The notes beneath the pieces were generated by a model that saw only the letters and a list, made by a program, of their open reading frames with translations, did no database searches and was not told the origin of the DNA. From Fibrobacteria bacterium (lineage in GTDB: Bacteria; Fibrobacterota; Fibrobacteria; UBA11236): DNA of 64,000 bases. The stretch is taken from the NCBI GenBank assembly GCA_041746255.1, contig JBGTHM010000099.1:1-64000 (forward strand), written 5' to 3'. The position numbers and the translations under genes are program-made. Positions 1 through 64,000 of the stretch are shown here, one piece after another; the stretch's first letter is position 1, and each line of letters starts with the position of its first letter.

Positions 1-139
1 CCCAAAATCCGTACCCAAAGTGACCGGCAATGAGTAACTTCTAATCGGTTGAAATCCGGTCCATGGTGACCGGCTATGACAAGGGTGGCTGTCGGTCACT
101 TTGAACCGGATCGCCCGGTCACTTTCACCGGATTCTGCA
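1..139. mobile_element. Terminal region of a probable IS21-family insertion sequence (element continues left of the window)
   Basis: Tandem repeats CGGTCACTTTGAACCGGA (93-110) and CGGTCACTTTCACCGGA (116-132), inverted copies AAAGTGACCGG (17-27) and GGTGACCGG (65-73), ending ...TTCTGCA at 139. Multiple terminal repeats and a CA end are typical of IS21 ends. No transposase in the window. Confidence 0.6.
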
Positions 140-144
140 ACATT

Positions 145-176
145 AAATTAATGGTAAATGTTTCCGGTGTCAACAT
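145..176 (-). promoter_or_regulatory. Probable TetR operator overlapping a leftward sigma-70 promoter
   Basis: Imperfect palindrome ATGTTTCCGGTGTCAACAT (158-176). On the minus strand, TTGACA (173-168), 17 bp, TAATTT (150-145). Lies just upstream of the TetR gene. Confidence 0.5.
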
Positions 177-197
177 ATTTTTTACGTTTAACTTGGC

Positions 198-824
198 ATG
201 AAAAAAACCGGAAAAAAAGCCTCGGATTCATACCACCATGGCGATTTGCGCAACGTTCTGCTTTCCGTCGGCGCCCGGTTGCTGGAAGAGAAAGGCATGG
301 AGGCGTTAAGTTTGCGGGAGTTGGCCAAAGTCGCCGGGGTAAGCCACGCGGCGCCATACCGGCACTTTTCGCATAAAGAGGATTTGTTGGCAGCCTTGGC
401 GGCGCAAGGTTTCGTCAATCTCAGTGAGGCCCTATTACAAGCCAAAAAGGCTTCGGGCCACGACGCCCGCCGCCAATTAACCGCAGGGGGACGCGCTTAT
501 GTGAATTTGGCCTTACGTCAGCCTGAGATGACCCGCCTCATGTTTGGAGGTGTTTTTCGGGCGGACCAATGTCCAGAAAAGCTCATTCAATCCGGAGGGC
601 AGGCCTTCCAACATCTGGTGGATATAATCCTATTGGGCCAAAAAAACGGGCAATTTAGACCCGGGAATCCGCTGGAACTCAGCGTCACGGTTTGGTCCAC
701 CGTGCATGGCCTGTTCGCCTTGCTGCATTCCGGCGCACTAGGGGAGGTCGCCCAAGATGAAAAACAGAGGGAGAGCCTGCTGCAAACCGTAACTTCGGTG
801 ATCGGTGAGGGGCTCAAGCAATAA
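198..824 (+). CDS. TetR/AcrR family transcriptional regulator (WHG-type C-terminus)
   Basis: YHHGDLR start, HTH LSLRELAKVAGVSHAAPYRHF, C-terminal WSTVHG. Confidence 0.92.
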   Translation: MKKTGKKASDSYHHGDLRNVLLSVGARLLEEKGMEALSLRELAKVAGVSHAAPYRHFSHKEDLLAALAAQGFVNLSEALLQAKKASGHDARRQLTAGGRAYVNLALRQPEMTRLMFGGVFRADQCPEKLIQSGGQAFQHLVDIILLGQKNGQFRPGNPLELSVTVWSTVHGLFALLHSGALGEVAQDEKQRESLLQTVTSVIGEGLKQ

Positions 825-849
825 TTACTAACCCGGTAGTTCGAGGGTT

Positions 850-1518
850 TTATTTTTCTTCGGGAATATGGACCCATTGCATTTGCCGGAGGATCCAGGC
901 CTGGCGTGACCGGATATAGGGCGTAGGCCGGGATGGCGACCAGCGTCTGGGATTGGGTAGCACAGCGGCCAGCAGGGCGGCCTGGCTTCGGTTCAGTTTC
1001 TGCGCGGAAATTCCGAAAAAATGTTGGGATGCGGCTTCGACGCCGTAAATGCCAGGGCCGAGTTCCGCAATGTTCAAATATATTTCCAGTATCCTTTGCT
1101 TGGGCCACATCAATTCCGCCAGCAGGGTGAAATAAACTTCCAAGCCTTTGCGTAGCCAGGTGCTTTGCGGCCACAGGAAAACGTTTTTGGTGGTTTGCTG
1201 GGTGATGGTGCTTCCGCCGCGCCGCTTATGGTTTTTACGTTTTCGGGTAATGGCGTCCCGTATGGAATTCCAATCGAAGCCGGCATGCTCGAAAAAGAGT
1301 TGGTCTTCAGCCGCTACGAAGGCGCGCAAAGCATGAGGCGATATTGCATCCAAGCGCGTCCAATCCTTGCGGATGCGGGGGAAATCGCCTTTCACGATGT
1401 TTTCGCAGCTGCGAATTACCATCAAAGGAGTTAGTGGCGGTGGTACGTATCGCAAAAGGAACGCCCAGCCGAAAGTCCCGGTAATGAAAATGATTAGGAG
1501 TAGCCGGATCGCCTTCAC
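850..1518 (-). CDS. mtgA: Monofunctional biosynthetic peptidoglycan transglycosylase
   Basis: GT51 motifs AEDQLFFEHAGFD, GGSTITQQTTKNVFLW, RKGLE, KQRILEIYLN; N-terminal membrane anchor. Confidence 0.95.
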   Translation of the reverse strand: MKAIRLLLIIFITGTFGWAFLLRYVPPPLTPLMVIRSCENIVKGDFPRIRKDWTRLDAISPHALRAFVAAEDQLFFEHAGFDWNSIRDAITRKRKNHKRRGGSTITQQTTKNVFLWPQSTWLRKGLEVYFTLLAELMWPKQRILEIYLNIAELGPGIYGVEAASQHFFGISAQKLNRSQAALLAAVLPNPRRWSPSRPTPYIRSRQAWILRQMQWVHIPEEK

Positions 1519-1528
1519 AAAGGAAATT

Positions 1529-2320
1529 TCACACCTGGGGAATTTCCACTTCGTAGCCGGCGAATTTCCGGAGATTGATGACGCCGGTGTCGAAAATCAG
1601 GTATTGTCCCTTGATGCCGATAAGGGTTCCACTTACCGAGGGGGTTTTCTCGGGGTTCAGTGATGCAATCTTCACAGGATACTTCAGCACCGGATAGCGG
1701 AACGAATGTAATTCCCCGTCCGGCACCTTTTCGCCAGGCAAGGCCTGATTCCATGTGGAAAACAATTCGTCGCGCTTGGCGCGTAAATCCAGGGCGTCGC
1801 CTTCTCCCTGCAGCATCTTGCGCCAATTGGTTTTATCCGCCACGAAATTCTTCATGGCCATTTCCACTAATCCCGAATCGCGCCGCGCCTTTACCCGGGC
1901 AATGGGTATGGCCTGCACCGCGCCTTGATCCATCCAACGGGTCAGGGTAGTGTGGGAACGGGTGATACCTACCTTGATTCCGGAAGAGTTGGCTAGATAT
2001 ACGGTGTGCTCAATCATGCAATGGGCCTCGCCCCATTTCGGTTCGCGGCAGGTTCCCAAATGGTAATGGCAGGTTTCGGGTTTCATGATGCACATATCGC
2101 ATTCGGCAAGGCTTTGCATACAGCGGAAACAATAACCCTGGGCGAAGCTGGTGCGCGTGGGGGTATTGCAGGCTATGCAGAAAATCCTACCGGTGAAACG
2201 GAGCTCAAGCGAATTGCCCACGAAGGGATTCATATGCAGCAATTCACCGCCGATGGGGAGGTGATATTGCACGGTTTCGCCTTTTTCCGTGCGCATTTTG
2301 CGGATAGTGCCTGATTTCAT
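1529..2320 (-). CDS. DUF2797 domain protein (Cys/His-rich, probable Zn binding)
   Basis: CIAC..SFAQGYCFRC, CIMKPETCHYHLGTCREP, KVGITR, TRWMDQGA, GIKGQYLIFD. Start moved to the ATG at 2320 (MKSGTIRKM). Confidence 0.85.
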   Translation of the reverse strand: MKSGTIRKMRTEKGETVQYHLPIGGELLHMNPFVGNSLELRFTGRIFCIACNTPTRTSFAQGYCFRCMQSLAECDMCIMKPETCHYHLGTCREPKWGEAHCMIEHTVYLANSSGIKVGITRSHTTLTRWMDQGAVQAIPIARVKARRDSGLVEMAMKNFVADKTNWRKMLQGEGDALDLRAKRDELFSTWNQALPGEKVPDGELHSFRYPVLKYPVKIASLNPEKTPSVSGTLIGIKGQYLIFDTGVINLRKFAGYEVEIPQV

Positions 2321-2459
2321 GATACTCCGAAAGCTGATAGGGCATAAATTTACATTTTGCGCAGGAGTCGGGTCGGGAAGGTACGGCGTAGGCCAAGGTG
2401 GCCAGCGCATGCATCCAGAATTAGTATTTTTACCCGAAATTAAATCCGGAGTCCGGTCC

Positions 2460-2813
2460 ATGTTGAAATTTTACGGTTATAAGAAATGCTCGACTTGCCG
2501 TAAGGCTGAGAATGCCTTGGTAAAATTGGGGCGAGACTATCTCTTCATCGATATCACCGAAAATCCGCCTTCTCAAAATGCTTTGAAAAAAATGGTGGGG
2601 CAAAGCGGCGCCGAATTGAAAAAATTCTTCAATACCAGCGGTTTGCAGTACAAAGAGTTGAATATCAAGGATAAGGTCAAAACCCTATCGCAAACCGACA
2701 TCCTTTCCCTGCTTGCCTCTAACGGACGCCTTCTCAAGCGACCTATTGTCACAGACGGAGTGCATACCACGGTAGGATTCGACGAGACCCAATTCCAAAA
2801 GGCCTGGAAATAA
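2460..2813 (+). CDS. Spx/MgsR/ArsC (YffB-like) thioredoxin-fold protein
   Basis: MLKFYGYKKCSTCRKA, FFNTSG, LLKRPIV..VGF. ATG at 2460. Confidence 0.9.
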   Translation: MLKFYGYKKCSTCRKAENALVKLGRDYLFIDITENPPSQNALKKMVGQSGAELKKFFNTSGLQYKELNIKDKVKTLSQTDILSLLASNGRLLKRPIVTDGVHTTVGFDETQFQKAWK

Positions 2814-2825
2814 GCGCGGCCCACT

Positions 2826-3626
2826 ATGCTGAAAGGGCAGGTCCTGGCTTTTTTGCTGCTTTGTACATCCGCCCCGGTTCAAGGCGCGGAAGGGTCTTCG
2901 CTTCAGCTCAATTGGAATCTTGACGCGGGATTGCTCTGGAGCGGGACCGTGGCCCAGGTTTTCGGAAACTATCGCCTGAACACACAAAAACCTGTCGGCA
3001 GCGGACCCGTCAGCCGCCACGAACTTCTACCGTGGGATTCCTGGGTTGCGGGGAAATACAGTTCCGAAGCTGCTTTCGCCAGCGACTTGTTGAGTTATGC
3101 GGCATTGACGCCGGCCTTAGTGTTCGGAGCCCACACCCTCGCGGGCTCGCTGGCTGCTCCTGAATTGGGAGTAACTTTGCTGGTACTGGGTGAAGCGGCT
3201 TTGTTCAACTCGGCCTTCAACCTTTGGACCCGTTCCTTCGGCTTGCACCCTCGTCCTTATGTGTTCGGCGAAGAGGCTCCCCTTTCTTTGCGGGAGCGCC
3301 CCGAAGCGGCCGGCTCGTTTTATTCCGGCCACGCCAGCGCCGCCTTCATGACCGCGGTGTTTACAGGCTATGTCCATCAGGTCCGTTTTCCCGATTCCCC
3401 TTGGAACAAATGGATTTGGGTCGGAGGAATTGGAACCGCCTCTGCCATCGCCACGTTAAGGGTTTTCGCAGGCAAACATTATCCCTCCGATGTTCTGGCT
3501 GGAGCGGCCATGGGTTCATTTTTCGGGTTTTACCTTCCCTGGCTTCATCTGCCGCGAAAACCTCAAAATCGACAAGTCCGTCTTTCCCTGCTGCCCGGTG
3601 GCGGCCAACTTTTCACATCTTTTTAG
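2826..3626 (+). CDS. PAP2-family membrane phosphatase
   Basis: RPY, SFYSGHAS, RVFAGKHYPSDV motifs; signal peptide and hydrophobic helices. Confidence 0.88.
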   Translation: MLKGQVLAFLLLCTSAPVQGAEGSSLQLNWNLDAGLLWSGTVAQVFGNYRLNTQKPVGSGPVSRHELLPWDSWVAGKYSSEAAFASDLLSYAALTPALVFGAHTLAGSLAAPELGVTLLVLGEAALFNSAFNLWTRSFGLHPRPYVFGEEAPLSLRERPEAAGSFYSGHASAAFMTAVFTGYVHQVRFPDSPWNKWIWVGGIGTASAIATLRVFAGKHYPSDVLAGAAMGSFFGFYLPWLHLPRKPQNRQVRLSLLPGGGQLFTSF

Positions 3627-3678
3627 GTTCGATTATTCCAATCCGGTCGGATGGCCTAAATTCCTACTTTTCCCGTTC

Positions 3679-4977
3679 ATGACGACTCTCCCAACCCCGA
3701 CCAAGCTCAATAAAGCCCTCGATTCCCGCCTTCAGGCCAAACTGCCCCTTGAAGACAGATTGTTCCTGCAAGCCTGCGAGGAAAAGTGGCGCTTTTCTTT
3801 TCAGCAATTAAAACAGACGGGAGAGTGGCTGATTGACGTGCGTATGTGGAAAGAGCCCCGGCTTCTGCTTGAAGCCAAAAAGCTGCTGGCCGATTTGGAG
3901 GCGTCCCCAAGTGGCGAAGCTGATTCCCTTCCCGCAAACCCGGGACAAATCGGCGAACGCCTTTTTCGACGCATGGCGAAAGTACACGCCGAGTTGGCGG
4001 GGGAAGCCAAAGTATACCCCCGCGACGGCGCCCGCGAAGATCTACCCCGTCACACTTTCGTTGACAAGGAATTGAAAGGACGGTTGTTGCGGCTTTGCCC
4101 GGCCGCTTCGGAGCGCGCCGTATGCTGTAATCTCAAAACGCTCAGCATCGTGGACAACTGCGCCATGGCCTGCTCTTATTGCGTACTGCAGAACCATTAC
4201 GACGAAGCCAAAATCGCAGTTCCCACCAACCTCAAGCAAAAGCTCGCCGAGATTCAGCTCCATCCCGACAAACGCTACCGCATCGGCACCGGCGAATATT
4301 CCGATTCTCTGCTCTGGGGAAACCGCAACGACATACTCGTTGATCTCTCCGCCTTCGCGGAAAGGCATCCCAACATTATCCTGGAGCTGAAAACCAAATC
4401 GGCAAATGTGGATTGGCTTCTCAAAAATCCCGTCCCTCCGAATGTTTGCGCGTCCTGGTCCCTCAACCCGCAAGTCATCATCTCCAACGAAGAGCATAAA
4501 ACCGCCGGCCTGGAGCGCCGACTAATGGCAGCGAGGGCAGTGGCGGACAAGGGGATAAAGGTGGGCTTCCATTTTCATCCGATGTTTTATTTCTCGGGAT
4601 GGGAAGATGAATACGAATTTTTGATTAAGAGAGTCGTTTCGCTTTTCCGTCCCGAAGAAGTCCTGTGGGTTTCACTGGGATGCGTTACGATGATGAAGGG
4701 GTTCGCCCAAGAGTTGCGGAGCAAATTCCAATCGTCGAAACTTTTGCAAATGCGTACCGAAACCACGCCGGACGGTAAAATCACCTATGCCTTCGATATC
4801 CGCGAAGCGCTATACCGTAATGCCCTGCAAGCCCTTTCTCCCTGGAAGGGTCAAGTATTTCAATACCTGTGCATGGAGCATGCTCCTATGTGGAATTCGG
4901 TAATGGGATACGACTATCCCAATATGGCAGCCTTCGATGACGTTTTCAACGCCTCGGCATTCGCCAAGATCAAATAA
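3679..4977 (+). CDS. Spore photoproduct lyase-like radical SAM protein
   Basis: NCAMACSYCVLQ (CxxxCxxC), RIGTGEYSDSL, LELKTKS, SWSLNP, GFHFHP, YLCME. Start at 3679 is inferred. Confidence 0.8.
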   Translation: MTTLPTPTKLNKALDSRLQAKLPLEDRLFLQACEEKWRFSFQQLKQTGEWLIDVRMWKEPRLLLEAKKLLADLEASPSGEADSLPANPGQIGERLFRRMAKVHAELAGEAKVYPRDGAREDLPRHTFVDKELKGRLLRLCPAASERAVCCNLKTLSIVDNCAMACSYCVLQNHYDEAKIAVPTNLKQKLAEIQLHPDKRYRIGTGEYSDSLLWGNRNDILVDLSAFAERHPNIILELKTKSANVDWLLKNPVPPNVCASWSLNPQVIISNEEHKTAGLERRLMAARAVADKGIKVGFHFHPMFYFSGWEDEYEFLIKRVVSLFRPEEVLWVSLGCVTMMKGFAQELRSKFQSSKLLQMRTETTPDGKITYAFDIREALYRNALQALSPWKGQVFQYLCMEHAPMWNSVMGYDYPNMAAFDDVFNASAFAKIK

Positions 4978-5147
4978 ACCGGAATTTCTTAAATCCCGCC
5001 ACTTGACCAACCTTATAAGGTTATTGATTGGTTGTGACTATAGAAAGAAATCGAAAAGAAATAAAAAATAAGTTGCATTGTTTGGCACACTTATTAATAT
5101 TCTCGGTGCGATTTCAAATTACCCGTATCAATTCATAAGGAAATACC

Positions 5148-8100
5148 ATGTCGCTCACCTCTCGCGTTATTGTTCCGCTATTTATCATTTTCGCGGCCGC
5201 CTTTGCAGTCGGCCATGAATCCACGGTTGTCTATCAAATCAATGCTGGAGGGGCGGCCACGGCAGAGGGTGGAGGATGGGATGTGGACGGGCCCTATACC
5301 AACATTGTCGCATCGGGAAGCAAAACCACTACTACGTCTTCGGTAATTGATATGAGTCATCCTTCTGTACCTGTAGGCACGCCTACTTCGGTTTTAAAGA
5401 CGGAACGGTGGGATTCACCAACGGGAGCGGAAATGCAATGGACCTTTCCCGTGGAGCCGGGAGAATACCAGGTATCTTTGCTTTTCGCGGAAACTTGGAC
5501 CAAGGGTTTTTACGTAGGTGCCCGTGTCTTCGACGTTTCCATCGAAGGTAACTTGGTGTTGCCAAACTATGACATTTTCGCCGAAGTAGGCGGGAACAAG
5601 GCAATTGCCAAAACATTCACCTTCCAAATCACGGACGGAGCCATCAATATCGACTTTCAGCGTGTGGTGCAAAACCCGGCCGTCAAAGCCATTCAGATTC
5701 TGCATATTCAGGAGGATGAACACCACGAGCCCCCAGCGCCGGAATTTGAGCCCATTCTCGTCAATGCGGGTGGGCCCGCCATCGCGGCAAGCGAAGCCTG
5801 GCTTCTGGATGACGGTACATTTTCTAACGTGGCCGCCTCGGGAAGTAAGGTTTACACCACCACAAATTTAATCAACCTGAGCCATCCTTCCGTTCCAGCC
5901 GGAACCCCCGCCTCCATTTTCCAAACGGAGCGATGGGACCCCGTTGCAGGCGCGAAAATGATCTGGAGTTTCCCCGTGCCACCGGGAACATATGAAGTAT
6001 CTCTCTACTTCGCCGAAATTTATCCTGGCACTTCCACAGTGGGGGCACGGGTATTCAACGTATTCCTCGAAGGAACGATGGTGCTGAATAATTTGGATAT
6101 TTTTGCCGAAGTGGGCGCCAATAAAGGACTGGTCAAGACCTTCTTGGTGGAATCGGACGATATCCTGAATGTTGAGTTCGCCCATATCGCCAATAACCCC
6201 GCGATTAAAGGCTTACGTATCGCACAGGTGTCTTCTCATGTACCGCTTTTCTCCAACCATCAGGATATTGGCCCAGTCGCTATTCCAGGCAGTTACTTGG
6301 AGGGCAATCATGCGGCGGTTATAACGGCATCGGGAGCGGATATTTGGGGTGTTTCCGATCAATTCCACTTCGCCTATGGTGAGGAAGCGGGGAATCTGGA
6401 GATTGTCGCCAAAGTGGAGTCCATTCAAAATTCGCATATCTGGGCCAAGGGCGGCATTATGTTCCGCAACAGCTTGGCGCCTGGAAGTCGCAATGCCTTT
6501 ATCGCCGTGACACCTGGAAATGGCGTCACTTTCCAAAGGCGCTTGGCGGATGGAAATATATCCGTTTCCACCAAAACCCCAGCTGTCGCTCCGGAATACA
6601 TCAAACTCTCGAAAGTCGGCAATACCATCCAAGGTTTTCACTCTGAAAACGGTACGACTTGGTCGCCCGTTGGTCCGGCAGTTGAGATAGCTTTCGATTC
6701 TCATTTTTTCGCGGGATTGGCTGTTACCTCACATACCAATGCGGCCCTGACAGAAGTCTCTTTCAGCGAAGTGGCAATTACGCGGGAGACTTCGCCGCCA
6801 CATGATGACACATACTTGCATGTAGTCATAGACGCACCACCGATTCAATTCGATCAAAATGGAAGCGGATCGGAAGTCGTCCCTTTAAAAGGGGGCGGAT
6901 CGCATACCCACGAATTCGGTTATGAAATCGCATCCTATGCATGGGAATTCGGTGGAGCGATTGTGTCGACAAATGTCAACGCCGACATCAATATTCCCGT
7001 GGGTAGTCATTGGGTCAAGCTCACGATTACCGACAATAAAGTACCGGCGGAAAGCCTTAGCGATTCCCTTTTGGTGACGGTGTCTCCTGCCAATGCCATT
7101 CCGGGCTTGCTCGTCAAAGCCTACCCGTCCGCCAATCCCGGTAATCTGCTCACTGGGCCCCTGCCCGCAGCAACCGGAGCCTTTCAAATCGACCAAAGCC
7201 AATTAAATGCGGCTACCGGCTTCCAAGAAGGGTACTTAATGCAAATGACGGGGACCTTCCAGGTTACCCAGGCGGCGAGCCATACCTTTACCGCTCTAGG
7301 CGGGAGCGGAAACCAGTCGATTTTCATAAATGGAAACTTGGTTACGGGACCCGTGAATCTGGCGGTGGGTTCGCATACGCTGGAAACGCGCTTCGCGGTT
7401 TCCGCTGCGACGCAATGGCCCCTCTCCGTGACTATGTCGAATGGTAGCGGAAATCCGGCATTTCTGACGGCTCCGGGTGTATGGCATGACTTATCCAATA
7501 TGCCTCCCATTCTCACATACCTCACTCCGGACGTAGGAAATTTCACGGGCGGAAATGAAATCACTTTAACCGGCGTCGGATTTTTCCCCACGACCGGGCT
7601 AAACGTAAACTGGGGCGGTCAAACCATAAGCACCGCTCAAATGCAGGAGGTTACGCCCACATCACTCATTTTCATCGCCCCCCCGGGAACGAACGGACCC
7701 GTTACAGTTACCGTCAATACCGCTAAAGGAGCAAGTAATTCCCGTACCTTCACTTATTCCGGAATGGGGCCGCTGCCCATTCAATTCGCATTCAGTACCC
7801 TTACCGGCAGCCCGAACTCTCCCACCACAGGGACTTGGGGTCCGGATGGTAGGCTGTATTTCGGAACGCGGCAAGGCGTAATCCACGCCTTCACTTTAAA
7901 CGACCAATATCAAGTCGTATCCGAACAGGTCATCGCACCTATTAAGTCTCTACCCAATCCGGAGATACTGGGTATCGCCTTCAGCCCCTTCGATCCCCCT
8001 TCTGAATTGAAGATTTATGTCGCCCATTCCAAGCTTTTCGCCGATGGGGGATTTTGCCTTACCGGACAACCGGTTCCCTATTCGGGACAGGTATCGCGGC

Positions 8101-10169
8101 TGACTGGGCCGGACTTCAATGTCGTAGAGCCCCTTGTCACCAATCTCCCCGTTTCCAATCATGACCACGGCATAAACGGCATGGAATTTGATAATCAGGG
8201 AAACTTGCTTATTACGGTAGGCGGCAACACCAATGCCGGTCCGGTTCATTGCAAAATGGGAGAATTACCCGAGCCACCCTTGAGCGCCGCCATAGTCAAG
8301 GCCCCGATTTACAAACCTGGGTTTAACGGGAACATCGTCTACGTGGAAAAAGCGACGGGCCTCGTGAACATGGACCAGGCTGACGGTGACTTGGTAACCG
8401 TTGCGGAGGGTGTCGATGTATCGGTTTTCAGTTCCGGCCATCGCAACTCATACGACTTGGCTTTGACAATCACCGGGAAATTATACACCACCGATAACGG
8501 ACCCAACAGCACTTTCGGAACCGCTTACATCGGACCCAATCTTGAAAGCACGAACGGAGTCGGGCATGTGGATGAATTGAACCTGATCTACGAAGGAAGT
8601 TATCATGGTCACCCCAATCCCGTACGCGCCGCAGATGATCCGCGTCAATGGTATTACAAGAACCTTACCGATCCATCCATACCGGGACAATTCGATCAGG
8701 CCCTGGTGTCCTTTCCTTCGTCGGTGAACGGGTTGGTGGAATATCGTGCGCAAACCCTTAACGGAGCGATGCGCGGTCACTTGCTGGCCCAAAGATATAC
8801 CGGAAACAAAGAGACTTACCGCATTGTTTTGAATGAAGCGGGTGATCAAGTTACGGCTTTGAGTACTCTGGGCAATATGAACAGCCTCGATGTTTCCACG
8901 GGGCCGGGCGGAGTCATTTTCGGATTCAACTATTCCGGTAAAAACGTGCAAATCGCCAAGCCCCTGGAGAGCGTGACGGGAACGCGGGTTTACGACATCT
9001 TTCCCTGGCGCGCCGTCACCAACCATCAGGCGCATTTCGAAATCGGGGGGGAGGAATTCGGTACTTTGGCCAATACCGTGGTCACCATCGGTGGACTAGA
9101 CGCGGAAATCTTATCCGTGACCCCCACGCGTATCAAGGGAAAACTCCCAATCGCGCCGTCGTACCTCGCGGGAGAATTGTTGAATGTTACGGTTATGACT
9201 AATGGGATAACCGCCTATTTGCCCAAGGCCTTTCTCTACTTGTCCGAATCCATCGTGCAAACAGCCGAATGGAGCCTGGGACCCAACCTCCCCGTTCCTC
9301 TGGGTGAAAACGCCGCCGGAATAATTGGAAACAAACTTTATGTCGTGGGCCAGGTGGACGCGGCTACCCAGGTTTATGATTTGGATGCCCAGGCCTGGCT
9401 ACCTCCGCAAATGTCCCGTCCCTATCCCGGGCACCATCATCCTTCAGAAGTGTATCAGAATAAACTGTACCTGTTCGGGGGCTTGGCGTCGGGATCCGGA
9501 GGTCAAGTGCAGATATTTGACCCGATTACCAATTCGTGGAGTCTCGGTCAACCTATGCCCTGGTCGGGAGGTTCTTCGATTACCGCTTTGCTGGGCGCAA
9601 AGGCGCTCGTCTGTGGTGGAATCGTTGGCAATGCTACTACTAATTTATGCGCCATGTACGATTTCCCCACCAATAGCTGGCAAATGAAAGCGTCTATGCC
9701 CGCAGGTCGGAATCATGCCGCTGCGGAGACGGACGGAGAAAAAGTTTACGTTTTCGGTGGACGTGGCCCCGGTAGCGGTGACGGGAATTCCGTCGCCAAC
9801 GGCTTTGCCAATGTACAGGTGTACGATATTGCTGCCAATTCTTGGGAAAACTCGGATGATGCGGGCTCGAATTTGGCCCCTTTGCCCCAAGCCCGCGGAG
9901 GCATGGGGACGGCCGTTTACACCGAGGGAGAATTCTATGTCATCGGTGGGGAAACTTCCACGGGAGCCGGCGCAACCGCAGATAAAACCTACGATCGCGT
10001 GGATATCTATAATCCCGTTACCAATACCTGGCGCTTGGGCCCTGCCCTACCGGTTGCGGTGCATGGTTCGTACCCGGTTTTGGAAGGTCAAAAAATCTTT
10101 ATGCCCGGGGGCGGTATCAAAGCCGGATTTAGCCAATCGACGCATTTGCAAATTTTGACCCTGCCGTAA
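5148..10169 (+). CDS. Large secreted multidomain protein: 2x malectin, ConA/DUF1349-like sandwich, PKD, PA14-like, IPT/TIG, PQQ-dependent sugar-dehydrogenase-like propeller, IPT/TIG, Kelch propeller
   Basis: Signal peptide; two INAGG..LxFAE..RVFxV repeats; SGADIWGVSDQFHF/WAKGGIMFR; WGPDGRLY..NHDHGING..GHRNSYDL; Kelch motifs KLYLFGG, KVYVFGG, EFYVIGG. RBS AAGGA upstream. Confidence 0.8.
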   Translation: MSLTSRVIVPLFIIFAAAFAVGHESTVVYQINAGGAATAEGGGWDVDGPYTNIVASGSKTTTTSSVIDMSHPSVPVGTPTSVLKTERWDSPTGAEMQWTFPVEPGEYQVSLLFAETWTKGFYVGARVFDVSIEGNLVLPNYDIFAEVGGNKAIAKTFTFQITDGAINIDFQRVVQNPAVKAIQILHIQEDEHHEPPAPEFEPILVNAGGPAIAASEAWLLDDGTFSNVAASGSKVYTTTNLINLSHPSVPAGTPASIFQTERWDPVAGAKMIWSFPVPPGTYEVSLYFAEIYPGTSTVGARVFNVFLEGTMVLNNLDIFAEVGANKGLVKTFLVESDDILNVEFAHIANNPAIKGLRIAQVSSHVPLFSNHQDIGPVAIPGSYLEGNHAAVITASGADIWGVSDQFHFAYGEEAGNLEIVAKVESIQNSHIWAKGGIMFRNSLAPGSRNAFIAVTPGNGVTFQRRLADGNISVSTKTPAVAPEYIKLSKVGNTIQGFHSENGTTWSPVGPAVEIAFDSHFFAGLAVTSHTNAALTEVSFSEVAITRETSPPHDDTYLHVVIDAPPIQFDQNGSGSEVVPLKGGGSHTHEFGYEIASYAWEFGGAIVSTNVNADINIPVGSHWVKLTITDNKVPAESLSDSLLVTVSPANAIPGLLVKAYPSANPGNLLTGPLPAATGAFQIDQSQLNAATGFQEGYLMQMTGTFQVTQAASHTFTALGGSGNQSIFINGNLVTGPVNLAVGSHTLETRFAVSAATQWPLSVTMSNGSGNPAFLTAPGVWHDLSNMPPILTYLTPDVGNFTGGNEITLTGVGFFPTTGLNVNWGGQTISTAQMQEVTPTSLIFIAPPGTNGPVTVTVNTAKGASNSRTFTYSGMGPLPIQFAFSTLTGSPNSPTTGTWGPDGRLYFGTRQGVIHAFTLNDQYQVVSEQVIAPIKSLPNPEILGIAFSPFDPPSELKIYVAHSKLFADGGFCLTGQPVPYSGQVSRLTGPDFNVVEPLVTNLPVSNHDHGINGMEFDNQGNLLITVGGNTNAGPVHCKMGELPEPPLSAAIVKAPIYKPGFNGNIVYVEKATGLVNMDQADGDLVTVAEGVDVSVFSSGHRNSYDLALTITGKLYTTDNGPNSTFGTAYIGPNLESTNGVGHVDELNLIYEGSYHGHPNPVRAADDPRQWYYKNLTDPSIPGQFDQALVSFPSSVNGLVEYRAQTLNGAMRGHLLAQRYTGNKETYRIVLNEAGDQVTALSTLGNMNSLDVSTGPGGVIFGFNYSGKNVQIAKPLESVTGTRVYDIFPWRAVTNHQAHFEIGGEEFGTLANTVVTIGGLDAEILSVTPTRIKGKLPIAPSYLAGELLNVTVMTNGITAYLPKAFLYLSESIVQTAEWSLGPNLPVPLGENAAGIIGNKLYVVGQVDAATQVYDLDAQAWLPPQMSRPYPGHHHPSEVYQNKLYLFGGLASGSGGQVQIFDPITNSWSLGQPMPWSGGSSITALLGAKALVCGGIVGNATTNLCAMYDFPTNSWQMKASMPAGRNHAAAETDGEKVYVFGGRGPGSGDGNSVANGFANVQVYDIAANSWENSDDAGSNLAPLPQARGGMGTAVYTEGEFYVIGGETSTGAGATADKTYDRVDIYNPVTNTWRLGPALPVAVHGSYPVLEGQKIFMPGGGIKAGFSQSTHLQILTLP

Positions 10170-10186
10170 ATAACAGAAAAAACCCG

Positions 10187-10223
10187 CGATCTCCCGAACT
10201 CGGCCGCCCGCTTCGGGAGATCG
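10187..10223. terminator. Hairpin between convergent genes (probable bidirectional terminator)
   Basis: 12-bp stem CGATCTCCCGAA / TTCGGGAGATCG. Confidence 0.6.
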
Positions 10224-10245
10224 TTTGGTTCGATTTAAGCCCTGG

Positions 10246-10563
10246 CTAGGCTTGTCGTCCCTCAGGATCGATTTCGTTCTGCCAGGCCAAAATCCCGCCC
10301 TTCACGTTAAAGCAATTACCGTAACCCTTGGATTTCAGGAACTCGACGGCGTTGCGGGAACGTGCTCCGGACCGGCAATGGATATAAACGGGCACATCTT
10401 TGGGGATTTCGGCGTAGCGCCCCTCAAGTTCGCTGAGGGGAATGAGCGTGGCGGAGAGGTTGATCTCATTGAACTCTTCCTCCTCCCGCACATCGATAAA
10501 TGCCGCCTCAGGGTTGTTTTCCAGCTTTTCTTTCAGTTCATGCACCGTGATTTCATCTTGCAT
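10246..10563 (-). CDS. Single-domain rhodanese-like sulfurtransferase
   Basis: IDVREEEEF, HCRSGARS, NVKGGILAW. Confidence 0.92.
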   Translation of the reverse strand: MQDEITVHELKEKLENNPEAAFIDVREEEEFNEINLSATLIPLSELEGRYAEIPKDVPVYIHCRSGARSRNAVEFLKSKGYGNCFNVKGGILAWQNEIDPEGRQA

Positions 10564-10722
10564 CGGGGCTCCTTCTTCCAATTTGGCTCCAAATATAGGA
10601 AATTGAGTAGGTGGAGGCCGAAAATTGCCACCCCCTAATCCTTGAATTCTGGTCGCTTTTAACTAATTTATTGGCCCGCCGTTCAAAACGGTTGAATTGA
10701 AAAGCAACGATAGGGTTATTGC

Positions 10723-11328
10723 ATGACTTCACGTCCCAAAGTCAAAATATCACGCGCCTTGAACCTGGCCTTGACCTCCAAAGCCGCGCGTATCATGGAA
10801 AGGCGATCTTTCACTCCCGGCCAGCATGGCTTGGCGCGTAAGAAAAGCCCCTCCACTTATAAATTACAGTTGCTTGAAAAGCAAAGGCTTCGTCAAACTT
10901 ATTATGTTTCCGAGAAGCAGCTGCGCCATTATTACGAGACCGCCGCGCACTCCCATGAATCAACGGGCGAAGCCTTGCTTCGTCTTTTGGAAACCCGTGC
11001 CGATGCCGCGATTTTTCGCCTAGGCTTCGCAAAGACCATTTATGCGGCCCGACAATATATCGGCCACGGCCATTTCAGCATCAACGGCAGACGCATTTTT
11101 ACCCCCAGCCACAAACTCAAAGTGGGCGATATTATTTCCGTCGTCGAGAAATCCAAGAGCCATCCCCAAATCATAGAGTCGCTTACCAACTCCGCAGGCG
11201 TCATGGTTCCGGAATACTACGAAATCAATAAGGTCAAAATGGAAGGCAAGCTCACTGCCAAGCCTTTACGCGACCAGATTCCCGTGAAGCTCGCCGAGCA
11301 GCATGTGGTGGAATACTACTCGAAGTAA
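10723..11328 (+). CDS. rpsD: 30S ribosomal protein S4 (stand-alone, Cys-free)
   Basis: PGQHG, LLEKQRLR..Y..SEKQ, LLETRAD..IFRLGFA..AARQ..HGH, VVEYYSK. Confidence 0.95.
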   Translation: MTSRPKVKISRALNLALTSKAARIMERRSFTPGQHGLARKKSPSTYKLQLLEKQRLRQTYYVSEKQLRHYYETAAHSHESTGEALLRLLETRADAAIFRLGFAKTIYAARQYIGHGHFSINGRRIFTPSHKLKVGDIISVVEKSKSHPQIIESLTNSAGVMVPEYYEINKVKMEGKLTAKPLRDQIPVKLAEQHVVEYYSK

Positions 11329-11378
11329 GCAAGAAGAATTGGCGGGATGCAACAAGCCCGAAGTCATAAATAAGTCAC

Positions 11379-11412
11379 AAAAAATGGTCCGGTTTCGGAC
11401 CATTTTTTTTTG
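11379..11412 (+). terminator. Intrinsic terminator after rpsD
   Basis: AAAAAATGGTCCG-GTTT-CGGACCATTTTTTTTTT: GC stem plus U-tract. Confidence 0.85.
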
Positions 11413-11491
11413 GCATCACTAATTCCAAATGCCTTGCGATGGTATCCCAAGACCTCCTCGGGTGAGTGTTTGCCCGGAATTTTCCGGCAGG

Positions 11492-12904
11492 TTATCGCTT
11501 AATCCTGAATTCTGGCGGGGAAAAGGGCATGTGAATCAAGCGCTTTCCCGCCACATCGTAATAGATTTGGCCATCCTTATTCACGAGGGTTGATTTCAAT
11601 CGGGTCCGGCTGATGGCAACGGTATTTGGCTCAAGAAGCAATTCCGGGTGATCCAGATAATAAAACCTGTTTCCCCCGTGGCCCATGGCCAGAATTCGGC
11701 CGTCACTGGCCTGGGTGAAGTGGACAATCGGCACCGGAGGCGGGGCGAATTTCTTTTTTTCCGCCATGATGCCGTTCCCGTCCAAACTCGCCACGAAAAA
11801 CTGCTTTCCCGTATAGTCCGCGTAAAATACCGCCCCGAAGAATTTGGAGTTGGAATTGCTCCGATAAATGATGGGACCGATGATACAGGTGCTGTTCCCT
11901 TTGCCCCTTGGATCGGGATGACGCAAGGTGATGGTCGGAGGAGTAATGCCCGTACGGTTGCAATTCTTCAAAGGTGCCGAATATTGAAACATGGTCACCG
12001 AATTATCGAAGCACTCCGAGGCTTCAGTAATCGGCCATCCGAAATTCTGTCCTTTTTTAACCAAGGAAATATGGTCCTCGTTCCAACCGCCCACATTGCC
12101 TACCCAGATAGCGCCGGTGTGAGGGTCCACCGCCATCTTGAAGTTATTCCGGAAACCATAGGCCCAGATTTCCTTTACCACCTTGGGGTCGGGATCGTCA
12201 ATGAAGGGATTGTCCTTGGGAATTCCGTAGTTCAAACCGGGATCCGGATTATCCACATCGATTCGAAGCACTGTTCCCAGGATGGTTTGCCGCGATTGGG
12301 TATGACGTCCGTCCGAGTTTCCGTCGCCGAAGGCCAGGTAGAGCATTCCGTCTTGCCCAAATACATGGTACATACCATTGTGTCCCGGACCATCCTTGCA
12401 ACAGAACTCCCGAATAATTTTCCGTGGCTGCCCGGAGTCCCTTTCATGTTTGGCATCGGCTTTGAATTCCGCCAGGACCTGCTTGTAGGTACTGGGATGG
12501 CCGTAATTCAGAAATTTCGCCGTGCTGTTGCTGGGAGGATTGTAGTAAAGGAAATAGCGGCTATTCGTCTCGAAATCCGGATGGAAGGCGATGGTATATA
12601 AACCTTCCTCATACTTGGTAAAAACGGGTAGTTGCATCCATTCCCAGGATTTACCTGTTTTAGGCTCGTAGTAAACAATTCTGCCCTCCTTCTCCACCAC
12701 CAGAAAGGATCCGGGTTTGCCCGGGATTTCATGAAAGGAAATCACTTTGCTGAAATTGGTGCTGGACGGGGTGAGATAGGGCTTCAGGGTGACTCCGTCC
12801 GGGAGAGCTGCCAACCCGGGGGTTATTGAAAAAGCCAATAAAAAGAAAATTCCCCCTAAGCCAGCGGAAATCGAAAATTTCCGTGAACATTTTTTCACGA
12901 ACAT
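11492..12904 (-). CDS. Secreted PQQ-dependent sugar dehydrogenase-like (GSDH) beta-propeller protein with a short C-terminal tail
   Basis: EEGLYTIAFHPDF, GHNG..FGQDGMLYLAFGDG, YGIPKDNPF, EIWAYGFRNN, GQNFGWP; signal peptide; tail with YDVAGKR. Confidence 0.85.
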   Translation of the reverse strand: MFVKKCSRKFSISAGLGGIFFLLAFSITPGLAALPDGVTLKPYLTPSSTNFSKVISFHEIPGKPGSFLVVEKEGRIVYYEPKTGKSWEWMQLPVFTKYEEGLYTIAFHPDFETNSRYFLYYNPPSNSTAKFLNYGHPSTYKQVLAEFKADAKHERDSGQPRKIIREFCCKDGPGHNGMYHVFGQDGMLYLAFGDGNSDGRHTQSRQTILGTVLRIDVDNPDPGLNYGIPKDNPFIDDPDPKVVKEIWAYGFRNNFKMAVDPHTGAIWVGNVGGWNEDHISLVKKGQNFGWPITEASECFDNSVTMFQYSAPLKNCNRTGITPPTITLRHPDPRGKGNSTCIIGPIIYRSNSNSKFFGAVFYADYTGKQFFVASLDGNGIMAEKKKFAPPPVPIVHFTQASDGRILAMGHGGNRFYYLDHPELLLEPNTVAISRTRLKSTLVNKDGQIYYDVAGKRLIHMPFSPPEFRIKR

Positions 12905-13056
12905 GGAAGGTACCCCTACTTACACGGCTAATTCCTTCAAAGAAGGCAATTCAACCCGGTTAAACTGCTATGAATTTAAACCAGTAGGGAGGGATTCAAG
13001 TCATGCAATAAGCTTATGGGGTGAGTATCCGTACTCTGGAGTGGACGGATACGCCA

Positions 13057-13512
13057 TTATTTTTCTTGTTTCCAGTTCTTCGATTTGCCGAATATCTGGA
13101 TTTTATACTGCTTGATTTTGAAATTTTCGCGGGTGGCCAATTCGGTCAAAGTCTGCTCCAGTTTACGGCTATGCACTTCACGTACCTGTCCCGTGTCGGT
13201 ACAGATAAGGTGGACATGCGGCCGCTCCCCGAGAGTGATTTCATAATGCGTATGGCCATGCCCAAAGTCGGATTCGCTTAAAATTCCCACTTCGACCAAT
13301 TGGTTCAAAGAACGATAAAGAGTCGCCCGCGAAATCTTTTTATTGGATCGCTGAACTTCGAACAGCAGTTCGTCCGCGCTAAAATGCCCAGTCTGGTCGA
13401 AAATGAAATGCAGGAGCATCGACCTTTCCTTGGTGAAGAACATCTTGTTCTTCTTCAAGTACTCCGAATAGAGGTTGAGCGCTACCGGGAAAATTTTCTC
13501 TTTGTCGGCCAT
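13057..13512 (-). CDS. Fur family transcriptional regulator
   Basis: HFSADEL, SRATLYRSL, HGHTHYE, HVHLIC. Confidence 0.92.
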   Translation of the reverse strand: MADKEKIFPVALNLYSEYLKKNKMFFTKERSMLLHFIFDQTGHFSADELLFEVQRSNKKISRATLYRSLNQLVEVGILSESDFGHGHTHYEITLGERPHVHLICTDTGQVREVHSRKLEQTLTELATRENFKIKQYKIQIFGKSKNWKQEK

Positions 13513-13524
13513 AGGGAAAAAATA

Positions 13525-15741
13525 CTAAAGGCGCGCGGGTTTTCCGGGTGAAGAGGATGGGTTCTCTGCCGAGTCGGTGAATTCGAAGAAAAGCACCCCT
13601 TTGCACTTGCCTTTTCGCGAAACCAGGTAATCGTGGAAATCCACGGTGGTTACGGTTTTGGGCTCCAAAGAGCTAGCGTGCCGAAGTTGGGGAGGTTTTC
13701 CCCTGTCCGCCACCAGGAATCCCGTATGGGTCACATCCAGGCCCTCAATGTCGGTGACGAAAGCCACTCCTAAAAACGCCTCCCCGATTTTCCAGTTCCG
13801 TATCAAGTCGAGCGCTTTTTCATAGGGAAGGAAAGGGATTTCTTCCACAGGATCTTTCGAAGGTCCCGGGATATTCTTCGCAGTATAGAACTTCTTCTTG
13901 TGAATGGGTTTGGATAGCACCGTATCGCCCGGCATACGCATGACTTTTACCCGGGAGGCGTTGTTTCTCAGCCAGTCCGCCACGAAAAAATGATTACGGG
14001 TGGAATAGGAAACGGTATCGGAGCCATAGCGTAGCGCAATGATGTTCGGCAATAATTGCGGACCACGACGGCTCCGCGCCAAGGCCATCACGGATTCCAT
14101 ATAGGTGACGCAGTCGAAGCGGCTTAAGTCGATCAGAGGATTGGGTTCCAGTTTGGCGAAGCGCCCTTCACCCGTCGGTCCCAGAAAATAGGGACGGCCT
14201 TCCAGCGCCTCGGAAAAGTGACGGAGCCTGGCAAAATAGTTTTCCGGGGCATTCTGGGTTGCGAGGAGAACTTGCCCGGTTTGCACGGCTTCGCGTTCCT
14301 TGTTGTACCACATCGCTATCCGGGCATAGAGGGAGTCGAGTAAGGCGCTCGCGCGCGCGGCTGGCCCACTGAAATCATTCACGAATAAGGCCACGGCCAG
14401 GGTATCGCCGTCGATTCCGAAGGCATAGCCGCTCAACCCTTGGACCGAATTGATGGATCCGGTTTTCATTTTGATGACCTCCAGCGGCCCATAGGGTCGC
14501 AGTCTGCTGCCCGTGGCTCCGTCCAGGCCGGGCGATGCCAGGGAGGCTACGTAATCACGGGCCTGCGGATGTTTGGTCATGGCCGCCAGTAACAGCGCCA
14601 GGCTACGGGGTTTCACCTGGTTGCGGTCGGAGAGGCCGCAACCGTCAGCCAATAGGAAATGCGTGGAATCGAGGCCCATACGAGCCAGGAATTCTTTTTC
14701 GGCGGCAAACCCCGCAACCGCAGTGCCTACCCCTTTCACCTTTTTTCCGAGATGGCGCAGCAACAACTCGGCGTGCAGGTTCTGGCTGCGCTGATTGACC
14801 TCTTCCACAGCGTTGATAAGGGGCGCGGTGGTGAAACTGAATTTCCGAATGAAGGTATCCTTGGGGTTATCGACGCCGGACTTGGGGTCTTGCTTGAATG
14901 TGATTCCGGCGTCAGCCAAGACGGTTATCAACGCTGCGCGAAAATAGGCAGGCGGATTCCGCACCGGAAGCGTATAACGTTGATCGCCCGCCGACACGCC
15001 CAACGTGCCGGTTATGGTAATCAGGCTTTGGGTAGGGTGCTGGATGACGTAAATACGCCGTGCGCGTCCGGCCACGGTTTTGGCTTGGTTGCGTATTTCC
15101 ACGTATCCGACCTCGGGCTCCACTTTGATGGCTACCGGGCCGCCGCTATTTCCGGGGGATACCACTATGTTAAAGCAATTATCGTTGTAGGATAGCGCGG
15201 AAACCTCGGCGCCGTACCAGCTTTCGAAGTGATGGGGTTTCCAACTCTTGGGCCGGTGAGGGTCGGTGAAGAAAGTGTCCGATGCCACAATGGACCCGAT
15301 GATTTCTTCAATTCCCAAGGCTTTAAGGCTATCGGCCCAGGGCCGGAGCGGAGCCATTTCATCGGGGAAAAAACGTCCGGAAACATTGGGATCTCCGCCG
15401 CCTTGAATTACGACCCGGCCCCTGAAGGTCTTTTCGCTTAAGACTCCATTCAGGTGTAGGGTGGTTGTCGGAAAATAATTGCCGGGAAAGGCGTCAAGCG
15501 CGGCTGCGGTGGTTATCAACTTAAGACAGGAAGCGGGAGTGAAGAAAGCCGTATCGTTATGCGAGGCTTCAAATCGGTCATGGCGAGTCGAATATACGCT
15601 GATGCCGAGCCGGCCATCCACCTTGGAGGACCGGGCAAACTCAAGCAAATCTTTAAGGAGCAGGGGCGAGGCCGCACCCTGATAGCCGAAAACTCCCGGA
15701 GCTAGAGAGAGGAGAGCGAAAATTCCCAGGTAATTTTTCAT
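13525..15741 (-). CDS. dacB: D-Ala-D-Ala carboxypeptidase/endopeptidase (PBP4, peptidase S13) fused to a C-terminal DUF1460/NlpC-P60-like amidase domain
   Basis: SxxK (PASCLKL), GGGDP, SxN (SQN), KTG; C-terminal FDCVTYMESVMALA, RNHFF..W, GLDVTHTG, RHASS. Confidence 0.85.
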   Translation of the reverse strand: MKNYLGIFALLSLAPGVFGYQGAASPLLLKDLLEFARSSKVDGRLGISVYSTRHDRFEASHNDTAFFTPASCLKLITTAAALDAFPGNYFPTTTLHLNGVLSEKTFRGRVVIQGGGDPNVSGRFFPDEMAPLRPWADSLKALGIEEIIGSIVASDTFFTDPHRPKSWKPHHFESWYGAEVSALSYNDNCFNIVVSPGNSGGPVAIKVEPEVGYVEIRNQAKTVAGRARRIYVIQHPTQSLITITGTLGVSAGDQRYTLPVRNPPAYFRAALITVLADAGITFKQDPKSGVDNPKDTFIRKFSFTTAPLINAVEEVNQRSQNLHAELLLRHLGKKVKGVGTAVAGFAAEKEFLARMGLDSTHFLLADGCGLSDRNQVKPRSLALLLAAMTKHPQARDYVASLASPGLDGATGSRLRPYGPLEVIKMKTGSINSVQGLSGYAFGIDGDTLAVALFVNDFSGPAARASALLDSLYARIAMWYNKEREAVQTGQVLLATQNAPENYFARLRHFSEALEGRPYFLGPTGEGRFAKLEPNPLIDLSRFDCVTYMESVMALARSRRGPQLLPNIIALRYGSDTVSYSTRNHFFVADWLRNNASRVKVMRMPGDTVLSKPIHKKKFYTAKNIPGPSKDPVEEIPFLPYEKALDLIRNWKIGEAFLGVAFVTDIEGLDVTHTGFLVADRGKPPQLRHASSLEPKTVTTVDFHDYLVSRKGKCKGVLFFEFTDSAENPSSSPGKPARL

Positions 15742-17051
15742 GGAGGTGGGTCCGCCTGCAAGAGTGAGTTAAAATCCAGGAAATAACCGGGGTAGGTTTT
15801 AGAAGTGCAGTCCGGGTCTATCAAGGTTACCGGAACGCCACCCAGGCACACTAGCGAAAAGCACATGGCCATGCGATGGTCATCATAAGTTTCGATTACC
15901 GCCGGCAGCAATTTTTCCGGGGGATGGATAGTCAGGTAGGAGGAGCCTTCTTCCACCGTAGCTCCCACCTTACGCAATTCCGCAGCCATGGCGGCTATGC
16001 GATCGGTTTCCTTTACGCGCCAGTTTCCAATATTGCGAATGGTGGTGGGCCCTTCCGCGAAAAGGGCGGCTATCGCCAAAGTCATGCCGGTATCCGACAT
16101 GCTGTCCATATCCACGTCCACTCCCCGCAAGGGCGCCCCGGACACCGTAATGGCATCCTCTTGGTATCGGACTTGGGCTCCCATTTGTTCCAATACGCGG
16201 GCGAATCCCGCTTCGCCTTGCAAGCTGTTTTTTCCCAGGCCTTCCACTCGGATAATGCCGCGAGCTATGGCTGCCGCAGCGAGAAAATAAGAGGCGGAGG
16301 AGGCATCGGCCTCCACGTAAAAATCTCCGACTGAATGATAGGCCTGAGGAGGGCTTAGCCGGAAGACCTGGTAGGAATGCTGCTCCACCTCCACTCCGAA
16401 TCGACGCATGAGGGCCAGCGTGAGTTTAACATAGGGCTGCGAAACCAATTCGCCTTCGACATGCACCTCGACAGGCTTACGGCAAAAGGGGAGCGCCATT
16501 AAGAGTCCCGTCAAAAACTGGCTGGAAATGGAGCCGCGTATCGAGGTACGGCCCCCTTCCAATCCCTGGGCATGGATGGACAAGGGTGGAAACCCAGGTT
16601 GGCCCGTATAAGAGATGCGGGTCGCTCCCGCCAAGGGGGTCAGCGCATTTACCAGGTCGCCGATGGGACGCTCGCGCATACGCGGCACTCCATCGAGGAG
16701 AAACTCGCCTTTTCCGGCGCAAAGCAGGGCCGAAAGAATTCGCATGGCTGTGCCTGCGTTGCCGACAAAAAGGGATTGGGGGGTCGGAGAATGGATAGGG
16801 CCGCCCAAACCGACCACTTTGGCTTCTCCAGAGCTGAATTGCAGAGAGATTCCCAATTGCGCCAATGCCTGGCGCATATAATTGACGTCATCGCTTTCCA
16901 GCAGGTTGTGAATCCGAGTGGTTCCATGGGCCAAGGCGGCCAGGGGAAGAACGCGATTGCTTATGCTTTTGGAGCCGGGTGGGCGGATATGACCGTCGAT
17001 GAAGCGGCTGGGGGGAAGCGTGAGGGTTGCAGCGGAAGCGGAAATCGGCAT
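15738..17051 (-). CDS. aroA: 3-phosphoshikimate 1-carboxyvinyltransferase
   Basis: PGSKSISNR, GNAGTAMR, SSQF, RVKETDRI, DDHRMAMCF. Confidence 0.97.
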   Translation of the reverse strand: MPISASAATLTLPPSRFIDGHIRPPGSKSISNRVLPLAALAHGTTRIHNLLESDDVNYMRQALAQLGISLQFSSGEAKVVGLGGPIHSPTPQSLFVGNAGTAMRILSALLCAGKGEFLLDGVPRMRERPIGDLVNALTPLAGATRISYTGQPGFPPLSIHAQGLEGGRTSIRGSISSQFLTGLLMALPFCRKPVEVHVEGELVSQPYVKLTLALMRRFGVEVEQHSYQVFRLSPPQAYHSVGDFYVEADASSASYFLAAAAIARGIIRVEGLGKNSLQGEAGFARVLEQMGAQVRYQEDAITVSGAPLRGVDVDMDSMSDTGMTLAIAALFAEGPTTIRNIGNWRVKETDRIAAMAAELRKVGATVEEGSSYLTIHPPEKLLPAVIETYDDHRMAMCFSLVCLGGVPVTLIDPDCTSKTYPGYFLDFNSLLQADPPP

Positions 17052-17114
17052 AGTGTAAAAGTATTAAATTGGCCCATCATCGACCCCGGCTGAATCCATG
17101 CCCGGGAATTCGGC

Positions 17115-17795
17115 TCAAATGTAGTCGCGGTTGCGCAGGCCGCCGCGATTCAAGGTCAACCGGCGATAGGGTAGTGATTCGATGAGTCCGAAATCATGGG
17201 TGGCCATCAGCACCGCGGTACCGGAAATATTGATGTACTGGAAGATTTTGACGATTTCGCGCGAGGTGTCGGGATCGAGATTTCCGGTGGGTTCGTCAGC
17301 CAGGATGATATAGGGCTCGTTGGCCATGGCCCGGGCGATGGAAACCCGCTGCTGTTCACCGCCGGAGAGTTGATGGGGGAGGTTGCGGGCCTTATGCGAA
17401 ATCCCCGTCAGTCCCAGTACTTCGTATACCCGCGATTTGATTTTCTTATTGGGATAGCCGCCCACCCGTAATGCGAAGGCCACGTTTTCGAAAACGTTCC
17501 GATCGGAGAGCAGCTTGAAATCCTGGAAGACGATACCCAGCCGACGCCGTAATAGTTGGATGCGCGATTGCGGGGTTTCGTGGGAACGGTAAGTGAGGTC
17601 GCGGTTGAAGGAGATGAGCACTTCGCCTTTATCGGGACGCTCGTCCATATACATGAGTTTGAGAATGGTGGTTTTTCCCGCGCCGCTGGGTCCGGTGAGA
17701 AAGACGTATTCTCCGCGGTCGATGCGGAAATGCACGTCGTCGAGGGCCTTCCAGCTCCGTTCATAAATCTTGGTGACGTGATTGAAGGTAATCAT
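17115..17795 (-). CDS. ftsE: Cell division ATP-binding protein FtsE
   Basis: GPSGAGKTT, LRRRLGIVFQDFKLL, LSGGEQQRVSIARA, LADEPTGNLD, MATHD. Confidence 0.85.
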   Translation of the reverse strand: MITFNHVTKIYERSWKALDDVHFRIDRGEYVFLTGPSGAGKTTILKLMYMDERPDKGEVLISFNRDLTYRSHETPQSRIQLLRRRLGIVFQDFKLLSDRNVFENVAFALRVGGYPNKKIKSRVYEVLGLTGISHKARNLPHQLSGGEQQRVSIARAMANEPYIILADEPTGNLDPDTSREIVKIFQYINISGTAVLMATHDFGLIESLPYRRLTLNRGGLRNRDYI

Positions 17796-17838
17796 GATTC
17801 GGGATGCGATTCTTTCTTTTAAGTCCGGCTTTTCATTC

Positions 17839-18588
17839 TTATTGCCGCTGAGCCACGAAGTGGGCTCGTTCCGCCGACTCCTTTGCGGGCCTCAGGCCGA
17901 AATTGGCATGGCAGCCGAGCATTTTGAAGCCGGTTTTTTCGCAAAGTTCGGACAGCTCTTCCAAAGGATAGATCCTTTGCAGGTGATTTTCCACCTTCCG
18001 CCTGTAACGTCCGTCCGCGTCCTCCAGAAAGAAGGTGAAGTCGTTGTGCTGTAGGCGCAGTTCTTCGTCGAATTCGCTTTCACGTACCACGGAGCAGCCA
18101 GGCTGCTCATCAAAAAAAGTGGCGAAACGAAAATGCCGCTTCGAATTGGAAATCGTGGTGGCGTCAAAAATAAACAGGCCGCCGGGTTCAAGTTGGCCAT
18201 GTACCTGCTTGAGCAGGAGCGAGACTTCCTCCTCGTCCAAGAAATAGTTGATGGAATCGTAAATCATGAGGCATAAATCGAAGCCCCCTTTGAAAGGCAG
18301 GGCCATGCCGTCCGCAGCGACCAAATCGCGATTGGGGGTGCTTTCGTCCTTACGGGCGATTCGCAGCATGGCGGGGGAGAGGTCACTGACAAGCATACGG
18401 GCATTTCGGAAGGGCGGCAGTTGCCGGAAGGGGGCCGTACCCGCTGCAATTTCCAGAATGGATTTCGGTTCAAGCCCGTAATGGCGGCACAGCCGGGCGA
18501 TGTGGCGGCTCCACCTTTTGTAGTCGACATGGTTCATCAACCAGTCGTAGTGGGGCGCCATATCGGAGTAAAGTGGGGTTTCGCTCAT
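17839..18588 (-). CDS. Class I SAM-dependent methyltransferase
   Basis: YDWLMNHVDY, ILEIAAGT, DLSPAML, YDSINY, PGGLFIFD. ATG at 18588. Confidence 0.85.
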   Translation of the reverse strand: MSETPLYSDMAPHYDWLMNHVDYKRWSRHIARLCRHYGLEPKSILEIAAGTAPFRQLPPFRNARMLVSDLSPAMLRIARKDESTPNRDLVAADGMALPFKGGFDLCLMIYDSINYFLDEEEVSLLLKQVHGQLEPGGLFIFDATTISNSKRHFRFATFFDEQPGCSVVRESEFDEELRLQHNDFTFFLEDADGRYRRKVENHLQRIYPLEELSELCEKTGFKMLGCHANFGLRPAKESAERAHFVAQRQ

Positions 18589-18650
18589 GGTCGGTCCGGG
18601 CCTCGGCGTGTCGCCGCGCTTTAGTGAGGCTAAGGCCCGCGATCGGTTGC

Positions 18651-20033
18651 CTAGTTCTTTCCTGAGTCGTCTTTGGGCAGGGATTCGCCCTCGGTTTTTG
18701 TCCGCCCCGAGGCGAGTTCGAAGTTCGCAAGCTTGTTTTCGATATGCACCGTTTCGCGCCAACTTTCCACGAACGAGGAAAGCCTCTGGTTCGCGAAATA
18801 GCTTTTGGCGATTTGGCTGATTTGGATCCAGTCTTCCTTAGGACTCAATTTCCGTTCCTCTACTCTTTCATCCAAACGGAAGAGATGGAAGCTGTCGTCG
18901 ATAAGCACGGGGTCGCTGATACCGCCCAAGGCTAAAGTATCGATTACCGATGCGTAGGCCGGATCCAATTGGCTTTCGGTAAACCAGCCCAGGCTTCCCG
19001 ACTTGGCCCGGGTTTTGTTGTCGTCGGAAAGTGTTTTGGCCAACTCGGCGAAGCTCGCCTGTTTTTCCGCAACGGTTTTCAGGGAGTCTAGATAGGCGCG
19101 TGCACGTACCGTATCTTCTGCCCCGGGTTTAAGCCGGATGAGAATATGCGATGTCCGCACGGAGTTGTCTCTTTTACCCGTAGCCTTGATTACATGAAAT
19201 CCGAAGCGGGTACGAACCGGCCTCGGTGTATGCTGGCCCAGGGCCAAACTGAAAGCGGTTCTTTCAAAATCGGGATCGAGCGTACCTTTACGGGTATAAT
19301 CGAGGTCGCCTCCGTCTTTGGCGGAAAAATCCTCGGAGTGTTCCTTGGCCAGTTCGGCGAATTCGGAACCTTTATCGAGCAATTTGATTAGAGAGTCCGC
19401 CTTTGCATAGGCCTTGGCCTCAAGTTCTTTTCCGGCGCGGATTTTATGCTGCAAATGCGAAATACGTACGTTGTTACGCTGCACGGGAAGGCTGTCTTTG
19501 TACTCCTGGTAGAATTGTTGGACTTGGGCTTGGGAAGGATCGGCGTCCAGAACATATTTCATTTGGACTTTCTGCTTATATGCCTGCTCCCGATACTGTT
19601 TCACCAGGCGTTCTTTGAATTCGGACAAGGTCATTCCGCCGGTTTGCTTGAGTAGCAGGGAGAGTTTTTCTTCCCCACCTTGTTGTTGGGCGAGCTTTCC
19701 GATATGCTCTTCGACGCGTGGCAGCACCTCTTTATCGGTGACCACGATGGTGGTGTCTTTTTTCGCTCGCAGGAGCAGGACTTTATCATCGATAAGCCGG
19801 TCGAGCAGTTCCCGTCGCTGTTCCGCGGGAGGCAGGCTTTGAAATCCCGGTTGGTTTTCAAAAAAAGCTCTTTGTTCCTCCAGGTCCGAAAGCAAAATGA
19901 TTTCATCGCCGACAACCGCGACAATTCCTTCGATGGGTTCGGCCCGCAAGGAAGCTGAGCCGAGGAGAACGGCCACGAAGGCTGGAAGTAAAGTCGGCAG
20001 ACGTAGGAAACGTTTTTTCATGAAAAGACTCAT
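18651..20033 (-). CDS. surA: SurA-like periplasmic peptidyl-prolyl isomerase
   Basis: IEGIVAVVGDEIILLSD N-domain; two parvulin domains (FAELAKEHSED..GGDL, FAELAKTLSDD..GSLGWF). Confidence 0.85.
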   Translation of the reverse strand: MSLFMKKRFLRLPTLLPAFVAVLLGSASLRAEPIEGIVAVVGDEIILLSDLEEQRAFFENQPGFQSLPPAEQRRELLDRLIDDKVLLLRAKKDTTIVVTDKEVLPRVEEHIGKLAQQQGGEEKLSLLLKQTGGMTLSEFKERLVKQYREQAYKQKVQMKYVLDADPSQAQVQQFYQEYKDSLPVQRNNVRISHLQHKIRAGKELEAKAYAKADSLIKLLDKGSEFAELAKEHSEDFSAKDGGDLDYTRKGTLDPDFERTAFSLALGQHTPRPVRTRFGFHVIKATGKRDNSVRTSHILIRLKPGAEDTVRARAYLDSLKTVAEKQASFAELAKTLSDDNKTRAKSGSLGWFTESQLDPAYASVIDTLALGGISDPVLIDDSFHLFRLDERVEERKLSPKEDWIQISQIAKSYFANQRLSSFVESWRETVHIENKLANFELASGRTKTEGESLPKDDSGKN

Positions 20034-21115
20034 TCGGTTGTCTCAGGGTTGTGCGGTGGAGGGCTTTCCTGCGCCGCGGGTGCTGGATACGTATTGACAT
20101 CGGGTTCACTTAGTCGGGCCGGAGCGGGTTCGACCGGGGTAGGGCGTACCGGCGTCGTTGCCTTGGCCGGCGCGGATTGCGCAGGTTGGGAGGATGGAAC
20201 CGGCCTAGGAACGGATTGGGTAACCTGTTCGGATTCGAGAAGGGCGGATTCTTCTTGAGGAGGCTCCGCATCCGCAAGAGCTCCGGGAATGCTTTCAACA
20301 TTCAGGGTGATGGAGGCATTTTGCTTGAGGTCCGCGATCTTGTTTTGCAGCAACTTCTCCCTGCGGTTCATTACCAGGGTGGCGCTGATGTCGTCCCTAG
20401 CCTCGTCGAAGGGAATGATATCGCCAGGATCGGCCTTTTCTACCACGCGTAGCAGGTAAACTCCATCCGGACAATTTACCGGCGCTGAGCTCTGATTCGC
20501 ACGGAGAGGCTGAAGGGCATCAATCAGGCAGGAGGAAATTTCGGAAGGCGCTTTAAACGCAACGAATTCCAGCGATTCGGGAACGGGATCGAGGGAGTGC
20601 TCTGCGGCCATGGCCAGAAAATTTTCCGGATTCACTTGCCAACGCAGTCGACGCGCCTCTGCAAGGTCCTTGAAGCGGATATGCGCGAATTTGATGGCGG
20701 GCCGTTGTCTCCGGTACTGGTCTTTGTTCATCTCATAATATTGGCTAAGGGTAACGTCATCGGGTTCGTAGCCTTCCGAAGCCGACAAAGCGGAGAAATA
20801 TTCTTCGATGAGGATTTTGCGCTTCATGCGCTCGATTTTCTTCTGCACCGAACTGTCTTTGTCGAGTTTGTTCTTCAAAGCCTCCTGATAGACGACTTCA
20901 TCCTCTATCCAGCGTTTGACGAAATCGAGGTATTGTTCTTTTTTGAGAAGGTGTTCGAATTCAGCCGGGAAGCTATGGCGAATTTCTTCCAGGGTGAGTT
21001 CGGTATCACCGACTTCGGCCAGGGTGGTTCCCTTGCTTTGGCTTCGGGAGCAGGACTGCAGGAGTCCGAGCGAAAGTAGGCCCGTCGCGACCAGGATAGG
21101 CAAGATTTTTGGCAT
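20030..21115 (-). CDS. PpiC-type peptidyl-prolyl isomerase-like lipoprotein with a Pro-rich tail
   Basis: Lipobox LQSC, LAEVGDTELTLEE, degenerate parvulin domain (FAHI..AAEHSLDP), IPFDEARDDI. ATG at 21115. Confidence 0.75.
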   Translation of the reverse strand: MPKILPILVATGLLSLGLLQSCSRSQSKGTTLAEVGDTELTLEEIRHSFPAEFEHLLKKEQYLDFVKRWIEDEVVYQEALKNKLDKDSSVQKKIERMKRKILIEEYFSALSASEGYEPDDVTLSQYYEMNKDQYRRQRPAIKFAHIRFKDLAEARRLRWQVNPENFLAMAAEHSLDPVPESLEFVAFKAPSEISSCLIDALQPLRANQSSAPVNCPDGVYLLRVVEKADPGDIIPFDEARDDISATLVMNRREKLLQNKIADLKQNASITLNVESIPGALADAEPPQEESALLESEQVTQSVPRPVPSSQPAQSAPAKATTPVRPTPVEPAPARLSEPDVNTYPAPAAQESPPPHNPETTE

Positions 21116-21186
21116 TATTCCTTTCCTTCTTACGCAGCGACCCGGGGGCGGCGTCAGGTGCAACAATATATAACATTCACGAAAGC

Positions 21187-24100
21187 TTATACCAGGTCCC
21201 GCAAGACTTGATTGGCCTGGGTGATGCGCTCCGCCGGATTGTGCCCCGAAAGCTCCACGACTATCTGCAGGGGCTTTTGGTAGACAAAGCGCATGGGACG
21301 CTTGAATTTTGGAACCAATTCGCCCAATGCTTCTTTTTCCGGTTCGAACATCTCCGAAAATTGTAATTGTAAGAGGTTTTTTTGTACCGCGATGCGGCGG
21401 AAACCGATTTTCTGTCCCACAATTTTGGCGGACATGGTATGTAAAAGGATGCGAGCGGCAAGGGGCAACTGTCCAAAGCGGTCCGTGAGTTCCCGCTCCA
21501 TATCGTCCACCTGTGAAAGTTCCGTGCAACGGGCGATTTTCTGGTATAACCCCACCCTTTGGAAGCCATCTTCCACGTATTCCTCCGGTATAAAGGCGTT
21601 TTCCGGGAATTCGATTTCAGGGTCGAGAGGGGGAAGCACTTTCGCGCCCTGCATCTCCTTTACAGCATCGCGCAGCATGCGGGTATACATCTCGAAGCCT
21701 ACGGCGGCGATATGGCCACTTTGTTCCAGGCCCAGAATATTGCCTGCGCCGCGGATTTCGAGGTCGCGCATGGCGATTTGAAAGCCGCTGCCCAGATCGG
21801 TGAATTTTTCCAGGGAATAAAGCCGTTTTTTGGCCTCGTCCGTGAATTTGTTGGCATCAGGGGCGATAAGGAGGCAATAAGCCTTGGTGGCGGAGCGGCC
21901 CACGCGGCCCCGAAGCTGGTAGAGCTGGGAAAGGCCGAACAGGTCGGCCCGGTTGATGATAATGGTATTGGCGGTGGAGATGTCCAATCCCGATTCCACG
22001 ATGGCGGTGGATACCAGAACATCATATTCACGGTTGATGAAAGCGGACATCACCTGTTCCAGGTCGACTTCATTCATCTGACCATGGGCCATGCCCACGC
22101 GCGCATGCGGTACCAATTCCTCGACGCGCGCCGTGATCTCCGGGAGGTCGGCCACGCGATTATGCACATAGAAAACCTGCCCCCCCCGGGCCAATTCCAA
22201 TTCTATTGCGTCGCGGACTTGGACGGGATCGGGGAAGATCACCCGGGTATCGATGGGCAGGCGGTTACGCGGAGGCGTGGCGATGATGGACAGGTCGCGC
22301 GCGCCGACAAGAGACATATTGAGGGTACGGGGGATGGGCGTGGCCGACATGGATAGTACGTCGACTTGAGTGCGCAGCTCCTTGAGGCGTTCCTTTTGCT
22401 TCACTCCGAATTTCTGTTCTTCGTCGATGACGATGAGGCCCAGGTCGTGGAATCGGATGTCCTTGCTGATTAACCTGTGGGTGCCGATGATGATATCGAC
22501 CTTACCCTCCGACATTTCCTGTACGGTTACCTTCTGGTCCTTGGCGGCTTTGAAGCGGTTGAGATAGTCGATGCGCACCGGCCAGCTGCCAAAGCGCTCG
22601 CTGAATCGCTCATAATGCTGGGCAGCCAAAATGGTGGTGGGAGCCAGCATGCAAACTTGCTTTTTATCCATAACGGCCTTAAAGGCGGCACGCATGGCCA
22701 CTTCGGTCTTACCGAAGCCCACGTCTCCACAGATGAGCCTATCCATGGGTTTGGGCAATTCCATATCCGCCTTGGTGTCGCGCACGGCCGAGGCTTGGTC
22801 CGGTGTGAGATCGTATTCGAAGCTTTTCTCAAACTCATCGACCAGGGGACCATCGGGCGAAAAGGCGAAGCCCGGTGCGACGGATCGCCGGGCATAAAGT
22901 TCGATGAGCTCCTCGGCCAGTTTGATGACGGCCTTACGGGTTTTTTCCTTGAGCTGATCCCAGGACTTGCCACCCAGCCTGGACAAGCCGGGTTCGTGAC
23001 CTTCTTTGGACGAGTACTTTTCCAGTTTCCGCAAATCGGTTACCGGCAGTGCCAGTTTGTCGCTGCCCTGGTAATCGAGGAGGATGCAATCCACCTGGTG
23101 ATCGCCGGCCTGGATGCGCTTGACGCCTACGAATTGCCCGACACCGTAGTCCTGATGCACGACATAGTCGCCGCGGTTCAGCGACTCGAAACTTTGGATG
23201 GTGACGCCGCCGCCTTTGTGCTTGCGGGCTTTTACGTTGCGGCTGAACCGATTGAATATCTGGTGGTCGGTGAGGATGGCGATGCCGTCGTCGCGGGAGA
23301 CGAACCCACAACGCAAATGCCCGACCAGAATACCGGCCACAGGCAGGTCATCGGTGAGCTTCTGAAGCCTTTCCGCCTGACCCGCGCTGGGAGACAGCAG
23401 ATAAGTGGTAATGCCTTGGCTGTGCAACGTGGAGAGCACTTCTTCCACCTGTTGTAGGCTGCCGCCGCCGCGGGATTGTTCGGTGATATCCAATGTGATG
23501 CTGCTTTCGCCCTTCCAACTGATGCGACTGAGGTAGGTACGTGCGACCTGGGCGAGACGTTTTTCGATTTCGGATTGCGAAAAGTAAAGGGAGTCGGGAG
23601 GGCATACCCAGCGTTCTTTTCCCCGGGCGTCCTCGAAACCTTCGAGAGCCTGCGACCACAGCGTATCGACAGCTTGCGGAAGCGCCTCGGTTTCTTCCAA
23701 CATGAGCCGGGGGTCTTTGCCCAGGAAATCGATTAGGGAATAGTTGAGGTCCTTGAAAAACGCCTTTTGCCAATGGATGCCGGTCAAATCGCCTTTGGCC
23801 AACAGCTTGTGGTTTTCCGAATCGAAGGCTTTGTCGTCGGCGAAGTCGTCACTATGCCGGAGCAGACCTTCTTCCAAATCTTTACGGCTATAGCAGCATT
23901 CATCCAGAGGAAATAAATCCACGCTCTCGATTTCGCGGAGGGATCGCTGGGTGAAGATGTCGAATTCCTTGATGGATTCGATTTCGTCGCCGAACATCAC
24001 CATGCGGATGGGATTTTCCAGAAGATACGGATAGATGTCGATGATTTCGCCGCGTACGGAAAACTCGCCGATATCCTGCACCGCGTTTTCTTCGGTAAAG

Positions 24101-24579
24101 CCCATGTGGATTACGGCGTCGCGAAAATCCGCCAGATTTAATTCCTGTCCCTTTTTAAGGTTGAGGATTTCGAGATGCAGGGATTGCGGGCTGCTCAGTT
24201 TTTGTAAAAAGGTGGAGACGGTGGCGATGACCACGCTTTTTTTGCCCTTGTACAGGGATTCGAAGCAGCCCAGGCGTTGTTCCAGAATATGGCCGAAGGG
24301 GCGGCGCCATTCGTAGGGCTTTAGGTCGAGTCCCGGAAATAACAGCACTTCGTCCTGCTGTAGCCAGGTTTCCAGGTCTTCGGCAAGGGACTCGGCAGAT
24401 TTGACATCGGCTGCCAGGTAGAGGAGATTTCCCGGGGCTCGCGCGAATTGCCTGGCCACCAGGAGGGATGTGGCGGATCCGGACAAACCCGAAACATGGA
24501 AGGGATTTTCGCGGCGCGCTTCAATGGGATCGAATGAGGGGAAGACCCCTGTCTCTAATAAATCGGGAAGAGACTGCAT
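21187..24579 (-). CDS. mfd: Transcription-repair coupling factor
   Basis: GEFSVRGEIIDIY, GDYVVH..YGVG, CGDVGFGKTEVAMRAAF, DEEQKFGV, SATPIPRTL, QLRGRVGRS, TRCF C-terminus. Confidence 0.98.
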   Translation of the reverse strand: MQSLPDLLETGVFPSFDPIEARRENPFHVSGLSGSATSLLVARQFARAPGNLLYLAADVKSAESLAEDLETWLQQDEVLLFPGLDLKPYEWRRPFGHILEQRLGCFESLYKGKKSVVIATVSTFLQKLSSPQSLHLEILNLKKGQELNLADFRDAVIHMGFTEENAVQDIGEFSVRGEIIDIYPYLLENPIRMVMFGDEIESIKEFDIFTQRSLREIESVDLFPLDECCYSRKDLEEGLLRHSDDFADDKAFDSENHKLLAKGDLTGIHWQKAFFKDLNYSLIDFLGKDPRLMLEETEALPQAVDTLWSQALEGFEDARGKERWVCPPDSLYFSQSEIEKRLAQVARTYLSRISWKGESSITLDITEQSRGGGSLQQVEEVLSTLHSQGITTYLLSPSAGQAERLQKLTDDLPVAGILVGHLRCGFVSRDDGIAILTDHQIFNRFSRNVKARKHKGGGVTIQSFESLNRGDYVVHQDYGVGQFVGVKRIQAGDHQVDCILLDYQGSDKLALPVTDLRKLEKYSSKEGHEPGLSRLGGKSWDQLKEKTRKAVIKLAEELIELYARRSVAPGFAFSPDGPLVDEFEKSFEYDLTPDQASAVRDTKADMELPKPMDRLICGDVGFGKTEVAMRAAFKAVMDKKQVCMLAPTTILAAQHYERFSERFGSWPVRIDYLNRFKAAKDQKVTVQEMSEGKVDIIIGTHRLISKDIRFHDLGLIVIDEEQKFGVKQKERLKELRTQVDVLSMSATPIPRTLNMSLVGARDLSIIATPPRNRLPIDTRVIFPDPVQVRDAIELELARGGQVFYVHNRVADLPEITARVEELVPHARVGMAHGQMNEVDLEQVMSAFINREYDVLVSTAIVESGLDISTANTIIINRADLFGLSQLYQLRGRVGRSATKAYCLLIAPDANKFTDEAKKRLYSLEKFTDLGSGFQIAMRDLEIRGAGNILGLEQSGHIAAVGFEMYTRMLRDAVKEMQGAKVLPPLDPEIEFPENAFIPEEYVEDGFQRVGLYQKIARCTELSQVDDMERELTDRFGQLPLAARILLHTMSAKIVGQKIGFRRIAVQKNLLQLQFSEMFEPEKEALGELVPKFKRPMRFVYQKPLQIVVELSGHNPAERITQANQVLRDLV

Positions 24580-24700
24580 GGAATGAGTTGCTTTCAGGAA
24601 TCGGCCTTAGGGAGAGGGATATTTTGAAACAGGCCGGAAAAATACAAATTGGGCGGTGACAGGCATCATGAATGAAATCCCTTGTCGGGGGTGGGAAATT

Positions 24701-24731
24701 AAAAAGGCCAGACCCTTAGGTCTGGCCTTTT
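24701..24731 (-). terminator. Intrinsic terminator downstream of tRNA-Lys
   Basis: AAAAAGGCCAGACC-CTTA-GGTCTGGCCTTTT inverted repeat. Confidence 0.8.
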
Positions 24732-24732
24732 A

Positions 24733-24805
24733 TGGGCCAGGAAGGATTCGAACCTTCGACCCACGGCTTAAAAGGCCGCTGCTCTACCGACTGAGCTACT
24801 AGCCC
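24733..24805 (-). tRNA. tRNA-Lys (TTT), CCA not encoded
   Basis: Reverse complement GGGCTAGTAGCTCAGTCGGTAGAGCA-GCGGC-CTTTTAA-GCCGT-GGGTCGAAGGTTCGAATCCTTCCTGGCCCA folds as a cloverleaf. Confidence 0.96.
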
Positions 24806-25019
24806 GATACCGTTAATGGTTTTAACCTCCAACGGCTCAAGGAATGAGTGGGGAAAGATAATACGGGGGGAAGTATTGGGCAAGGTTTGCAGCGTTTATG
24901 GCAGGACTAATAATCCCTTTGGCTGTAGAGGGTGCCTGATTGGCTTTTAAAAACCGTTTAAGTACCTTGTAGCCGTGAAACCCCTTCCTTTTAGGCGTAT
25001 TTCCATGGGGCCAAGTCGC

Positions 25020-26054
25020 ATGGCAAATAGCAGGGTTATACGTCGGGGTAACCATTTGTGGGCGGCTCCGCACTATTTTTTCGTTCTCGTAGCCTTGGTC
25101 GGGAACGCTTTCGCCCAAGATATCGGTTCCCGCACCGGTACCGCCGAATTCCAATACATCGAGTCGATTGTGCACGCCCGGGCTGCGAGTTTGGCCGGCG
25201 CCTATACCAGTGTGGCGGAAGGTCCAGAAGCCGTAGGGTACAATGCCGCCGGAGTCGGCCGCACCGCTTACTCGCAAGTAGCGGCCTCCATACGTTACCA
25301 TTGGCTGGGTATTACCTCGGGGAATGTCACCTACGCTTTTCCCGGCTCCGGCTCTCTGAAATACGCTTTGTCGGGGGCGTATATCAATTACGGAAGTATC
25401 GAGGAGATGACCGAAGACGGGCGGGCTACGGGGAATTCCATCATGCCGTCGTCCTTCAATCCCTCCTTTACCGTTGCCGGGGCGGTTTCAGAGCGGGTGC
25501 ATGTGGGAGGAACCATCAAGGTCTTGCAGGAATATCTGGGTGACTTCGAGGAGTCGCAGACCGGATTGGGTTGGGGGGTGGATTTGGGCTTGCAATTCCA
25601 ACCCAATCGTAGGAATATCGGGTTGGGCGTGAGCCTCTTGAATGTGGGTACCAAAATTCGCTCCCAGATTACGGGGGGAGAAAAGGGTGGGGCGCTTCCG
25701 GCTTCGCTAAAAGCCGGTATGTTCTACTTTTTAGGGAACAGGGCGCATACCCGGCTTACGGTGGATGTTGAAACTCCCTGGCACGATTATCCTTTGGTAA
25801 GCGCGGCATTACAGCATCAGTTCAATCCTTATTTGATTGGGAGAGTGGGAGCCCGGGCCAACTACCCGGAGATCCGACACCTGCTTTTGTTGGCGGCCGA
25901 CCAGAAGCCGGGGGAGTTCAGGGGCGGGAACGCCCTTAAGCTAGCGGGGGGATTTGGTGTGCCGTTTGAGGTGGCGGAGTTGGATTATGCGTTTCAGTTA
26001 TGGCAGGGAGCGAGTTGGGTGCATGTCTTGGCGGTGCGGGTTCCGCTGCGGTGA
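25020..26054 (+). CDS. PorV/PorQ-family outer-membrane beta-barrel protein
   Basis: ARAASLAGAYTSVAEGPEAVGYNAAG signature, INYGSIE, GVDLGL..GVSLLNVG..LP, LDYAF. Start uncertain (24975, 25005 or 25020). Confidence 0.75.
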   Translation: MANSRVIRRGNHLWAAPHYFFVLVALVGNAFAQDIGSRTGTAEFQYIESIVHARAASLAGAYTSVAEGPEAVGYNAAGVGRTAYSQVAASIRYHWLGITSGNVTYAFPGSGSLKYALSGAYINYGSIEEMTEDGRATGNSIMPSSFNPSFTVAGAVSERVHVGGTIKVLQEYLGDFEESQTGLGWGVDLGLQFQPNRRNIGLGVSLLNVGTKIRSQITGGEKGGALPASLKAGMFYFLGNRAHTRLTVDVETPWHDYPLVSAALQHQFNPYLIGRVGARANYPEIRHLLLLAADQKPGEFRGGNALKLAGGFGVPFEVAELDYAFQLWQGASWVHVLAVRVPLR

Positions 26055-26066
26055 GTTGGAGAAAAA

Positions 26067-27257
26067 GTGAGCGAAAAGAATTCCATCAGCATAATCGATA
26101 TCCTTCTGATCCTATTGAATCGGAAATGGCTTATTTTCTGGGGCTTGCTGTTCGTTTCGGTTACGGCGGTGATAACGGTTTTATTGCTTCCGAAAACCTA
26201 TACCGCTACCGCGATTATCCTTCCGTCCAGCCAAAACAATTCTTCTTCGCCTATTGGGTCGCTCATGGGGGACCTCCCAATGGGCGGGTTGCTGAAATCA
26301 TTCGACCTCTTCAATAAGAATGATAACGCAAAGTTTCTCACAATTCTGGAAAGCCGCCGACTCGCCGAAAAAATGATAGAACGGTTTAATTTAGTGAGTC
26401 GTTATGAATTCGATAAACGGAGAAAATATTATTTCGAGCATGTATTAAAAGAGTATTACAAGAATTTCAAGATTTCCGAGGATGGGTTGGAAAACATCAA
26501 GATTGTGGTAATGGACGATGAGCCGGACATGGCGGCGGAAATGGCGAACTATGTGGTGAAACTGCTTGACTCCATCAGCTACGATCTGGCCAAGTCGAGC
26601 GCGAGCGGTTCCAGAATGTTTTTCGAAGAACGCATCCGGATGATGAACAAAACCTTGGATTCGGTGCATTCTGAATTTGCGCAATTCCAGATCAAGTACA
26701 ATTTCATTGATATGGATCAACAGGTCAAATCGACCATCGAAGCCCTGGCTGTGGTGGAAGGGGAATTGATGGCGACGGAAATCGAGCATGAAGTACTGGC
26801 CAGCCAATTCGGTTCCAGCAATCAACGATTGGATGAGATCAAGAAGAAAAAGCAGGTATTGAAGGCACGCATAGAGAATTATATGAACGAAGGAAGTGGT
26901 TCACTTATCCTTCCGCTTAAAAAGACCCCGGAATTAGGGATTAAATACTCGCTTCTTTATCGAGACCTGAAAATCCAACAGACGCTTTATGCATTCCTGC
27001 TTCAGATGTATGAGCAGGCGAAGTTCCGGGAAGCGAATGATTCGCCCGTGGTGACGGTTTTGGAGTGGGCTCAGGCGCCGGATAGGCAGTCCAAGCCGAA
27101 GCGTATGGTGCTCTGTATCCTGGCCTTTTTCATCGGGCTTACGGGATTATCGACATATGTGCTGGGGGAGCATTGGCTCAAGAGACACCGGGCATCGGAA
27201 ACCGAGACTTATAAGAAGCTCGCCCAACTGGCCGGGCATTTCAAATTTTGGAAATGA
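26067..27257 (+). CDS. Polysaccharide co-polymerase / chain-length determinant (Wzz/GumC-type, no kinase domain)
   Basis: N- and C-terminal TM helices, PKTYTATAIILP, coiled-coil periplasmic region, P..SKPKR before TM2. Confidence 0.85.
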   Translation: MSEKNSISIIDILLILLNRKWLIFWGLLFVSVTAVITVLLLPKTYTATAIILPSSQNNSSSPIGSLMGDLPMGGLLKSFDLFNKNDNAKFLTILESRRLAEKMIERFNLVSRYEFDKRRKYYFEHVLKEYYKNFKISEDGLENIKIVVMDDEPDMAAEMANYVVKLLDSISYDLAKSSASGSRMFFEERIRMMNKTLDSVHSEFAQFQIKYNFIDMDQQVKSTIEALAVVEGELMATEIEHEVLASQFGSSNQRLDEIKKKKQVLKARIENYMNEGSGSLILPLKKTPELGIKYSLLYRDLKIQQTLYAFLLQMYEQAKFREANDSPVVTVLEWAQAPDRQSKPKRMVLCILAFFIGLTGLSTYVLGEHWLKRHRASETETYKKLAQLAGHFKFWK

Positions 27258-27261
27258 AGAA

Positions 27262-28242
27262 GTGCAATTTGCGCCGAATCCACCCGATCCCGATTTGTAC
27301 GATCTGGGTATCATCATTGTCAATTACAATACCCAAAATCTCGTCGAGGAATGCCTGGAAAGTATTTACCGGCACCTACTTGGAAAGCTTTCATTTGAAA
27401 TCATAGTAGTGGACAATAATTCGCAGGACGGCAGTCCCGACTTTCTCCGAAGTTATTCCGAAGGGAAGCCGGAATTAAAATTGGTGTTCTCTTCAAAAAA
27501 TCAGGGATTCGCGAAAGGGAATAACCTCGGACTCGAAAAGGTCAGGTCCCGATATATCCTTCTGTTGAATAGCGATGCATTCCTTATCGACGGTTCGCTA
27601 GTGCAGGCGATGGATTTCCTCGACAGCAATCCAAATGTATTTGGATGCGGCTGCCGGCTTCTGAATAGGGATGGTACGGTGGGTGTTTCCTATGGGGACT
27701 TTCCAAAAATCTTTACCGTTCTTAGGGAGATTTCGCGAAATCGGTTTAACAGCCTTAGAGCAAGGACCCCAACTCCAGGCGAGGCAGGTCATACGATCGA
27801 TTCCCCTTGTGGTGCATTTTTCCTAATCAATGGGAAATTGTTACATCAGGTAGGGCCCATGGATGATGGATTCTTCATGTATTTTGAAGAGACCGATTTG
27901 GCATTGCGTGCAAAAAAAGCAGGATACGGGATGCATTATTTGCCTCATGTAAACGCGGTGCATCTCGGAGGCGGAAGTTCCAGCGGTCATGCTGTCGGTC
28001 CGTTGACGGAAGTCTTCTATAGGAGCTGGCGGCGTTATCTTTTAAAGCATTCCGGCAATATCCAGTCTTGCTTAATGAAATGGACTCTCTCAGTCTTTTT
28101 TAAGTTAAAATTCGTGATTTGCCTATTGCGAAAAAGGAAGGCTCATGCGGCCTACTTCAGCGGACATGCGAGAGCCGTAGCGGCAGCCTGGAATGATCGT
28201 GAGATCAAGAATATGGCGGAAGGTCCGATTCCAGGTAATTGA
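27262..28242 (+). CDS. Glycosyltransferase family 2
   Basis: IIIVNYN, VVDNNSQDGS, GFAKGNNLG, LLLNSDA, FFMYFEETD, HLGGGS. GTG start at 27262 is inferred. Confidence 0.9.
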   Translation: MQFAPNPPDPDLYDLGIIIVNYNTQNLVEECLESIYRHLLGKLSFEIIVVDNNSQDGSPDFLRSYSEGKPELKLVFSSKNQGFAKGNNLGLEKVRSRYILLLNSDAFLIDGSLVQAMDFLDSNPNVFGCGCRLLNRDGTVGVSYGDFPKIFTVLREISRNRFNSLRARTPTPGEAGHTIDSPCGAFFLINGKLLHQVGPMDDGFFMYFEETDLALRAKKAGYGMHYLPHVNAVHLGGGSSSGHAVGPLTEVFYRSWRRYLLKHSGNIQSCLMKWTLSVFFKLKFVICLLRKRKAHAAYFSGHARAVAAAWNDREIKNMAEGPIPGN

Positions 28243-28248
28243 GGGTAA

Positions 28249-29691
28249 ATGCGAGTACTTCCCTCCTTAAAAAAAAATTACATCCTAACTCTCTTTTCTT
28301 CGTTCCTCAATTTTGGATACCCCCTGATAACCCTTGCTTTCCTGGCACGGATTGTGGGCGCGGAAAATCTCGGGAAGTTCTATTTCGCCAATGCGCTTGT
28401 AGCCTATTTCCTGCTGGGCGCGAGTTTGGGTATCCCGATTTATGGTTCTCGGGAAATTGCCAAGACTCGAGCTAATCTGGAAGCCGCTGCCGGTTTGTTT
28501 AGTGAATTATTTCTAATAAATCTTTGCTCTTCGTTGCTGGCATTCGCAACTTTGGCCTTGGCTGCTATTTACATTCCGCAACTTAGCGACCATTCCACGG
28601 TAATTTTAATTTTATCCATAATGTTGATTTCAAATATCTTTTCCGTTGATTTTGCATTTCATGGCATCGAGAATTACGCGAATCCCGCCTTTCGTGCTTT
28701 CATCACTAAATCAGTTTCCCTGCTGCTGATTTTTTTATTGGTGGGAAATCCGGATGATTATCTGATCTATGCGGGAATCGTTGTGATAGCCCATTTTGGT
28801 TATAATCTCCACGGATTTTTTTCGCTCCCATTTCGCATGAAGCTGCGTGGGCTTAATTTGGGCAGGCATTTCAAACGTATTTTAGTCGTATTCGGCTTGG
28901 CTCTGACAATCAACACCTATTTCAATCTTGATAGCGTGATGCTGGGTTTGATGTCCCACCCAGAAAGTGTCGCGTTGTACAATGTGGCCGTTAAAACAAA
29001 TAAGGTAGTGGTGATGTTACTTTTGGGAATCGGCGCAGTTGTTGTTCCGCGGGTTTCCTTCTACTTGAAGAGCGGAATGGAACGGGAATTCGCCGCACTA
29101 TCGCAAAAGTCTGTCGGATTAACTTATTTTGTCGCCTTACCGTCAATGGCCGGTATTTTTGTATTGGCTCCGGCGATCGTTCAGGTAGTGTTTGGCGAAG
29201 AATTCGCGCAATCAACACTAACAATGCGAATTTGCGCACCGCTCATAATTTTGGTCGGGCTGACAAGCTTTTTAAGTGTTCAAGTCTTATTTCCCATTGG
29301 ACGTGAAAAAGCCATATTGTATTCCGCCCTTGTTGCGGCAATTTCCAATTTGGGGCTCAATCTGATTTTGATCCCTAAATACGCTAATAATGGCGCCGCA
29401 ATCGCCACGGTTATAACGGAATTGATCGTGCTTCTTTTATTATTGCGGGTAGTTTCAAAGCTAAACCTGCCCTTCACACTGTTTGGCCGGCAGGCGCTAC
29501 GTTATTTTTTAGCCACAACTTTAATGGTCGGCGCTGTCCTGGGATGCGAGTATGCGCTCCCGGCAGGTCTTTTTTCGCTGGGAATATGTATTTCTGTCGG
29601 AATAGCCACTTACTTGGCGATTCTTCATCTTGCCAGAGACGATATTATGTTGGAGGTTATCGCGGTGATAAAACGAAAAATTGTTGCGTAA
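28249..29691 (+). CDS. wzx: Wzx-type polysaccharide flippase
   Basis: Many TM helices; PLITLAFLARIVG, LGIPIYGSREIA, LDSVMLG, NLILIPKY..GAAIAT. Confidence 0.9.
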   Translation: MRVLPSLKKNYILTLFSSFLNFGYPLITLAFLARIVGAENLGKFYFANALVAYFLLGASLGIPIYGSREIAKTRANLEAAAGLFSELFLINLCSSLLAFATLALAAIYIPQLSDHSTVILILSIMLISNIFSVDFAFHGIENYANPAFRAFITKSVSLLLIFLLVGNPDDYLIYAGIVVIAHFGYNLHGFFSLPFRMKLRGLNLGRHFKRILVVFGLALTINTYFNLDSVMLGLMSHPESVALYNVAVKTNKVVVMLLLGIGAVVVPRVSFYLKSGMEREFAALSQKSVGLTYFVALPSMAGIFVLAPAIVQVVFGEEFAQSTLTMRICAPLIILVGLTSFLSVQVLFPIGREKAILYSALVAAISNLGLNLILIPKYANNGAAIATVITELIVLLLLLRVVSKLNLPFTLFGRQALRYFLATTLMVGAVLGCEYALPAGLFSLGICISVGIATYLAILHLARDDIMLEVIAVIKRKIVA

Positions 29692-29695
29692 CAAC

Positions 29696-30472
29696 CTAAG
29701 TTTCCGCGCCGGATTTTATCAGTAAACCCTGACCACTGGGCAGATAGGCGATAGTTACTCCAAGTTCATCCGCAACCGAGGACATGGCTAGTCTTTGTGG
29801 TTCGAATCCCGAATATGCGAAGTCGTCAAGTAATATATGAGCTCCAGGCGAAAGTTTCGGCCAGAAAAAACGGAGGGCGGCCACTTCGGGAAGGGCGCAG
29901 TTCAAATCGATATGGAGAAAGGCCACGCTTGATGCAGGAACCGAGTCCAGGATATCTGGAATCACTCCCTTAATAACGATTGCCTTCTTCCATTCAGCGA
30001 AATTGCGTTTTACCTCCTCAAATGTATAGTCCAGGCCTCCCAAAGACCGAAGCTTGTCGAAAAATTCCTTGCGGCCATCTTCAATTTCCTGGGTATTCAA
30101 TTGGGAAAGTACTGGCCCCGTGAAAGTATCTATCAGGTAAAACCTTTTGTCGATAGAATTCCAGTCGAGGTATTGCATAATCGACGATGCCATGAAGCCG
30201 ACATTAGTACCACATTCGACAAAATCACCAGGAATTTTTGAGGCATTTACGGCGCACCATATTCCAATATGGATTCGCCATTCATGCATGGGGTCATTCC
30301 CACGAGTGGTTTGGAGCCCCCTTTCGTAAGCCTGCCGAAATCTGCGATCAGTTCGGAATGCATCGCTATGATAAGTAAATAGGCCATCCTGATCGTAATT
30401 GGAGCGAAAAGGCATTACCCGAATGCCTTTACTTTTGAGGTAAGTTTTGATCAATTTCCGGAATGAATTCAA
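29696..30472 (-). CDS. TylF/MycF/NovP-family O-methyltransferase
   Basis: PGDFVECGTNVG, FYLIDTFTG, VAFLHIDLN, LSPGAHILLDD. Confidence 0.88.
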   Translation of the reverse strand: MNSFRKLIKTYLKSKGIRVMPFRSNYDQDGLFTYHSDAFRTDRRFRQAYERGLQTTRGNDPMHEWRIHIGIWCAVNASKIPGDFVECGTNVGFMASSIMQYLDWNSIDKRFYLIDTFTGPVLSQLNTQEIEDGRKEFFDKLRSLGGLDYTFEEVKRNFAEWKKAIVIKGVIPDILDSVPASSVAFLHIDLNCALPEVAALRFFWPKLSPGAHILLDDFAYSGFEPQRLAMSSVADELGVTIAYLPSGQGLLIKSGAET

Positions 30473-30498
30473 TCGGGCTCCCGTACTGGATAATACGG

Positions 30499-31779
30499 CT
30501 AAAATAGACGTATTCGTTTAAAGGTAATGGCCATCATTAAGAGGTTAAGATAAATGTACCAGAACTCCCAAAGGGGCACATGGTAGCTCAAAAGGATTAT
30601 TCCGACAATTATACCCCAGATGCCCAGAAGAAATACGGACGGTTGCCTGATGAAATTCTGATAAAAAATCGATAGGAAAATACCTCCAAACAGGGACAGG
30701 AGGAATACGCCGGTGATTCCAAAATCCTTGTATAAATGCCAGACGTAAATGGTGGTATTCAATCCTTTTACGAGTTGAATAGACTCGTTCATAATGGTGT
30801 CAAAGCCGTAACCGAGGTCCAGCGTACCCTCCAGGCGGGTAAGGTACAACGGGGCACGAAACAATCCTACGCCGTATTGAAATGGATAGTAATTGTCTCC
30901 TTCCACAAATTTCCTGACGGCAAAGTCGAAGTTCCAGAAATTATTTGCCACGTAGGCGTAAATGTTCGAGGCCCACGCGATATTTTTCGGAAGTTTTATT
31001 TTAACCATTTCATTAAACGTGCCCACGGCATCCAGGTTGGCGCGTACGAAGAAAGCGGCCAGGAAAAGGATAAGCAATACAAGGAAGCCGGAAACGATAT
31101 GTTTGAGGTTCAAATTTTTAGACGCGTAGTGGTAAATTACGACAAAGAAAATGATGAACCGAAACAAATCGAAGCGTGTCACCAAGGTAAGGAATAGCAG
31201 AAGCGTCAGCGTGAATGCGAATATACAGGTTCGTTTTTTCACCTTGGAAATTCGACCCAAGAATAATATTTGCGCTGCTATCATCATGCTTATAGGGCCA
31301 AAGAATAATCCATGGCTGGTTGGCCCGGTTGCCAGAAAAAAACGGATTCGAGACTTATCTGGGTTACTTGAAAACATGGGGATTTCCCCGGTAATCGCAT
31401 AGGATACGAGAAAGCTTATGATGAATATGGAAAAGGAAACGAAAAAGACCCTGTAAACCCAGGTCCAATCGACTGTCTCCGCATCGGCGTGCAGCCGATC
31501 CTTTAATTCTTTAAAACTAAACGTCCAGCCGGTATTTTGGGCCGAAGCAACCAGAGATCCGGCTATGTTGCCGAATAGGAACATTCCTGTCGCCCCATAG
31601 AATAATATTGAAGAGGTTGTCGACCATGGAGTTTGCAACCTGCTGAGGTTGAGGGAGTATACAACCAAGAGCAGAGAATAGACGCCAAGGTATATGCGTG
31701 AAGGCGAGACCAGATCCTGTCTAAGGTAAATCGCACTAAAAATGACTATTAATAGTATGGATAAGTATACCAGGGTCAT
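30499..31779 (-). CDS. wzy: Wzy-type polysaccharide polymerase
   Basis: About 10-11 TM helices, large loop ending NTTIYVWHLYKDFGITG; lies within the polysaccharide locus. Confidence 0.75.
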   Translation of the reverse strand: MTLVYLSILLIVIFSAIYLRQDLVSPSRIYLGVYSLLLVVYSLNLSRLQTPWSTTSSILFYGATGMFLFGNIAGSLVASAQNTGWTFSFKELKDRLHADAETVDWTWVYRVFFVSFSIFIISFLVSYAITGEIPMFSSNPDKSRIRFFLATGPTSHGLFFGPISMMIAAQILFLGRISKVKKRTCIFAFTLTLLLFLTLVTRFDLFRFIIFFVVIYHYASKNLNLKHIVSGFLVLLILFLAAFFVRANLDAVGTFNEMVKIKLPKNIAWASNIYAYVANNFWNFDFAVRKFVEGDNYYPFQYGVGLFRAPLYLTRLEGTLDLGYGFDTIMNESIQLVKGLNTTIYVWHLYKDFGITGVFLLSLFGGIFLSIFYQNFIRQPSVFLLGIWGIIVGIILLSYHVPLWEFWYIYLNLLMMAITFKRIRLF

Positions 31780-32221
31780 AATTAATTGTGAAAATACATC
31801 GGGTGAAAGTTCATCGGGGGGACGGCGGGATTATTCCAGTAGTTAGTAGATTTTTGGCATATGCAAGTATACCTGGAAAAGGCGTATATTTTCGGATTAC
31901 ATTTGGGAAACCGCCCCGAAAAGATACAAATTCTGCATATAATAGACAAAATCGGATTATGAGCCAGGTATAGACGTTTGAAGCAGATGATCGGGATGGC
32001 CAAAACGCGAGGGTGTAAAAAGTTCCAATCCTCAAGGCGGAATCAGTAGGATTAAGGAACCTTGAGGGTTTTCACACGACTATCCAATTTGATTACGAAG
32101 ATTTCAAATCCGTTCTACTCAACGTTTTGGGACCCATTCCTGGCTCGCTACTATCTTGATTTGATGCAATAAAGCTTAGCCGAAAAAAGAAATTCCATTT
32201 AAAACAACTTGGACATCTACC

Positions 32222-32695
32222 TTATTCGACTAATGAATAATTGAGTTTACCAATTGAATGTAACGAATCTCCGAATTCACCTATATCCAATTTTCTCCGA
32301 TTTTTATCGTAGATTCCGCTACTATTGATGGATAAAATCAATTCTCTGGGTAGAGTCATGCCGAGGGTATGGAGGAAAGTCAGGGATGCGCAATTGTCTA
32401 CATCGGAGTAACGACTCTGCATGTTTACATATGCTCCGGGATACATATTTGAGTCCAGATACATCATCGAAATCGGACCATCATAGCCGTATAGGGATGG
32501 ACTGTCGATATAAATTTTTTCAGAAAAGCATATTTTTAAGGTGTCTCCAAGGCCGATTTCTGAATTTGGCCCAGGGGAAACGGAGAAAATCGACAACTGT
32601 GATTTTTTTCCTTCTTCGGGAGAGGTTTCGCAACCAACAAGTGCAAGTACAAGTACAAGGAACGAAATAGCTAATAACCTGTTTTTACCGTTCAT
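32222..32695 (-). CDS. Hypothetical lipoprotein, possible bacterial Ig-like (Big_5) domain
   Basis: Lipobox LVGC; IFSVSPGPN..LKICFSEKI pattern; AT-rich. Confidence 0.55.
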   Translation of the reverse strand: MNGKNRLLAISFLVLVLALVGCETSPEEGKKSQLSIFSVSPGPNSEIGLGDTLKICFSEKIYIDSPSLYGYDGPISMMYLDSNMYPGAYVNMQSRYSDVDNCASLTFLHTLGMTLPRELILSINSSGIYDKNRRKLDIGEFGDSLHSIGKLNYSLVE

Positions 32696-32963
32696 ATTTT
32701 TTCCGATTAGCGTGAAGGATTACAAATTATGGCAAACTTGTACCTTTGTCAATACCATTAAATATGATGCTTTTTCCAATCGGAGGGGATTTTCTGCCGA
32801 GTTCTGGTTCGAATGCAAACTACTTCCCCGACTGGATTAAGGGTATGGAAGTATCTATCCTAAAAAAACCAAAACGAGACAATGAAGGCTTAATGAACAA
32901 AGCCAGCTTGTCTGATGACAGTTAGGGTGTTATTTTACTTATTTTGAGGAAAATTCCAGAGAT

Positions 32964-33539
32964 ATGGAAATCCCCCCCGGCTTTGGATGGCTTAAGGCAG
33001 TGAGTGCGGCCTGGGCCTTCTACCTCTATAATCATGTTGTAACCAAGCTTCCCTTTTATAACCTCAGGCGCATATACCTGACCCGTGTCCTGAGCATGTC
33101 GATACACCCTACTGTCGCGGTGCATATGGGCTGTTTTTTCACTGGGAGGCTGGTCAAGATTGGAGCCGGAACAGTTCTGAACCGTGGCTGTTATGTGGAT
33201 GGCCGTGCGGGAATGGAAATCGGCGAGAATGTCAGTATCTCTCCCTATACCTACCTACTCTCCCTTTCCCATGACCCCCAATCTCCCGTCTTCTCCACCG
33301 TCGCAAAACCCGTCCGCATCGGTTCCTTTGTCTGGATTGGAGCGCGGGGCATGGTACTCCCCGGATCGAATATCGGTGAGGGTGCCGTAATCGGTGCCGG
33401 TTCCGTGGTTACTTGCGACATCGAACCCTACGCAATCGCCGTAGGTGCCCCGGCCAAGAAAGTAGGCGAAAGAAATCGCGGCTTGAACTATTCTTTGGGC
33501 TATTTTCCCCTGCTGGATACGGACATTTTGCTCCCGTGA
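32964..33539 (+). CDS. Left-handed beta-helix O-acyltransferase (WcaF/Maa-like)
   Basis: Hexapeptide repeats, [29 protein letters not shown]. Confidence 0.9.
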
Positions 33540-34711
33540 AAATCCTGTTCATTTCCTCCATGTTTTTGTTCCGTGAGAGTCGATTCGGGGGGGCTAAGCG
33601 ACTTTATTATCTGGCTAAGGAATTGGAGAAACGAGCGGAGTTGCATGTATTATGCCTGGATGTTTGTCACGAAAGCGAGGCGGCAGCGTGTTTTGGGCCC
33701 GAATTTGCAAACTTATACTCAATTCCCCTCGATTTTAATGAAAAGAATGGTTTTTTCTCCCTCAGCCTTCCCATAAATCTTTCACCAAAATTAGACAAAG
33801 TCAAAGCAACATGGTTTCCATACGTCGATACCTCTTTCGATGCCGTAGTATTGGCCTATCCCGCAGCTTTGTCTTTCCTGGAAAAGGGATTGGTTAAATT
33901 GCCTGCGAATAGGTTGTATATCGAAGACGACCTGCCTTTGGAAACTTATCGGAAGGATTTCGCTTCCGGAAATCCGCTTCCGAAACGGATTTATAAATAC
34001 CTTCGGTACCTTCAATTGTACGCCTACTATCGTAAACGGCTTCGAGAGGTGCGGACGTTCGTGGCTATTTCCCGGGAAGAGGAGCAAATTGTCAAAAAGG
34101 ATTTCCCCGGCATCAAAACAATCGTGATGAAATATGGGTTACCAAAATCGGAGATTCCCGAACGGATGAAAAACGCGAAGAGAGCCAGGCTCGGTTTCAT
34201 CGGGAATTTCCAGCACCCACCGAATCTGGACGCCATGCTTTGGTTGCTCGAATCATTATTCCCTTATCTGCACCGCAACCATCCAAACCTTAGTTTAATC
34301 ATCGCCGGTCGCTATATACCCGAGCATTTGATTCAGCATCATGCGGTTCGGGATGGGGTTGAGTTTATGGAAAGCCCCGAATCCCTGAACATTTTTTACG
34401 ATAACATCGGAATTTTTATCAACCCCATCCGGACGGGTCGTGGAATGCGCACCAAAGTGGTCGAGGCCGCTGCATATGGCAAGCCCATCGTTTCCACCGT
34501 ATTAGGCGCGGAGGGTATGGAAGACCTTCGCATCCGTAAAGTGGACAATGAGGTCGGAATATTAGCGGAGGTGGAAAAATTACAGGACCCCAATGAATGG
34601 GAAAATGATTCCGATTTTAATTACCACCGTATCCGAGAGTTTTATACCCAAGAAGCAATGGCGGATTCCCTTTGGCGCGGGATTGAACCCGATTTTCCGA
34701 ATCGGCAGTGA
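33536..34711 (+). CDS. Glycosyltransferase family 4
   Basis: [43 protein letters not shown] at 33536 overlaps the upstream stop. Confidence 0.88.
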
Positions 34712-34768
34712 AACGGCTTCAGAATTTGCGTACGGTCGGAATGTATTTTTAGCGATTCGAAATAGCCT

Positions 34769-35692
34769 ATGCCAGCAGTCGTATCGATCATCATCGTAAC
34801 TTGGAATACCCGGGATCTCACTCTGGCCGCGGTGGAATCCGTGATCAAGCATGAGGTATCCGTACCTTATGAAATTTTGGTAGTGGATAACGCCTCCAGC
34901 GATGGGACGGCGGACTTGTTGCGTTCCCGCTACCCCGATGTCCGGGTGCTGGAAAATCGGGAGAATGTGGGTTTTGCAAACGCGAATAATATCGGCGTCA
35001 AGGCGGCGAACGGTGAGTTCGTGCTTTTGCTGAATAGCGATGCCTACTTAATCGAGGAGATATTGCCGGAATGTCTGAGCCTTTTTCAACGAATGCCAGG
35101 GGCTGGAATTCTCGCCCTTCGCTTGAACAACAGCGATGGCTCTCTGCAACCGGGAGTATTTCGATTTCCCACGCTCTTTTCGGCATTCACAGAAATTTTC
35201 CATACGACATCGGGAATAACCCGAGATATGACTCGTTTTCAATTAAACTTGGACAAGGCCCTTAACCGAGTGGATTGGGCGACGGGCGCATTTTTGATGG
35301 TCCGGAAAACAGATTATTTGCGTGTCGGGGGAATGGATGAATCCATTTTCATGTATGCGGAAGACATTGATTTCTGCCGTAGAAGCCTTTCTCAAGGAAT
35401 ACCCTGCTTCTATGCCCCAGGAAAAAGCCTTGTGCATTTAGGCGGAGGCAGCCAGGGAAAATCAATCCAACAGACGTTGTTACTGACTGATAACGGGAGG
35501 ATGGCTTATTGGAAAAAGTGGCATGGTCCTTTTTCTTCTTTGCTATTACGGAAAAATTTTATACTGCGGTCTTTGATTCGAGGAATAGTCCTGGTTGGAT
35601 ACAGTCAACTTCAACGGAATCCACTGGTGGAACTCAAAGGCAAGGCGCATTTGCGACATGCGTTATACTTGTTAAGGCATTTGCATGGATAA
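34769..35692 (+). CDS. Glycosyltransferase family 2
   Basis: SIIIVTWN, VVDNASSDG, GFANANNIG, LLNSDA, FMYAEDID. Confidence 0.92.
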   Translation: MPAVVSIIIVTWNTRDLTLAAVESVIKHEVSVPYEILVVDNASSDGTADLLRSRYPDVRVLENRENVGFANANNIGVKAANGEFVLLLNSDAYLIEEILPECLSLFQRMPGAGILALRLNNSDGSLQPGVFRFPTLFSAFTEIFHTTSGITRDMTRFQLNLDKALNRVDWATGAFLMVRKTDYLRVGGMDESIFMYAEDIDFCRRSLSQGIPCFYAPGKSLVHLGGGSQGKSIQQTLLLTDNGRMAYWKKWHGPFSSLLLRKNFILRSLIRGIVLVGYSQLQRNPLVELKGKAHLRHALYLLRHLHG

Positions 35693-36752
35693 GATTCTTT
35701 TCGATGGCCGATGGATTTTGCCAGAGCGTACGGGAGTGGGAAATTTCGCCCTGAACTTGATTCGTGCTTTAGGCGATACGGGCAGACCTATCGGGGTCGT
35801 TCTCAGCAAGAATGCGCCGTCCTTCGCACTACCCGAAAACGTAACGGTATTTCACACCGGAGTCGATATTCGGAATCATCCGCTGACGGAGTTGTTCGAA
35901 CAGGTTTGGATTCCCTGGTTGTGTTATCGTTTCGGGTATACGCGATTTGTATCTCTGGAAGGAAGGGCGCCGATTTTTCACCCGGGAATCAGGACTTTTC
36001 CGTTTATTTATGATATTTCTTTTTTGCAGGTCAAAGGATCGTATGGTTTTAAATACAGACTATTTCTTTTCGCCAATTTGGTGATCAGTCGACTTTTCGC
36101 CACCCGCATCTTAACCATTTCCAAGTCGGTACGTCGCGAGATAGGCAGTGCGGTAAGAATTCACCCGGGGAAAATCGCGATTATCACTCCGTCCCACAGC
36201 AACTTGGAATTGGAGATTCGTCCAGACGGTGTGGATGGGAAAACACCGTTCTTCCTTGGCATTGGTTTTACCAACCCAAGGAAGAACCTAGAGCCATTGA
36301 TTCGCGCATTTAATCGAGTGTATATCGAGAATCCAAATGTCGCATTGATGTTGACCGGAGATAAAGGATTCATTGAGGGTTATGCCGGGGAATTACCGGG
36401 TATTCGAAACTTAGGATTTGTAAAGGATTCCGAATTGGCATGGCTTTACCGGAATGCTACCGCATTGGTATTTCCTTCCTTGAACGAAGGGTTTGGAATT
36501 CCCTTGCTGGATGCCATGCGCTTCAAATGCCCAATTATATGTTCCGATATTGCCGTATTTCGAGAGGTAGCCGGTGATTATGCGGATTATTTTAATCCGG
36601 CGTCTCCGGCGGACATTTCCGATAAAATGGAATCCATACTGAAATCACATACGGTAAATCATCGCTCTTCATCGAACGCTCTCCGGTTCTCCTGGGAAGT
36701 TTCCGCTGAAAAATTGCTTGCGTTTGTCGAAACACTTAACGTTGAGGAATAA
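35685..36752 (+). CDS. Glycosyltransferase family 4 (mannosyltransferase-like)
   Basis: TGVGNF, PRKNL, VFPSLNEGFGIPLLDAM, FSWE. Confidence 0.92.
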   Translation: MDKILFDGRWILPERTGVGNFALNLIRALGDTGRPIGVVLSKNAPSFALPENVTVFHTGVDIRNHPLTELFEQVWIPWLCYRFGYTRFVSLEGRAPIFHPGIRTFPFIYDISFLQVKGSYGFKYRLFLFANLVISRLFATRILTISKSVRREIGSAVRIHPGKIAIITPSHSNLELEIRPDGVDGKTPFFLGIGFTNPRKNLEPLIRAFNRVYIENPNVALMLTGDKGFIEGYAGELPGIRNLGFVKDSELAWLYRNATALVFPSLNEGFGIPLLDAMRFKCPIICSDIAVFREVAGDYADYFNPASPADISDKMESILKSHTVNHRSSSNALRFSWEVSAEKLLAFVETLNVEE

Positions 36753-36754
36753 CC

Positions 36755-37495
36755 ATGGGTCTGGAAATTAATATCAATCGGGAAAATTATCCCGATTTCC
36801 GTGCATACCTTGGTGAGCAAGAATACCGGCTTTTAAAGGATGTGATTGCGAGCTTGATTGAGAAAAATTGCATTCGGAAGGAGAATTTACTTGATTTAGC
36901 CTGTTGGGATGGCGAGTCAACCCGGTATTACGGTGACCGGCTTGGGATTAAAGATTTACATGGCATTGACTTTTTCGAAGAACAAATCGAAAAAGCGAAA
37001 GGCCGGGGCGTGAAGGTGCTGAAATGCGATTTGGAAGCGGAAATCTTTCCCATTGATGATGCCGTTTTCGATATAGTGGTTGCCAACCAAATTTTTGAGC
37101 ATTTGAAGCAAATTTACAGGCCCTTATCGGAAATCCACCGGGTGTTAAGGCCTGGTGGACATCTCCTATTCAGTGTGCCCAATCTATCCGCATTGCATTG
37201 CCGATTGCAACTGCTATTGGGAATTCAGCCGAGTACCATCAAATTATTCGATGCTCATGTTCGCGGATTCACTCCATCCGCCACCCGGGATTTTCTGACC
37301 TTGAATAACCTGTTCGAAGTGGTGGAATACCGTGGATCGGGATTTTATCCTTTCCCGCCGCCCTTGTCGAAGCGGTTGTCCGCGCTATTTCCCCGATTCG
37401 CGGTGTATCAAGTCTATCTACTGCGAAAAACCAACAGTAAGGGGAAAACCTGGCAACAGGAAATCGCGGAAAAGCCCTTGCAGACGACTTATTGA
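36755..37495 (+). CDS. Class I SAM-dependent methyltransferase
   Basis: LLDLACWDG, FDIVVANQIFEHL, EIHRVLRPGG..SVPN. Confidence 0.88.
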   Translation: MGLEININRENYPDFRAYLGEQEYRLLKDVIASLIEKNCIRKENLLDLACWDGESTRYYGDRLGIKDLHGIDFFEEQIEKAKGRGVKVLKCDLEAEIFPIDDAVFDIVVANQIFEHLKQIYRPLSEIHRVLRPGGHLLFSVPNLSALHCRLQLLLGIQPSTIKLFDAHVRGFTPSATRDFLTLNNLFEVVEYRGSGFYPFPPPLSKRLSALFPRFAVYQVYLLRKTNSKGKTWQQEIAEKPLQTTY

Positions 37496-38562
37496 CGATA
37501 GGCGGAGAGAGTTTCCCGAGCGGTGCCTTCCCAGGAAAAGCGGGCGCAATTCCTATATCCTTTGTCTACTATCGCGGAAAATTCCAGTGAGCCTCGGTGG
37601 CATCGAGACATTAAGTCCGTCAAGCCGTCCAAGTCTCCATTTTCAAAATAGAGGCATCCCGATCCCCCGATTTCGGTTAAGCTGGAATTAGCCGCGGAAA
37701 TAACGGGACAACCTTGGGATTGGGCTTCTAGAATGGGAAACCCGAACCCTTCATATAAGGACGGGTAGATCAGTGCGGCGGCTTGTCGGTAAAGTAGCCG
37801 AAGTTCATCATCTGAAAGGTACCCTTTGAAGGTCACATGTTTTTCCATACCCAAGTGAGCAATTAAAGGGGCTAGATGGGATTGTTTCCAGCCTTTTGCA
37901 CCGACAATATCCAAATTCTGGGCTATCCCGTATTTTTCTTTGAGTCGATGCAAAGCCCTGATGGCCAGTTCCAGATTTTTACCGGGTTCCAAAGTTCCGA
38001 CTGCCAGAAAATTTCCTCGTTCCGTCGATTCAGGTTCCCTGGAAATAACAAATTTGCACGCGAGGTGCACGACGCGGGATTTACCCCGTGCCGATGGATA
38101 ATGCGACTGCAAGTCGCGCATGGTATTCATGGAATCGCACAGGATGGTTATGGGTTTTCTGCAAGAGAGGCTTATTCCCAAACCGAGGTAGATTCGTTTG
38201 AGAAGTCCGAATCGGGCGGGTAAAACTTTATGGCATAAGTCATGTATGGTCACGACTTGCCTTTTACGGGAAAAAAGGATAGCGACATTTCCCACCGAAT
38301 GCACCACCTCGAAACGCCATAGGAAAAATGGAAGAATGACTTGGGAGATTGCTACTTTTCCCAATATTGATTTAACGGGAAAGTGCTTGATGCGCACCTT
38401 TTCAGGCAAAGGGGTCAAAGAGGCCGCGGCTGTCGAATTGGTAAAAATGGTGATCGATTGAATCTCCGGATTTTCAGCCAGCGCCAGGGTTAACATTCGG
38501 GTGTAATATCCGATCCCGGCTAGGTTTGCCGGAAGGGTCAATGCATTCAAGGCAATGCGCAT
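37489..38562 (-). CDS. Glycosyltransferase family 4 (mannosyltransferase-like)
   Basis: AGIGYY, TIHDL, VGTLEPGKNL, YPSLYEGFGFPILEA, FSWE. Confidence 0.92.
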   Translation of the reverse strand: MRIALNALTLPANLAGIGYYTRMLTLALAENPEIQSITIFTNSTAAASLTPLPEKVRIKHFPVKSILGKVAISQVILPFFLWRFEVVHSVGNVAILFSRKRQVVTIHDLCHKVLPARFGLLKRIYLGLGISLSCRKPITILCDSMNTMRDLQSHYPSARGKSRVVHLACKFVISREPESTERGNFLAVGTLEPGKNLELAIRALHRLKEKYGIAQNLDIVGAKGWKQSHLAPLIAHLGMEKHVTFKGYLSDDELRLLYRQAAALIYPSLYEGFGFPILEAQSQGCPVISAANSSLTEIGGSGCLYFENGDLDGLTDLMSRCHRGSLEFSAIVDKGYRNCARFSWEGTARETLSAYRQ

Positions 38563-38588
38563 GGTCAGTCGACAAAATTTAAAAGGGT

Positions 38589-39377
38589 GTGATTGAAATG
38601 CTGAGTAGGCTCGGAAAGCTCCTTAAGCCCAAAAACCTTTGGCTCCTGACGGGAGCGAAAAAGGGATTTTGCCCCGTGTGCCGACGGTCCACTTTGTTCG
38701 TCTTTCCGGATCCTCCGGCAACTGTCAGAAATCATGCCATGTGCGTGTTTTGTCGAAGCGCTTCCCGGAATCGTCATCTCGCCAAATGCATTTTGGACGA
38801 ATTTCGCGGAAAGGGTATCGTCCGCCTGTCCGATTTTTCCCGACGCCCGGAGCTTCGGGTTTTCCATACGGCTTCCGGAGGCATCATAAGCGACGCTTTG
38901 GGTAAGGGGAAAAACATTGTGAGGGCCGAGTTTTTCGAAGGCGTGTCTCCCGGAGATTACCAGGGCGGAGTGCTTTGCCAGGATTTGGAAAACCTTACTT
39001 TTCCTTCCGATTTCTTCGATTTGATTATTTCGGAGGATGTATTTGAGCATCTTAAAGATTATTCCCGGGGGTTTGCCGAAGTCCATCGAGTGTTAAAGCC
39101 GGGTGGATGCCATATTTTTTCCATTCCCTTTTATTTCGACCGAAAGACCGAATCGCTATTTCGCCGAATCGAAAGCAGCTATGAGCCGATTGGTCCCATT
39201 GAATACCATGGGGATCCGATTCGAGGGCAAATCCCGGCTTATTCCCGATTCGGTTATGACTTACTCGAATTTCTTCGCTCAAACGGCTATTCTGTAAAGG
39301 TTGAAATCTCACAATTTGAAGAAAATATCCGTTACGGTACTTACAATAGTTATACCTTCATGACCTGGAAGTTGTAA
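38589..39377 (+). CDS. SAM-dependent methyltransferase with N-terminal CxxC..CxxC
   Basis: CPVC..CVFC..RNR, QDLENLTF, FDLIISEDVFEHL, RVLKPGG, EYHGDP. Confidence 0.85.
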   Translation: MIEMLSRLGKLLKPKNLWLLTGAKKGFCPVCRRSTLFVFPDPPATVRNHAMCVFCRSASRNRHLAKCILDEFRGKGIVRLSDFSRRPELRVFHTASGGIISDALGKGKNIVRAEFFEGVSPGDYQGGVLCQDLENLTFPSDFFDLIISEDVFEHLKDYSRGFAEVHRVLKPGGCHIFSIPFYFDRKTESLFRRIESSYEPIGPIEYHGDPIRGQIPAYSRFGYDLLEFLRSNGYSVKVEISQFEENIRYGTYNSYTFMTWKL

Positions 39378-39407
39378 TTTTGAGTCCGACGCGCCCCTCG
39401 AAAAACC

Positions 39408-41063
39408 TCATGGGGACTTTTGGTAAATCATAATCGTGATAACCAGACTTAAAATTGCCGGAACCATTTGAATAATTGGCATATAAACCGACATATACCG
39501 TTTAAATTCGATTGACGAAGGCACTACGATGATGTCTCCGGCCGCGAGTTCATTCACCCCTTTTATTTTAACCAGCTTTTGGTAATTCCCTATTAGGAAT
39601 TCATTCTGCCTGTCCGCTCTTCTGGAATATCCTCCTGCCTGTTTTATATAATACGAGGTGGTCTTTCCCTTCACATAGGGATATGCTCCGGGTCTCTCAA
39701 CGCCTCCGCTCACGTGCACAAATTTTTCCGGTTCCGGGAAATAAATTTCATCTCCATCACTCAATTTAATGTGACCACGGTGGTTTTTTATTTCCACGAT
39801 GCGATAGTCGCCCATTTTATGTAGGTCGAAAAGGGAAGCATTAATTTCCGGTCTGGATTTCTGCAAATTTATCAAAGCCATATCCATCTGTTGACGGGAG
39901 GAAATTTCCTGGGAATAATTCTCATCAATGAATGGATTCTTCCCACCGTTTTCGGAGTTGAAAACGGTTTTCGCGGATTGGAGGACATAGGCATTTTCAA
40001 AGGTTCCGGAGCCAACCAGGCCGCCAGCGAGACTCAACACGTCGGCCACCGTGGTCTCATTTTCGACTATGGGATACTTTCCGGGTCGGGCGACATTCCC
40101 TCCAATGGATACTACGGTAATTCGATTCGGGCGGCTATTTCCCGGAACGGTTACTACGGAATTGTTGGGAATGAGGACGCTCGGTGCTTGGGCCAGTGAG
40201 TATTTCATGATTTCGGGCATTCCCCTCGCATTTTGGGTTTGGACATAGATGGAGGTGGTGTCTGCGGAGGATTTCAACCGTACGATATCGAGAATATCCT
40301 CTAAAGTTTCGTTTTTCTTTATAGGTATCCACTCCGCATCGAAATCGATTACTTCCCCGGTTACCATTGCTCTTCGATTGACCGATTCGAGCGTGATATT
40401 GTCTCCGGGATAGAGATAGGGGTTCTGGGAAAGATCATGGCGTACCATAAAGCGTAGTAGATCGAATATCTGGGTGGAATCCCTATTGGAGATCTTGACT
40501 TCGCGAAAATTATAGGCTCTGATATCCGGCACTCGTTGCAAATTGGCCGTTGTTATGGCGTCAAGCAGACGCTTGGTGCCCTCCAAGCGGTGGGTACCTG
40601 GGTTGGACAGGATACCGCCCACGGTCACAACCGGGCTTTTCGGAGCTTGGAGATTGACGTAAATTTCATGGTTTTTTTTCAATATCCCCTTAACTTGGTG
40701 GGCTATGATATTTTTCGCTTCGATTAAGGGAATTTTTCCTAGTGTTATCAATCCCAAATCAGAGATATAAAGATTTCCATCCTGATCTACCGTCGCGAAA
40801 TATTGTTGACTCGGCATTCCGACTATGGATACTTGAAAAACATCGCCACCGCCCACGATATAGTTTTCCGGATCAATGGAATTGTCCAAGGTGGTTGCTG
40901 ACGCGTTCATCCCCTGGCCTGTCGCTCCCAAGTCTCCGAATATGCGCTTTTTCATGGCGGAAGAAAGATCGAGGGCACTCGAATTTTGCAATGTAAGAAC
41001 AAGCGCCATCAGCGCCAGGGGCATGTAAATGCGCTGAGTCATCAATGCGGGTCCGCCTTTCAT
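39408..41063 (-). CDS. Wza/KpsD-like polysaccharide export protein with several SLBB domains
   Basis: IDPENYIVGGGD (Poly_export), GNVARPGKYP, VSGGVERPGAYPY..YYIKQAGG, GDIIVVP, C-terminal helix. Alternative start at 41042. Confidence 0.85.
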   Translation of the reverse strand: MKGGPALMTQRIYMPLALMALVLTLQNSSALDLSSAMKKRIFGDLGATGQGMNASATTLDNSIDPENYIVGGGDVFQVSIVGMPSQQYFATVDQDGNLYISDLGLITLGKIPLIEAKNIIAHQVKGILKKNHEIYVNLQAPKSPVVTVGGILSNPGTHRLEGTKRLLDAITTANLQRVPDIRAYNFREVKISNRDSTQIFDLLRFMVRHDLSQNPYLYPGDNITLESVNRRAMVTGEVIDFDAEWIPIKKNETLEDILDIVRLKSSADTTSIYVQTQNARGMPEIMKYSLAQAPSVLIPNNSVVTVPGNSRPNRITVVSIGGNVARPGKYPIVENETTVADVLSLAGGLVGSGTFENAYVLQSAKTVFNSENGGKNPFIDENYSQEISSRQQMDMALINLQKSRPEINASLFDLHKMGDYRIVEIKNHRGHIKLSDGDEIYFPEPEKFVHVSGGVERPGAYPYVKGKTTSYYIKQAGGYSRRADRQNEFLIGNYQKLVKIKGVNELAAGDIIVVPSSIEFKRYMSVYMPIIQMVPAILSLVITIMIYQKSP

Positions 41064-42748
41064 AAATATTTCACTACGAACTCCCCCGAAACTACGGGAG
41101 TACTAAATTTTGGTTTTGGACTTTCCCGTCCATTATCGATGAATGACCAGCCTGCGGCCAATCGGTATGAGACCCAATATCCGTGGGAAAAGGTTGATTC
41201 CAAGCGCCAATCATTCCGGATTGCGGTTCCCTCCGATAGGAACTCCTTGGTAGTTCCATCAATCATGGCGTCGTGGATATGGAATAGGGAGGCGCCTCTG
41301 GCGTCCGCCCCCATTTGCTCAACGGTATAGTTTAGTCCAATTTGCATATACGAGGTCAGCGTTTGCCTTAAGCTAATTTTCATGCCATGCGAATTCGGCG
41401 GCAACGAACTTCCCAACAAATGCCCGAAATGCTGCATCTGGTTATCCGACGTATGATGGCCAAATACCCACGGTTCCACCCTGGCATATTCCATTCCCAA
41501 AGAGGCTCCTGGCAGAAATAAATCCACCGTTTCCAATCCAACCGAAAAGGCGTACTTGTTACCCCAATAATCACCGAGCAACTCGGCCGGATTGAGCAAG
41601 TCGTCCAGAAATAAATCGGCATACATCCTAATCCCACGCATAGGAACCCAACTCGCGTCGAATCCCATTCCGATATTATCGCGGTCTCCCAGGTAATGTT
41701 CAGCCACGAAGAGGGGAACCAGCGGCAGGGCATAGGTCGGCTCAAATGGACGACTGTAAACAACAATTTCATAAATGCCCAATTTGACGTTCCGTGGCAG
41801 TTCCGTCTCCAGGCGGTGAGCGGAAACATAAGCGGAAGAATCGCTGAACAGTCCCGTTCTCTTGGCGAAGAACTTGGTATAGCGAAAGGGTCCCATCTCG
41901 AATACCGTGCGCGCTTGCAACATGGGTGCTCCCTGACCGGGATATTCGTAGCCTCGGCGGTATGTGCCGGGAAAGGGGTCTCCTTTGTAGCCACTGCCTT
42001 CGTCAAAAGCAGGGGATTCCTTGACCCAAAACCAGGGAGCTGTGGAAAAGGAGGGGTGTTGCCATTGACCGAATCCCCATTGGTTCCAATCGTAACCTGC
42101 GTCCAATCTGAACCCGGTGGCTTTGTAGGAAAATACGGCACGATAGCCGTCGAAAGTGCTGACATTGTCCAAATCATCCGGATCGCCATTACGGCCTTGT
42201 TCCGCATTGTAGGGTAAACCCCGCTGCGGATCGTAATTCATCTTGAAACGGGGATGGTAGGAACGTTCGGACCCGATAAAGGCTCCGGCGGTGAAGGACA
42301 GGTTATTCGATAGGGAGCCATCCACCTGAGCGCCCAGCGTTCCGAATCCATAGGTGTCCGCATGAGGTACCGAGTCCTGATGGAAAATGCCGGTATAGTA
42401 ACGAACCGACCCCAATAAGGACTGTTCACCAGCGCTCCATGCCAGGGGTGAATTTGTGATGCGCAAAGAATCGTCCAATTCCCGGCGAAAATCACGAACC
42501 CTCGCCCTTTCCCAAGGGGTAAGGGAGGCTTCCGTCTCAGCGGCAATACGAAGGGCCGACAATACTTCGCGCTTGGATAGCGGCAGACTTCCGAGTGGGA
42601 GAGATGGGATGGCCTTCTTTACCTCCAATGAGCGTAAAAAGGGATAGACGGGATGTCCGGCTTCGATGGGCTGCGCCATCGGGGCGCGCTGCCAGGAAGG
42701 AATTCCCACGGTACAGATAAAAAAGAGCACTTTTATGTTTCGAATCAC
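41060..42748 (-). CDS. Capsule assembly Wzi-family outer-membrane protein
   Basis: HPVYPFLRSL..PLS N-terminus, YVSAHRLE, GIYEIVVY, GDRDNIGMGFD, YADLFLDD, EYARVEPW, LG..LPPNS. Confidence 0.75.
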   Translation of the reverse strand: MIRNIKVLFFICTVGIPSWQRAPMAQPIEAGHPVYPFLRSLEVKKAIPSLPLGSLPLSKREVLSALRIAAETEASLTPWERARVRDFRRELDDSLRITNSPLAWSAGEQSLLGSVRYYTGIFHQDSVPHADTYGFGTLGAQVDGSLSNNLSFTAGAFIGSERSYHPRFKMNYDPQRGLPYNAEQGRNGDPDDLDNVSTFDGYRAVFSYKATGFRLDAGYDWNQWGFGQWQHPSFSTAPWFWVKESPAFDEGSGYKGDPFPGTYRRGYEYPGQGAPMLQARTVFEMGPFRYTKFFAKRTGLFSDSSAYVSAHRLETELPRNVKLGIYEIVVYSRPFEPTYALPLVPLFVAEHYLGDRDNIGMGFDASWVPMRGIRMYADLFLDDLLNPAELLGDYWGNKYAFSVGLETVDLFLPGASLGMEYARVEPWVFGHHTSDNQMQHFGHLLGSSLPPNSHGMKISLRQTLTSYMQIGLNYTVEQMGADARGASLFHIHDAMIDGTTKEFLSEGTAIRNDWRLESTFSHGYWVSYRLAAGWSFIDNGRESPKPKFSTPVVSGEFVVKYL

Positions 42749-43761
42749 TGATTGTTCAAGAAGGCGAGCGCCTCTTCCGCTCTGCGTTTGTCGCCGTTAT
42801 TGTAATAAACCGCGGCGATATTTTCCACGCCGATACGCCCCTGCATGCTTCCCAACTTGAACGCAGCGGTGAATTCTTCCAAGGCATTTTCGTAGCGCTT
42901 TTGGCGAAAAAGGATAATGGCACGCTTCAAATGGACGTCCGGCTTACGGATGCCTGCCCGAATGGCCTCTTCCAGCGCGAGCAAAGCCAGATAATCCATA
43001 TCCCTGCCTTCATGGATGGAAGCGATGCGCAGGTAATATTCCAATCTTTGCGGCGCCATGACAAGGCCTTCTTCATAGGCCCGCACCGCCTTGGTCTCCT
43101 TCCCGTCGGATTGATAGAGATGGCCCAGGTAAAAATAGGCCTGGGCCGTAGCCGTGGTCATGAGTAGAGCGTCTTCCATTACCTTCTGGGCGCTTTCGAA
43201 ATCACGCACCTTCGCGTAGGCTTCCGCCATGGCGAAATGGATGTCGACCTGGTCCGGCTCGATTTTGAGGGCGGCTTCGAAATTACGTAAGGCTTCGGTG
43301 GCGTCTCCGGCTTTGAGTGCGGATTCGCCTATGATGCGGTAGGCCGACAAGGTGGGCCCGTCTATTTCCAGTACCCGGGTCAGGCTGGCTACGGCATCTC
43401 CCAAAGCGCCCATTTCGTAAAACACTTCCCCGAGCAAGAGCCAGGCCCGGGAAAATTCCGGCGCCTCTTCGATGGCCCGTCGGTAGGCGATTACGGCTTT
43501 GGGATAATCTCCGTTTTGTACATGGCAATTCCCCAGGTTGAACCAGGCGAAGACCCGGTTCTGCGGGGTTTTGGTGGCCTCGTAATAAAGGGCGGCGGCT
43601 CCGTTGAAATCGCCTTTTTCATAAAGCTGGTTGCCGCGCTGCAGTGGCGGCAGGTTTGGCGCCGGCGGATTGGATGATGAAAACGCATAGGATAACAGAA
43701 GGAAAAGAGCGGTCGCCTTGAGCTTCGCGGTAATCCCGGACGATGCAAAGATTTTGCGCAT
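42745..43761 (-). CDS. Periplasmic tetratricopeptide-repeat protein (TtpD-like position)
   Basis: Signal peptide and repeated TPR motifs (AWFNLGN, AWLLLGE, AYFYLGH). Confidence 0.88.
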   Translation of the reverse strand: MRKIFASSGITAKLKATALFLLLSYAFSSSNPPAPNLPPLQRGNQLYEKGDFNGAAALYYEATKTPQNRVFAWFNLGNCHVQNGDYPKAVIAYRRAIEEAPEFSRAWLLLGEVFYEMGALGDAVASLTRVLEIDGPTLSAYRIIGESALKAGDATEALRNFEAALKIEPDQVDIHFAMAEAYAKVRDFESAQKVMEDALLMTTATAQAYFYLGHLYQSDGKETKAVRAYEEGLVMAPQRLEYYLRIASIHEGRDMDYLALLALEEAIRAGIRKPDVHLKRAIILFRQKRYENALEEFTAAFKLGSMQGRIGVENIAAVYYNNGDKRRAEEALAFLNNQ

Positions 43762-43762
43762 G

Positions 43763-44419
43763 TCAGTTCACCTCGAAAATAATCGGAAGTTTGAAGCGCT
43801 GACGCACGGGAACATTTTGCAGGGTTGCGGGACGGAAACGCAGGTTACGCGCGTATTTGAGGGCTTCGCCCACGAAACCGTACCCCTTGGGGTTTTCTTC
43901 GAGAACCTGCAACTCTTCTACGAACCCGCGCTCGTTCACCACGAAAAGCAGATCAACCCGGCCGCCAACTCCTTCTCGCCGGGCTCGTGGCGGTACTTGC
44001 GGGTCTCCGGGACGGTTGACCAACTGGGCGTCGGTATCGGTGGCGCCCATATCATAAGTCATTACGCCGGGGCCCGAGCCCGAGCCGATGGTGCCTGAGC
44101 TGCCGCTACCCTGGGCCAAGGCGGGACCCGAACCTCCGGCCGGACTTAAATCCAGTTTCAGGCCGCCCACCGACATGGGGCGAGGGGCGGATTCGGGCCG
44201 CTGCCGTGGCTCCACCGTTTTGATTTCCTTGATCTCGCGTTTGTCCATTTCCTGCCTCTCGGGGGGCGTATAGACGATTTCCCTTTCGACATCTTTGTTG
44301 AGAGCAGCCTTCACCTCATCTTGCCTTAGGAAGGCATGGATAGCGGGTACCAACAGGATCAAAGCCAGGTTGATACCCAGGGCAGACAGAAAAAGGACGA
44401 TGCGTACGCGTATGTTCAT
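43763..44419 (-). CDS. tonB: Energy transducer TonB
   Basis: N-terminal TM helix, Gly/Ser linker, C-terminal PPRARREGVGGRVDLLFVVNERGFV..LRFRPA. Confidence 0.88.
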   Translation of the reverse strand: MNIRVRIVLFLSALGINLALILLVPAIHAFLRQDEVKAALNKDVEREIVYTPPERQEMDKREIKEIKTVEPRQRPESAPRPMSVGGLKLDLSPAGGSGPALAQGSGSSGTIGSGSGPGVMTYDMGATDTDAQLVNRPGDPQVPPRARREGVGGRVDLLFVVNERGFVEELQVLEENPKGYGFVGEALKYARNLRFRPATLQNVPVRQRFKLPIIFEVN

Positions 44420-44832
44420 TCCTTAACCGAAGAAATGGAAACCTTTTTCACATCGGCCAGATTACACTCGTCCAGAACGTCTACCGTTGTGGCGATGGAA
44501 GCCTCCCTATCGGCCACGATAACCACCGCGCGATTGGGGTCCTGCGCCATATATCGCTTGAGAATGGTTCCCAATCCCCTCAGGGTGGCGGGACTTTCAT
44601 TGACATGAATGTTACCCTCCCGAGTAATCCCGATGAGAATGGGCTGTTTGCTCAGAATTTGCGAGGTGCTGGCCTTGGGCTTGTTAATATCCAGGCCCAT
44701 TTCCTCGGTGAAGGTACTGGTTATCACGAAGAAGATAAGCAGGAAAAAAAGCATGTCGATCAAATTGATGAGATTCAGTTCCGCGGTTCGCCGCGGCCGG
44801 CGAACAATGCCGAAATGCTGCGCCTCTTTCAT
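44416..44832 (-). CDS. exbD: ExbD/TolR family protein
   Basis: NLINLIDMLFFLLIFFVITSTF, VVIVADREA. Confidence 0.92.
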   Translation of the reverse strand: MKEAQHFGIVRRPRRTAELNLINLIDMLFFLLIFFVITSTFTEEMGLDINKPKASTSQILSKQPILIGITREGNIHVNESPATLRGLGTILKRYMAQDPNRAVVIVADREASIATTVDVLDECNLADVKKVSISSVKE

Positions 44833-45383
44833 GCCCAGACCTCTCCCTCAGGTGTGCCGGTGATGCCCAATGCCGTTCGCAGCGAATCGCTTTCGATTTC
44901 GTCGGCCCGGTTCTGCAAGTGGTTATGTAAAAGAATGAGCGGAAATGCCACCACCAGTCCGGCTTTGGTGGTCAAGAGCGCCTTGGCGATGCCGCCGGCC
45001 ATCATGGCGGGATTGCCGGCGCCATACAGAGTAATCACGTGGAAGGTGGCCATGATCCCCGAAACCGTTCCCAGTAATCCCAATAAGGGAGCCGCCGCCG
45101 CTATCACCGAAATGGTGGAAAGTCGGTCATGCAAGGCGGGCAGGCTTTTGTGGAGGCTCTCGCGGGCGCGGTTGCGGGTAGCCTGTTCGCCCAAGGGATG
45201 GGTTGCGGCGAGGGTTTGTTCCAGTTCGCGTCGCATACGCGCTTCCGCGGTACGGAAATACCACCAGCGTTCCAAGGCGAGGTACCACCCGACCTGGCCG
45301 AGGACGAATATGGCCAGCATAATCCAACCACCCTGCCGGGTGATATGCCAAATCTCCTGCATCGCGAATTCAAAGTCGGTCAT
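44829..45383 (-). CDS. exbB: MotA/TolQ/ExbB proton channel
   Basis: AAPLLGLLGTVSGI..F, AGGIAKALLTTKAGL. Confidence 0.9.
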   Translation of the reverse strand: MTDFEFAMQEIWHITRQGGWIMLAIFVLGQVGWYLALERWWYFRTAEARMRRELEQTLAATHPLGEQATRNRARESLHKSLPALHDRLSTISVIAAAAPLLGLLGTVSGIMATFHVITLYGAGNPAMMAGGIAKALLTTKAGLVVAFPLILLHNHLQNRADEIESDSLRTALGITGTPEGEVWA

Positions 45384-45414
45384 TTTTCATCCATGGCACC
45401 CATCGAAGGCAAGG

Positions 45415-46908
45415 CTAATCCTGCGGCCAGAGCGCGTTCAGCGATTTAACCGAAAAGAGCTGCATTTCGTTGACGATTCTGTCCACGCGATTGGCGAGAT
45501 AATTATGGACCAAGAGCGCCGGTACGGCGATTATCAAACCCGCTTCCGTGGTAATCAATGCTTCGCCGATGCCTCCAGCCAAAAGTTTCGGGTCGTTGAC
45601 TCCGAATTGGGTGATGGAGTGGAACATGGCGATAAGCCCGGATACGGTTCCCAGCAGTCCCAACAGAGGGGCGGCCGCACCCAAAACCGAAATGGTGGTC
45701 AAATGCTTCTCCAAGGCCGGAATTTCGCGCAGCATGACTTCCTGCACCGATTTTTCGGCTTGCTGCCTACTGTTGTCCCGATTGGAAGCCACCGTTTTGA
45801 TAAGGCCCATTACCAGATTATGCGGGCGTTTCTCGCATATGGCTAATGTCTCATCATAGTTTCCGGCTTCGAGCGCTTTAATGGCATTGGCGTAAACGTC
45901 GGGGTTGGCGGAACGCCGACGGGTGAGGTAAGTGATTTTTCGGGTGAAAAGTATTGCAATTACAACCGGTAAAATCAGCAGCGGAATCATGAATACTCCG
46001 CCGATTTTGATGGCGGCGATCAACCCACCCCAAAATCCCAGCTTCTCCTGTTGGGTATACCCCTTTCCCTGAGTTTGATTGGGGAGCAAATCGACGGGTA
46101 CCAGAAAGGTTTCGCCGGTTCTCGCCGCGGCTTGATCCAGGGCTTTTGACAAGGCTTCCGTGGCGGATATGGGTATATCCTCCCGCCATTCGTATCGCGT
46201 TCCGGACACGGAGGGTGAGGTTAACAACAAGCCGACGCGTCCGCTTTCCTGGTCGCGATAGGCCTTGGTTATCGCTCCCAGCCGCAGCAAGGTGCCTTGG
46301 GAAGGCATGTCGTTCGCCCCTACGAAACTGGCGGGCTCGGCGACAACCTCACGGCTGAGACGGATTTCAGCCTTCTCGAATTCCAGCAAGGCACGTAAAA
46401 CCTCATGGGGTGAATCCTTTTTGATGTCCCCGGCCTGACGCAAACGGTTTAGGCGCTCGAGTCTTTCCGTCATCTTGGCGGGAAATCCCTTATCCAACTG
46501 AGCCGCCAAGATTTGCATTCTTTCCAGCATGAGACCATTGAGAGCGAGGAAGGAGCGTTGCTCCGATTCCAAATCCGCTTCCCATCTTTCCGCATCCCTT
46601 AGATAGCCTTGTAATTCCTCGTGCAACCTGTCGCCTTCGAAATTCTGGGTTTCCACCCGCAATTTGATTTCATCGTACTCCTGATTGAACTTTTCGCGGG
46701 CTTCCATGTCGACACGACGGTCTTCCCACCTTTTGGAAACGATGCGATCGCGTAAGCGTTTCGCCTCCTCCAGTTCGATTTTAAGCGCCTCAAGCTGGTC
46801 AGCCCTATCGTCGGCGCGAACCTGGGAATGGGCGGGGAGAGTAAGCATTATGGCGGACAGGACAACGAAAACCATGGGGAAATATTTGTGAAGCCGCGAG
46901 TAGGTCAT
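45415..46908 (-). CDS. TtpC-like protein: periplasmic coiled-coil/DUF3450-like domain plus ExbB channel
   Basis: Signal peptide, long coiled coil, C-terminal AAPLLGLLGTVSGLI..AGGIGEALITTEAGL. Confidence 0.85.
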   Translation of the reverse strand: MTYSRLHKYFPMVFVVLSAIMLTLPAHSQVRADDRADQLEALKIELEEAKRLRDRIVSKRWEDRRVDMEAREKFNQEYDEIKLRVETQNFEGDRLHEELQGYLRDAERWEADLESEQRSFLALNGLMLERMQILAAQLDKGFPAKMTERLERLNRLRQAGDIKKDSPHEVLRALLEFEKAEIRLSREVVAEPASFVGANDMPSQGTLLRLGAITKAYRDQESGRVGLLLTSPSVSGTRYEWREDIPISATEALSKALDQAAARTGETFLVPVDLLPNQTQGKGYTQQEKLGFWGGLIAAIKIGGVFMIPLLILPVVIAILFTRKITYLTRRRSANPDVYANAIKALEAGNYDETLAICEKRPHNLVMGLIKTVASNRDNSRQQAEKSVQEVMLREIPALEKHLTTISVLGAAAPLLGLLGTVSGLIAMFHSITQFGVNDPKLLAGGIGEALITTEAGLIIAVPALLVHNYLANRVDRIVNEMQLFSVKSLNALWPQD

Positions 46909-47792
46909 GGTCGACCTCCCGTTGCCGGAGCGGCTTTGATGGGCTGAGCGGTTGCGGTATCGCTTGCAGCAGGAGTAACCTTGGGCTTACCGGATGATTT
47001 TGGCTGGACCGCGATAAAGGGCAGGGAAACCAGTTCCGGCGGGGTTTTGCCTTCGGCTACGCTCAAGGCCAGGACCACCCCTTTGCGAGCCTCGGGTGAA
47101 ACATCCGTGTCCAACCAAACATAACCTGAATCGGAGGGCGCTAAATGGGCGACATGTTTTCCGTCCTGACTGACGAAACCCAGGAAGACGGCACCGAGCC
47201 GCACGAATTTTCCGTCCAGATTGCGGCCATCAAGGGTTCGATGCACTCCCGCATAGACTTCGCTGTCGCGAGAGAATCCAACCGCCTCTTCGATCGCTCC
47301 AAAAATACGAAACAAACCCTCCTCAACTCCCAAGGTACCCGCTTCGAGTGACTGGCTCAGGTTTTCCAATTCGGCAATCCGACGTTCGTGCTGATAGGGA
47401 AAGTCTTGCCGAAAAAAGGAGGCCAGCTCCCGGCTTTCTTTAACCAGGTGCGCCCTAAACTCCTCCTGCTTGCGTTGGTAAAGAGCGATCTGGTTTCTGT
47501 GGGCATTCTTCCGTGCTCCAGACCTCGCAACTTCTTTTTTCAAGCTGTCGACTTTATTCTGGCTCAAGACCAATTGTCGATTGATGGCCGCGAATTTCTC
47601 CGCTTTGCTTTTTTCGAATGCTTGCGCCCGTTTCAGTTCGGATTGGTGTAAATCCTTTTCCCGCGCGATTTCCTTTTCTACACGGTCCAGCTCCCTTTGT
47701 ACGGACGAAAGCGTCTCCTGCCCGGCTAGCGGAAGGAAACAAATCAGAAAGAGGGATGCGCCGGAAAAAAATGTTCGCAAGATACTCTGCAA
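46905..47792 (-). CDS. DUF3450 (TtpB-like) periplasmic coiled-coil protein
   Basis: Signal peptide, coiled coil, DFPY..ERR..L, VRLGAV, PELVSLP. TTG start at 47792 follows AGGAGG. Confidence 0.75.
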   Translation of the reverse strand: MQSILRTFFSGASLFLICFLPLAGQETLSSVQRELDRVEKEIAREKDLHQSELKRAQAFEKSKAEKFAAINRQLVLSQNKVDSLKKEVARSGARKNAHRNQIALYQRKQEEFRAHLVKESRELASFFRQDFPYQHERRIAELENLSQSLEAGTLGVEEGLFRIFGAIEEAVGFSRDSEVYAGVHRTLDGRNLDGKFVRLGAVFLGFVSQDGKHVAHLAPSDSGYVWLDTDVSPEARKGVVLALSVAEGKTPPELVSLPFIAVQPKSSGKPKVTPAASDTATAQPIKAAPATGGRP

Positions 47793-47833
47793 GAGAACCC
47801 TCCTTTTTAGCGAAAGCGGCGTGCACAAACTAT

Positions 47834-47857
47834 AAAAAAGGGGGCATTCAGCCCCCC
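47834..47857 (-). terminator. Intrinsic terminator after xylA
   Basis: Minus strand GGGGGGCTGAATGCCCCCTTTTTT. Confidence 0.75.
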
Positions 47858-47883
47858 GAAGAAACAACGACCCGATGTTGAGG

Positions 47884-49194
47884 TTACAGGTAAGAATTGA
47901 GAAGAATTTCGAATTTCTCCTGCTTGCCGGAGATTTTGGCGGGCTCACCATTCTCCAAGGCCCACTTTTCCAATTCCTTGAAATTGGTGGCGCCTTCCTC
48001 GATTTTAGCTCCGATACCCTTTTCATAAGATGAGTAGCGCTGCTTGACCCGGTCGGCCAATACTCCGTCTTCCTTCATTTTAGCGGCGATGATCAGCCCG
48101 CGGGCGAAAGCATCCATACCACCAATATGGGCCAGGAATAGGTCTTCCACATCGGTGGACTCGCGGCGAACCTTGGCGTCGAAATTCAGTCCGCCGGTAC
48201 CCAATCCACCTTGATTGAGTACAATCAGCATGGCCAGGGTCGTGCTGCGATGGTCCATGTTGAATTGGTCGGTATCCCAGCCCAACTGCGGGTCGCCCGT
48301 ATTGGCGTCAATGGATCCCAGCTGACCGTAGCGAGAGGCGATTTCCAGGTCATGTTCGAAGGAATGACCGGCCAAAGTGGCATGGTTGGCTTCGATATTG
48401 AGCTTGTATTCCTTATCCAGGCCGTATTGCTTGAGGAATCCCATTACCGTAGCCGCGTCGAAATCGTATTGGTGCTTGGTGGGTTCCTTGGGCTTGGGCT
48501 CGATGAGCAAAGTTCCCTTAAAGCCGATTTCCTTTTTGTATTGGGCTGCCATATGCAAAAAGCGGGCAAAATGATCCAGTTCGCGGCGCATATCGGTATT
48601 CAGCAGGGATTGGTACCCTTCGCGTCCACCCCAAAAAACGTAGTTCTCACCACCGAGTTCCAAGGTGACTTCCATGGCCTTTTTCACTTGGGCTGCGGCG
48701 TATGCGAAGACATGGGCGTCAGGATTGGTGGATGCGCCATTCATATACCGGGGATTCGAAAAGAGATTGGCGGTGCCCCAGAGCAGTTTAATTCCGGTTT
48801 CGCCCTGGAGTTTTTTGGCTTCTTGAACCACGGCGTCCAAATTCCGATTACTCTCGGCCAGCGATTTGCCTTCGGGGGCGATATCCCGGTCGTGAAAGCA
48901 ATAGTATTCCACACCGAGTTTTTTCAGAAATTGAAAGTTAACCTGCATGCGGCGAATCGCATTTTCCACCGAATCCGATCCGTCTTCCCAGGGACGTTTG
49001 ATGGTGCCGGGACCGAAAGGATCGCCACCCATGCCACGGAAGGTATGCCAATAAGCCACCGAAAAACGCAAGTGGTCCTTCATGGTTTTACCGAGAATTT
49101 TTTGCTCCGCATTATAGTATTTGAAGGCCATGTCATTCTTGGAATCGGGTCCCTCAAATTGGATAACGGGAATTTCACTGAAATAATCGGACAT
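47884..49194 (-). CDS. xylA: Xylose isomerase (class II)
   Basis: [61 protein letters not shown]. Confidence 0.97.
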
Positions 49195-49300
49195 AATCAG
49201 ATGCTCCTAAGGTCAGGTTTTCAGAAACTCAATTTAACCGAAATTGGTAATTCCTGCACATTTTTTCGTCGAAGGGTGGGGGAGTTCACCCCGATAGGGC

Positions 49301-49513
49301 CTATTCGAGTGGCAGTTCAGGGCTTTGGGGTTGTAAGCGCTTCTCTTCGGCGGCAAAGCGGAGTAGGGCTTCGATATCCGGTCGGCAACTTCCGCATCCG
49401 GTGCATACGCCCAGTTTCCGGCTCAGGGAGTCGACAGTCAGGCATCCGGCTTCAATAGCAGCCAGGACGGCGCTTTTTTGGACATCGCGACAGTAGCAAA
49501 CGGGTTCGGACAT
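49301..49513 (-). CDS. BFD-like [2Fe-2S]-binding protein
   Basis: VCYC...VCTGCGSC spacing typical of Bfd. Confidence 0.8.
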   Translation of the reverse strand: MSEPVCYCRDVQKSAVLAAIEAGCLTVDSLSRKLGVCTGCGSCRPDIEALLRFAAEEKRLQPQSPELPLE

Positions 49514-49712
49514 GGGTAAATGTGCAATTTATGGCGAAATGGTGTGTTTGGGTAACCTTATCCCAGTATACATGCGACGACCCCATGGGACAATCAGAAT
49601 CCCGTCCTTGCTGCATGCTTTTCCCCGGATAAGCCCGGTAAATATTTTTGGGACCTATTTGGGACAAGCGCGGAGCAAAAAATGCAAGTTACCGACCAAC
49701 AACAACTTAGAG

Positions 49713-49789
49713 TGGTCGGGATGGCCGGATTCGAACCGACGACCCCTTCGTCCCGAACGAAGTGCTCTACCAGACTGAGCCACATCCCG
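49713..49789 (-). tRNA. tRNA-Pro (CGG), CCA encoded
   Basis: Reverse complement CGGGATGTGGCTCAGTCTGGTAGAGCA-CTTCG-TTCGGGA-CGAAG-GGGTCGTCGGTTCGAATCCGGCCATCCCGACCA. Confidence 0.96.
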
Positions 49790-49962
49790 AAATTCACCCG
49801 CAATTTCGCTTTGCCTAACCCGAAAAAGGTGTCGGCTTTTGCAAGTACCGCCTGTTTCCCGTGCGGGAAACCGGTCGAAGTGGAGACAATTTAGTACACC
49901 AAGACCGGCATAACAAGTCCAGCGGCGCCGGAAGCCCATCCGAAAATGGGCATCGATTAAGC

Positions 49963-51357
49963 TTAAGGTATATAGGCGTTTTCGCCGTGGAGGCTGAGGT
50001 CGAGACCGTTATTCTCCTCTTCCGGAGTGACGCGCAGCCCAATAGTGGCGTCAACCACTTTCAGGATGATGTAGCTGCCGATAGCCGCGATGGCGATTGT
50101 GATCATTACGGAAAGCCCTTGGCGCATAAGCTGAGACAGGCTTCCGGCCAGAGACATGGCCACCCCGTCCACTTCATAGGTGGATACGATGGCTTCGTTG
50201 ACAAGGGGGCTGGCGAGCAGCCCGGTGGCCAGGGCTCCCAGGATTCCGCCGATGCCGTGGATACCGAAGGCGTCGAGGCTGTCGTCATATCCGAAGGCGT
50301 GCTTTAATTTGGATACCGCCAACAAACACACCACTCCCGAAGCCAATCCGATCAGCATCGCCGCGGGTACGGTTACGAACCCGGCGGCGGGGGTTATGGC
50401 CACCAGTCCGGCTACCATTCCCGAGGCGGCGCCTAAAACCGTCGCTTTGCCGTTGATGAATTTTTCTGCCATCATCCAACCCAGGGCGGCGGCGGCGGAG
50501 GCGAAATGGGTGGCGGCGAAGGCGCTGGTGGCAAGAGAGCTTGCGCCCAGGGCGCTACCGGCATTGAAGCCGAACCAGCCCACCCAGAGAAGGGCCGCGC
50601 CGATTAGACTGAAAACGATGTTGTGGGGCAGCATCGATTCCGTCGGATATCCGAGGCGCTTTCCCAGGACCAGGGCGCAAACCAGTGCGGAAACGCCGGA
50701 GCTGATATGTACCACCGTGCCTCCCGCAAAATCCAGGGCGGGGATGGTCGCGCCGTCGACCCAATTGAACAGACCGCCCGCTCCCCACACCATGTGAGCC
50801 AGCGGAAAATAGATGAAAGTGGACCAGAGAATGGTGAAAAGCACGAAGGCTCCGTATTTCATTCTTTCCGCGAAGGCCCCGCTGATGAGGGCCGGCGTAA
50901 TGATGGCGAACATGAGCTGGAAAAGCATGAAGGTTTGTTGGGGAATGGTCGCGGCATAGGTCGGATTGGGCTCGGCTCCCACGCCTTTAAGCAAGAAATA
51001 TTGAAAAGGATTTCCGAAGAAAGCGTTTCCTTCCCCGAAGGCAACGCTGTATCCATAAAAAGCCCATAATACGGAAACAATGCCCATGGCGGAAAAACTA
51101 TACATCATGGTGGAGAGGACGTTTTTACGTCGCGACAATCCGCCGTAAAAAAGCGCCAGCCCAGGAGCGGTCATGAGGAGTACCAGGGCCGCGCTTATCA
51201 TCATCCAGGCGTTGTCGCCCGTATCGATGGATAAAACGGCCTCGGTTTCCTTCGCGGTGGAGAGTTGCACGGCGCCCGCCAGTACCGATAGGAAGAAGGT
51301 TTTAGCCGAGGTCGTGAATTTACTGTAACCGGACATTTGTGATCCCTTTCTTGACAT
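49963..51357 (-). CDS. amt: Ammonium transporter (AmtB-like)
   Basis: LVLLMTAPGLALFYGGL, FQLMFAIIT, DFAGGTVVH, LWVGWFGFNAGS, DDSLDAFGIHG. Confidence 0.96.
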   Translation of the reverse strand: MSRKGSQMSGYSKFTTSAKTFFLSVLAGAVQLSTAKETEAVLSIDTGDNAWMMISAALVLLMTAPGLALFYGGLSRRKNVLSTMMYSFSAMGIVSVLWAFYGYSVAFGEGNAFFGNPFQYFLLKGVGAEPNPTYAATIPQQTFMLFQLMFAIITPALISGAFAERMKYGAFVLFTILWSTFIYFPLAHMVWGAGGLFNWVDGATIPALDFAGGTVVHISSGVSALVCALVLGKRLGYPTESMLPHNIVFSLIGAALLWVGWFGFNAGSALGASSLATSAFAATHFASAAAALGWMMAEKFINGKATVLGAASGMVAGLVAITPAAGFVTVPAAMLIGLASGVVCLLAVSKLKHAFGYDDSLDAFGIHGIGGILGALATGLLASPLVNEAIVSTYEVDGVAMSLAGSLSQLMRQGLSVMITIAIAAIGSYIILKVVDATIGLRVTPEEENNGLDLSLHGENAYIP

Positions 51358-51387
51358 TTCTTTTCCAAAGAAAGGCGGAAAAGTAAT

Positions 51388-51415
51388 ATTGTCGCGGATT
51401 GGATCAAAGTGTCAA
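51388..51415 (-). promoter_or_regulatory. Possible sigma-70 promoter of the downstream amt gene
   Basis: Minus strand TTGACA, 16 bp, GACAAT, about 30 bp upstream of the start codon. Confidence 0.45.
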
Positions 51416-51460
51416 AGAGAAGGTAAATGTAAAAATACGTAACCTACAGGTTTACTCTAT

Positions 51461-51500
51461 AAAAACGGAAAAAGAGGATGGAAGGAAACCCTCCATCCTC
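51461..51500 (-). terminator. Intrinsic terminator between the two amt genes
   Basis: Minus strand GAGGATGGA..TCCATCCTC followed by TTTTTCCGTTTTT. Confidence 0.75.
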
Positions 51501-51525
51501 TCGGCTTGAGGCCGATATTCCGGCT

Positions 51526-52881
51526 TTATCCCTTGGTGGTCGAGATCGTGAAGTCGGCGTAGGCCGACATTCCGTGTTCGCCCATATCCAATCCCCCCAA
51601 TTCTTCTTCGGCGCTGACGCGAAGTCCCATGACCGCCTTCACTATGGCGAATATTACCAGCGCTGCGGCGAAGGTCGCGACGCCGTAGGCGAGCACACCC
51701 ACCGCCTGGATTCCCAGTTGCGCCAGGCCGGCTTTGGCTCCGAAAATCCCGACAGCCAAGGTTCCCCATATTCCGCATACGAGGTGAACCGAAATCGCTC
51801 CCACGGGGTCGTCGATACGGATTCGGTCGAAGAAAACCACCGAGAAGACCACAATCACGCCGGCGATGAAGCCGATGGCGATGGATGACCCCATGGCCAT
51901 CTGGTCCGCGCCAGCCGTGATGCCGACCAGTCCTGCGAGAACACCGTTGAGTATCATGGTGAGGTCCGGCTTCCTGGAGGTTACCATCAAAGTGAACATT
52001 GCTCCGATCGCTCCCGCCGATGCGGCCAGGGCCGTGGTTACCAGTACCAGGGAAGTCGCTCCGGGGTCGGCGCTCAAAACGGAACCGCCGTTGAATCCGA
52101 ACCATCCGAGCCAGAGAAGAAAAACACCGATAGTGGCCAAGGGCATGCTATGTCCGGGAATGGGACGGACTTTGCCGTCGACGAATCTTCCCAAACGGGG
52201 TCCCAGCAGAATTACCCCCGCCAAGGCGCCCCATCCGCCCACGGAATGCACCAGTGTGGATCCGGCGAAGTCGTAGAAACCCATGCCGTCCAACCATCCG
52301 GCGCCCCATTTCCACGATCCCAGGATGGGGTAGATAATGGCCACGAAAACCGTGGAAAAAACCAGGAAGGAGTTCAATTTGATACGCTCCGCAACAGCAC
52401 CTGAAACGATGGTGGCAGCGGTGGCTGCGAACATGGCCTGGAACAAAAAGTCAGTCCAGTACGTATAGCCTTCGTTGTAGGCGGAGGTTATACCCGCCTC
52501 GTCGGTAGTGATTCCGAAACCGGCGAAACCGAATATCCCCATGGAATCCTCGGCGAACCCAGGGTACATAAGATTGAATCCCACCAAAGCGTAGGTCACG
52601 ATTCCGATGGGGAGAATCAGGGCATTCTTGAAAAGGATATTGACCGTATTCTTCGCCTGGGTCAATCCCGATTCGAGCGAGGCGAAGCCAAGATGCATGA
52701 TAAACACCAAAGCCGCGGCCAACATCATCCAGATGTTGTTGGCTGTGAACATTTCCGCGCTGACACCCGCCGCCTCGGCCTCCTGGGCGGAAACCGCCCC
52801 CGCCAATAGGAGTGGCGCGGTTAAAAACAGCGCTCCGGCCCTGGGTAGCTTGAAGACTAATTGATTAATTCTTTTCGGCAT
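51526..52881 (-). CDS. amt: Ammonium transporter (second paralogue, Amt1-like)
   Basis: LVFIMHLGFASLESG, FLFQAMFAATAATIVSGAVAER, DFAGSTLVH, GWFGFNGGS, DDPVGAISVH. Confidence 0.96.
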   Translation of the reverse strand: MPKRINQLVFKLPRAGALFLTAPLLLAGAVSAQEAEAAGVSAEMFTANNIWMMLAAALVFIMHLGFASLESGLTQAKNTVNILFKNALILPIGIVTYALVGFNLMYPGFAEDSMGIFGFAGFGITTDEAGITSAYNEGYTYWTDFLFQAMFAATAATIVSGAVAERIKLNSFLVFSTVFVAIIYPILGSWKWGAGWLDGMGFYDFAGSTLVHSVGGWGALAGVILLGPRLGRFVDGKVRPIPGHSMPLATIGVFLLWLGWFGFNGGSVLSADPGATSLVLVTTALAASAGAIGAMFTLMVTSRKPDLTMILNGVLAGLVGITAGADQMAMGSSIAIGFIAGVIVVFSVVFFDRIRIDDPVGAISVHLVCGIWGTLAVGIFGAKAGLAQLGIQAVGVLAYGVATFAAALVIFAIVKAVMGLRVSAEEELGGLDMGEHGMSAYADFTISTTKG

Positions 52882-52954
52882 AATACACCCTTTTCTGATG
52901 ACTTGTCCTTCGTGTTCCCCCACGGGGCCACCTATTGCATCTGTCGGCTTACCA

Positions 52955-52972
52955 AAGCACTCTTTGTGCCAA
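52955..52972 (-). promoter_or_regulatory. Sigma-54 (-24/-12) promoter of amt
   Basis: Minus strand TTGGCACAAAGAGTGCTT (GG-N10-GC). Confidence 0.75.
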
Positions 52973-53031
52973 TCATCTAGACTGCGACAATTCGGAGAAA
53001 TCGGAGGTTTCGGTCCAATATTGAAAAGAGA

Positions 53032-53096
53032 TTGTCAATATTTGCTGAAAGTGTCATTTTTGGAATGACAAATATTGGCAGACAGTGACAAATGAC
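53032..53096. promoter_or_regulatory. Candidate enhancer (bEBP) sites
   Basis: Perfect TGTCATT-N5-AATGACA (53052-53070) plus further TGTCA/TGACA/TGGCA half-sites, 60-125 bp upstream of the sigma-54 motif. Confidence 0.5.
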
Positions 53097-53139
53097 GGGT
53101 TTGGAAAATCGGGCCGGCTCGGATTAAGCCTGGATGGGC

Positions 53140-53838
53140 TTAGAAGGCGAGGTGTTGTTTAACCAGTTCGGGAGTGAGGTCGGAGGTATTACCGCTTAAG
53201 AGAATTGCGCCTCTATCCATGATGTGGTAGCCGTCTCCCAGGGATTTGGCAAATTCAAAAAATTGTTCCACCAGTACGATGGCGAGATCGCCTCGTTGCT
53301 TCAATTTTCGCAGGACGCTCTCGATTTCCCATATGATGGAAGGTTGTATTCCCTCAGTCGGTTCGTCCAACAGCAAAACTTTGGGATCGCCCAGTAAAGC
53401 GCGCGCAAGGGCCAATTGTTGCTGTTGTCCGCCACTCAGGTTTCCACCCAGCCGTCGTTTCATAGTTCCTAAAAAAGGAAATAAATCGTAAATCTCGTCT
53501 TCGGGCACTTTCTTCAACCCATCGGTCCTCGCTTGGAGGCCTAACTGCAAGTTTTCGAACAACGTTAATTTGGGAAAAATTTCTCGGCCTTGAGGTACAT
53601 AGGCGAGGCCTAGCTTCGCTCTTTTATAGGGAGTAAAGGACGTGATATCCTTTTCTTCCCAGGTTATGCGACCCTTGCGCGCGGGTAATAAGCCCATCAG
53701 GGTTTTCAGTAAAGTGGTTTTTCCCACCCCGTTTCGTCCCATAATGGCAGTAACCGTGCCAGGCGCGAACTCCATGTTCACCTCACGCAAAATGCGGCTT
53801 TCCCCGTAGTAGGCGTCGATATTTTCGATTTTAAGCAT
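53140..53838 (-). CDS. urtE: Urea ABC transporter ATP-binding subunit
   Basis: GRNGVGKTT, YVPQGREIFP, LSGGQQQQLA, DEPTEGIQPSII. Confidence 0.92.
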   Translation of the reverse strand: MLKIENIDAYYGESRILREVNMEFAPGTVTAIMGRNGVGKTTLLKTLMGLLPARKGRITWEEKDITSFTPYKRAKLGLAYVPQGREIFPKLTLFENLQLGLQARTDGLKKVPEDEIYDLFPFLGTMKRRLGGNLSGGQQQQLALARALLGDPKVLLLDEPTEGIQPSIIWEIESVLRKLKQRGDLAIVLVEQFFEFAKSLGDGYHIMDRGAILLSGNTSDLTPELVKQHLAF

Positions 53839-53875
53839 GGGATCCCTCTACCTTTCGCCTTGAGTTGGAGCAGGG

Positions 53876-54625
53876 TTATCCGCGTGTGGAGCGGCCCAGG
53901 TAACGCTCAATCACTTCTGGGTTCTCCTGTACCGATTCCAGGCTGCCTTCGGTCAATACTCGCCCTTCGCAAAGTACGGTAACCTTGCGGGCCAGTTGTC
54001 GCACAAACTCCATGTCATGCTCGATAACGATGATGGAATGCCTCCCCGACAAATCCAGTAGCAGCCTGCCGGTCTTCTCTGTTTCCTCGTCCGTCATTCC
54101 CGCCGCAGGTTCGTCTATAAGTAAAAGTTTCGGATCCATGGCTATCAGCATTCCGATTTCCAACCATTGCTTCTGTCCATGTGACAGGTGGGAAGCCTGC
54201 CGGTTCAGGGAATCGGCCAATCCGACGGTGAAGGCGATATCCCCGATGCTACTGCGAAGCGTTGAGGCGCTTCGGGAGAACAGAGTGGAGAAAACCCCTT
54301 TTGCATCCTTATGAGCCAACAGGAGATTGTCATAAACGCTGAGGCTACCGAATACGGTGGGAGTCTGAAATTTTCTCCCCACGCCCAGGGAAACGATTTC
54401 CGCTTCGGTTAATTTCGTCAAATCCTTCCCCGCCATTTCGGCTTTTCCGGAAGTGGGTTTGGTTTTTCCGCACAGCACATCGAGAAAAGTGGTCTTACCG
54501 GCTCCGTTGGGTCCGATAACGACACGTAATTCATTTTCAAAAAGTTCGAAGGTATCGATATCCAAAGCTTTGAACCCGTCGAAGGATACGCAAAGGCTTT
54601 CAACGTATAGCTGTAACTCCTTCAT
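53876..54625 (-). CDS. urtD: Urea ABC transporter ATP-binding subunit
   Basis: VSFDGFKAL, GPNGAGKTT, GRKFQTP, LSHGQKQWLEIGML. Confidence 0.92.
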   Translation of the reverse strand: MKELQLYVESLCVSFDGFKALDIDTFELFENELRVVIGPNGAGKTTFLDVLCGKTKPTSGKAEMAGKDLTKLTEAEIVSLGVGRKFQTPTVFGSLSVYDNLLLAHKDAKGVFSTLFSRSASTLRSSIGDIAFTVGLADSLNRQASHLSHGQKQWLEIGMLIAMDPKLLLIDEPAAGMTDEETEKTGRLLLDLSGRHSIIVIEHDMEFVRQLARKVTVLCEGRVLTEGSLESVQENPEVIERYLGRSTRG

Positions 54626-55724
54626 GGGTCGCTTCCTCCTTTCCATCGAGCGGAGATTTTTTCCTGGGAAAAACTTTTCGAACCACGCCGGTAATTCCCT
54701 GGGGAAAGAAGAGCACGACTCCGATAAACAGGCTCCCTAGAAAATAAAGCCAGGTTCCCGGAAAGCGTGCCGTGAGGTAGCTATAACAGAGGTTGACTCC
54801 CAGCGCCCCCACCACCGCGCCTACCAGGGTTCCACGGCCGCCTACGGCGACCCAAATCACCATTTCGATGGAACTCCTTACGTCCATTCGGCCGGGAGTA
54901 ATGATTCCGGTTTGCGGAACATAGAGCATGCCGCCAATTGCGCCTAATACGGCCGCAAACACGAATACGAAAACCTTGAAGTTCGTGACCGAATAACCGG
55001 TGAAGCGGACGCGGTTCTCACTGTCCCGGATAGCGATAAGCAATCGTCCCAACTTTGATCCCACCACGGCTCGACAGGCGATATACGCCAGGATTAAAAC
55101 AGTTGCGCTGACAAAATACAGGGCTTTTTTTGTGCCTTGCGAAGAAAGATCGAAGCCTAGTAGAGTTTTGAAATCGGTAAGTCCGTTGGTGCCACCGAGC
55201 ATGGTTTCGTTGCGCAGGAAAATCAGCCATAGCGCAAGGGCTAAAGCCTGGGTAATGATGGAGAAATACACTCCTTTAATGCGGCTGCGGAATGCCAGAA
55301 AACCAAAAATCAATGCGAAGAGGCCGGGCACGGCGATGGATAGGATTATCGCCAGGGGAAAATTGTGGAACGGTTGCCAGAACAGGGGAAGTTTCTCGAC
55401 CTGGTTCCACACCATGAAATCCGGTATGGCGATGCCGTAAACCCCTTCGGTGCCGGTTTCGAGCAGCATATGCATGCCGAGTCCATAGCCCCCCATGGCG
55501 AAAAAGGCCGCCTGGCAGAGCGAGAGAATGCCGGTGAATCCCCAGATTAAATCGATCCCCAGCGCGGCGATGGCGAAACAAAGGTAACGCCCCAATAGAT
55601 TCAGAGTTAAATCGGAAACGAGGCCTAGCGCATTTCCGATGGGAAGCGCGACTATGAAAATCAGCACCATCCAGGCGGGACCTGGATAGGCGCGTAACAG
55701 GGTGAAATATTCAGCCTTCTTCAT
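54600..55724 (-). CDS. urtC: Urea ABC transporter permease
   Basis: DLIWGFTGILSL, PDFMVWN, RSRIKGVYFSIITQAL, GGTNGLTDF, SIEMVIWVAVGGRGT. Confidence 0.93.
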   Translation of the reverse strand: MKKAEYFTLLRAYPGPAWMVLIFIVALPIGNALGLVSDLTLNLLGRYLCFAIAALGIDLIWGFTGILSLCQAAFFAMGGYGLGMHMLLETGTEGVYGIAIPDFMVWNQVEKLPLFWQPFHNFPLAIILSIAVPGLFALIFGFLAFRSRIKGVYFSIITQALALALWLIFLRNETMLGGTNGLTDFKTLLGFDLSSQGTKKALYFVSATVLILAYIACRAVVGSKLGRLLIAIRDSENRVRFTGYSVTNFKVFVFVFAAVLGAIGGMLYVPQTGIITPGRMDVRSSIEMVIWVAVGGRGTLVGAVVGALGVNLCYSYLTARFPGTWLYFLGSLFIGVVLFFPQGITGVVRKVFPRKKSPLDGKEEATHEGVTAIR

Positions 55725-57429
55725 ATCGCCCTTTCGCCGGAAAAAGGCCGGAGGGTTTTTGTTGCAGGAAAAAAATGACCAAGACCAGCAAAGTGACTTT
55801 GGCGTATACGGCTTGGAGGTAGGGCTCCATGAATTTATTGAGAAGGCCGATTCCCAGTCCGGAAAATAAGGCTCCCGTCAATTTCCCAACACCCCCGGTA
55901 ACCACCACCAAAAACGAATCCACGATATAGTTTTGCCCCATTCCCGGATCCACGTTGCCGACCTGGGTCATGGCCCAGCCCGCAACGCCCGCGATACCGG
56001 TTCCCAGTGCGAAAGTCAAGGTGTCGATACGGCGAGTATGAATGCCCAAGCAAGAGCTCATGGCGCGATTCTGGGTGACGGCGCGAATGCGCATGCCTAG
56101 CCCGGTGCGATAGAAAAGTATGGCCATGCAGAGTACGATGGTTGCGGTTAATGCGATTATGAAAAGGCGATTGTAGGGAAGGACTACGGTGGGAAAAATC
56201 TCCCAGCCTTGTGACAACAAAGCTGGCGTTGACACGGAGGTAAGATCCCCGAAGATGTGGCGCGCGCCCTGGATTAATAATAGGCTTACTCCCCAAGTCG
56301 CCAGAAGGGTTTCCAATGGCCTTCCATATAAGCGTCGGATGATGAGAAATTCCACCAGCATGCCCATGCCGGCTGCCACCAAAAAAGCTGCGGGTAGGGA
56401 GGCGGGGAAAAACCACCCGGAATAGGATGCGGGTAGGTAGCGGGTGAATAACTCCTGTACAACAAAAGTGGCATACGCTCCTATCATCATAAACTCGCCA
56501 TGCGCCATGTTGATTACGCCCATGAGCCCGAATATCACGGCCAATCCCAGGGCCATGAGTATGAGGATGGAACCGAGGCTGATTCCGGAAAAGAAATTCT
56601 GTATCGCACCGGTAACCTGGGTCCATGAGTTGATACGGGCAAGACTGCGATTTATCGCATCACGCACCGCGCTTTCCGCTTCAGGGTAGGTCCCCTCTCC
56701 GTCTTGCGTCACTCGAAATTTCAAATCGGAAACGGCATGCACTGCGTGGATTTTTCCCAGACCCTCGGCCGCGGCCAGGCGCTCCATGGGATTTTCGGAA
56801 GCAAGCCGCAGCCGGAAAAGGGATTCCTGCAAGGTATGCGCCACGGATTTATCCGTTTCCCTGGTCAGGGCATCTTCAAGCATGGGGATGGTTTGTGCCT
56901 CGCCCAACGAAGCCAGGTTGCGGGCAGCCTGCTTACGCAAATCGGATGCTGGGCTGCGTAATTGCATGGAAGTCAGGAAAGGTTGAATTACCGCTCTCAT
57001 GGCTCGATTGGTTTCGAACTCCACCAAATCATCGGGCGCTTGTAGGAGAATTTCTCCGTCCGATGCGGTTATGGGAGTGAAGGGGTAGGGCATATAAAGA
57101 GGCACCCAAAGGGCATCGTCCTGGATCATTTCGGCACCCGCAACGACCAGCAACGGAGCATCACCCTCAATAGGCGAATACCAATAAACGGATCCCTTAT
57201 AGACAGCTTCCAAAAAGGGATGTAATTGGGGGTCTCCCATTGCGGACAAGTCTTCGATGGCTCCGAGAGCCTGGTCCTCCTCACCATGCAAGGATTGAAA
57301 GATGGAGTCGATATGGGAAGTTCGCGAAGAATTCCCGCTAGGGAGTAAGGAACTCTCCCCGGCCATGCTTGGGTTGCCTGCGAATAATAGGATTACCCAG
57401 GCCAGGGATATAAGGATCATCGGCGACAT
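55711..57429 (-). CDS. urtB: Urea ABC transporter permease with N-terminal periplasmic HEAT-like extension
   Basis: FGLMGVINMAHGEF, LYGRPLETLLATWG, RAVTQNR, YIVDSFLVVVTGGVG. Confidence 0.92.
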   Translation of the reverse strand: MSPMILISLAWVILLFAGNPSMAGESSLLPSGNSSRTSHIDSIFQSLHGEEDQALGAIEDLSAMGDPQLHPFLEAVYKGSVYWYSPIEGDAPLLVVAGAEMIQDDALWVPLYMPYPFTPITASDGEILLQAPDDLVEFETNRAMRAVIQPFLTSMQLRSPASDLRKQAARNLASLGEAQTIPMLEDALTRETDKSVAHTLQESLFRLRLASENPMERLAAAEGLGKIHAVHAVSDLKFRVTQDGEGTYPEAESAVRDAINRSLARINSWTQVTGAIQNFFSGISLGSILILMALGLAVIFGLMGVINMAHGEFMMIGAYATFVVQELFTRYLPASYSGWFFPASLPAAFLVAAGMGMLVEFLIIRRLYGRPLETLLATWGVSLLLIQGARHIFGDLTSVSTPALLSQGWEIFPTVVLPYNRLFIIALTATIVLCMAILFYRTGLGMRIRAVTQNRAMSSCLGIHTRRIDTLTFALGTGIAGVAGWAMTQVGNVDPGMGQNYIVDSFLVVVTGGVGKLTGALFSGLGIGLLNKFMEPYLQAVYAKVTLLVLVIFFLQQKPSGLFPAKGRYEEG

Positions 57430-57449
57430 GGTGTGGGCCCCGTGCAATC

Positions 57450-57478
57450 GTGTACCGCCCGGTAATTAGGCGGTACAC
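57450..57478 (-). promoter_or_regulatory. Stem-loop after the solute-binding protein gene (probable mRNA-stabilising hairpin)
   Basis: 10-bp stem GTGTACCGCC / GGCGGTACAC between urtA and urtB, without a U-tract. Confidence 0.5.
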
Positions 57479-57495
57479 TGTGGAAAAGAGGAGGT

Positions 57496-58794
57496 TTATT
57501 TAGTGGCTTTGGTATAGGTTCCTTGATGATTCACGTGATCGCAGCTTTTATCGGGGCTGGTATACATCGACCAAGGCTCCGGATTGACCAGCCCTTTGGA
57601 TTTCCATACGACTTTGAATTGCCCATCTTTTCTGATTTCACCGATATAAACGGGCTTGGCCAAATGGTGATTGTTGGCATCCATTTGAACTTTGCCGCCG
57701 GGGGCGTCGTTCATGAGCCCGTATAGAGCGGGACGGACTTTGTCGACGTCGAAGGATTTGGCTTTTTCGACGGCGTCTTTCCAGAGGTAAACTCCGACAT
57801 AAGACCAGTGAATCGGGTCGCCTGTGACGCGATTGGCTCCGCCCGGAAGTTTATTCTTGACCGCGAAAGCTTTGAAATTCTTGGTGAAGCGGGCGTTTTC
57901 GGGAGTCTTTACCGATTGGAAATAATTCCAAGCTGCGAGATGGCCTACGAGAAATTCGGTATCCATCGAACGCAATTCGTCTTCGGCTACCGAAAAAGCC
58001 ATGATGGGCACCATGGAAGAGGTTAGGCCCTGGTTCGCGAACTCTTTATAAAAGGGAACGTTGGAGTCGCCGTTGATGGTGGAGAGTACCGCGGTTTTTC
58101 CGCCAGCGGAAAATCTCTTGATCTTCTGTACTATAGTCTGATAATCCTGGTGGTGGAAGGGCGTATACTCCTCCACGATATCCGATTCAGGAATTCCCTT
58201 AGCCAATAAAAAGGCTTTCAAGATTTTATTAGCTGTACGCGGAAAAACATAATCCGTTCCCAAAAGGTAGAAGCGTTTATAATCGCCTCCTTCCTTGCTC
58301 ATCAAATACTCAGCCGCGGGAATCAACTGTTGATTGGGAGTGGCGCCGGTATAGATGACATTACGGCTGCATTCCTCTCCTTCGTATTGGACGGGGTAAA
58401 AGAGTAAGCCATTATTGTTTTCGAAAACCGGCAGCACGGATTTTCGGGAAACCGAGGTCCAGCAGCCGAATACCACGGAGACTTTGTCCTGTAACAGCAG
58501 GCGTTTGGACTGTTCTGCGAACAAATCCCAATCCGAAGCGGGATCCACCACCACCGGGTCAATTTGCTTTCCGAGCACGCCGCCTTTGGCATTGATTTCT
58601 TCCACGGCCATCAAAACCACGTCGCGTAAAGAAACTTCCGAGATTGCCATGGTACCGCTCAGGGAATGCAGCACTCCAATCTTGACTTTTTCTACGGCTT
58701 TTTTTTCAGCTTGGGCGCCCCAAGGCAAGGCCAGGCCCGCGATGAGCGATAACCCGCGGGCGGTTCGAAATAGTGGTGTTTTCCAATTTAACAT
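57496..58794 (-). CDS. urtA: Urea ABC transporter substrate-binding protein
   Basis: KIGVLHSLSGTMAISE, FGCWTSVSRKSVLP, FYPVQYEGEE, GTDYVFPRTAN, TINGDSN. ATG at 58794 follows GGAGG. Confidence 0.95.
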   Translation of the reverse strand: MLNWKTPLFRTARGLSLIAGLALPWGAQAEKKAVEKVKIGVLHSLSGTMAISEVSLRDVVLMAVEEINAKGGVLGKQIDPVVVDPASDWDLFAEQSKRLLLQDKVSVVFGCWTSVSRKSVLPVFENNNGLLFYPVQYEGEECSRNVIYTGATPNQQLIPAAEYLMSKEGGDYKRFYLLGTDYVFPRTANKILKAFLLAKGIPESDIVEEYTPFHHQDYQTIVQKIKRFSAGGKTAVLSTINGDSNVPFYKEFANQGLTSSMVPIMAFSVAEDELRSMDTEFLVGHLAAWNYFQSVKTPENARFTKNFKAFAVKNKLPGGANRVTGDPIHWSYVGVYLWKDAVEKAKSFDVDKVRPALYGLMNDAPGGKVQMDANNHHLAKPVYIGEIRKDGQFKVVWKSKGLVNPEPWSMYTSPDKSCDHVNHQGTYTKATK

Positions 58795-58849
58795 AGGTGT
58801 TCCTCCTGAGTGGAATGTGATGACGATTCTGAAATCCTCTTCAAGAAAC

Positions 58850-58866
58850 AGCAATTCCAGTGCCAC
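58850..58866 (-). promoter_or_regulatory. Sigma-54 promoter of urtABCDE
   Basis: Minus strand GTGGCACTGGAATTGCT, matching TGGCAC-N5-TTGC. Confidence 0.85.
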
Positions 58867-59072
58867 GGACTGAAAAATTTCTGCCTGCACAATTGCAGCG
58901 AATTTCCGTACAAGTGGCAAACAATTTCCAGGAGAATGGACGAGAGTGTAAATTAGTGGCAGGGCTTGTAACGTCGTATCATCTCTTGGCAGTAAATGTC
59001 TCTTTTTGGAAAGCACCCGCAGTTGCTTAGGGGGCCCTAACTCAGCAAGTCACTCATTCCGGTTGGGATTAT

Positions 59073-59089
59073 CTGGCACTATTTTTGCA
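59073..59089 (+). promoter_or_regulatory. Sigma-54 promoter of the urease operon
   Basis: CTGGCACTATTTTTGCA, matching TGGCAC-N5-TTGC, about 40 bp before ureD. Confidence 0.85.
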
Positions 59090-59127
59090 AACGATGAGAT
59101 AGTGAATAAGCAACAACTCATCGCATT

Positions 59128-59973
59128 ATGGTAGTGGCAACCCTTCCGAAAGCGACGCGGTTGCGGGTTGAAAAAGTAAGGGGACTCTCGCGTCTAGTAC
59201 TCCATAGCGAGCAGCCCCCCGTCAAAGCCTTGTCTCCGCGGAACCGTACCGGAGCCGCCCGGATCGTTTTAAGCAGCTATGGCGGCGGTATCGTCCAGGG
59301 GGATCATGCGCGGGTAGAGTTGGAATGCGGCGTGGGAGCCGGTGTTTTTCTGGGGACGCAATCCTCTACTAAAATCTATCCCACTCCCGAGCGATCCAGC
59401 GGTCAAACTTTTCACGGTACGGTCCATGCTGCCGGACTGATAGTCTCCTGGCCAGATCCAATCGTTCCCTATGCGGGAAGTCGGTTTAATCAAAACCAGG
59501 TTTGGCGGGTTGAGTCGGATGGCAATTTGTTGGCGGCTGATTGGCTGCAACCGGGACGGGAAGCCAATGGTGAAAGGTTCCGCTATGAAAGGTTCACAAG
59601 CGATACCTCGATTCGTTTGGCGGGGGAGTTGGTCATTCATGATCGCTTCGAATTTCGCCCGGGGGTGCAAAACCCGCGAAGTCCGGCCCATTTCGGCGGA
59701 TTCGGAGGAATGCTTAACATCTATATAGTGGGGGATAGGTTGTGCGGAAATATGCGGGAGCTTGAAGGGCCTTTGCTTGCGTGTAACCGACCGGTTAGTC
59801 CGGGATCTCCAGCCCGCCTGTTGGTGACTTTCTCCGCGCTTCGTCCCAATGTTTTTTTAGTGCGCGCCCTGGGCATCGCGAAAGCCGATCTCGATCCGTT
59901 GGCGGACTTGATTTGTGCGCAGTTGGCCAGGCCGGAACTCTTAGGATTCAATCCCCTGGAAAGGAAATGGTAG
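59128..59973 (+). CDS. ureD: Urease accessory protein UreD
   Basis: YGGGIVQGD, TQSSTKIY, PDPIVPYAGS, GREANGERF. Confidence 0.9.
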   Translation: MVVATLPKATRLRVEKVRGLSRLVLHSEQPPVKALSPRNRTGAARIVLSSYGGGIVQGDHARVELECGVGAGVFLGTQSSTKIYPTPERSSGQTFHGTVHAAGLIVSWPDPIVPYAGSRFNQNQVWRVESDGNLLAADWLQPGREANGERFRYERFTSDTSIRLAGELVIHDRFEFRPGVQNPRSPAHFGGFGGMLNIYIVGDRLCGNMRELEGPLLACNRPVSPGSPARLLVTFSALRPNVFLVRALGIAKADLDPLADLICAQLARPELLGFNPLERKW

Positions 59974-59979
59974 AGAAGA

Positions 59980-60771
59980 ATGCATCTAACCCCCAAAGAA
60001 CTGGAAAAATTGATGCTGCATGGCGCGGGCTTTCTGGCGCAAAAGCGTCTTTGGCGAGGCTTGCGTCTTAATTATCCCGAAGCCACCGCTTTATTGGCCA
60101 CTCAATTGCTGGAGTTTATCCGGGACGGCGAAACAGTGGCCGAGCTGATGGAAAAAGGCAAGCGCCTGCTGGGTTTCGCGGATGTACTGCCGGGTGTGGC
60201 GGATATGCTTGAAGATGTGCAGGTGGAAGGCACCTTTCCCGACGGCGTCAAGCTGGTTACCGTGCATTTTCCGATTTGTACCGATAATGGCGACCTTGAC
60301 TTGGCATTATATGGTTCGGGCTTGATTCCGAACCCAACAACTTTCGAAAAACGCTATTCAGGAGCCTACAATGAAACGGAAGGTTTAGAAACAGTGCCAG
60401 GCGATCAATCCCTTATGGAAGGCTACCTTGAGCTCAACGAAGAGCGCGAGGTGCTAAGCCTGGCTGTTACCAACACCGGCGACCGGCCGGTTCAAGTGGG
60501 ATCGCATTATCCGTTCTTCGAGGTCAATGCGGCCTTGCTCTTCGATCGGGCGCGGGCATTGGGTTTTCGATTGAACATTCCCAGCGGGACGGCGGTTCGA
60601 TTCGAACCGGGTGAAGCCAAAAAGGTGGAACTGGTGGCCTTGGCCGGTGAACGGCTCATCTACGGAGGAAATGGTTTGATTCAAGGCGCCTGGAATGCGG
60701 AGGATGCGGAGAAACTGGCCGATGCCGCGCAACAGCAGGGCTTCCGGCATGAAAAGGAGGGGAGGGAATGA
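59980..60771 (+). CDS. ureAB: Fused urease gamma+beta subunit
   Basis: Gamma part [34 protein letters not shown]; beta part [36 protein letters not shown]; one ORF. Confidence 0.95.
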
Positions 60772-62483
60772 AGCTCAATCGACAAGGTTATGCGGATATG
60801 TACGGCCCCACCACCGGGGATTGTATCCGCTTGGCGGACACGGAATTATTCATCGAAGTCGAAAAAGATTTCGCCGTATACGGGGAAGAATGCAAATTCG
60901 GCGGAGGCAAGGTGCTGCGCGACGGCATGGGGCAAGCCGCCGGGGCGATACCGGAAAGCGCGCTCGATTTGCTCATCACCAACGCCCTGGTGGTGGACTA
61001 TACCGGAATCTACAAGGCCGATATCGGAATCAAGCACGGACGGATCGCCGCCATCGGCAAAGCCGGAAACCCGCATACCATGCCGGGAGTGACTCCGGGT
61101 ATGCTGGTGGGGCCTACCACCGAGGTGGTGGCCGGAGAAGGGCAAATCGTGACCGCGGGCGGCATCGATTGCCACATTCATTTCATTTGCCCCCAACAAA
61201 TCGACGAAGCCCTGGCCTCGGGAATAACGACCATGCTTGGTGGTGGAACGGGTCCGGCCACCGGAACCAATGCCACCACTTGCACCCCCGGCGCAATCCA
61301 TATCGAAATGATGTTGCGCGCCACCGATGCTTACCCGCTCAATTTCGGATTTTTCGGAAAAGGCAACTCGTCGCTTCCCGGCGGTTTGCCCGAGCAGGTT
61401 GAGGCCGGCGCCATCGGACTGAAGTTGCATGAGGATTGGGGCACCACGCCGGCCGCCATCGATTGCTGTCTTTCTGTGGCGGAAGCTTACGACGTGCAAG
61501 TGGCCATTCACACCGACACCCTGAATGAATCGGGATTCGTGGAAGCCACCATCGAGGCTTTCAAGGGCCGGACCATCCATACCTTCCACACCGAAGGCGC
61601 GGGCGGGGGGCATGCGCCCGATATCATACGGGTTTGCGGATTGCCCAACGTGCTACCTTCCTCCACTAACCCGACCCGGCCATATTCGGTAAATACCATC
61701 GACGAACATCTCGACATGCTCATGGTCTGCCATCACCTCGATAAGAATATTCCCGAGGACGTGGCCTTCGCCGAGAGCCGCATACGCGGGGAAACCATCG
61801 CCGCCGAGGATATTCTGCATGATATGGGAGCCATATCCATCATGGCGTCCGATTCGCAGGCCATGGGCCGTGTCGGAGAAGTGGTTTTGCGTACCTGGCA
61901 AACAGCCCATAAAATGAAAGTGCAGCGCGGCGCGCTGGAATCGGATAGGCAGTCGATCCGAAAAAGCGATAACTTTCGGGTCAAGCGGTATATCGCCAAA
62001 TACACTATCAATCCCGCCTTGGCCCATGGCATCGCCCATGAGGTCGGCTCCGTAGAGGTCGGCAAGTTGGCGGACCTAGTCCTGTGGAAGCCCGCCTTTT
62101 TCGGTATCAAACCGGAAATGGTGCTCAAAGGCGGAATCATTGTCCAGGCGCAAATGGGCGATCCCAATGCCTCCATTCCCACACCGCAGCCTTCGTTTTC
62201 CCGCCCGATGTTCGGAGCGATGGGTAAGGCGCCGGCCCGCAACTCCCTCGCTTTCGTCTCGCAAGCCTCGCTGCCGAAAGTTGAATCCGAATACCATCTC
62301 GGCAAACGCGCGGTTGCGGTTCGGGGCTGTCGAAACCTCGGGAAAAAGGACATGGCGCTTAACGATGCCATGCCCCATATCGAGGTCAATCCGGAAACCT
62401 ACGTAGTCAAGGCCGACGGTGAGAGGCTGACCTGCGAACCCGCGGAACGCCTTCCGCTCAGCCGACTGTATTCCTTTTTTTGA
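60768..62483 (+). CDS. ureC: Urease alpha subunit
   Basis: [48 protein letters not shown]. Confidence 0.98.
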
Positions 62484-63187
62484 TGACAGGCGGCGAAGTG
62501 AAGACCCTGGGTTGGATGGAATTATTGCAACTGGCGGATTCGGCCTTGCCGGCCGGCGGATTCGCTTTTTCCAACGGATTGGAAAGTCTGGCCAAGTTGG
62601 GTCAATTGCCCTCGCTATCCGCTTTCGAAGCGTATCTGCAAAGTTACCTGGAGCAGGTTGTGCAAGGTGAGCTGGCTTTTCTTAATTCCTTTATGCGTTC
62701 CTATCGTGGCGAGGATGGTGAGCCGCTAGCAATTGTGGCCGAAGAATGGAACGCCTTTCTGACTGCGCCTTCCTCGCGCCGCGCCAGTCTGTCGCAGGGC
62801 CGTGCTTGGTTGCAACTCGCAAAAGTGTTCGACCCAGCCGCCGAAACCGAGGTGCGTGAACGGCTGTCCCAAGCCGGGAATGAGTCGCAGTTCCATTTTC
62901 TCCCGGTCTTCGCCTTGGTGTTGGCGGCCCTGGGAGCGTCCGGGTCGCAGGTCCGCACTTTGTTTCTGCATATTTCCCTGAGGGACCAGATCAGTTCGGC
63001 TATCCGGCTGGGCCTCGTGGGTTCGCTGCAGGGCCAGGCTTTGCATCGGAATCAGGTGAACCTGTGTGTCACCCTGGAGCGGAATTCGGAAAGCCTCGAT
63101 TTCCGTCAGGCTGTCAAATCCACACCATTATTGGAACTGGCCCAAAATCACCACGAAAGATTGTATTCCCGTCTCTTTCAGAGCTGA
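62483..63187 (+). CDS. ureF: Urease accessory protein UreF
   Basis: LLQLADSALPAGGFAFSNGLE, SSAIRL, HERLYSRLFQS. Confidence 0.93.
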   Translation: MTGGEVKTLGWMELLQLADSALPAGGFAFSNGLESLAKLGQLPSLSAFEAYLQSYLEQVVQGELAFLNSFMRSYRGEDGEPLAIVAEEWNAFLTAPSSRRASLSQGRAWLQLAKVFDPAAETEVRERLSQAGNESQFHFLPVFALVLAALGASGSQVRTLFLHISLRDQISSAIRLGLVGSLQGQALHRNQVNLCVTLERNSESLDFRQAVKSTPLLELAQNHHERLYSRLFQS

Positions 63188-63233
63188 CGGTAGATAGTCG
63201 CCCTTTCCCCATTGCTTACAAGGAGAAAATTCC

Positions 63234-64000
63234 ATGCCTTCATCCCAACACGAAGAAAACGGCCACGAGCATTATCACCCGGAAACCGGTATGCACCGGC
63301 ATCACCATGGCGAAGGCGGGCATACCCATGAGCCACTAGATTCTCCCGGCGATTTCAACCTTCGTGAACTGTCCAAACCCGACAGGGATTATCGCAGTCG
63401 GGCCTTCACCATCGGCATCGGCGGCCCGGTAGGCTCCGGGAAAACCGCATTGTTAAAAGCACTGTGCGAGTCGCTGCGCGAGAAATACAGTCTTGGAGTG
63501 GTGACGAATGACATTTTCACTCGCGAAGACGGTGAATTTCTGGTAAGAAACAAAGCGCTGTCCGAAGACCGTATCACGGCGGTGGAAACGGGCGGCTGCC
63601 CGCATGCCGCCATTCGCGAGGATGTCTCACTCAACATGGCCGCTCTGGAGGATATGATGGCCAAGCATAAGGGACGGATCGATTTGCTTTTCGTAGAAAG
63701 CGGCGGCGACAACCTTGCGGCTCATTTCGGAAGGGAGCTTGCCGATTACACCGTTTATGTCATCGATGTTTCGGGGGGCGATAAGGTCCCTCGCAAAGGC
63801 GGACCGGGGATTACCCAGGCAGACCTGCTCGTCATAAACAAAACCGATTTGGCCACCTTTGTCGGAGCCGACTTGTCGGTGATGGACAGGGATGCGAAAC
63901 GTATGCGGGGAGAAGGGCCTGTGATATTCGCCCAGGCGAGCCATGGAAAAGGTGTGGCTGAGATTCGCGAGCATATTCTTGCGGGATGGCGGGTAGCAAC
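63234..64000 (+). CDS. ureG: Urease accessory GTPase UreG with His-rich N-terminal extension (runs off the window end; absent from the ORF track)
   Basis: Hand translation from the ATG at 63234 (RBS AAGGAG): [102 protein letters not shown]. Confidence 0.95.

Follow-up and report, generated by a model that had tools for sequence, protein, structure and literature searches.

Gene content of the urease island

The window, by which we mean the whole stretch of 64,000 nucleotides that was analysed, carries a urease operon of gene order ureD-ureAB-ureC-ureF-ureG (59128-64037), whose last gene ends just past the window at contig position 64037 and has a full length of 267 aa (locus L077; Table 1). 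The maturation proteins UreD, UreF and UreG (PF01774, PF01730, TIGR00101) are encoded in the same operon as the structural genes ureAB and ureC. For ureD, no NCBIfam match was obtained at E ≤ 0.001 and an ESM Atlas look-up returned bacterial UreD clusters only; its sequence includes the motifs YGGGIVQGD and TQSSTKIY, as a first-pass annotation of this DNA had quoted them. As read from its sequence, the locus is an ordinary, intact urease operon of an uncultured Fibrobacterota bacterium.

Table 1. Features of the urease island and their positions in the window.
Feature	Position	Strand	Evidence or remark
ureD	59128..59973	+	281 aa; Pfam PF01774 UreD, 144.2 bits
ureAB (fused gamma-beta)	59980..60771	+	263 aa; NF009671, PF00547, PF00699
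ureAB, gamma part	59980..60276 (residues 1-99)	+	Pfam PF00547 Urease_gamma
ureAB, linker	60277..60399 (residues 100-140)	+	ALYGSGL at residue 109
ureAB, beta part	60400..60687 (residues 141-236)	+	Pfam PF00699 Urease_beta
ureAB, C-terminal tail	residues 237-263	+
ATGA, ureAB stop / ureC start overlap	60768..60771	+	read from the sequence
ureC, catalytic alpha subunit	60768..62483	+	571 aa; TIGR01792
ureF	62480..63187	+	235 aa, TTG start as listed; Pfam PF01730 UreF, 76.4 bits
ureG, nickel GTPase	63234..64000 (in window)	+	TIGR00101, 284.6 bits (cut-off 204.2)
sigma-54-type promoter-like site	59074..59089	+	TGGCAC-N5-TTGCA; 39 nt upstream of ureD ATG
second sigma-54-type promoter-like site	58850..58865	-	exact match; 56 nt upstream of likely urtA start 58794
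urtA, urea ABC transporter substrate-binding protein	57496..58794	-	TIGR03407, 588.5 bits (cut-off 492.75)
urtB	55711..57447	-	TIGR03409, above cut-off
urtC	54600..55724	-	TIGR03408, above cut-off
urtD	53876..54646	-	TIGR03411, above cut-off
urtE	53140..53838	-	TIGR03410, above cut-off
two ammonium transporter genes	51526..52923, 49963..51357	-	TIGR00836, 399.9 and 450.9 bits (cut-off 343.3)

Divergent from the ure operon lies urtABCDE, of which urtB-urtE (53140..57447) encode the permeases and ATPases of a urea ABC importer. The TIGR03407 match covers residues 110-482 of the long urtA ORF, and translation of urtA likely starts at the ATG at 58794, which follows an AGGAGG, though the listed ORF runs to 59016. 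A search of the window with the sigma-54 promoter consensus gave two exact matches where 0.05 would be expected, and none of 100 shuffles reached two. Both matches fall in the divergent region between ure and urt and face outward; in the stretch between them no inverted repeat pointed to an activator site. Two nitrogen-controlled sigma-54 promoters would probably drive the ure operon and urtABCDE. Judged by family membership, UrtABCDE would import urea and UreD, UreF and UreG would load nickel, while the gamma-beta chain together with the alpha chain would hydrolyse urea at a di-nickel centre with a carbamylated lysine in UreC. Importer, urease and the two ammonium transporter genes make up a nitrogen-scavenging island, probably controlled by sigma-54, by which urea nitrogen would be usable for this hot-spring-type Fibrobacterota lineage.

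The fused gamma-beta subunit and its separate catalytic partner

UreC scores 956.8 bits against TIGR01792 (urease_alph; cut-off 680) and carries the conserved-motif residues H136, H138, K219, H221, H248, H274, C321, H322 and D362, which we take, following work on the K. aerogenes and jack bean enzymes, to supply the His-x-His pair, the carbamylated Lys, two further His, the Asp and the Cys-His of the flap. Its best solved relative is the plant urease 4g7e (863.8 bits, residues 3-571 aligned to 274-840), and in the printed alignment its catalytic motifs are identical to those of this pigeon pea enzyme. The product of ureC and ureAB is a nickel-dependent urease (EC 3.5.1.5) by predicted activity.

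The presence of gamma and beta in one 263-aa ORF, proposed by the first-pass annotation, was confirmed by the PF00547 and PF00699 domains, and both stretches that it had quoted from the protein, [33 protein letters not shown] and [22 protein letters not shown], are present in ureAB. UreAB exceeds the curated cut-off of NF009671 (PRK13192, bifunctional urease subunit gamma/beta; 312.9 bits, cut-off 243), and its residues 1-257 cover profile positions 1-230 of 231. Against pigeon pea urease (4g7e), residues 1-261 form one continuous alignment with residues 1-255 (257 bits), whereas the match to Helicobacter UreA (205 bits) is in two stretches. The gamma-beta linker, whose alignment to jack bean urease had been suggested as a check, runs unbroken against both 3la4 and 4g7e and could also be aligned to 11 named eukaryotes, with the common form ...G-[DN]-x-x-LAL-[YH]-GS-[FG]-L...; the likeness is one of motif order across some 15 residues and goes beyond mere length. 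The motif AL[YHQ..]GS[GF]L was found in 119 of the 120 best two-domain matches and in 98 of the 120 best long matches, in 33 of 35 loci of the same two-chain subtype, and in none of 8 other two-chain loci or 28 three-chain loci; it reads mostly GSGL in bacteria and mostly GSFL in eukaryotes. The Pfam model Urease_linker (PF18473) gave no match in the window at E ≤ 10; as it matched one plant urease and missed those of a coral and a chytrid, it is specific to plants and has little power as a test here, and the segment that it describes, considered as a candidate gamma-beta linker, turned out to be the beta-alpha linker of plants. An AlphaFold model of UreAB alone was mediocre (pLDDT 70.4), and Foldseek placed jack bean urease first (E 1.2e-24) with an rmsd of 17 Å, because the two domains are misplaced when modelled without the alpha chain; the superposition holds domain by domain only and therefore carries no information on the conformation of the linker.

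The overlap of the ureAB stop TGA with the ureC ATG was found as first described, and it likely reflects translational coupling. With a four-base overlap between the two frames, one indel could be enough to merge them; the locus had been described as one frameshift away from the single-chain enzyme. This proximity is a matter of geometry only. In the window the stop (60769-60771) and the separate ureC ATG at 60768 preclude one gamma-beta-alpha polypeptide, and the plant enzyme has about 18 additional residues at the junction. Both ureAB and ureC are present in 35 of 36 related loci examined and are fused in none of the 35; a stop and a separate start are thus seen in every one of these loci, which come from independent assemblies, and 16 of them have the four-base ATGA/GTGA overlap (17 if the L040 start is taken as ATG instead of the TTG chosen by the script). 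The UreC start also coincides with the point at which bacterial UreC proteins begin. Finally, a contig from a second assembler (run X1), compared with 60300-61300 at the contig level, showed no differences and no indels, although it is not independent since X1 may be, and probably is, the source sample. That the split is a sequencing or assembly frameshift in a true single-chain gene has, on these grounds, a practically negligible probability. Two sets of candidate bacterial single chains were rejected: long frames (up to 827 aa) around ureC proved to be overlapping frames in GC-rich DNA, with ureAB and ureC separate, and three proteins of 830-880 aa with GSGL motifs (P0151, P0172 and P0237) were placed inside the eukaryotic side.

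UreG bears an N-terminal extension of about 57 residues, with 10 His among the first 33, and solved UreG chains, which in the PDB are bacterial only, align to it only from residue 58; a homologue search with residues 1-62 returned two proteins, the query and its same-genus relative. UreE_C (PF05194) was found in none of 31 Fibrobacterota genomes, and UreE_N (PF02814) was absent from the one genome searched, the window's own, which is 100% complete. A His-rich UreG extension together with a locus devoid of ureE characterizes all 35 subtype loci, and in 15 UreE-bearing loci the UreG N-termini are short and His-poor. The His-rich N-terminus of UreG would most likely hold nickel in place of UreE. 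Plants and fungi are described as lacking UreE and using a His-rich UreG in passages of PMC3663189.

Phylogenetic position and direction of transfer

The two-chain subtype has very many members in at least seven phyla, with hosts among Fibrobacterota, Bacteroidota, Gemmatimonadota, Hydrogenedentota, Planctomycetota and other PVC bacteria, and Desulfomonilaceae. The window copy lies deep inside its bacterial side and is not special, as the multi-phylum clade around it is already named by the NCBI model NF009671. Of 31 Fibrobacterota genomes searched, 18 have a urease alpha gene that exceeds the curated cut-off, and 15 of the 18 genomes of the window's family have a match; the closest relative is a same-genus genome with 93% UreC identity. 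We infer that the window copy was inherited mostly vertically. The suggestion that it might be a fusion intermediate does not hold for this copy, which is an ordinary member of its group.

In an alpha-only tree (76 rows), the subtype and the eukaryotic ureases form a clade with SH-aLRT 99, the eukaryotes themselves also reaching 99, and a gamma+beta tree from which linker and tail were removed (75 rows) recovers the same clade at 98. The joined alpha+beta+gamma tree, calculated under the site-heterogeneous LG+C20 PMSF model on 58 rows and 774 columns, gives 100/100 for the subtype-plus-eukaryote clade, 100/99 for the eukaryotes and 82/97 for the bacterial side, which is monophyletic in 80% of the bootstrap trees and hence moderately supported. 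The joint clade arises within three-chain bacterial and archaeal ureases, the root being set by the chosen outgroup, and the window copy is surrounded by Fibrobacterota sequences in the sister clade of bacteria, outside the eukaryotic clade. In the alpha-only quick tree one Fibrobacterota locus (L051) branches before the split between bacteria and eukaryotes; given this and the moderate 82/97, a sister and a nested arrangement both fit. All of 19 further single-chain proteins fall on the eukaryotic side, and constraining Helicobacter to group with the eukaryotes costs 66.5 lnL (p-AU 0.00097).

It is to be noted that the joined tree took 58 of about 85 labelled sources. It leaves out all rep_ proteins, L073-L075 (long branches), L027, L030, L022, L011, L057 (ureC match cut at residue 555) and the duplicates L007, L009, L010, L012, L013 and L015, while the Fibrobacterota loci L035, L039, L040, L042, L043, L045, L048-L050 and L052 are in no tree. 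A search of 50%-identity representatives with UreC had merged most ureases into few clusters; 10 full-length representatives were used, in one tree only, and four very long branches among them were dropped from the joined tree. Three-chain sampling consisted of plasmid records and 17 genome loci, with few Alphaproteobacteria and no cyanobacteria, Thaumarchaeota or Asgard archaea.

The likeness to eukaryotic ureases could be an artefact, the linker having arisen twice and the clade being drawn together by long-branch or compositional attraction. Gamma and beta have indeed been fused on several occasions (Helicobacter, Aminobacter/Methylobacterium, a Klebsiella plasmid and two Streptomyces types), each time apart from the subtype, and the excess of the plant over the Klebsiella urease in UreC score is small (863.8 against 849.7 bits). 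We nevertheless consider such an artefact very improbable: two partitions free of the linker each return the subtype-plus-eukaryote clade at 99 and 98, the joined tree is site-heterogeneous with no long end branches flagged, and the linkers have an ordered motif of about 15 residues in common, not length alone. At the level of these alignments and trees, the two-chain subtype is shown to have a homologous gamma-beta linker in common with the eukaryotic ureases, and it comes out as their sister group. By the same sequence-based criteria, no known bacterial ureases stand nearer to the single-chain enzymes of plants, fungi, algae and some animals. The first-pass proposal of a bacterial lineage closest to eukaryotic ureases is thereby borne out for the subtype, sister to all the eukaryotic ureases sampled, and nesting among ordinary bacterial ureases, which would have spoken against it, was not seen in the trees.

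Reciprocal monophyly leaves the direction of transfer free. Sister groups with a common linker could also result if the bacterial two-chain subtype derived from a eukaryotic single-chain urease that was transferred and then split between beta and alpha. As the joint clade comes from within three-chain ureases, this scenario is costlier by one transfer and one fission; moreover, the eukaryotes are monophyletic at 100/99 with no bacterium nested among them, all 19 additional single-chain proteins join them, and the bacterial L051 branches before the split in the alpha-only tree. The bacterial structural genes also share one operon with ureD, ureF and ureG, in the window beside urtABCDE as well; urease accessory genes of Cryptococcus are described as unclustered in passages of PMC3663189. 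A eukaryotic origin of the subtype appears unlikely to us, and the notion of the locus as a transfer relic from eukaryotes finds no support: no bacterial sequence nests within the eukaryotic ones, and the operon around the genes is a normal bacterial one.

We prefer a bacterial origin, in which gamma and beta would have fused once in a bacterial ancestor, the two-chain form would then have passed to eukaryotes, and the beta-alpha fusion would have followed on the eukaryotic stem, a 3-to-2-to-1 path whose order we infer from parsimony and operon context. No donor phylum can be named, since the bacterial clade does not sort by phylum (Fibrobacterales, for instance, group with Planctomycetota at 100/99). 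To the whole of this reading, a working chromosomal nickel-urease operon of a two-chain subtype that is sister to the eukaryotic ureases and marks a 3-to-2-to-1 path, we assign a probability of about 0.8. We advance more tentatively, at somewhat less than even odds, that the entire eukaryotic urease system, the enzyme with its UreE-less set of UreD, UreF and His-rich UreG, came from the subtype through a single ancient transfer that preceded the radiation of the sampled eukaryotes, with the beta-alpha fusion only afterwards. If true, the long-debated 3-to-1 transition would have passed through a two-chain stage that is still living.

Comparison with known ureases

Passages of a 2018 review (PMC6077230) treat the chain number of the primitive urease as an unanswered question, give two-chain ureases as known only in Helicobacter and report that the transition went straight from three chains to one, two-chain forms being no intermediates. 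A large non-Helicobacter two-chain clade that has the eukaryotic linker and is sister to eukaryotes makes a 3-to-2-to-1 path directly testable. No paper stating this sister relation was found in the full-text literature searched, a body of text outside which most subscription journals lie.

The ureAB fusion itself is already published for Bacteroidetes in PMC2768785, which describes Cytophaga hutchinsonii and Blattabacterium strain Bge with, as in the window, a fused gamma-beta gene followed by ureC, and reports urease activity measured in Blattabacterium-enriched extracts. According to the same text Blattabacterium lacks the accessory genes, whereas the window has the full ureD/F/G set. Other Bacteroidota (Persicobacter, Hymenobacter, Pontibacter and others) fall in the window's clade in our trees, with UreAB identities of 58-68%; the window differs from these two-chain ureases in its host phylum, Fibrobacterota. 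Its linker is longer than the 231 positions of the NF009671 profile provide for, 263 aa being placed onto positions 1-230.

Helicobacter likewise has a nickel urease with fused gamma-beta (UreA) and separate alpha (UreB; 1E9Z, 6ZJA), but its UreA is an independent fusion without the long linker, the motif being found in none of three Helicobacter loci, and the window UreAB reaches 243 bits against the Helicobacter-type model NF010592, below the cut-off of 353. The Helicobacter enzyme groups with the three-chain ureases of Bacillus, Clostridium and Paenibacillaceae, and, unlike the window, it has UreE and a short UreG N-terminus. The three-chain ureases of Klebsiella aerogenes (UreABC/UreDEFG) and Sporosarcina pasteurii have the same catalytic subunit and residues (UreC 849.7 and 832 bits) and the helpers UreD, UreF and UreG; in contrast to the window, gamma and beta each have a gene of their own, a UreE accompanies them and the His-rich extension of UreG is missing, and these enzymes stand outside the subtype-plus-eukaryote clade.

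Among solved structures, the best matches to UreAB and to UreC alike are the eukaryotic single-chain ureases of jack bean (3LA4/4H9M) and pigeon pea (4G7E), and in plant, fungal, algal, coral and mollusc enzymes the gamma-beta linker and the C-terminal tail of beta are homologous to those of UreAB. Maturation without UreE and with a His-rich UreG, as set out in passages of PMC3663189, is common to plants, fungi and the window. The difference lies between beta and alpha, which are two proteins in the window, plant residues 256-273 (about 18) at the junction being without counterpart.

The urease operon and its nitrogen island

The peptides quoted in the first-pass annotation were all found in the window by ORF listing and direct reading, as was the ATGA (60768-60771) in which the ureAB stop overlaps the ureC start. 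Pfam places Urease_gamma at residues 1-99 and Urease_beta at residues 141-236 of UreAB, and also matches UreD, UreF and the urease alpha and amidohydrolase domains in the operon. Against NCBIfam, UreAB scored 312.9 bits with NF009671 (bifunctional urease subunit gamma/beta; cut-off 243) and 243 bits with the Helicobacter-type UreA model NF010592, below its cut-off of 353, while UreC reached 956.8 bits with TIGR01792 (cut-off 680) and UreG 284.6 bits with TIGR00101 (cut-off 204.2). UreC residues H136, H138, K219, H221, H248, H274, C321, H322 and D362 are present, and the alignment as printed shows the motifs around them to be identical with those of pigeon pea urease. We conclude that the operon is intact and conserved and belongs to a curated two-chain family; judging from its sequence, the enzyme would split urea.

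Features of the urease region (ureD to ureF by ORF listing and direct reading)
Feature	Position	Strand	Remarks
ureD	59128-59973	+	281 aa
ureAB	59980-60771	+	263 aa
ureC	60768-62483	+	571 aa
ureF	62480-63187	+	235 aa
ureG	63234-64037 of contig	+	267 aa; runs past window end
BBP2-type porin and P-II nitrogen regulator genes	64282-65665 of contig (L077 1282-2665)		after ureG
urtA-E, urea ABC importer	59016 down to 53140	-	divergent from ure; all above curated cut-offs
urtB	55711-57447	-	578 aa
Two ammonium transporter genes	one starts at 52923		beyond urtA-E
Sigma-54-type motif, exact	59074-59089	+	39 nt before ureD
Sigma-54-type motif, exact	58850-58865	-	before likely urtA start
Sigma-54-type site, one mismatch	52956-52971	-	~33 nt before the 52923 start of an ammonium transporter gene

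The porin (a BBP2-type beta-barrel) and P-II genes carry the nitrogen island past the window end, and no ureE was found among the genes 3' of ureG on this contig stretch (L077). Scanning the 64-kb window with the sigma-54 consensus TGGCAC-N5-TTGCW gave two exact motifs (0.05 expected; two were reached in 0/100 shuffles), both pointing outward from the divergent ure/urt region; tolerating one mismatch raised the total to 4, not significantly above the 1.82 expected. The three sites at ure, urt and the ammonium transporter gene suggest one sigma-54 nitrogen regulon, under which the ure operon would be sigma-54 controlled, and motif sites and gene neighbourhood together make the island resemble a single nitrogen-controlled unit. 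The urtA ORF as listed (GTG at 59016) is probably too long at its N-terminus: the UrtA model match begins only at residue 110, and a Met at 58794, signal-peptide-like and preceded by a perfect AGGAGG, is the likely true start. The minus-strand exact motif falls within this extension (58794-59016). In UrtB, the family model spans residues 282-573 only, the N-terminal ~280 residues having a signal-like start and no assigned family.

The gamma-beta linker and the ureAB/ureC junction

Among all PDB sequences UreAB best matched pigeon pea (257 bits) and jack bean (253 bits) urease, residues 1-261 aligning with plant residues 1-255 in one unbroken stretch, linker included, whereas Helicobacter UreA reached 205 bits in two stretches. 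The linker thus aligns continuously with those of eukaryotes, as first proposed. For UreC, too, plant urease was the top match, at 863.8 bits (UreC residues 3-571 on plant residues 274-840), ahead of K. aerogenes (849.7), S. pasteurii (832) and H. pylori (813 bits). Only the plant beta-alpha junction, ~18 residues (256-273), lacks a counterpart in the window. Alignment with 11 named eukaryotes and 12 bacteria revealed the common segment P-I-C-x-x-x-G-[DN]-x-x-LAL-[YH]-GS-[GF]-L, which is missing from Helicobacter. Its core motif occurs in 119/120 of the best two-domain matches and 98/120 of the best long matches (the misses being mostly near variants or shifted N-termini), in 33/35 loci of two-chain bacterial ureases like the window's (ureAB plus separate ureC, hereafter the subtype), in 0/8 other two-chain loci and in 0/28 three-chain loci. 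The window urease and eukaryotic ureases therefore have this linker in common.

By its nearest named loci the window's genome falls in Fibrobacterota. Among 31 relatives whose genomes were searched, 18 have a urease alpha gene that passes the curated cut-off, and 15/18 genomes of the window's family gave a match. We inspected 36 subtype loci, 19 of them in Fibrobacterota relatives, 15 in other named genomes and two on Bacteroidota plasmids; 35 carry both ureAB and ureC, and none of these 35 has them fused. The identical 4-base overlap recurs in 16 (17 if the ATG of locus L040 is chosen), while in the remainder the genes overlap by 1-11 bases or stand 1-46 bases apart, except on a Hymenobacter radiodurans plasmid (L057) with a 651-base gap. 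In that cluster (2663-5653) a hypothetical protein is annotated inside the gap, ureC is unannotated and its match ends at query residue 555; the cluster looks damaged. Long open frames near ureC in relatives, considered as fused single-chain genes, were overlapping frames. The suspicion of an indel at the window's own junction was not borne out: a contig by another assembler from a sequencing run of what is probably the source sample, thus not independent, is identical over 60300-61300. Three homologous proteins (P0121, P0129 and P0185; 473-529 aa) have 210-275 residues ahead of the gamma-beta part without a UreD match, which could reflect start codons miscalled in GC-rich DNA or an additional fusion.

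Placement beside the eukaryotic ureases

For the trees, plasmid records and genome loci supplied the named three-chain and other two-chain ureases, a search for longer homologues supplied the eukaryotic ones, and a separate search added ten further representatives. A quick UreC/alpha tree (LG+C20 PMSF, 76 rows, 570 columns) joined the subtype with eukaryotes at SH-aLRT 99 (19 bacteria, 16 eukaryotes; eukaryotes 99), the bacterial side being paraphyletic with locus L051 first to branch (96). A quick gamma plus beta tree without linker and tail (75 rows, 205 columns) gave 98 for the same union (27 bacteria, 16 eukaryotes), 93 for eukaryotes and 86 for the bacterial side. The careful tree of all three parts joined (58 rows, 774 columns; bootstrap/SH-aLRT) gave 100/100, 100/99 and 82/97, respectively, the bacterial side appearing in 80% of bootstrap trees, and placed the window as sister of a same-genus genome (100/100) within a Fibrobacterota subgroup. 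Forcing Helicobacter with the eukaryotes was 66.5 log-likelihood units worse (p-AU 0.00097). The window urease thus sits in the sister clade of eukaryotic ureases, the nearest bacterial lineage, as had been surmised. All 19 single-chain proteins without an organism name, some with a bacterial-looking GSGL motif, fell on the eukaryotic side (FastTree). Single chain and eukaryotic clade coincide throughout the sampled sequences. Loci L024-L033, three-chain ureases of a divergent group whose UreC is ~44-47% identical to the window's, served only as outgroup; they stem from Chloroflexota, Methylomirabilota, a Burkholderiales MAG and Peptococcaceae.

Phyla are intermixed inside the two-chain clade (loci L004 and L008; L002 among Fibrobacterota loci), and in the careful tree one MAG of Fibrobacterales and one of Planctomycetota form a pair (100/99), which points to repeated movement of the whole operon among bacteria; because of this mixing no donor phylum can be named. 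Two-chain ureases elsewhere in the trees (Helicobacter, Aminobacter/Methylobacterium, a Klebsiella plasmid and two Streptomyces types) are scattered, which means that gamma-beta fusion took place on several occasions. The fusions at plasmid loci L070 and L072-L075 (Aminobacter, Methylobacterium, an IncN Klebsiella michiganensis plasmid and the two Streptomyces types), with short linkers and the linker motif absent, are independent; Aminobacter and Methylobacterium share the order ureE-ureF-ureAB-ureC-ureG-ureD.

The gamma-beta fusion would have arisen inside bacteria, moved to the eukaryotic stem and been followed there by the beta-alpha fusion. Tree topology by itself is also compatible with transfer from eukaryotes to bacteria and subsequent fission, a route we consider very improbable since it needs more events and must also reassemble the operon with its accessory genes. 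The core of the first proposal, a bacterial lineage close to the eukaryotic ureases, finds support at the family level, where its evolutionary weight lies; the window's own copy is an ordinary member.

The two-chain gamma/beta family already bears an NCBI name, ureAB serves as a gene-fusion example (PMC4009401), and the fusion is reported outside Helicobacter in Cytophaga hutchinsonii and Blattabacterium, the latter with measured urease activity (PMC2768785). A 2018 review describes two-chain ureases as so far known from Helicobacter only and cites a 3-to-1 transition in which the Helicobacter forms are no intermediates (PMC6077230). We found no statement of the sister relation in the full-text literature searched, which takes in few subscription journals.

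UreG and the absence of UreE

UreE_C (PF05194) was found in 0/31 Fibrobacterota genomes searched and UreE_N (PF02814) gave no match in the 100% complete genome of the window itself; at the locus, UreE went undetected in 35/35 subtype loci. The window UreG has ~57 residues ahead of its GTPase core, with 10 His among the first 33, and such an extension is present in all 35 loci (3-15 His over the 70 residues preceding the P-loop). At the 15 loci with UreE, the UreG N-terminus is 7-23 residues long and has little or no His; L076 deviates only through an open frame running far upstream. UreG probably takes over from UreE. Plants and fungi also lack UreE, and Cryptococcus Ure7 relies on a His-rich N-terminus (PMC3663189); the subtype resembles them in UreE absence and His-rich UreG, traits that may be homologous.
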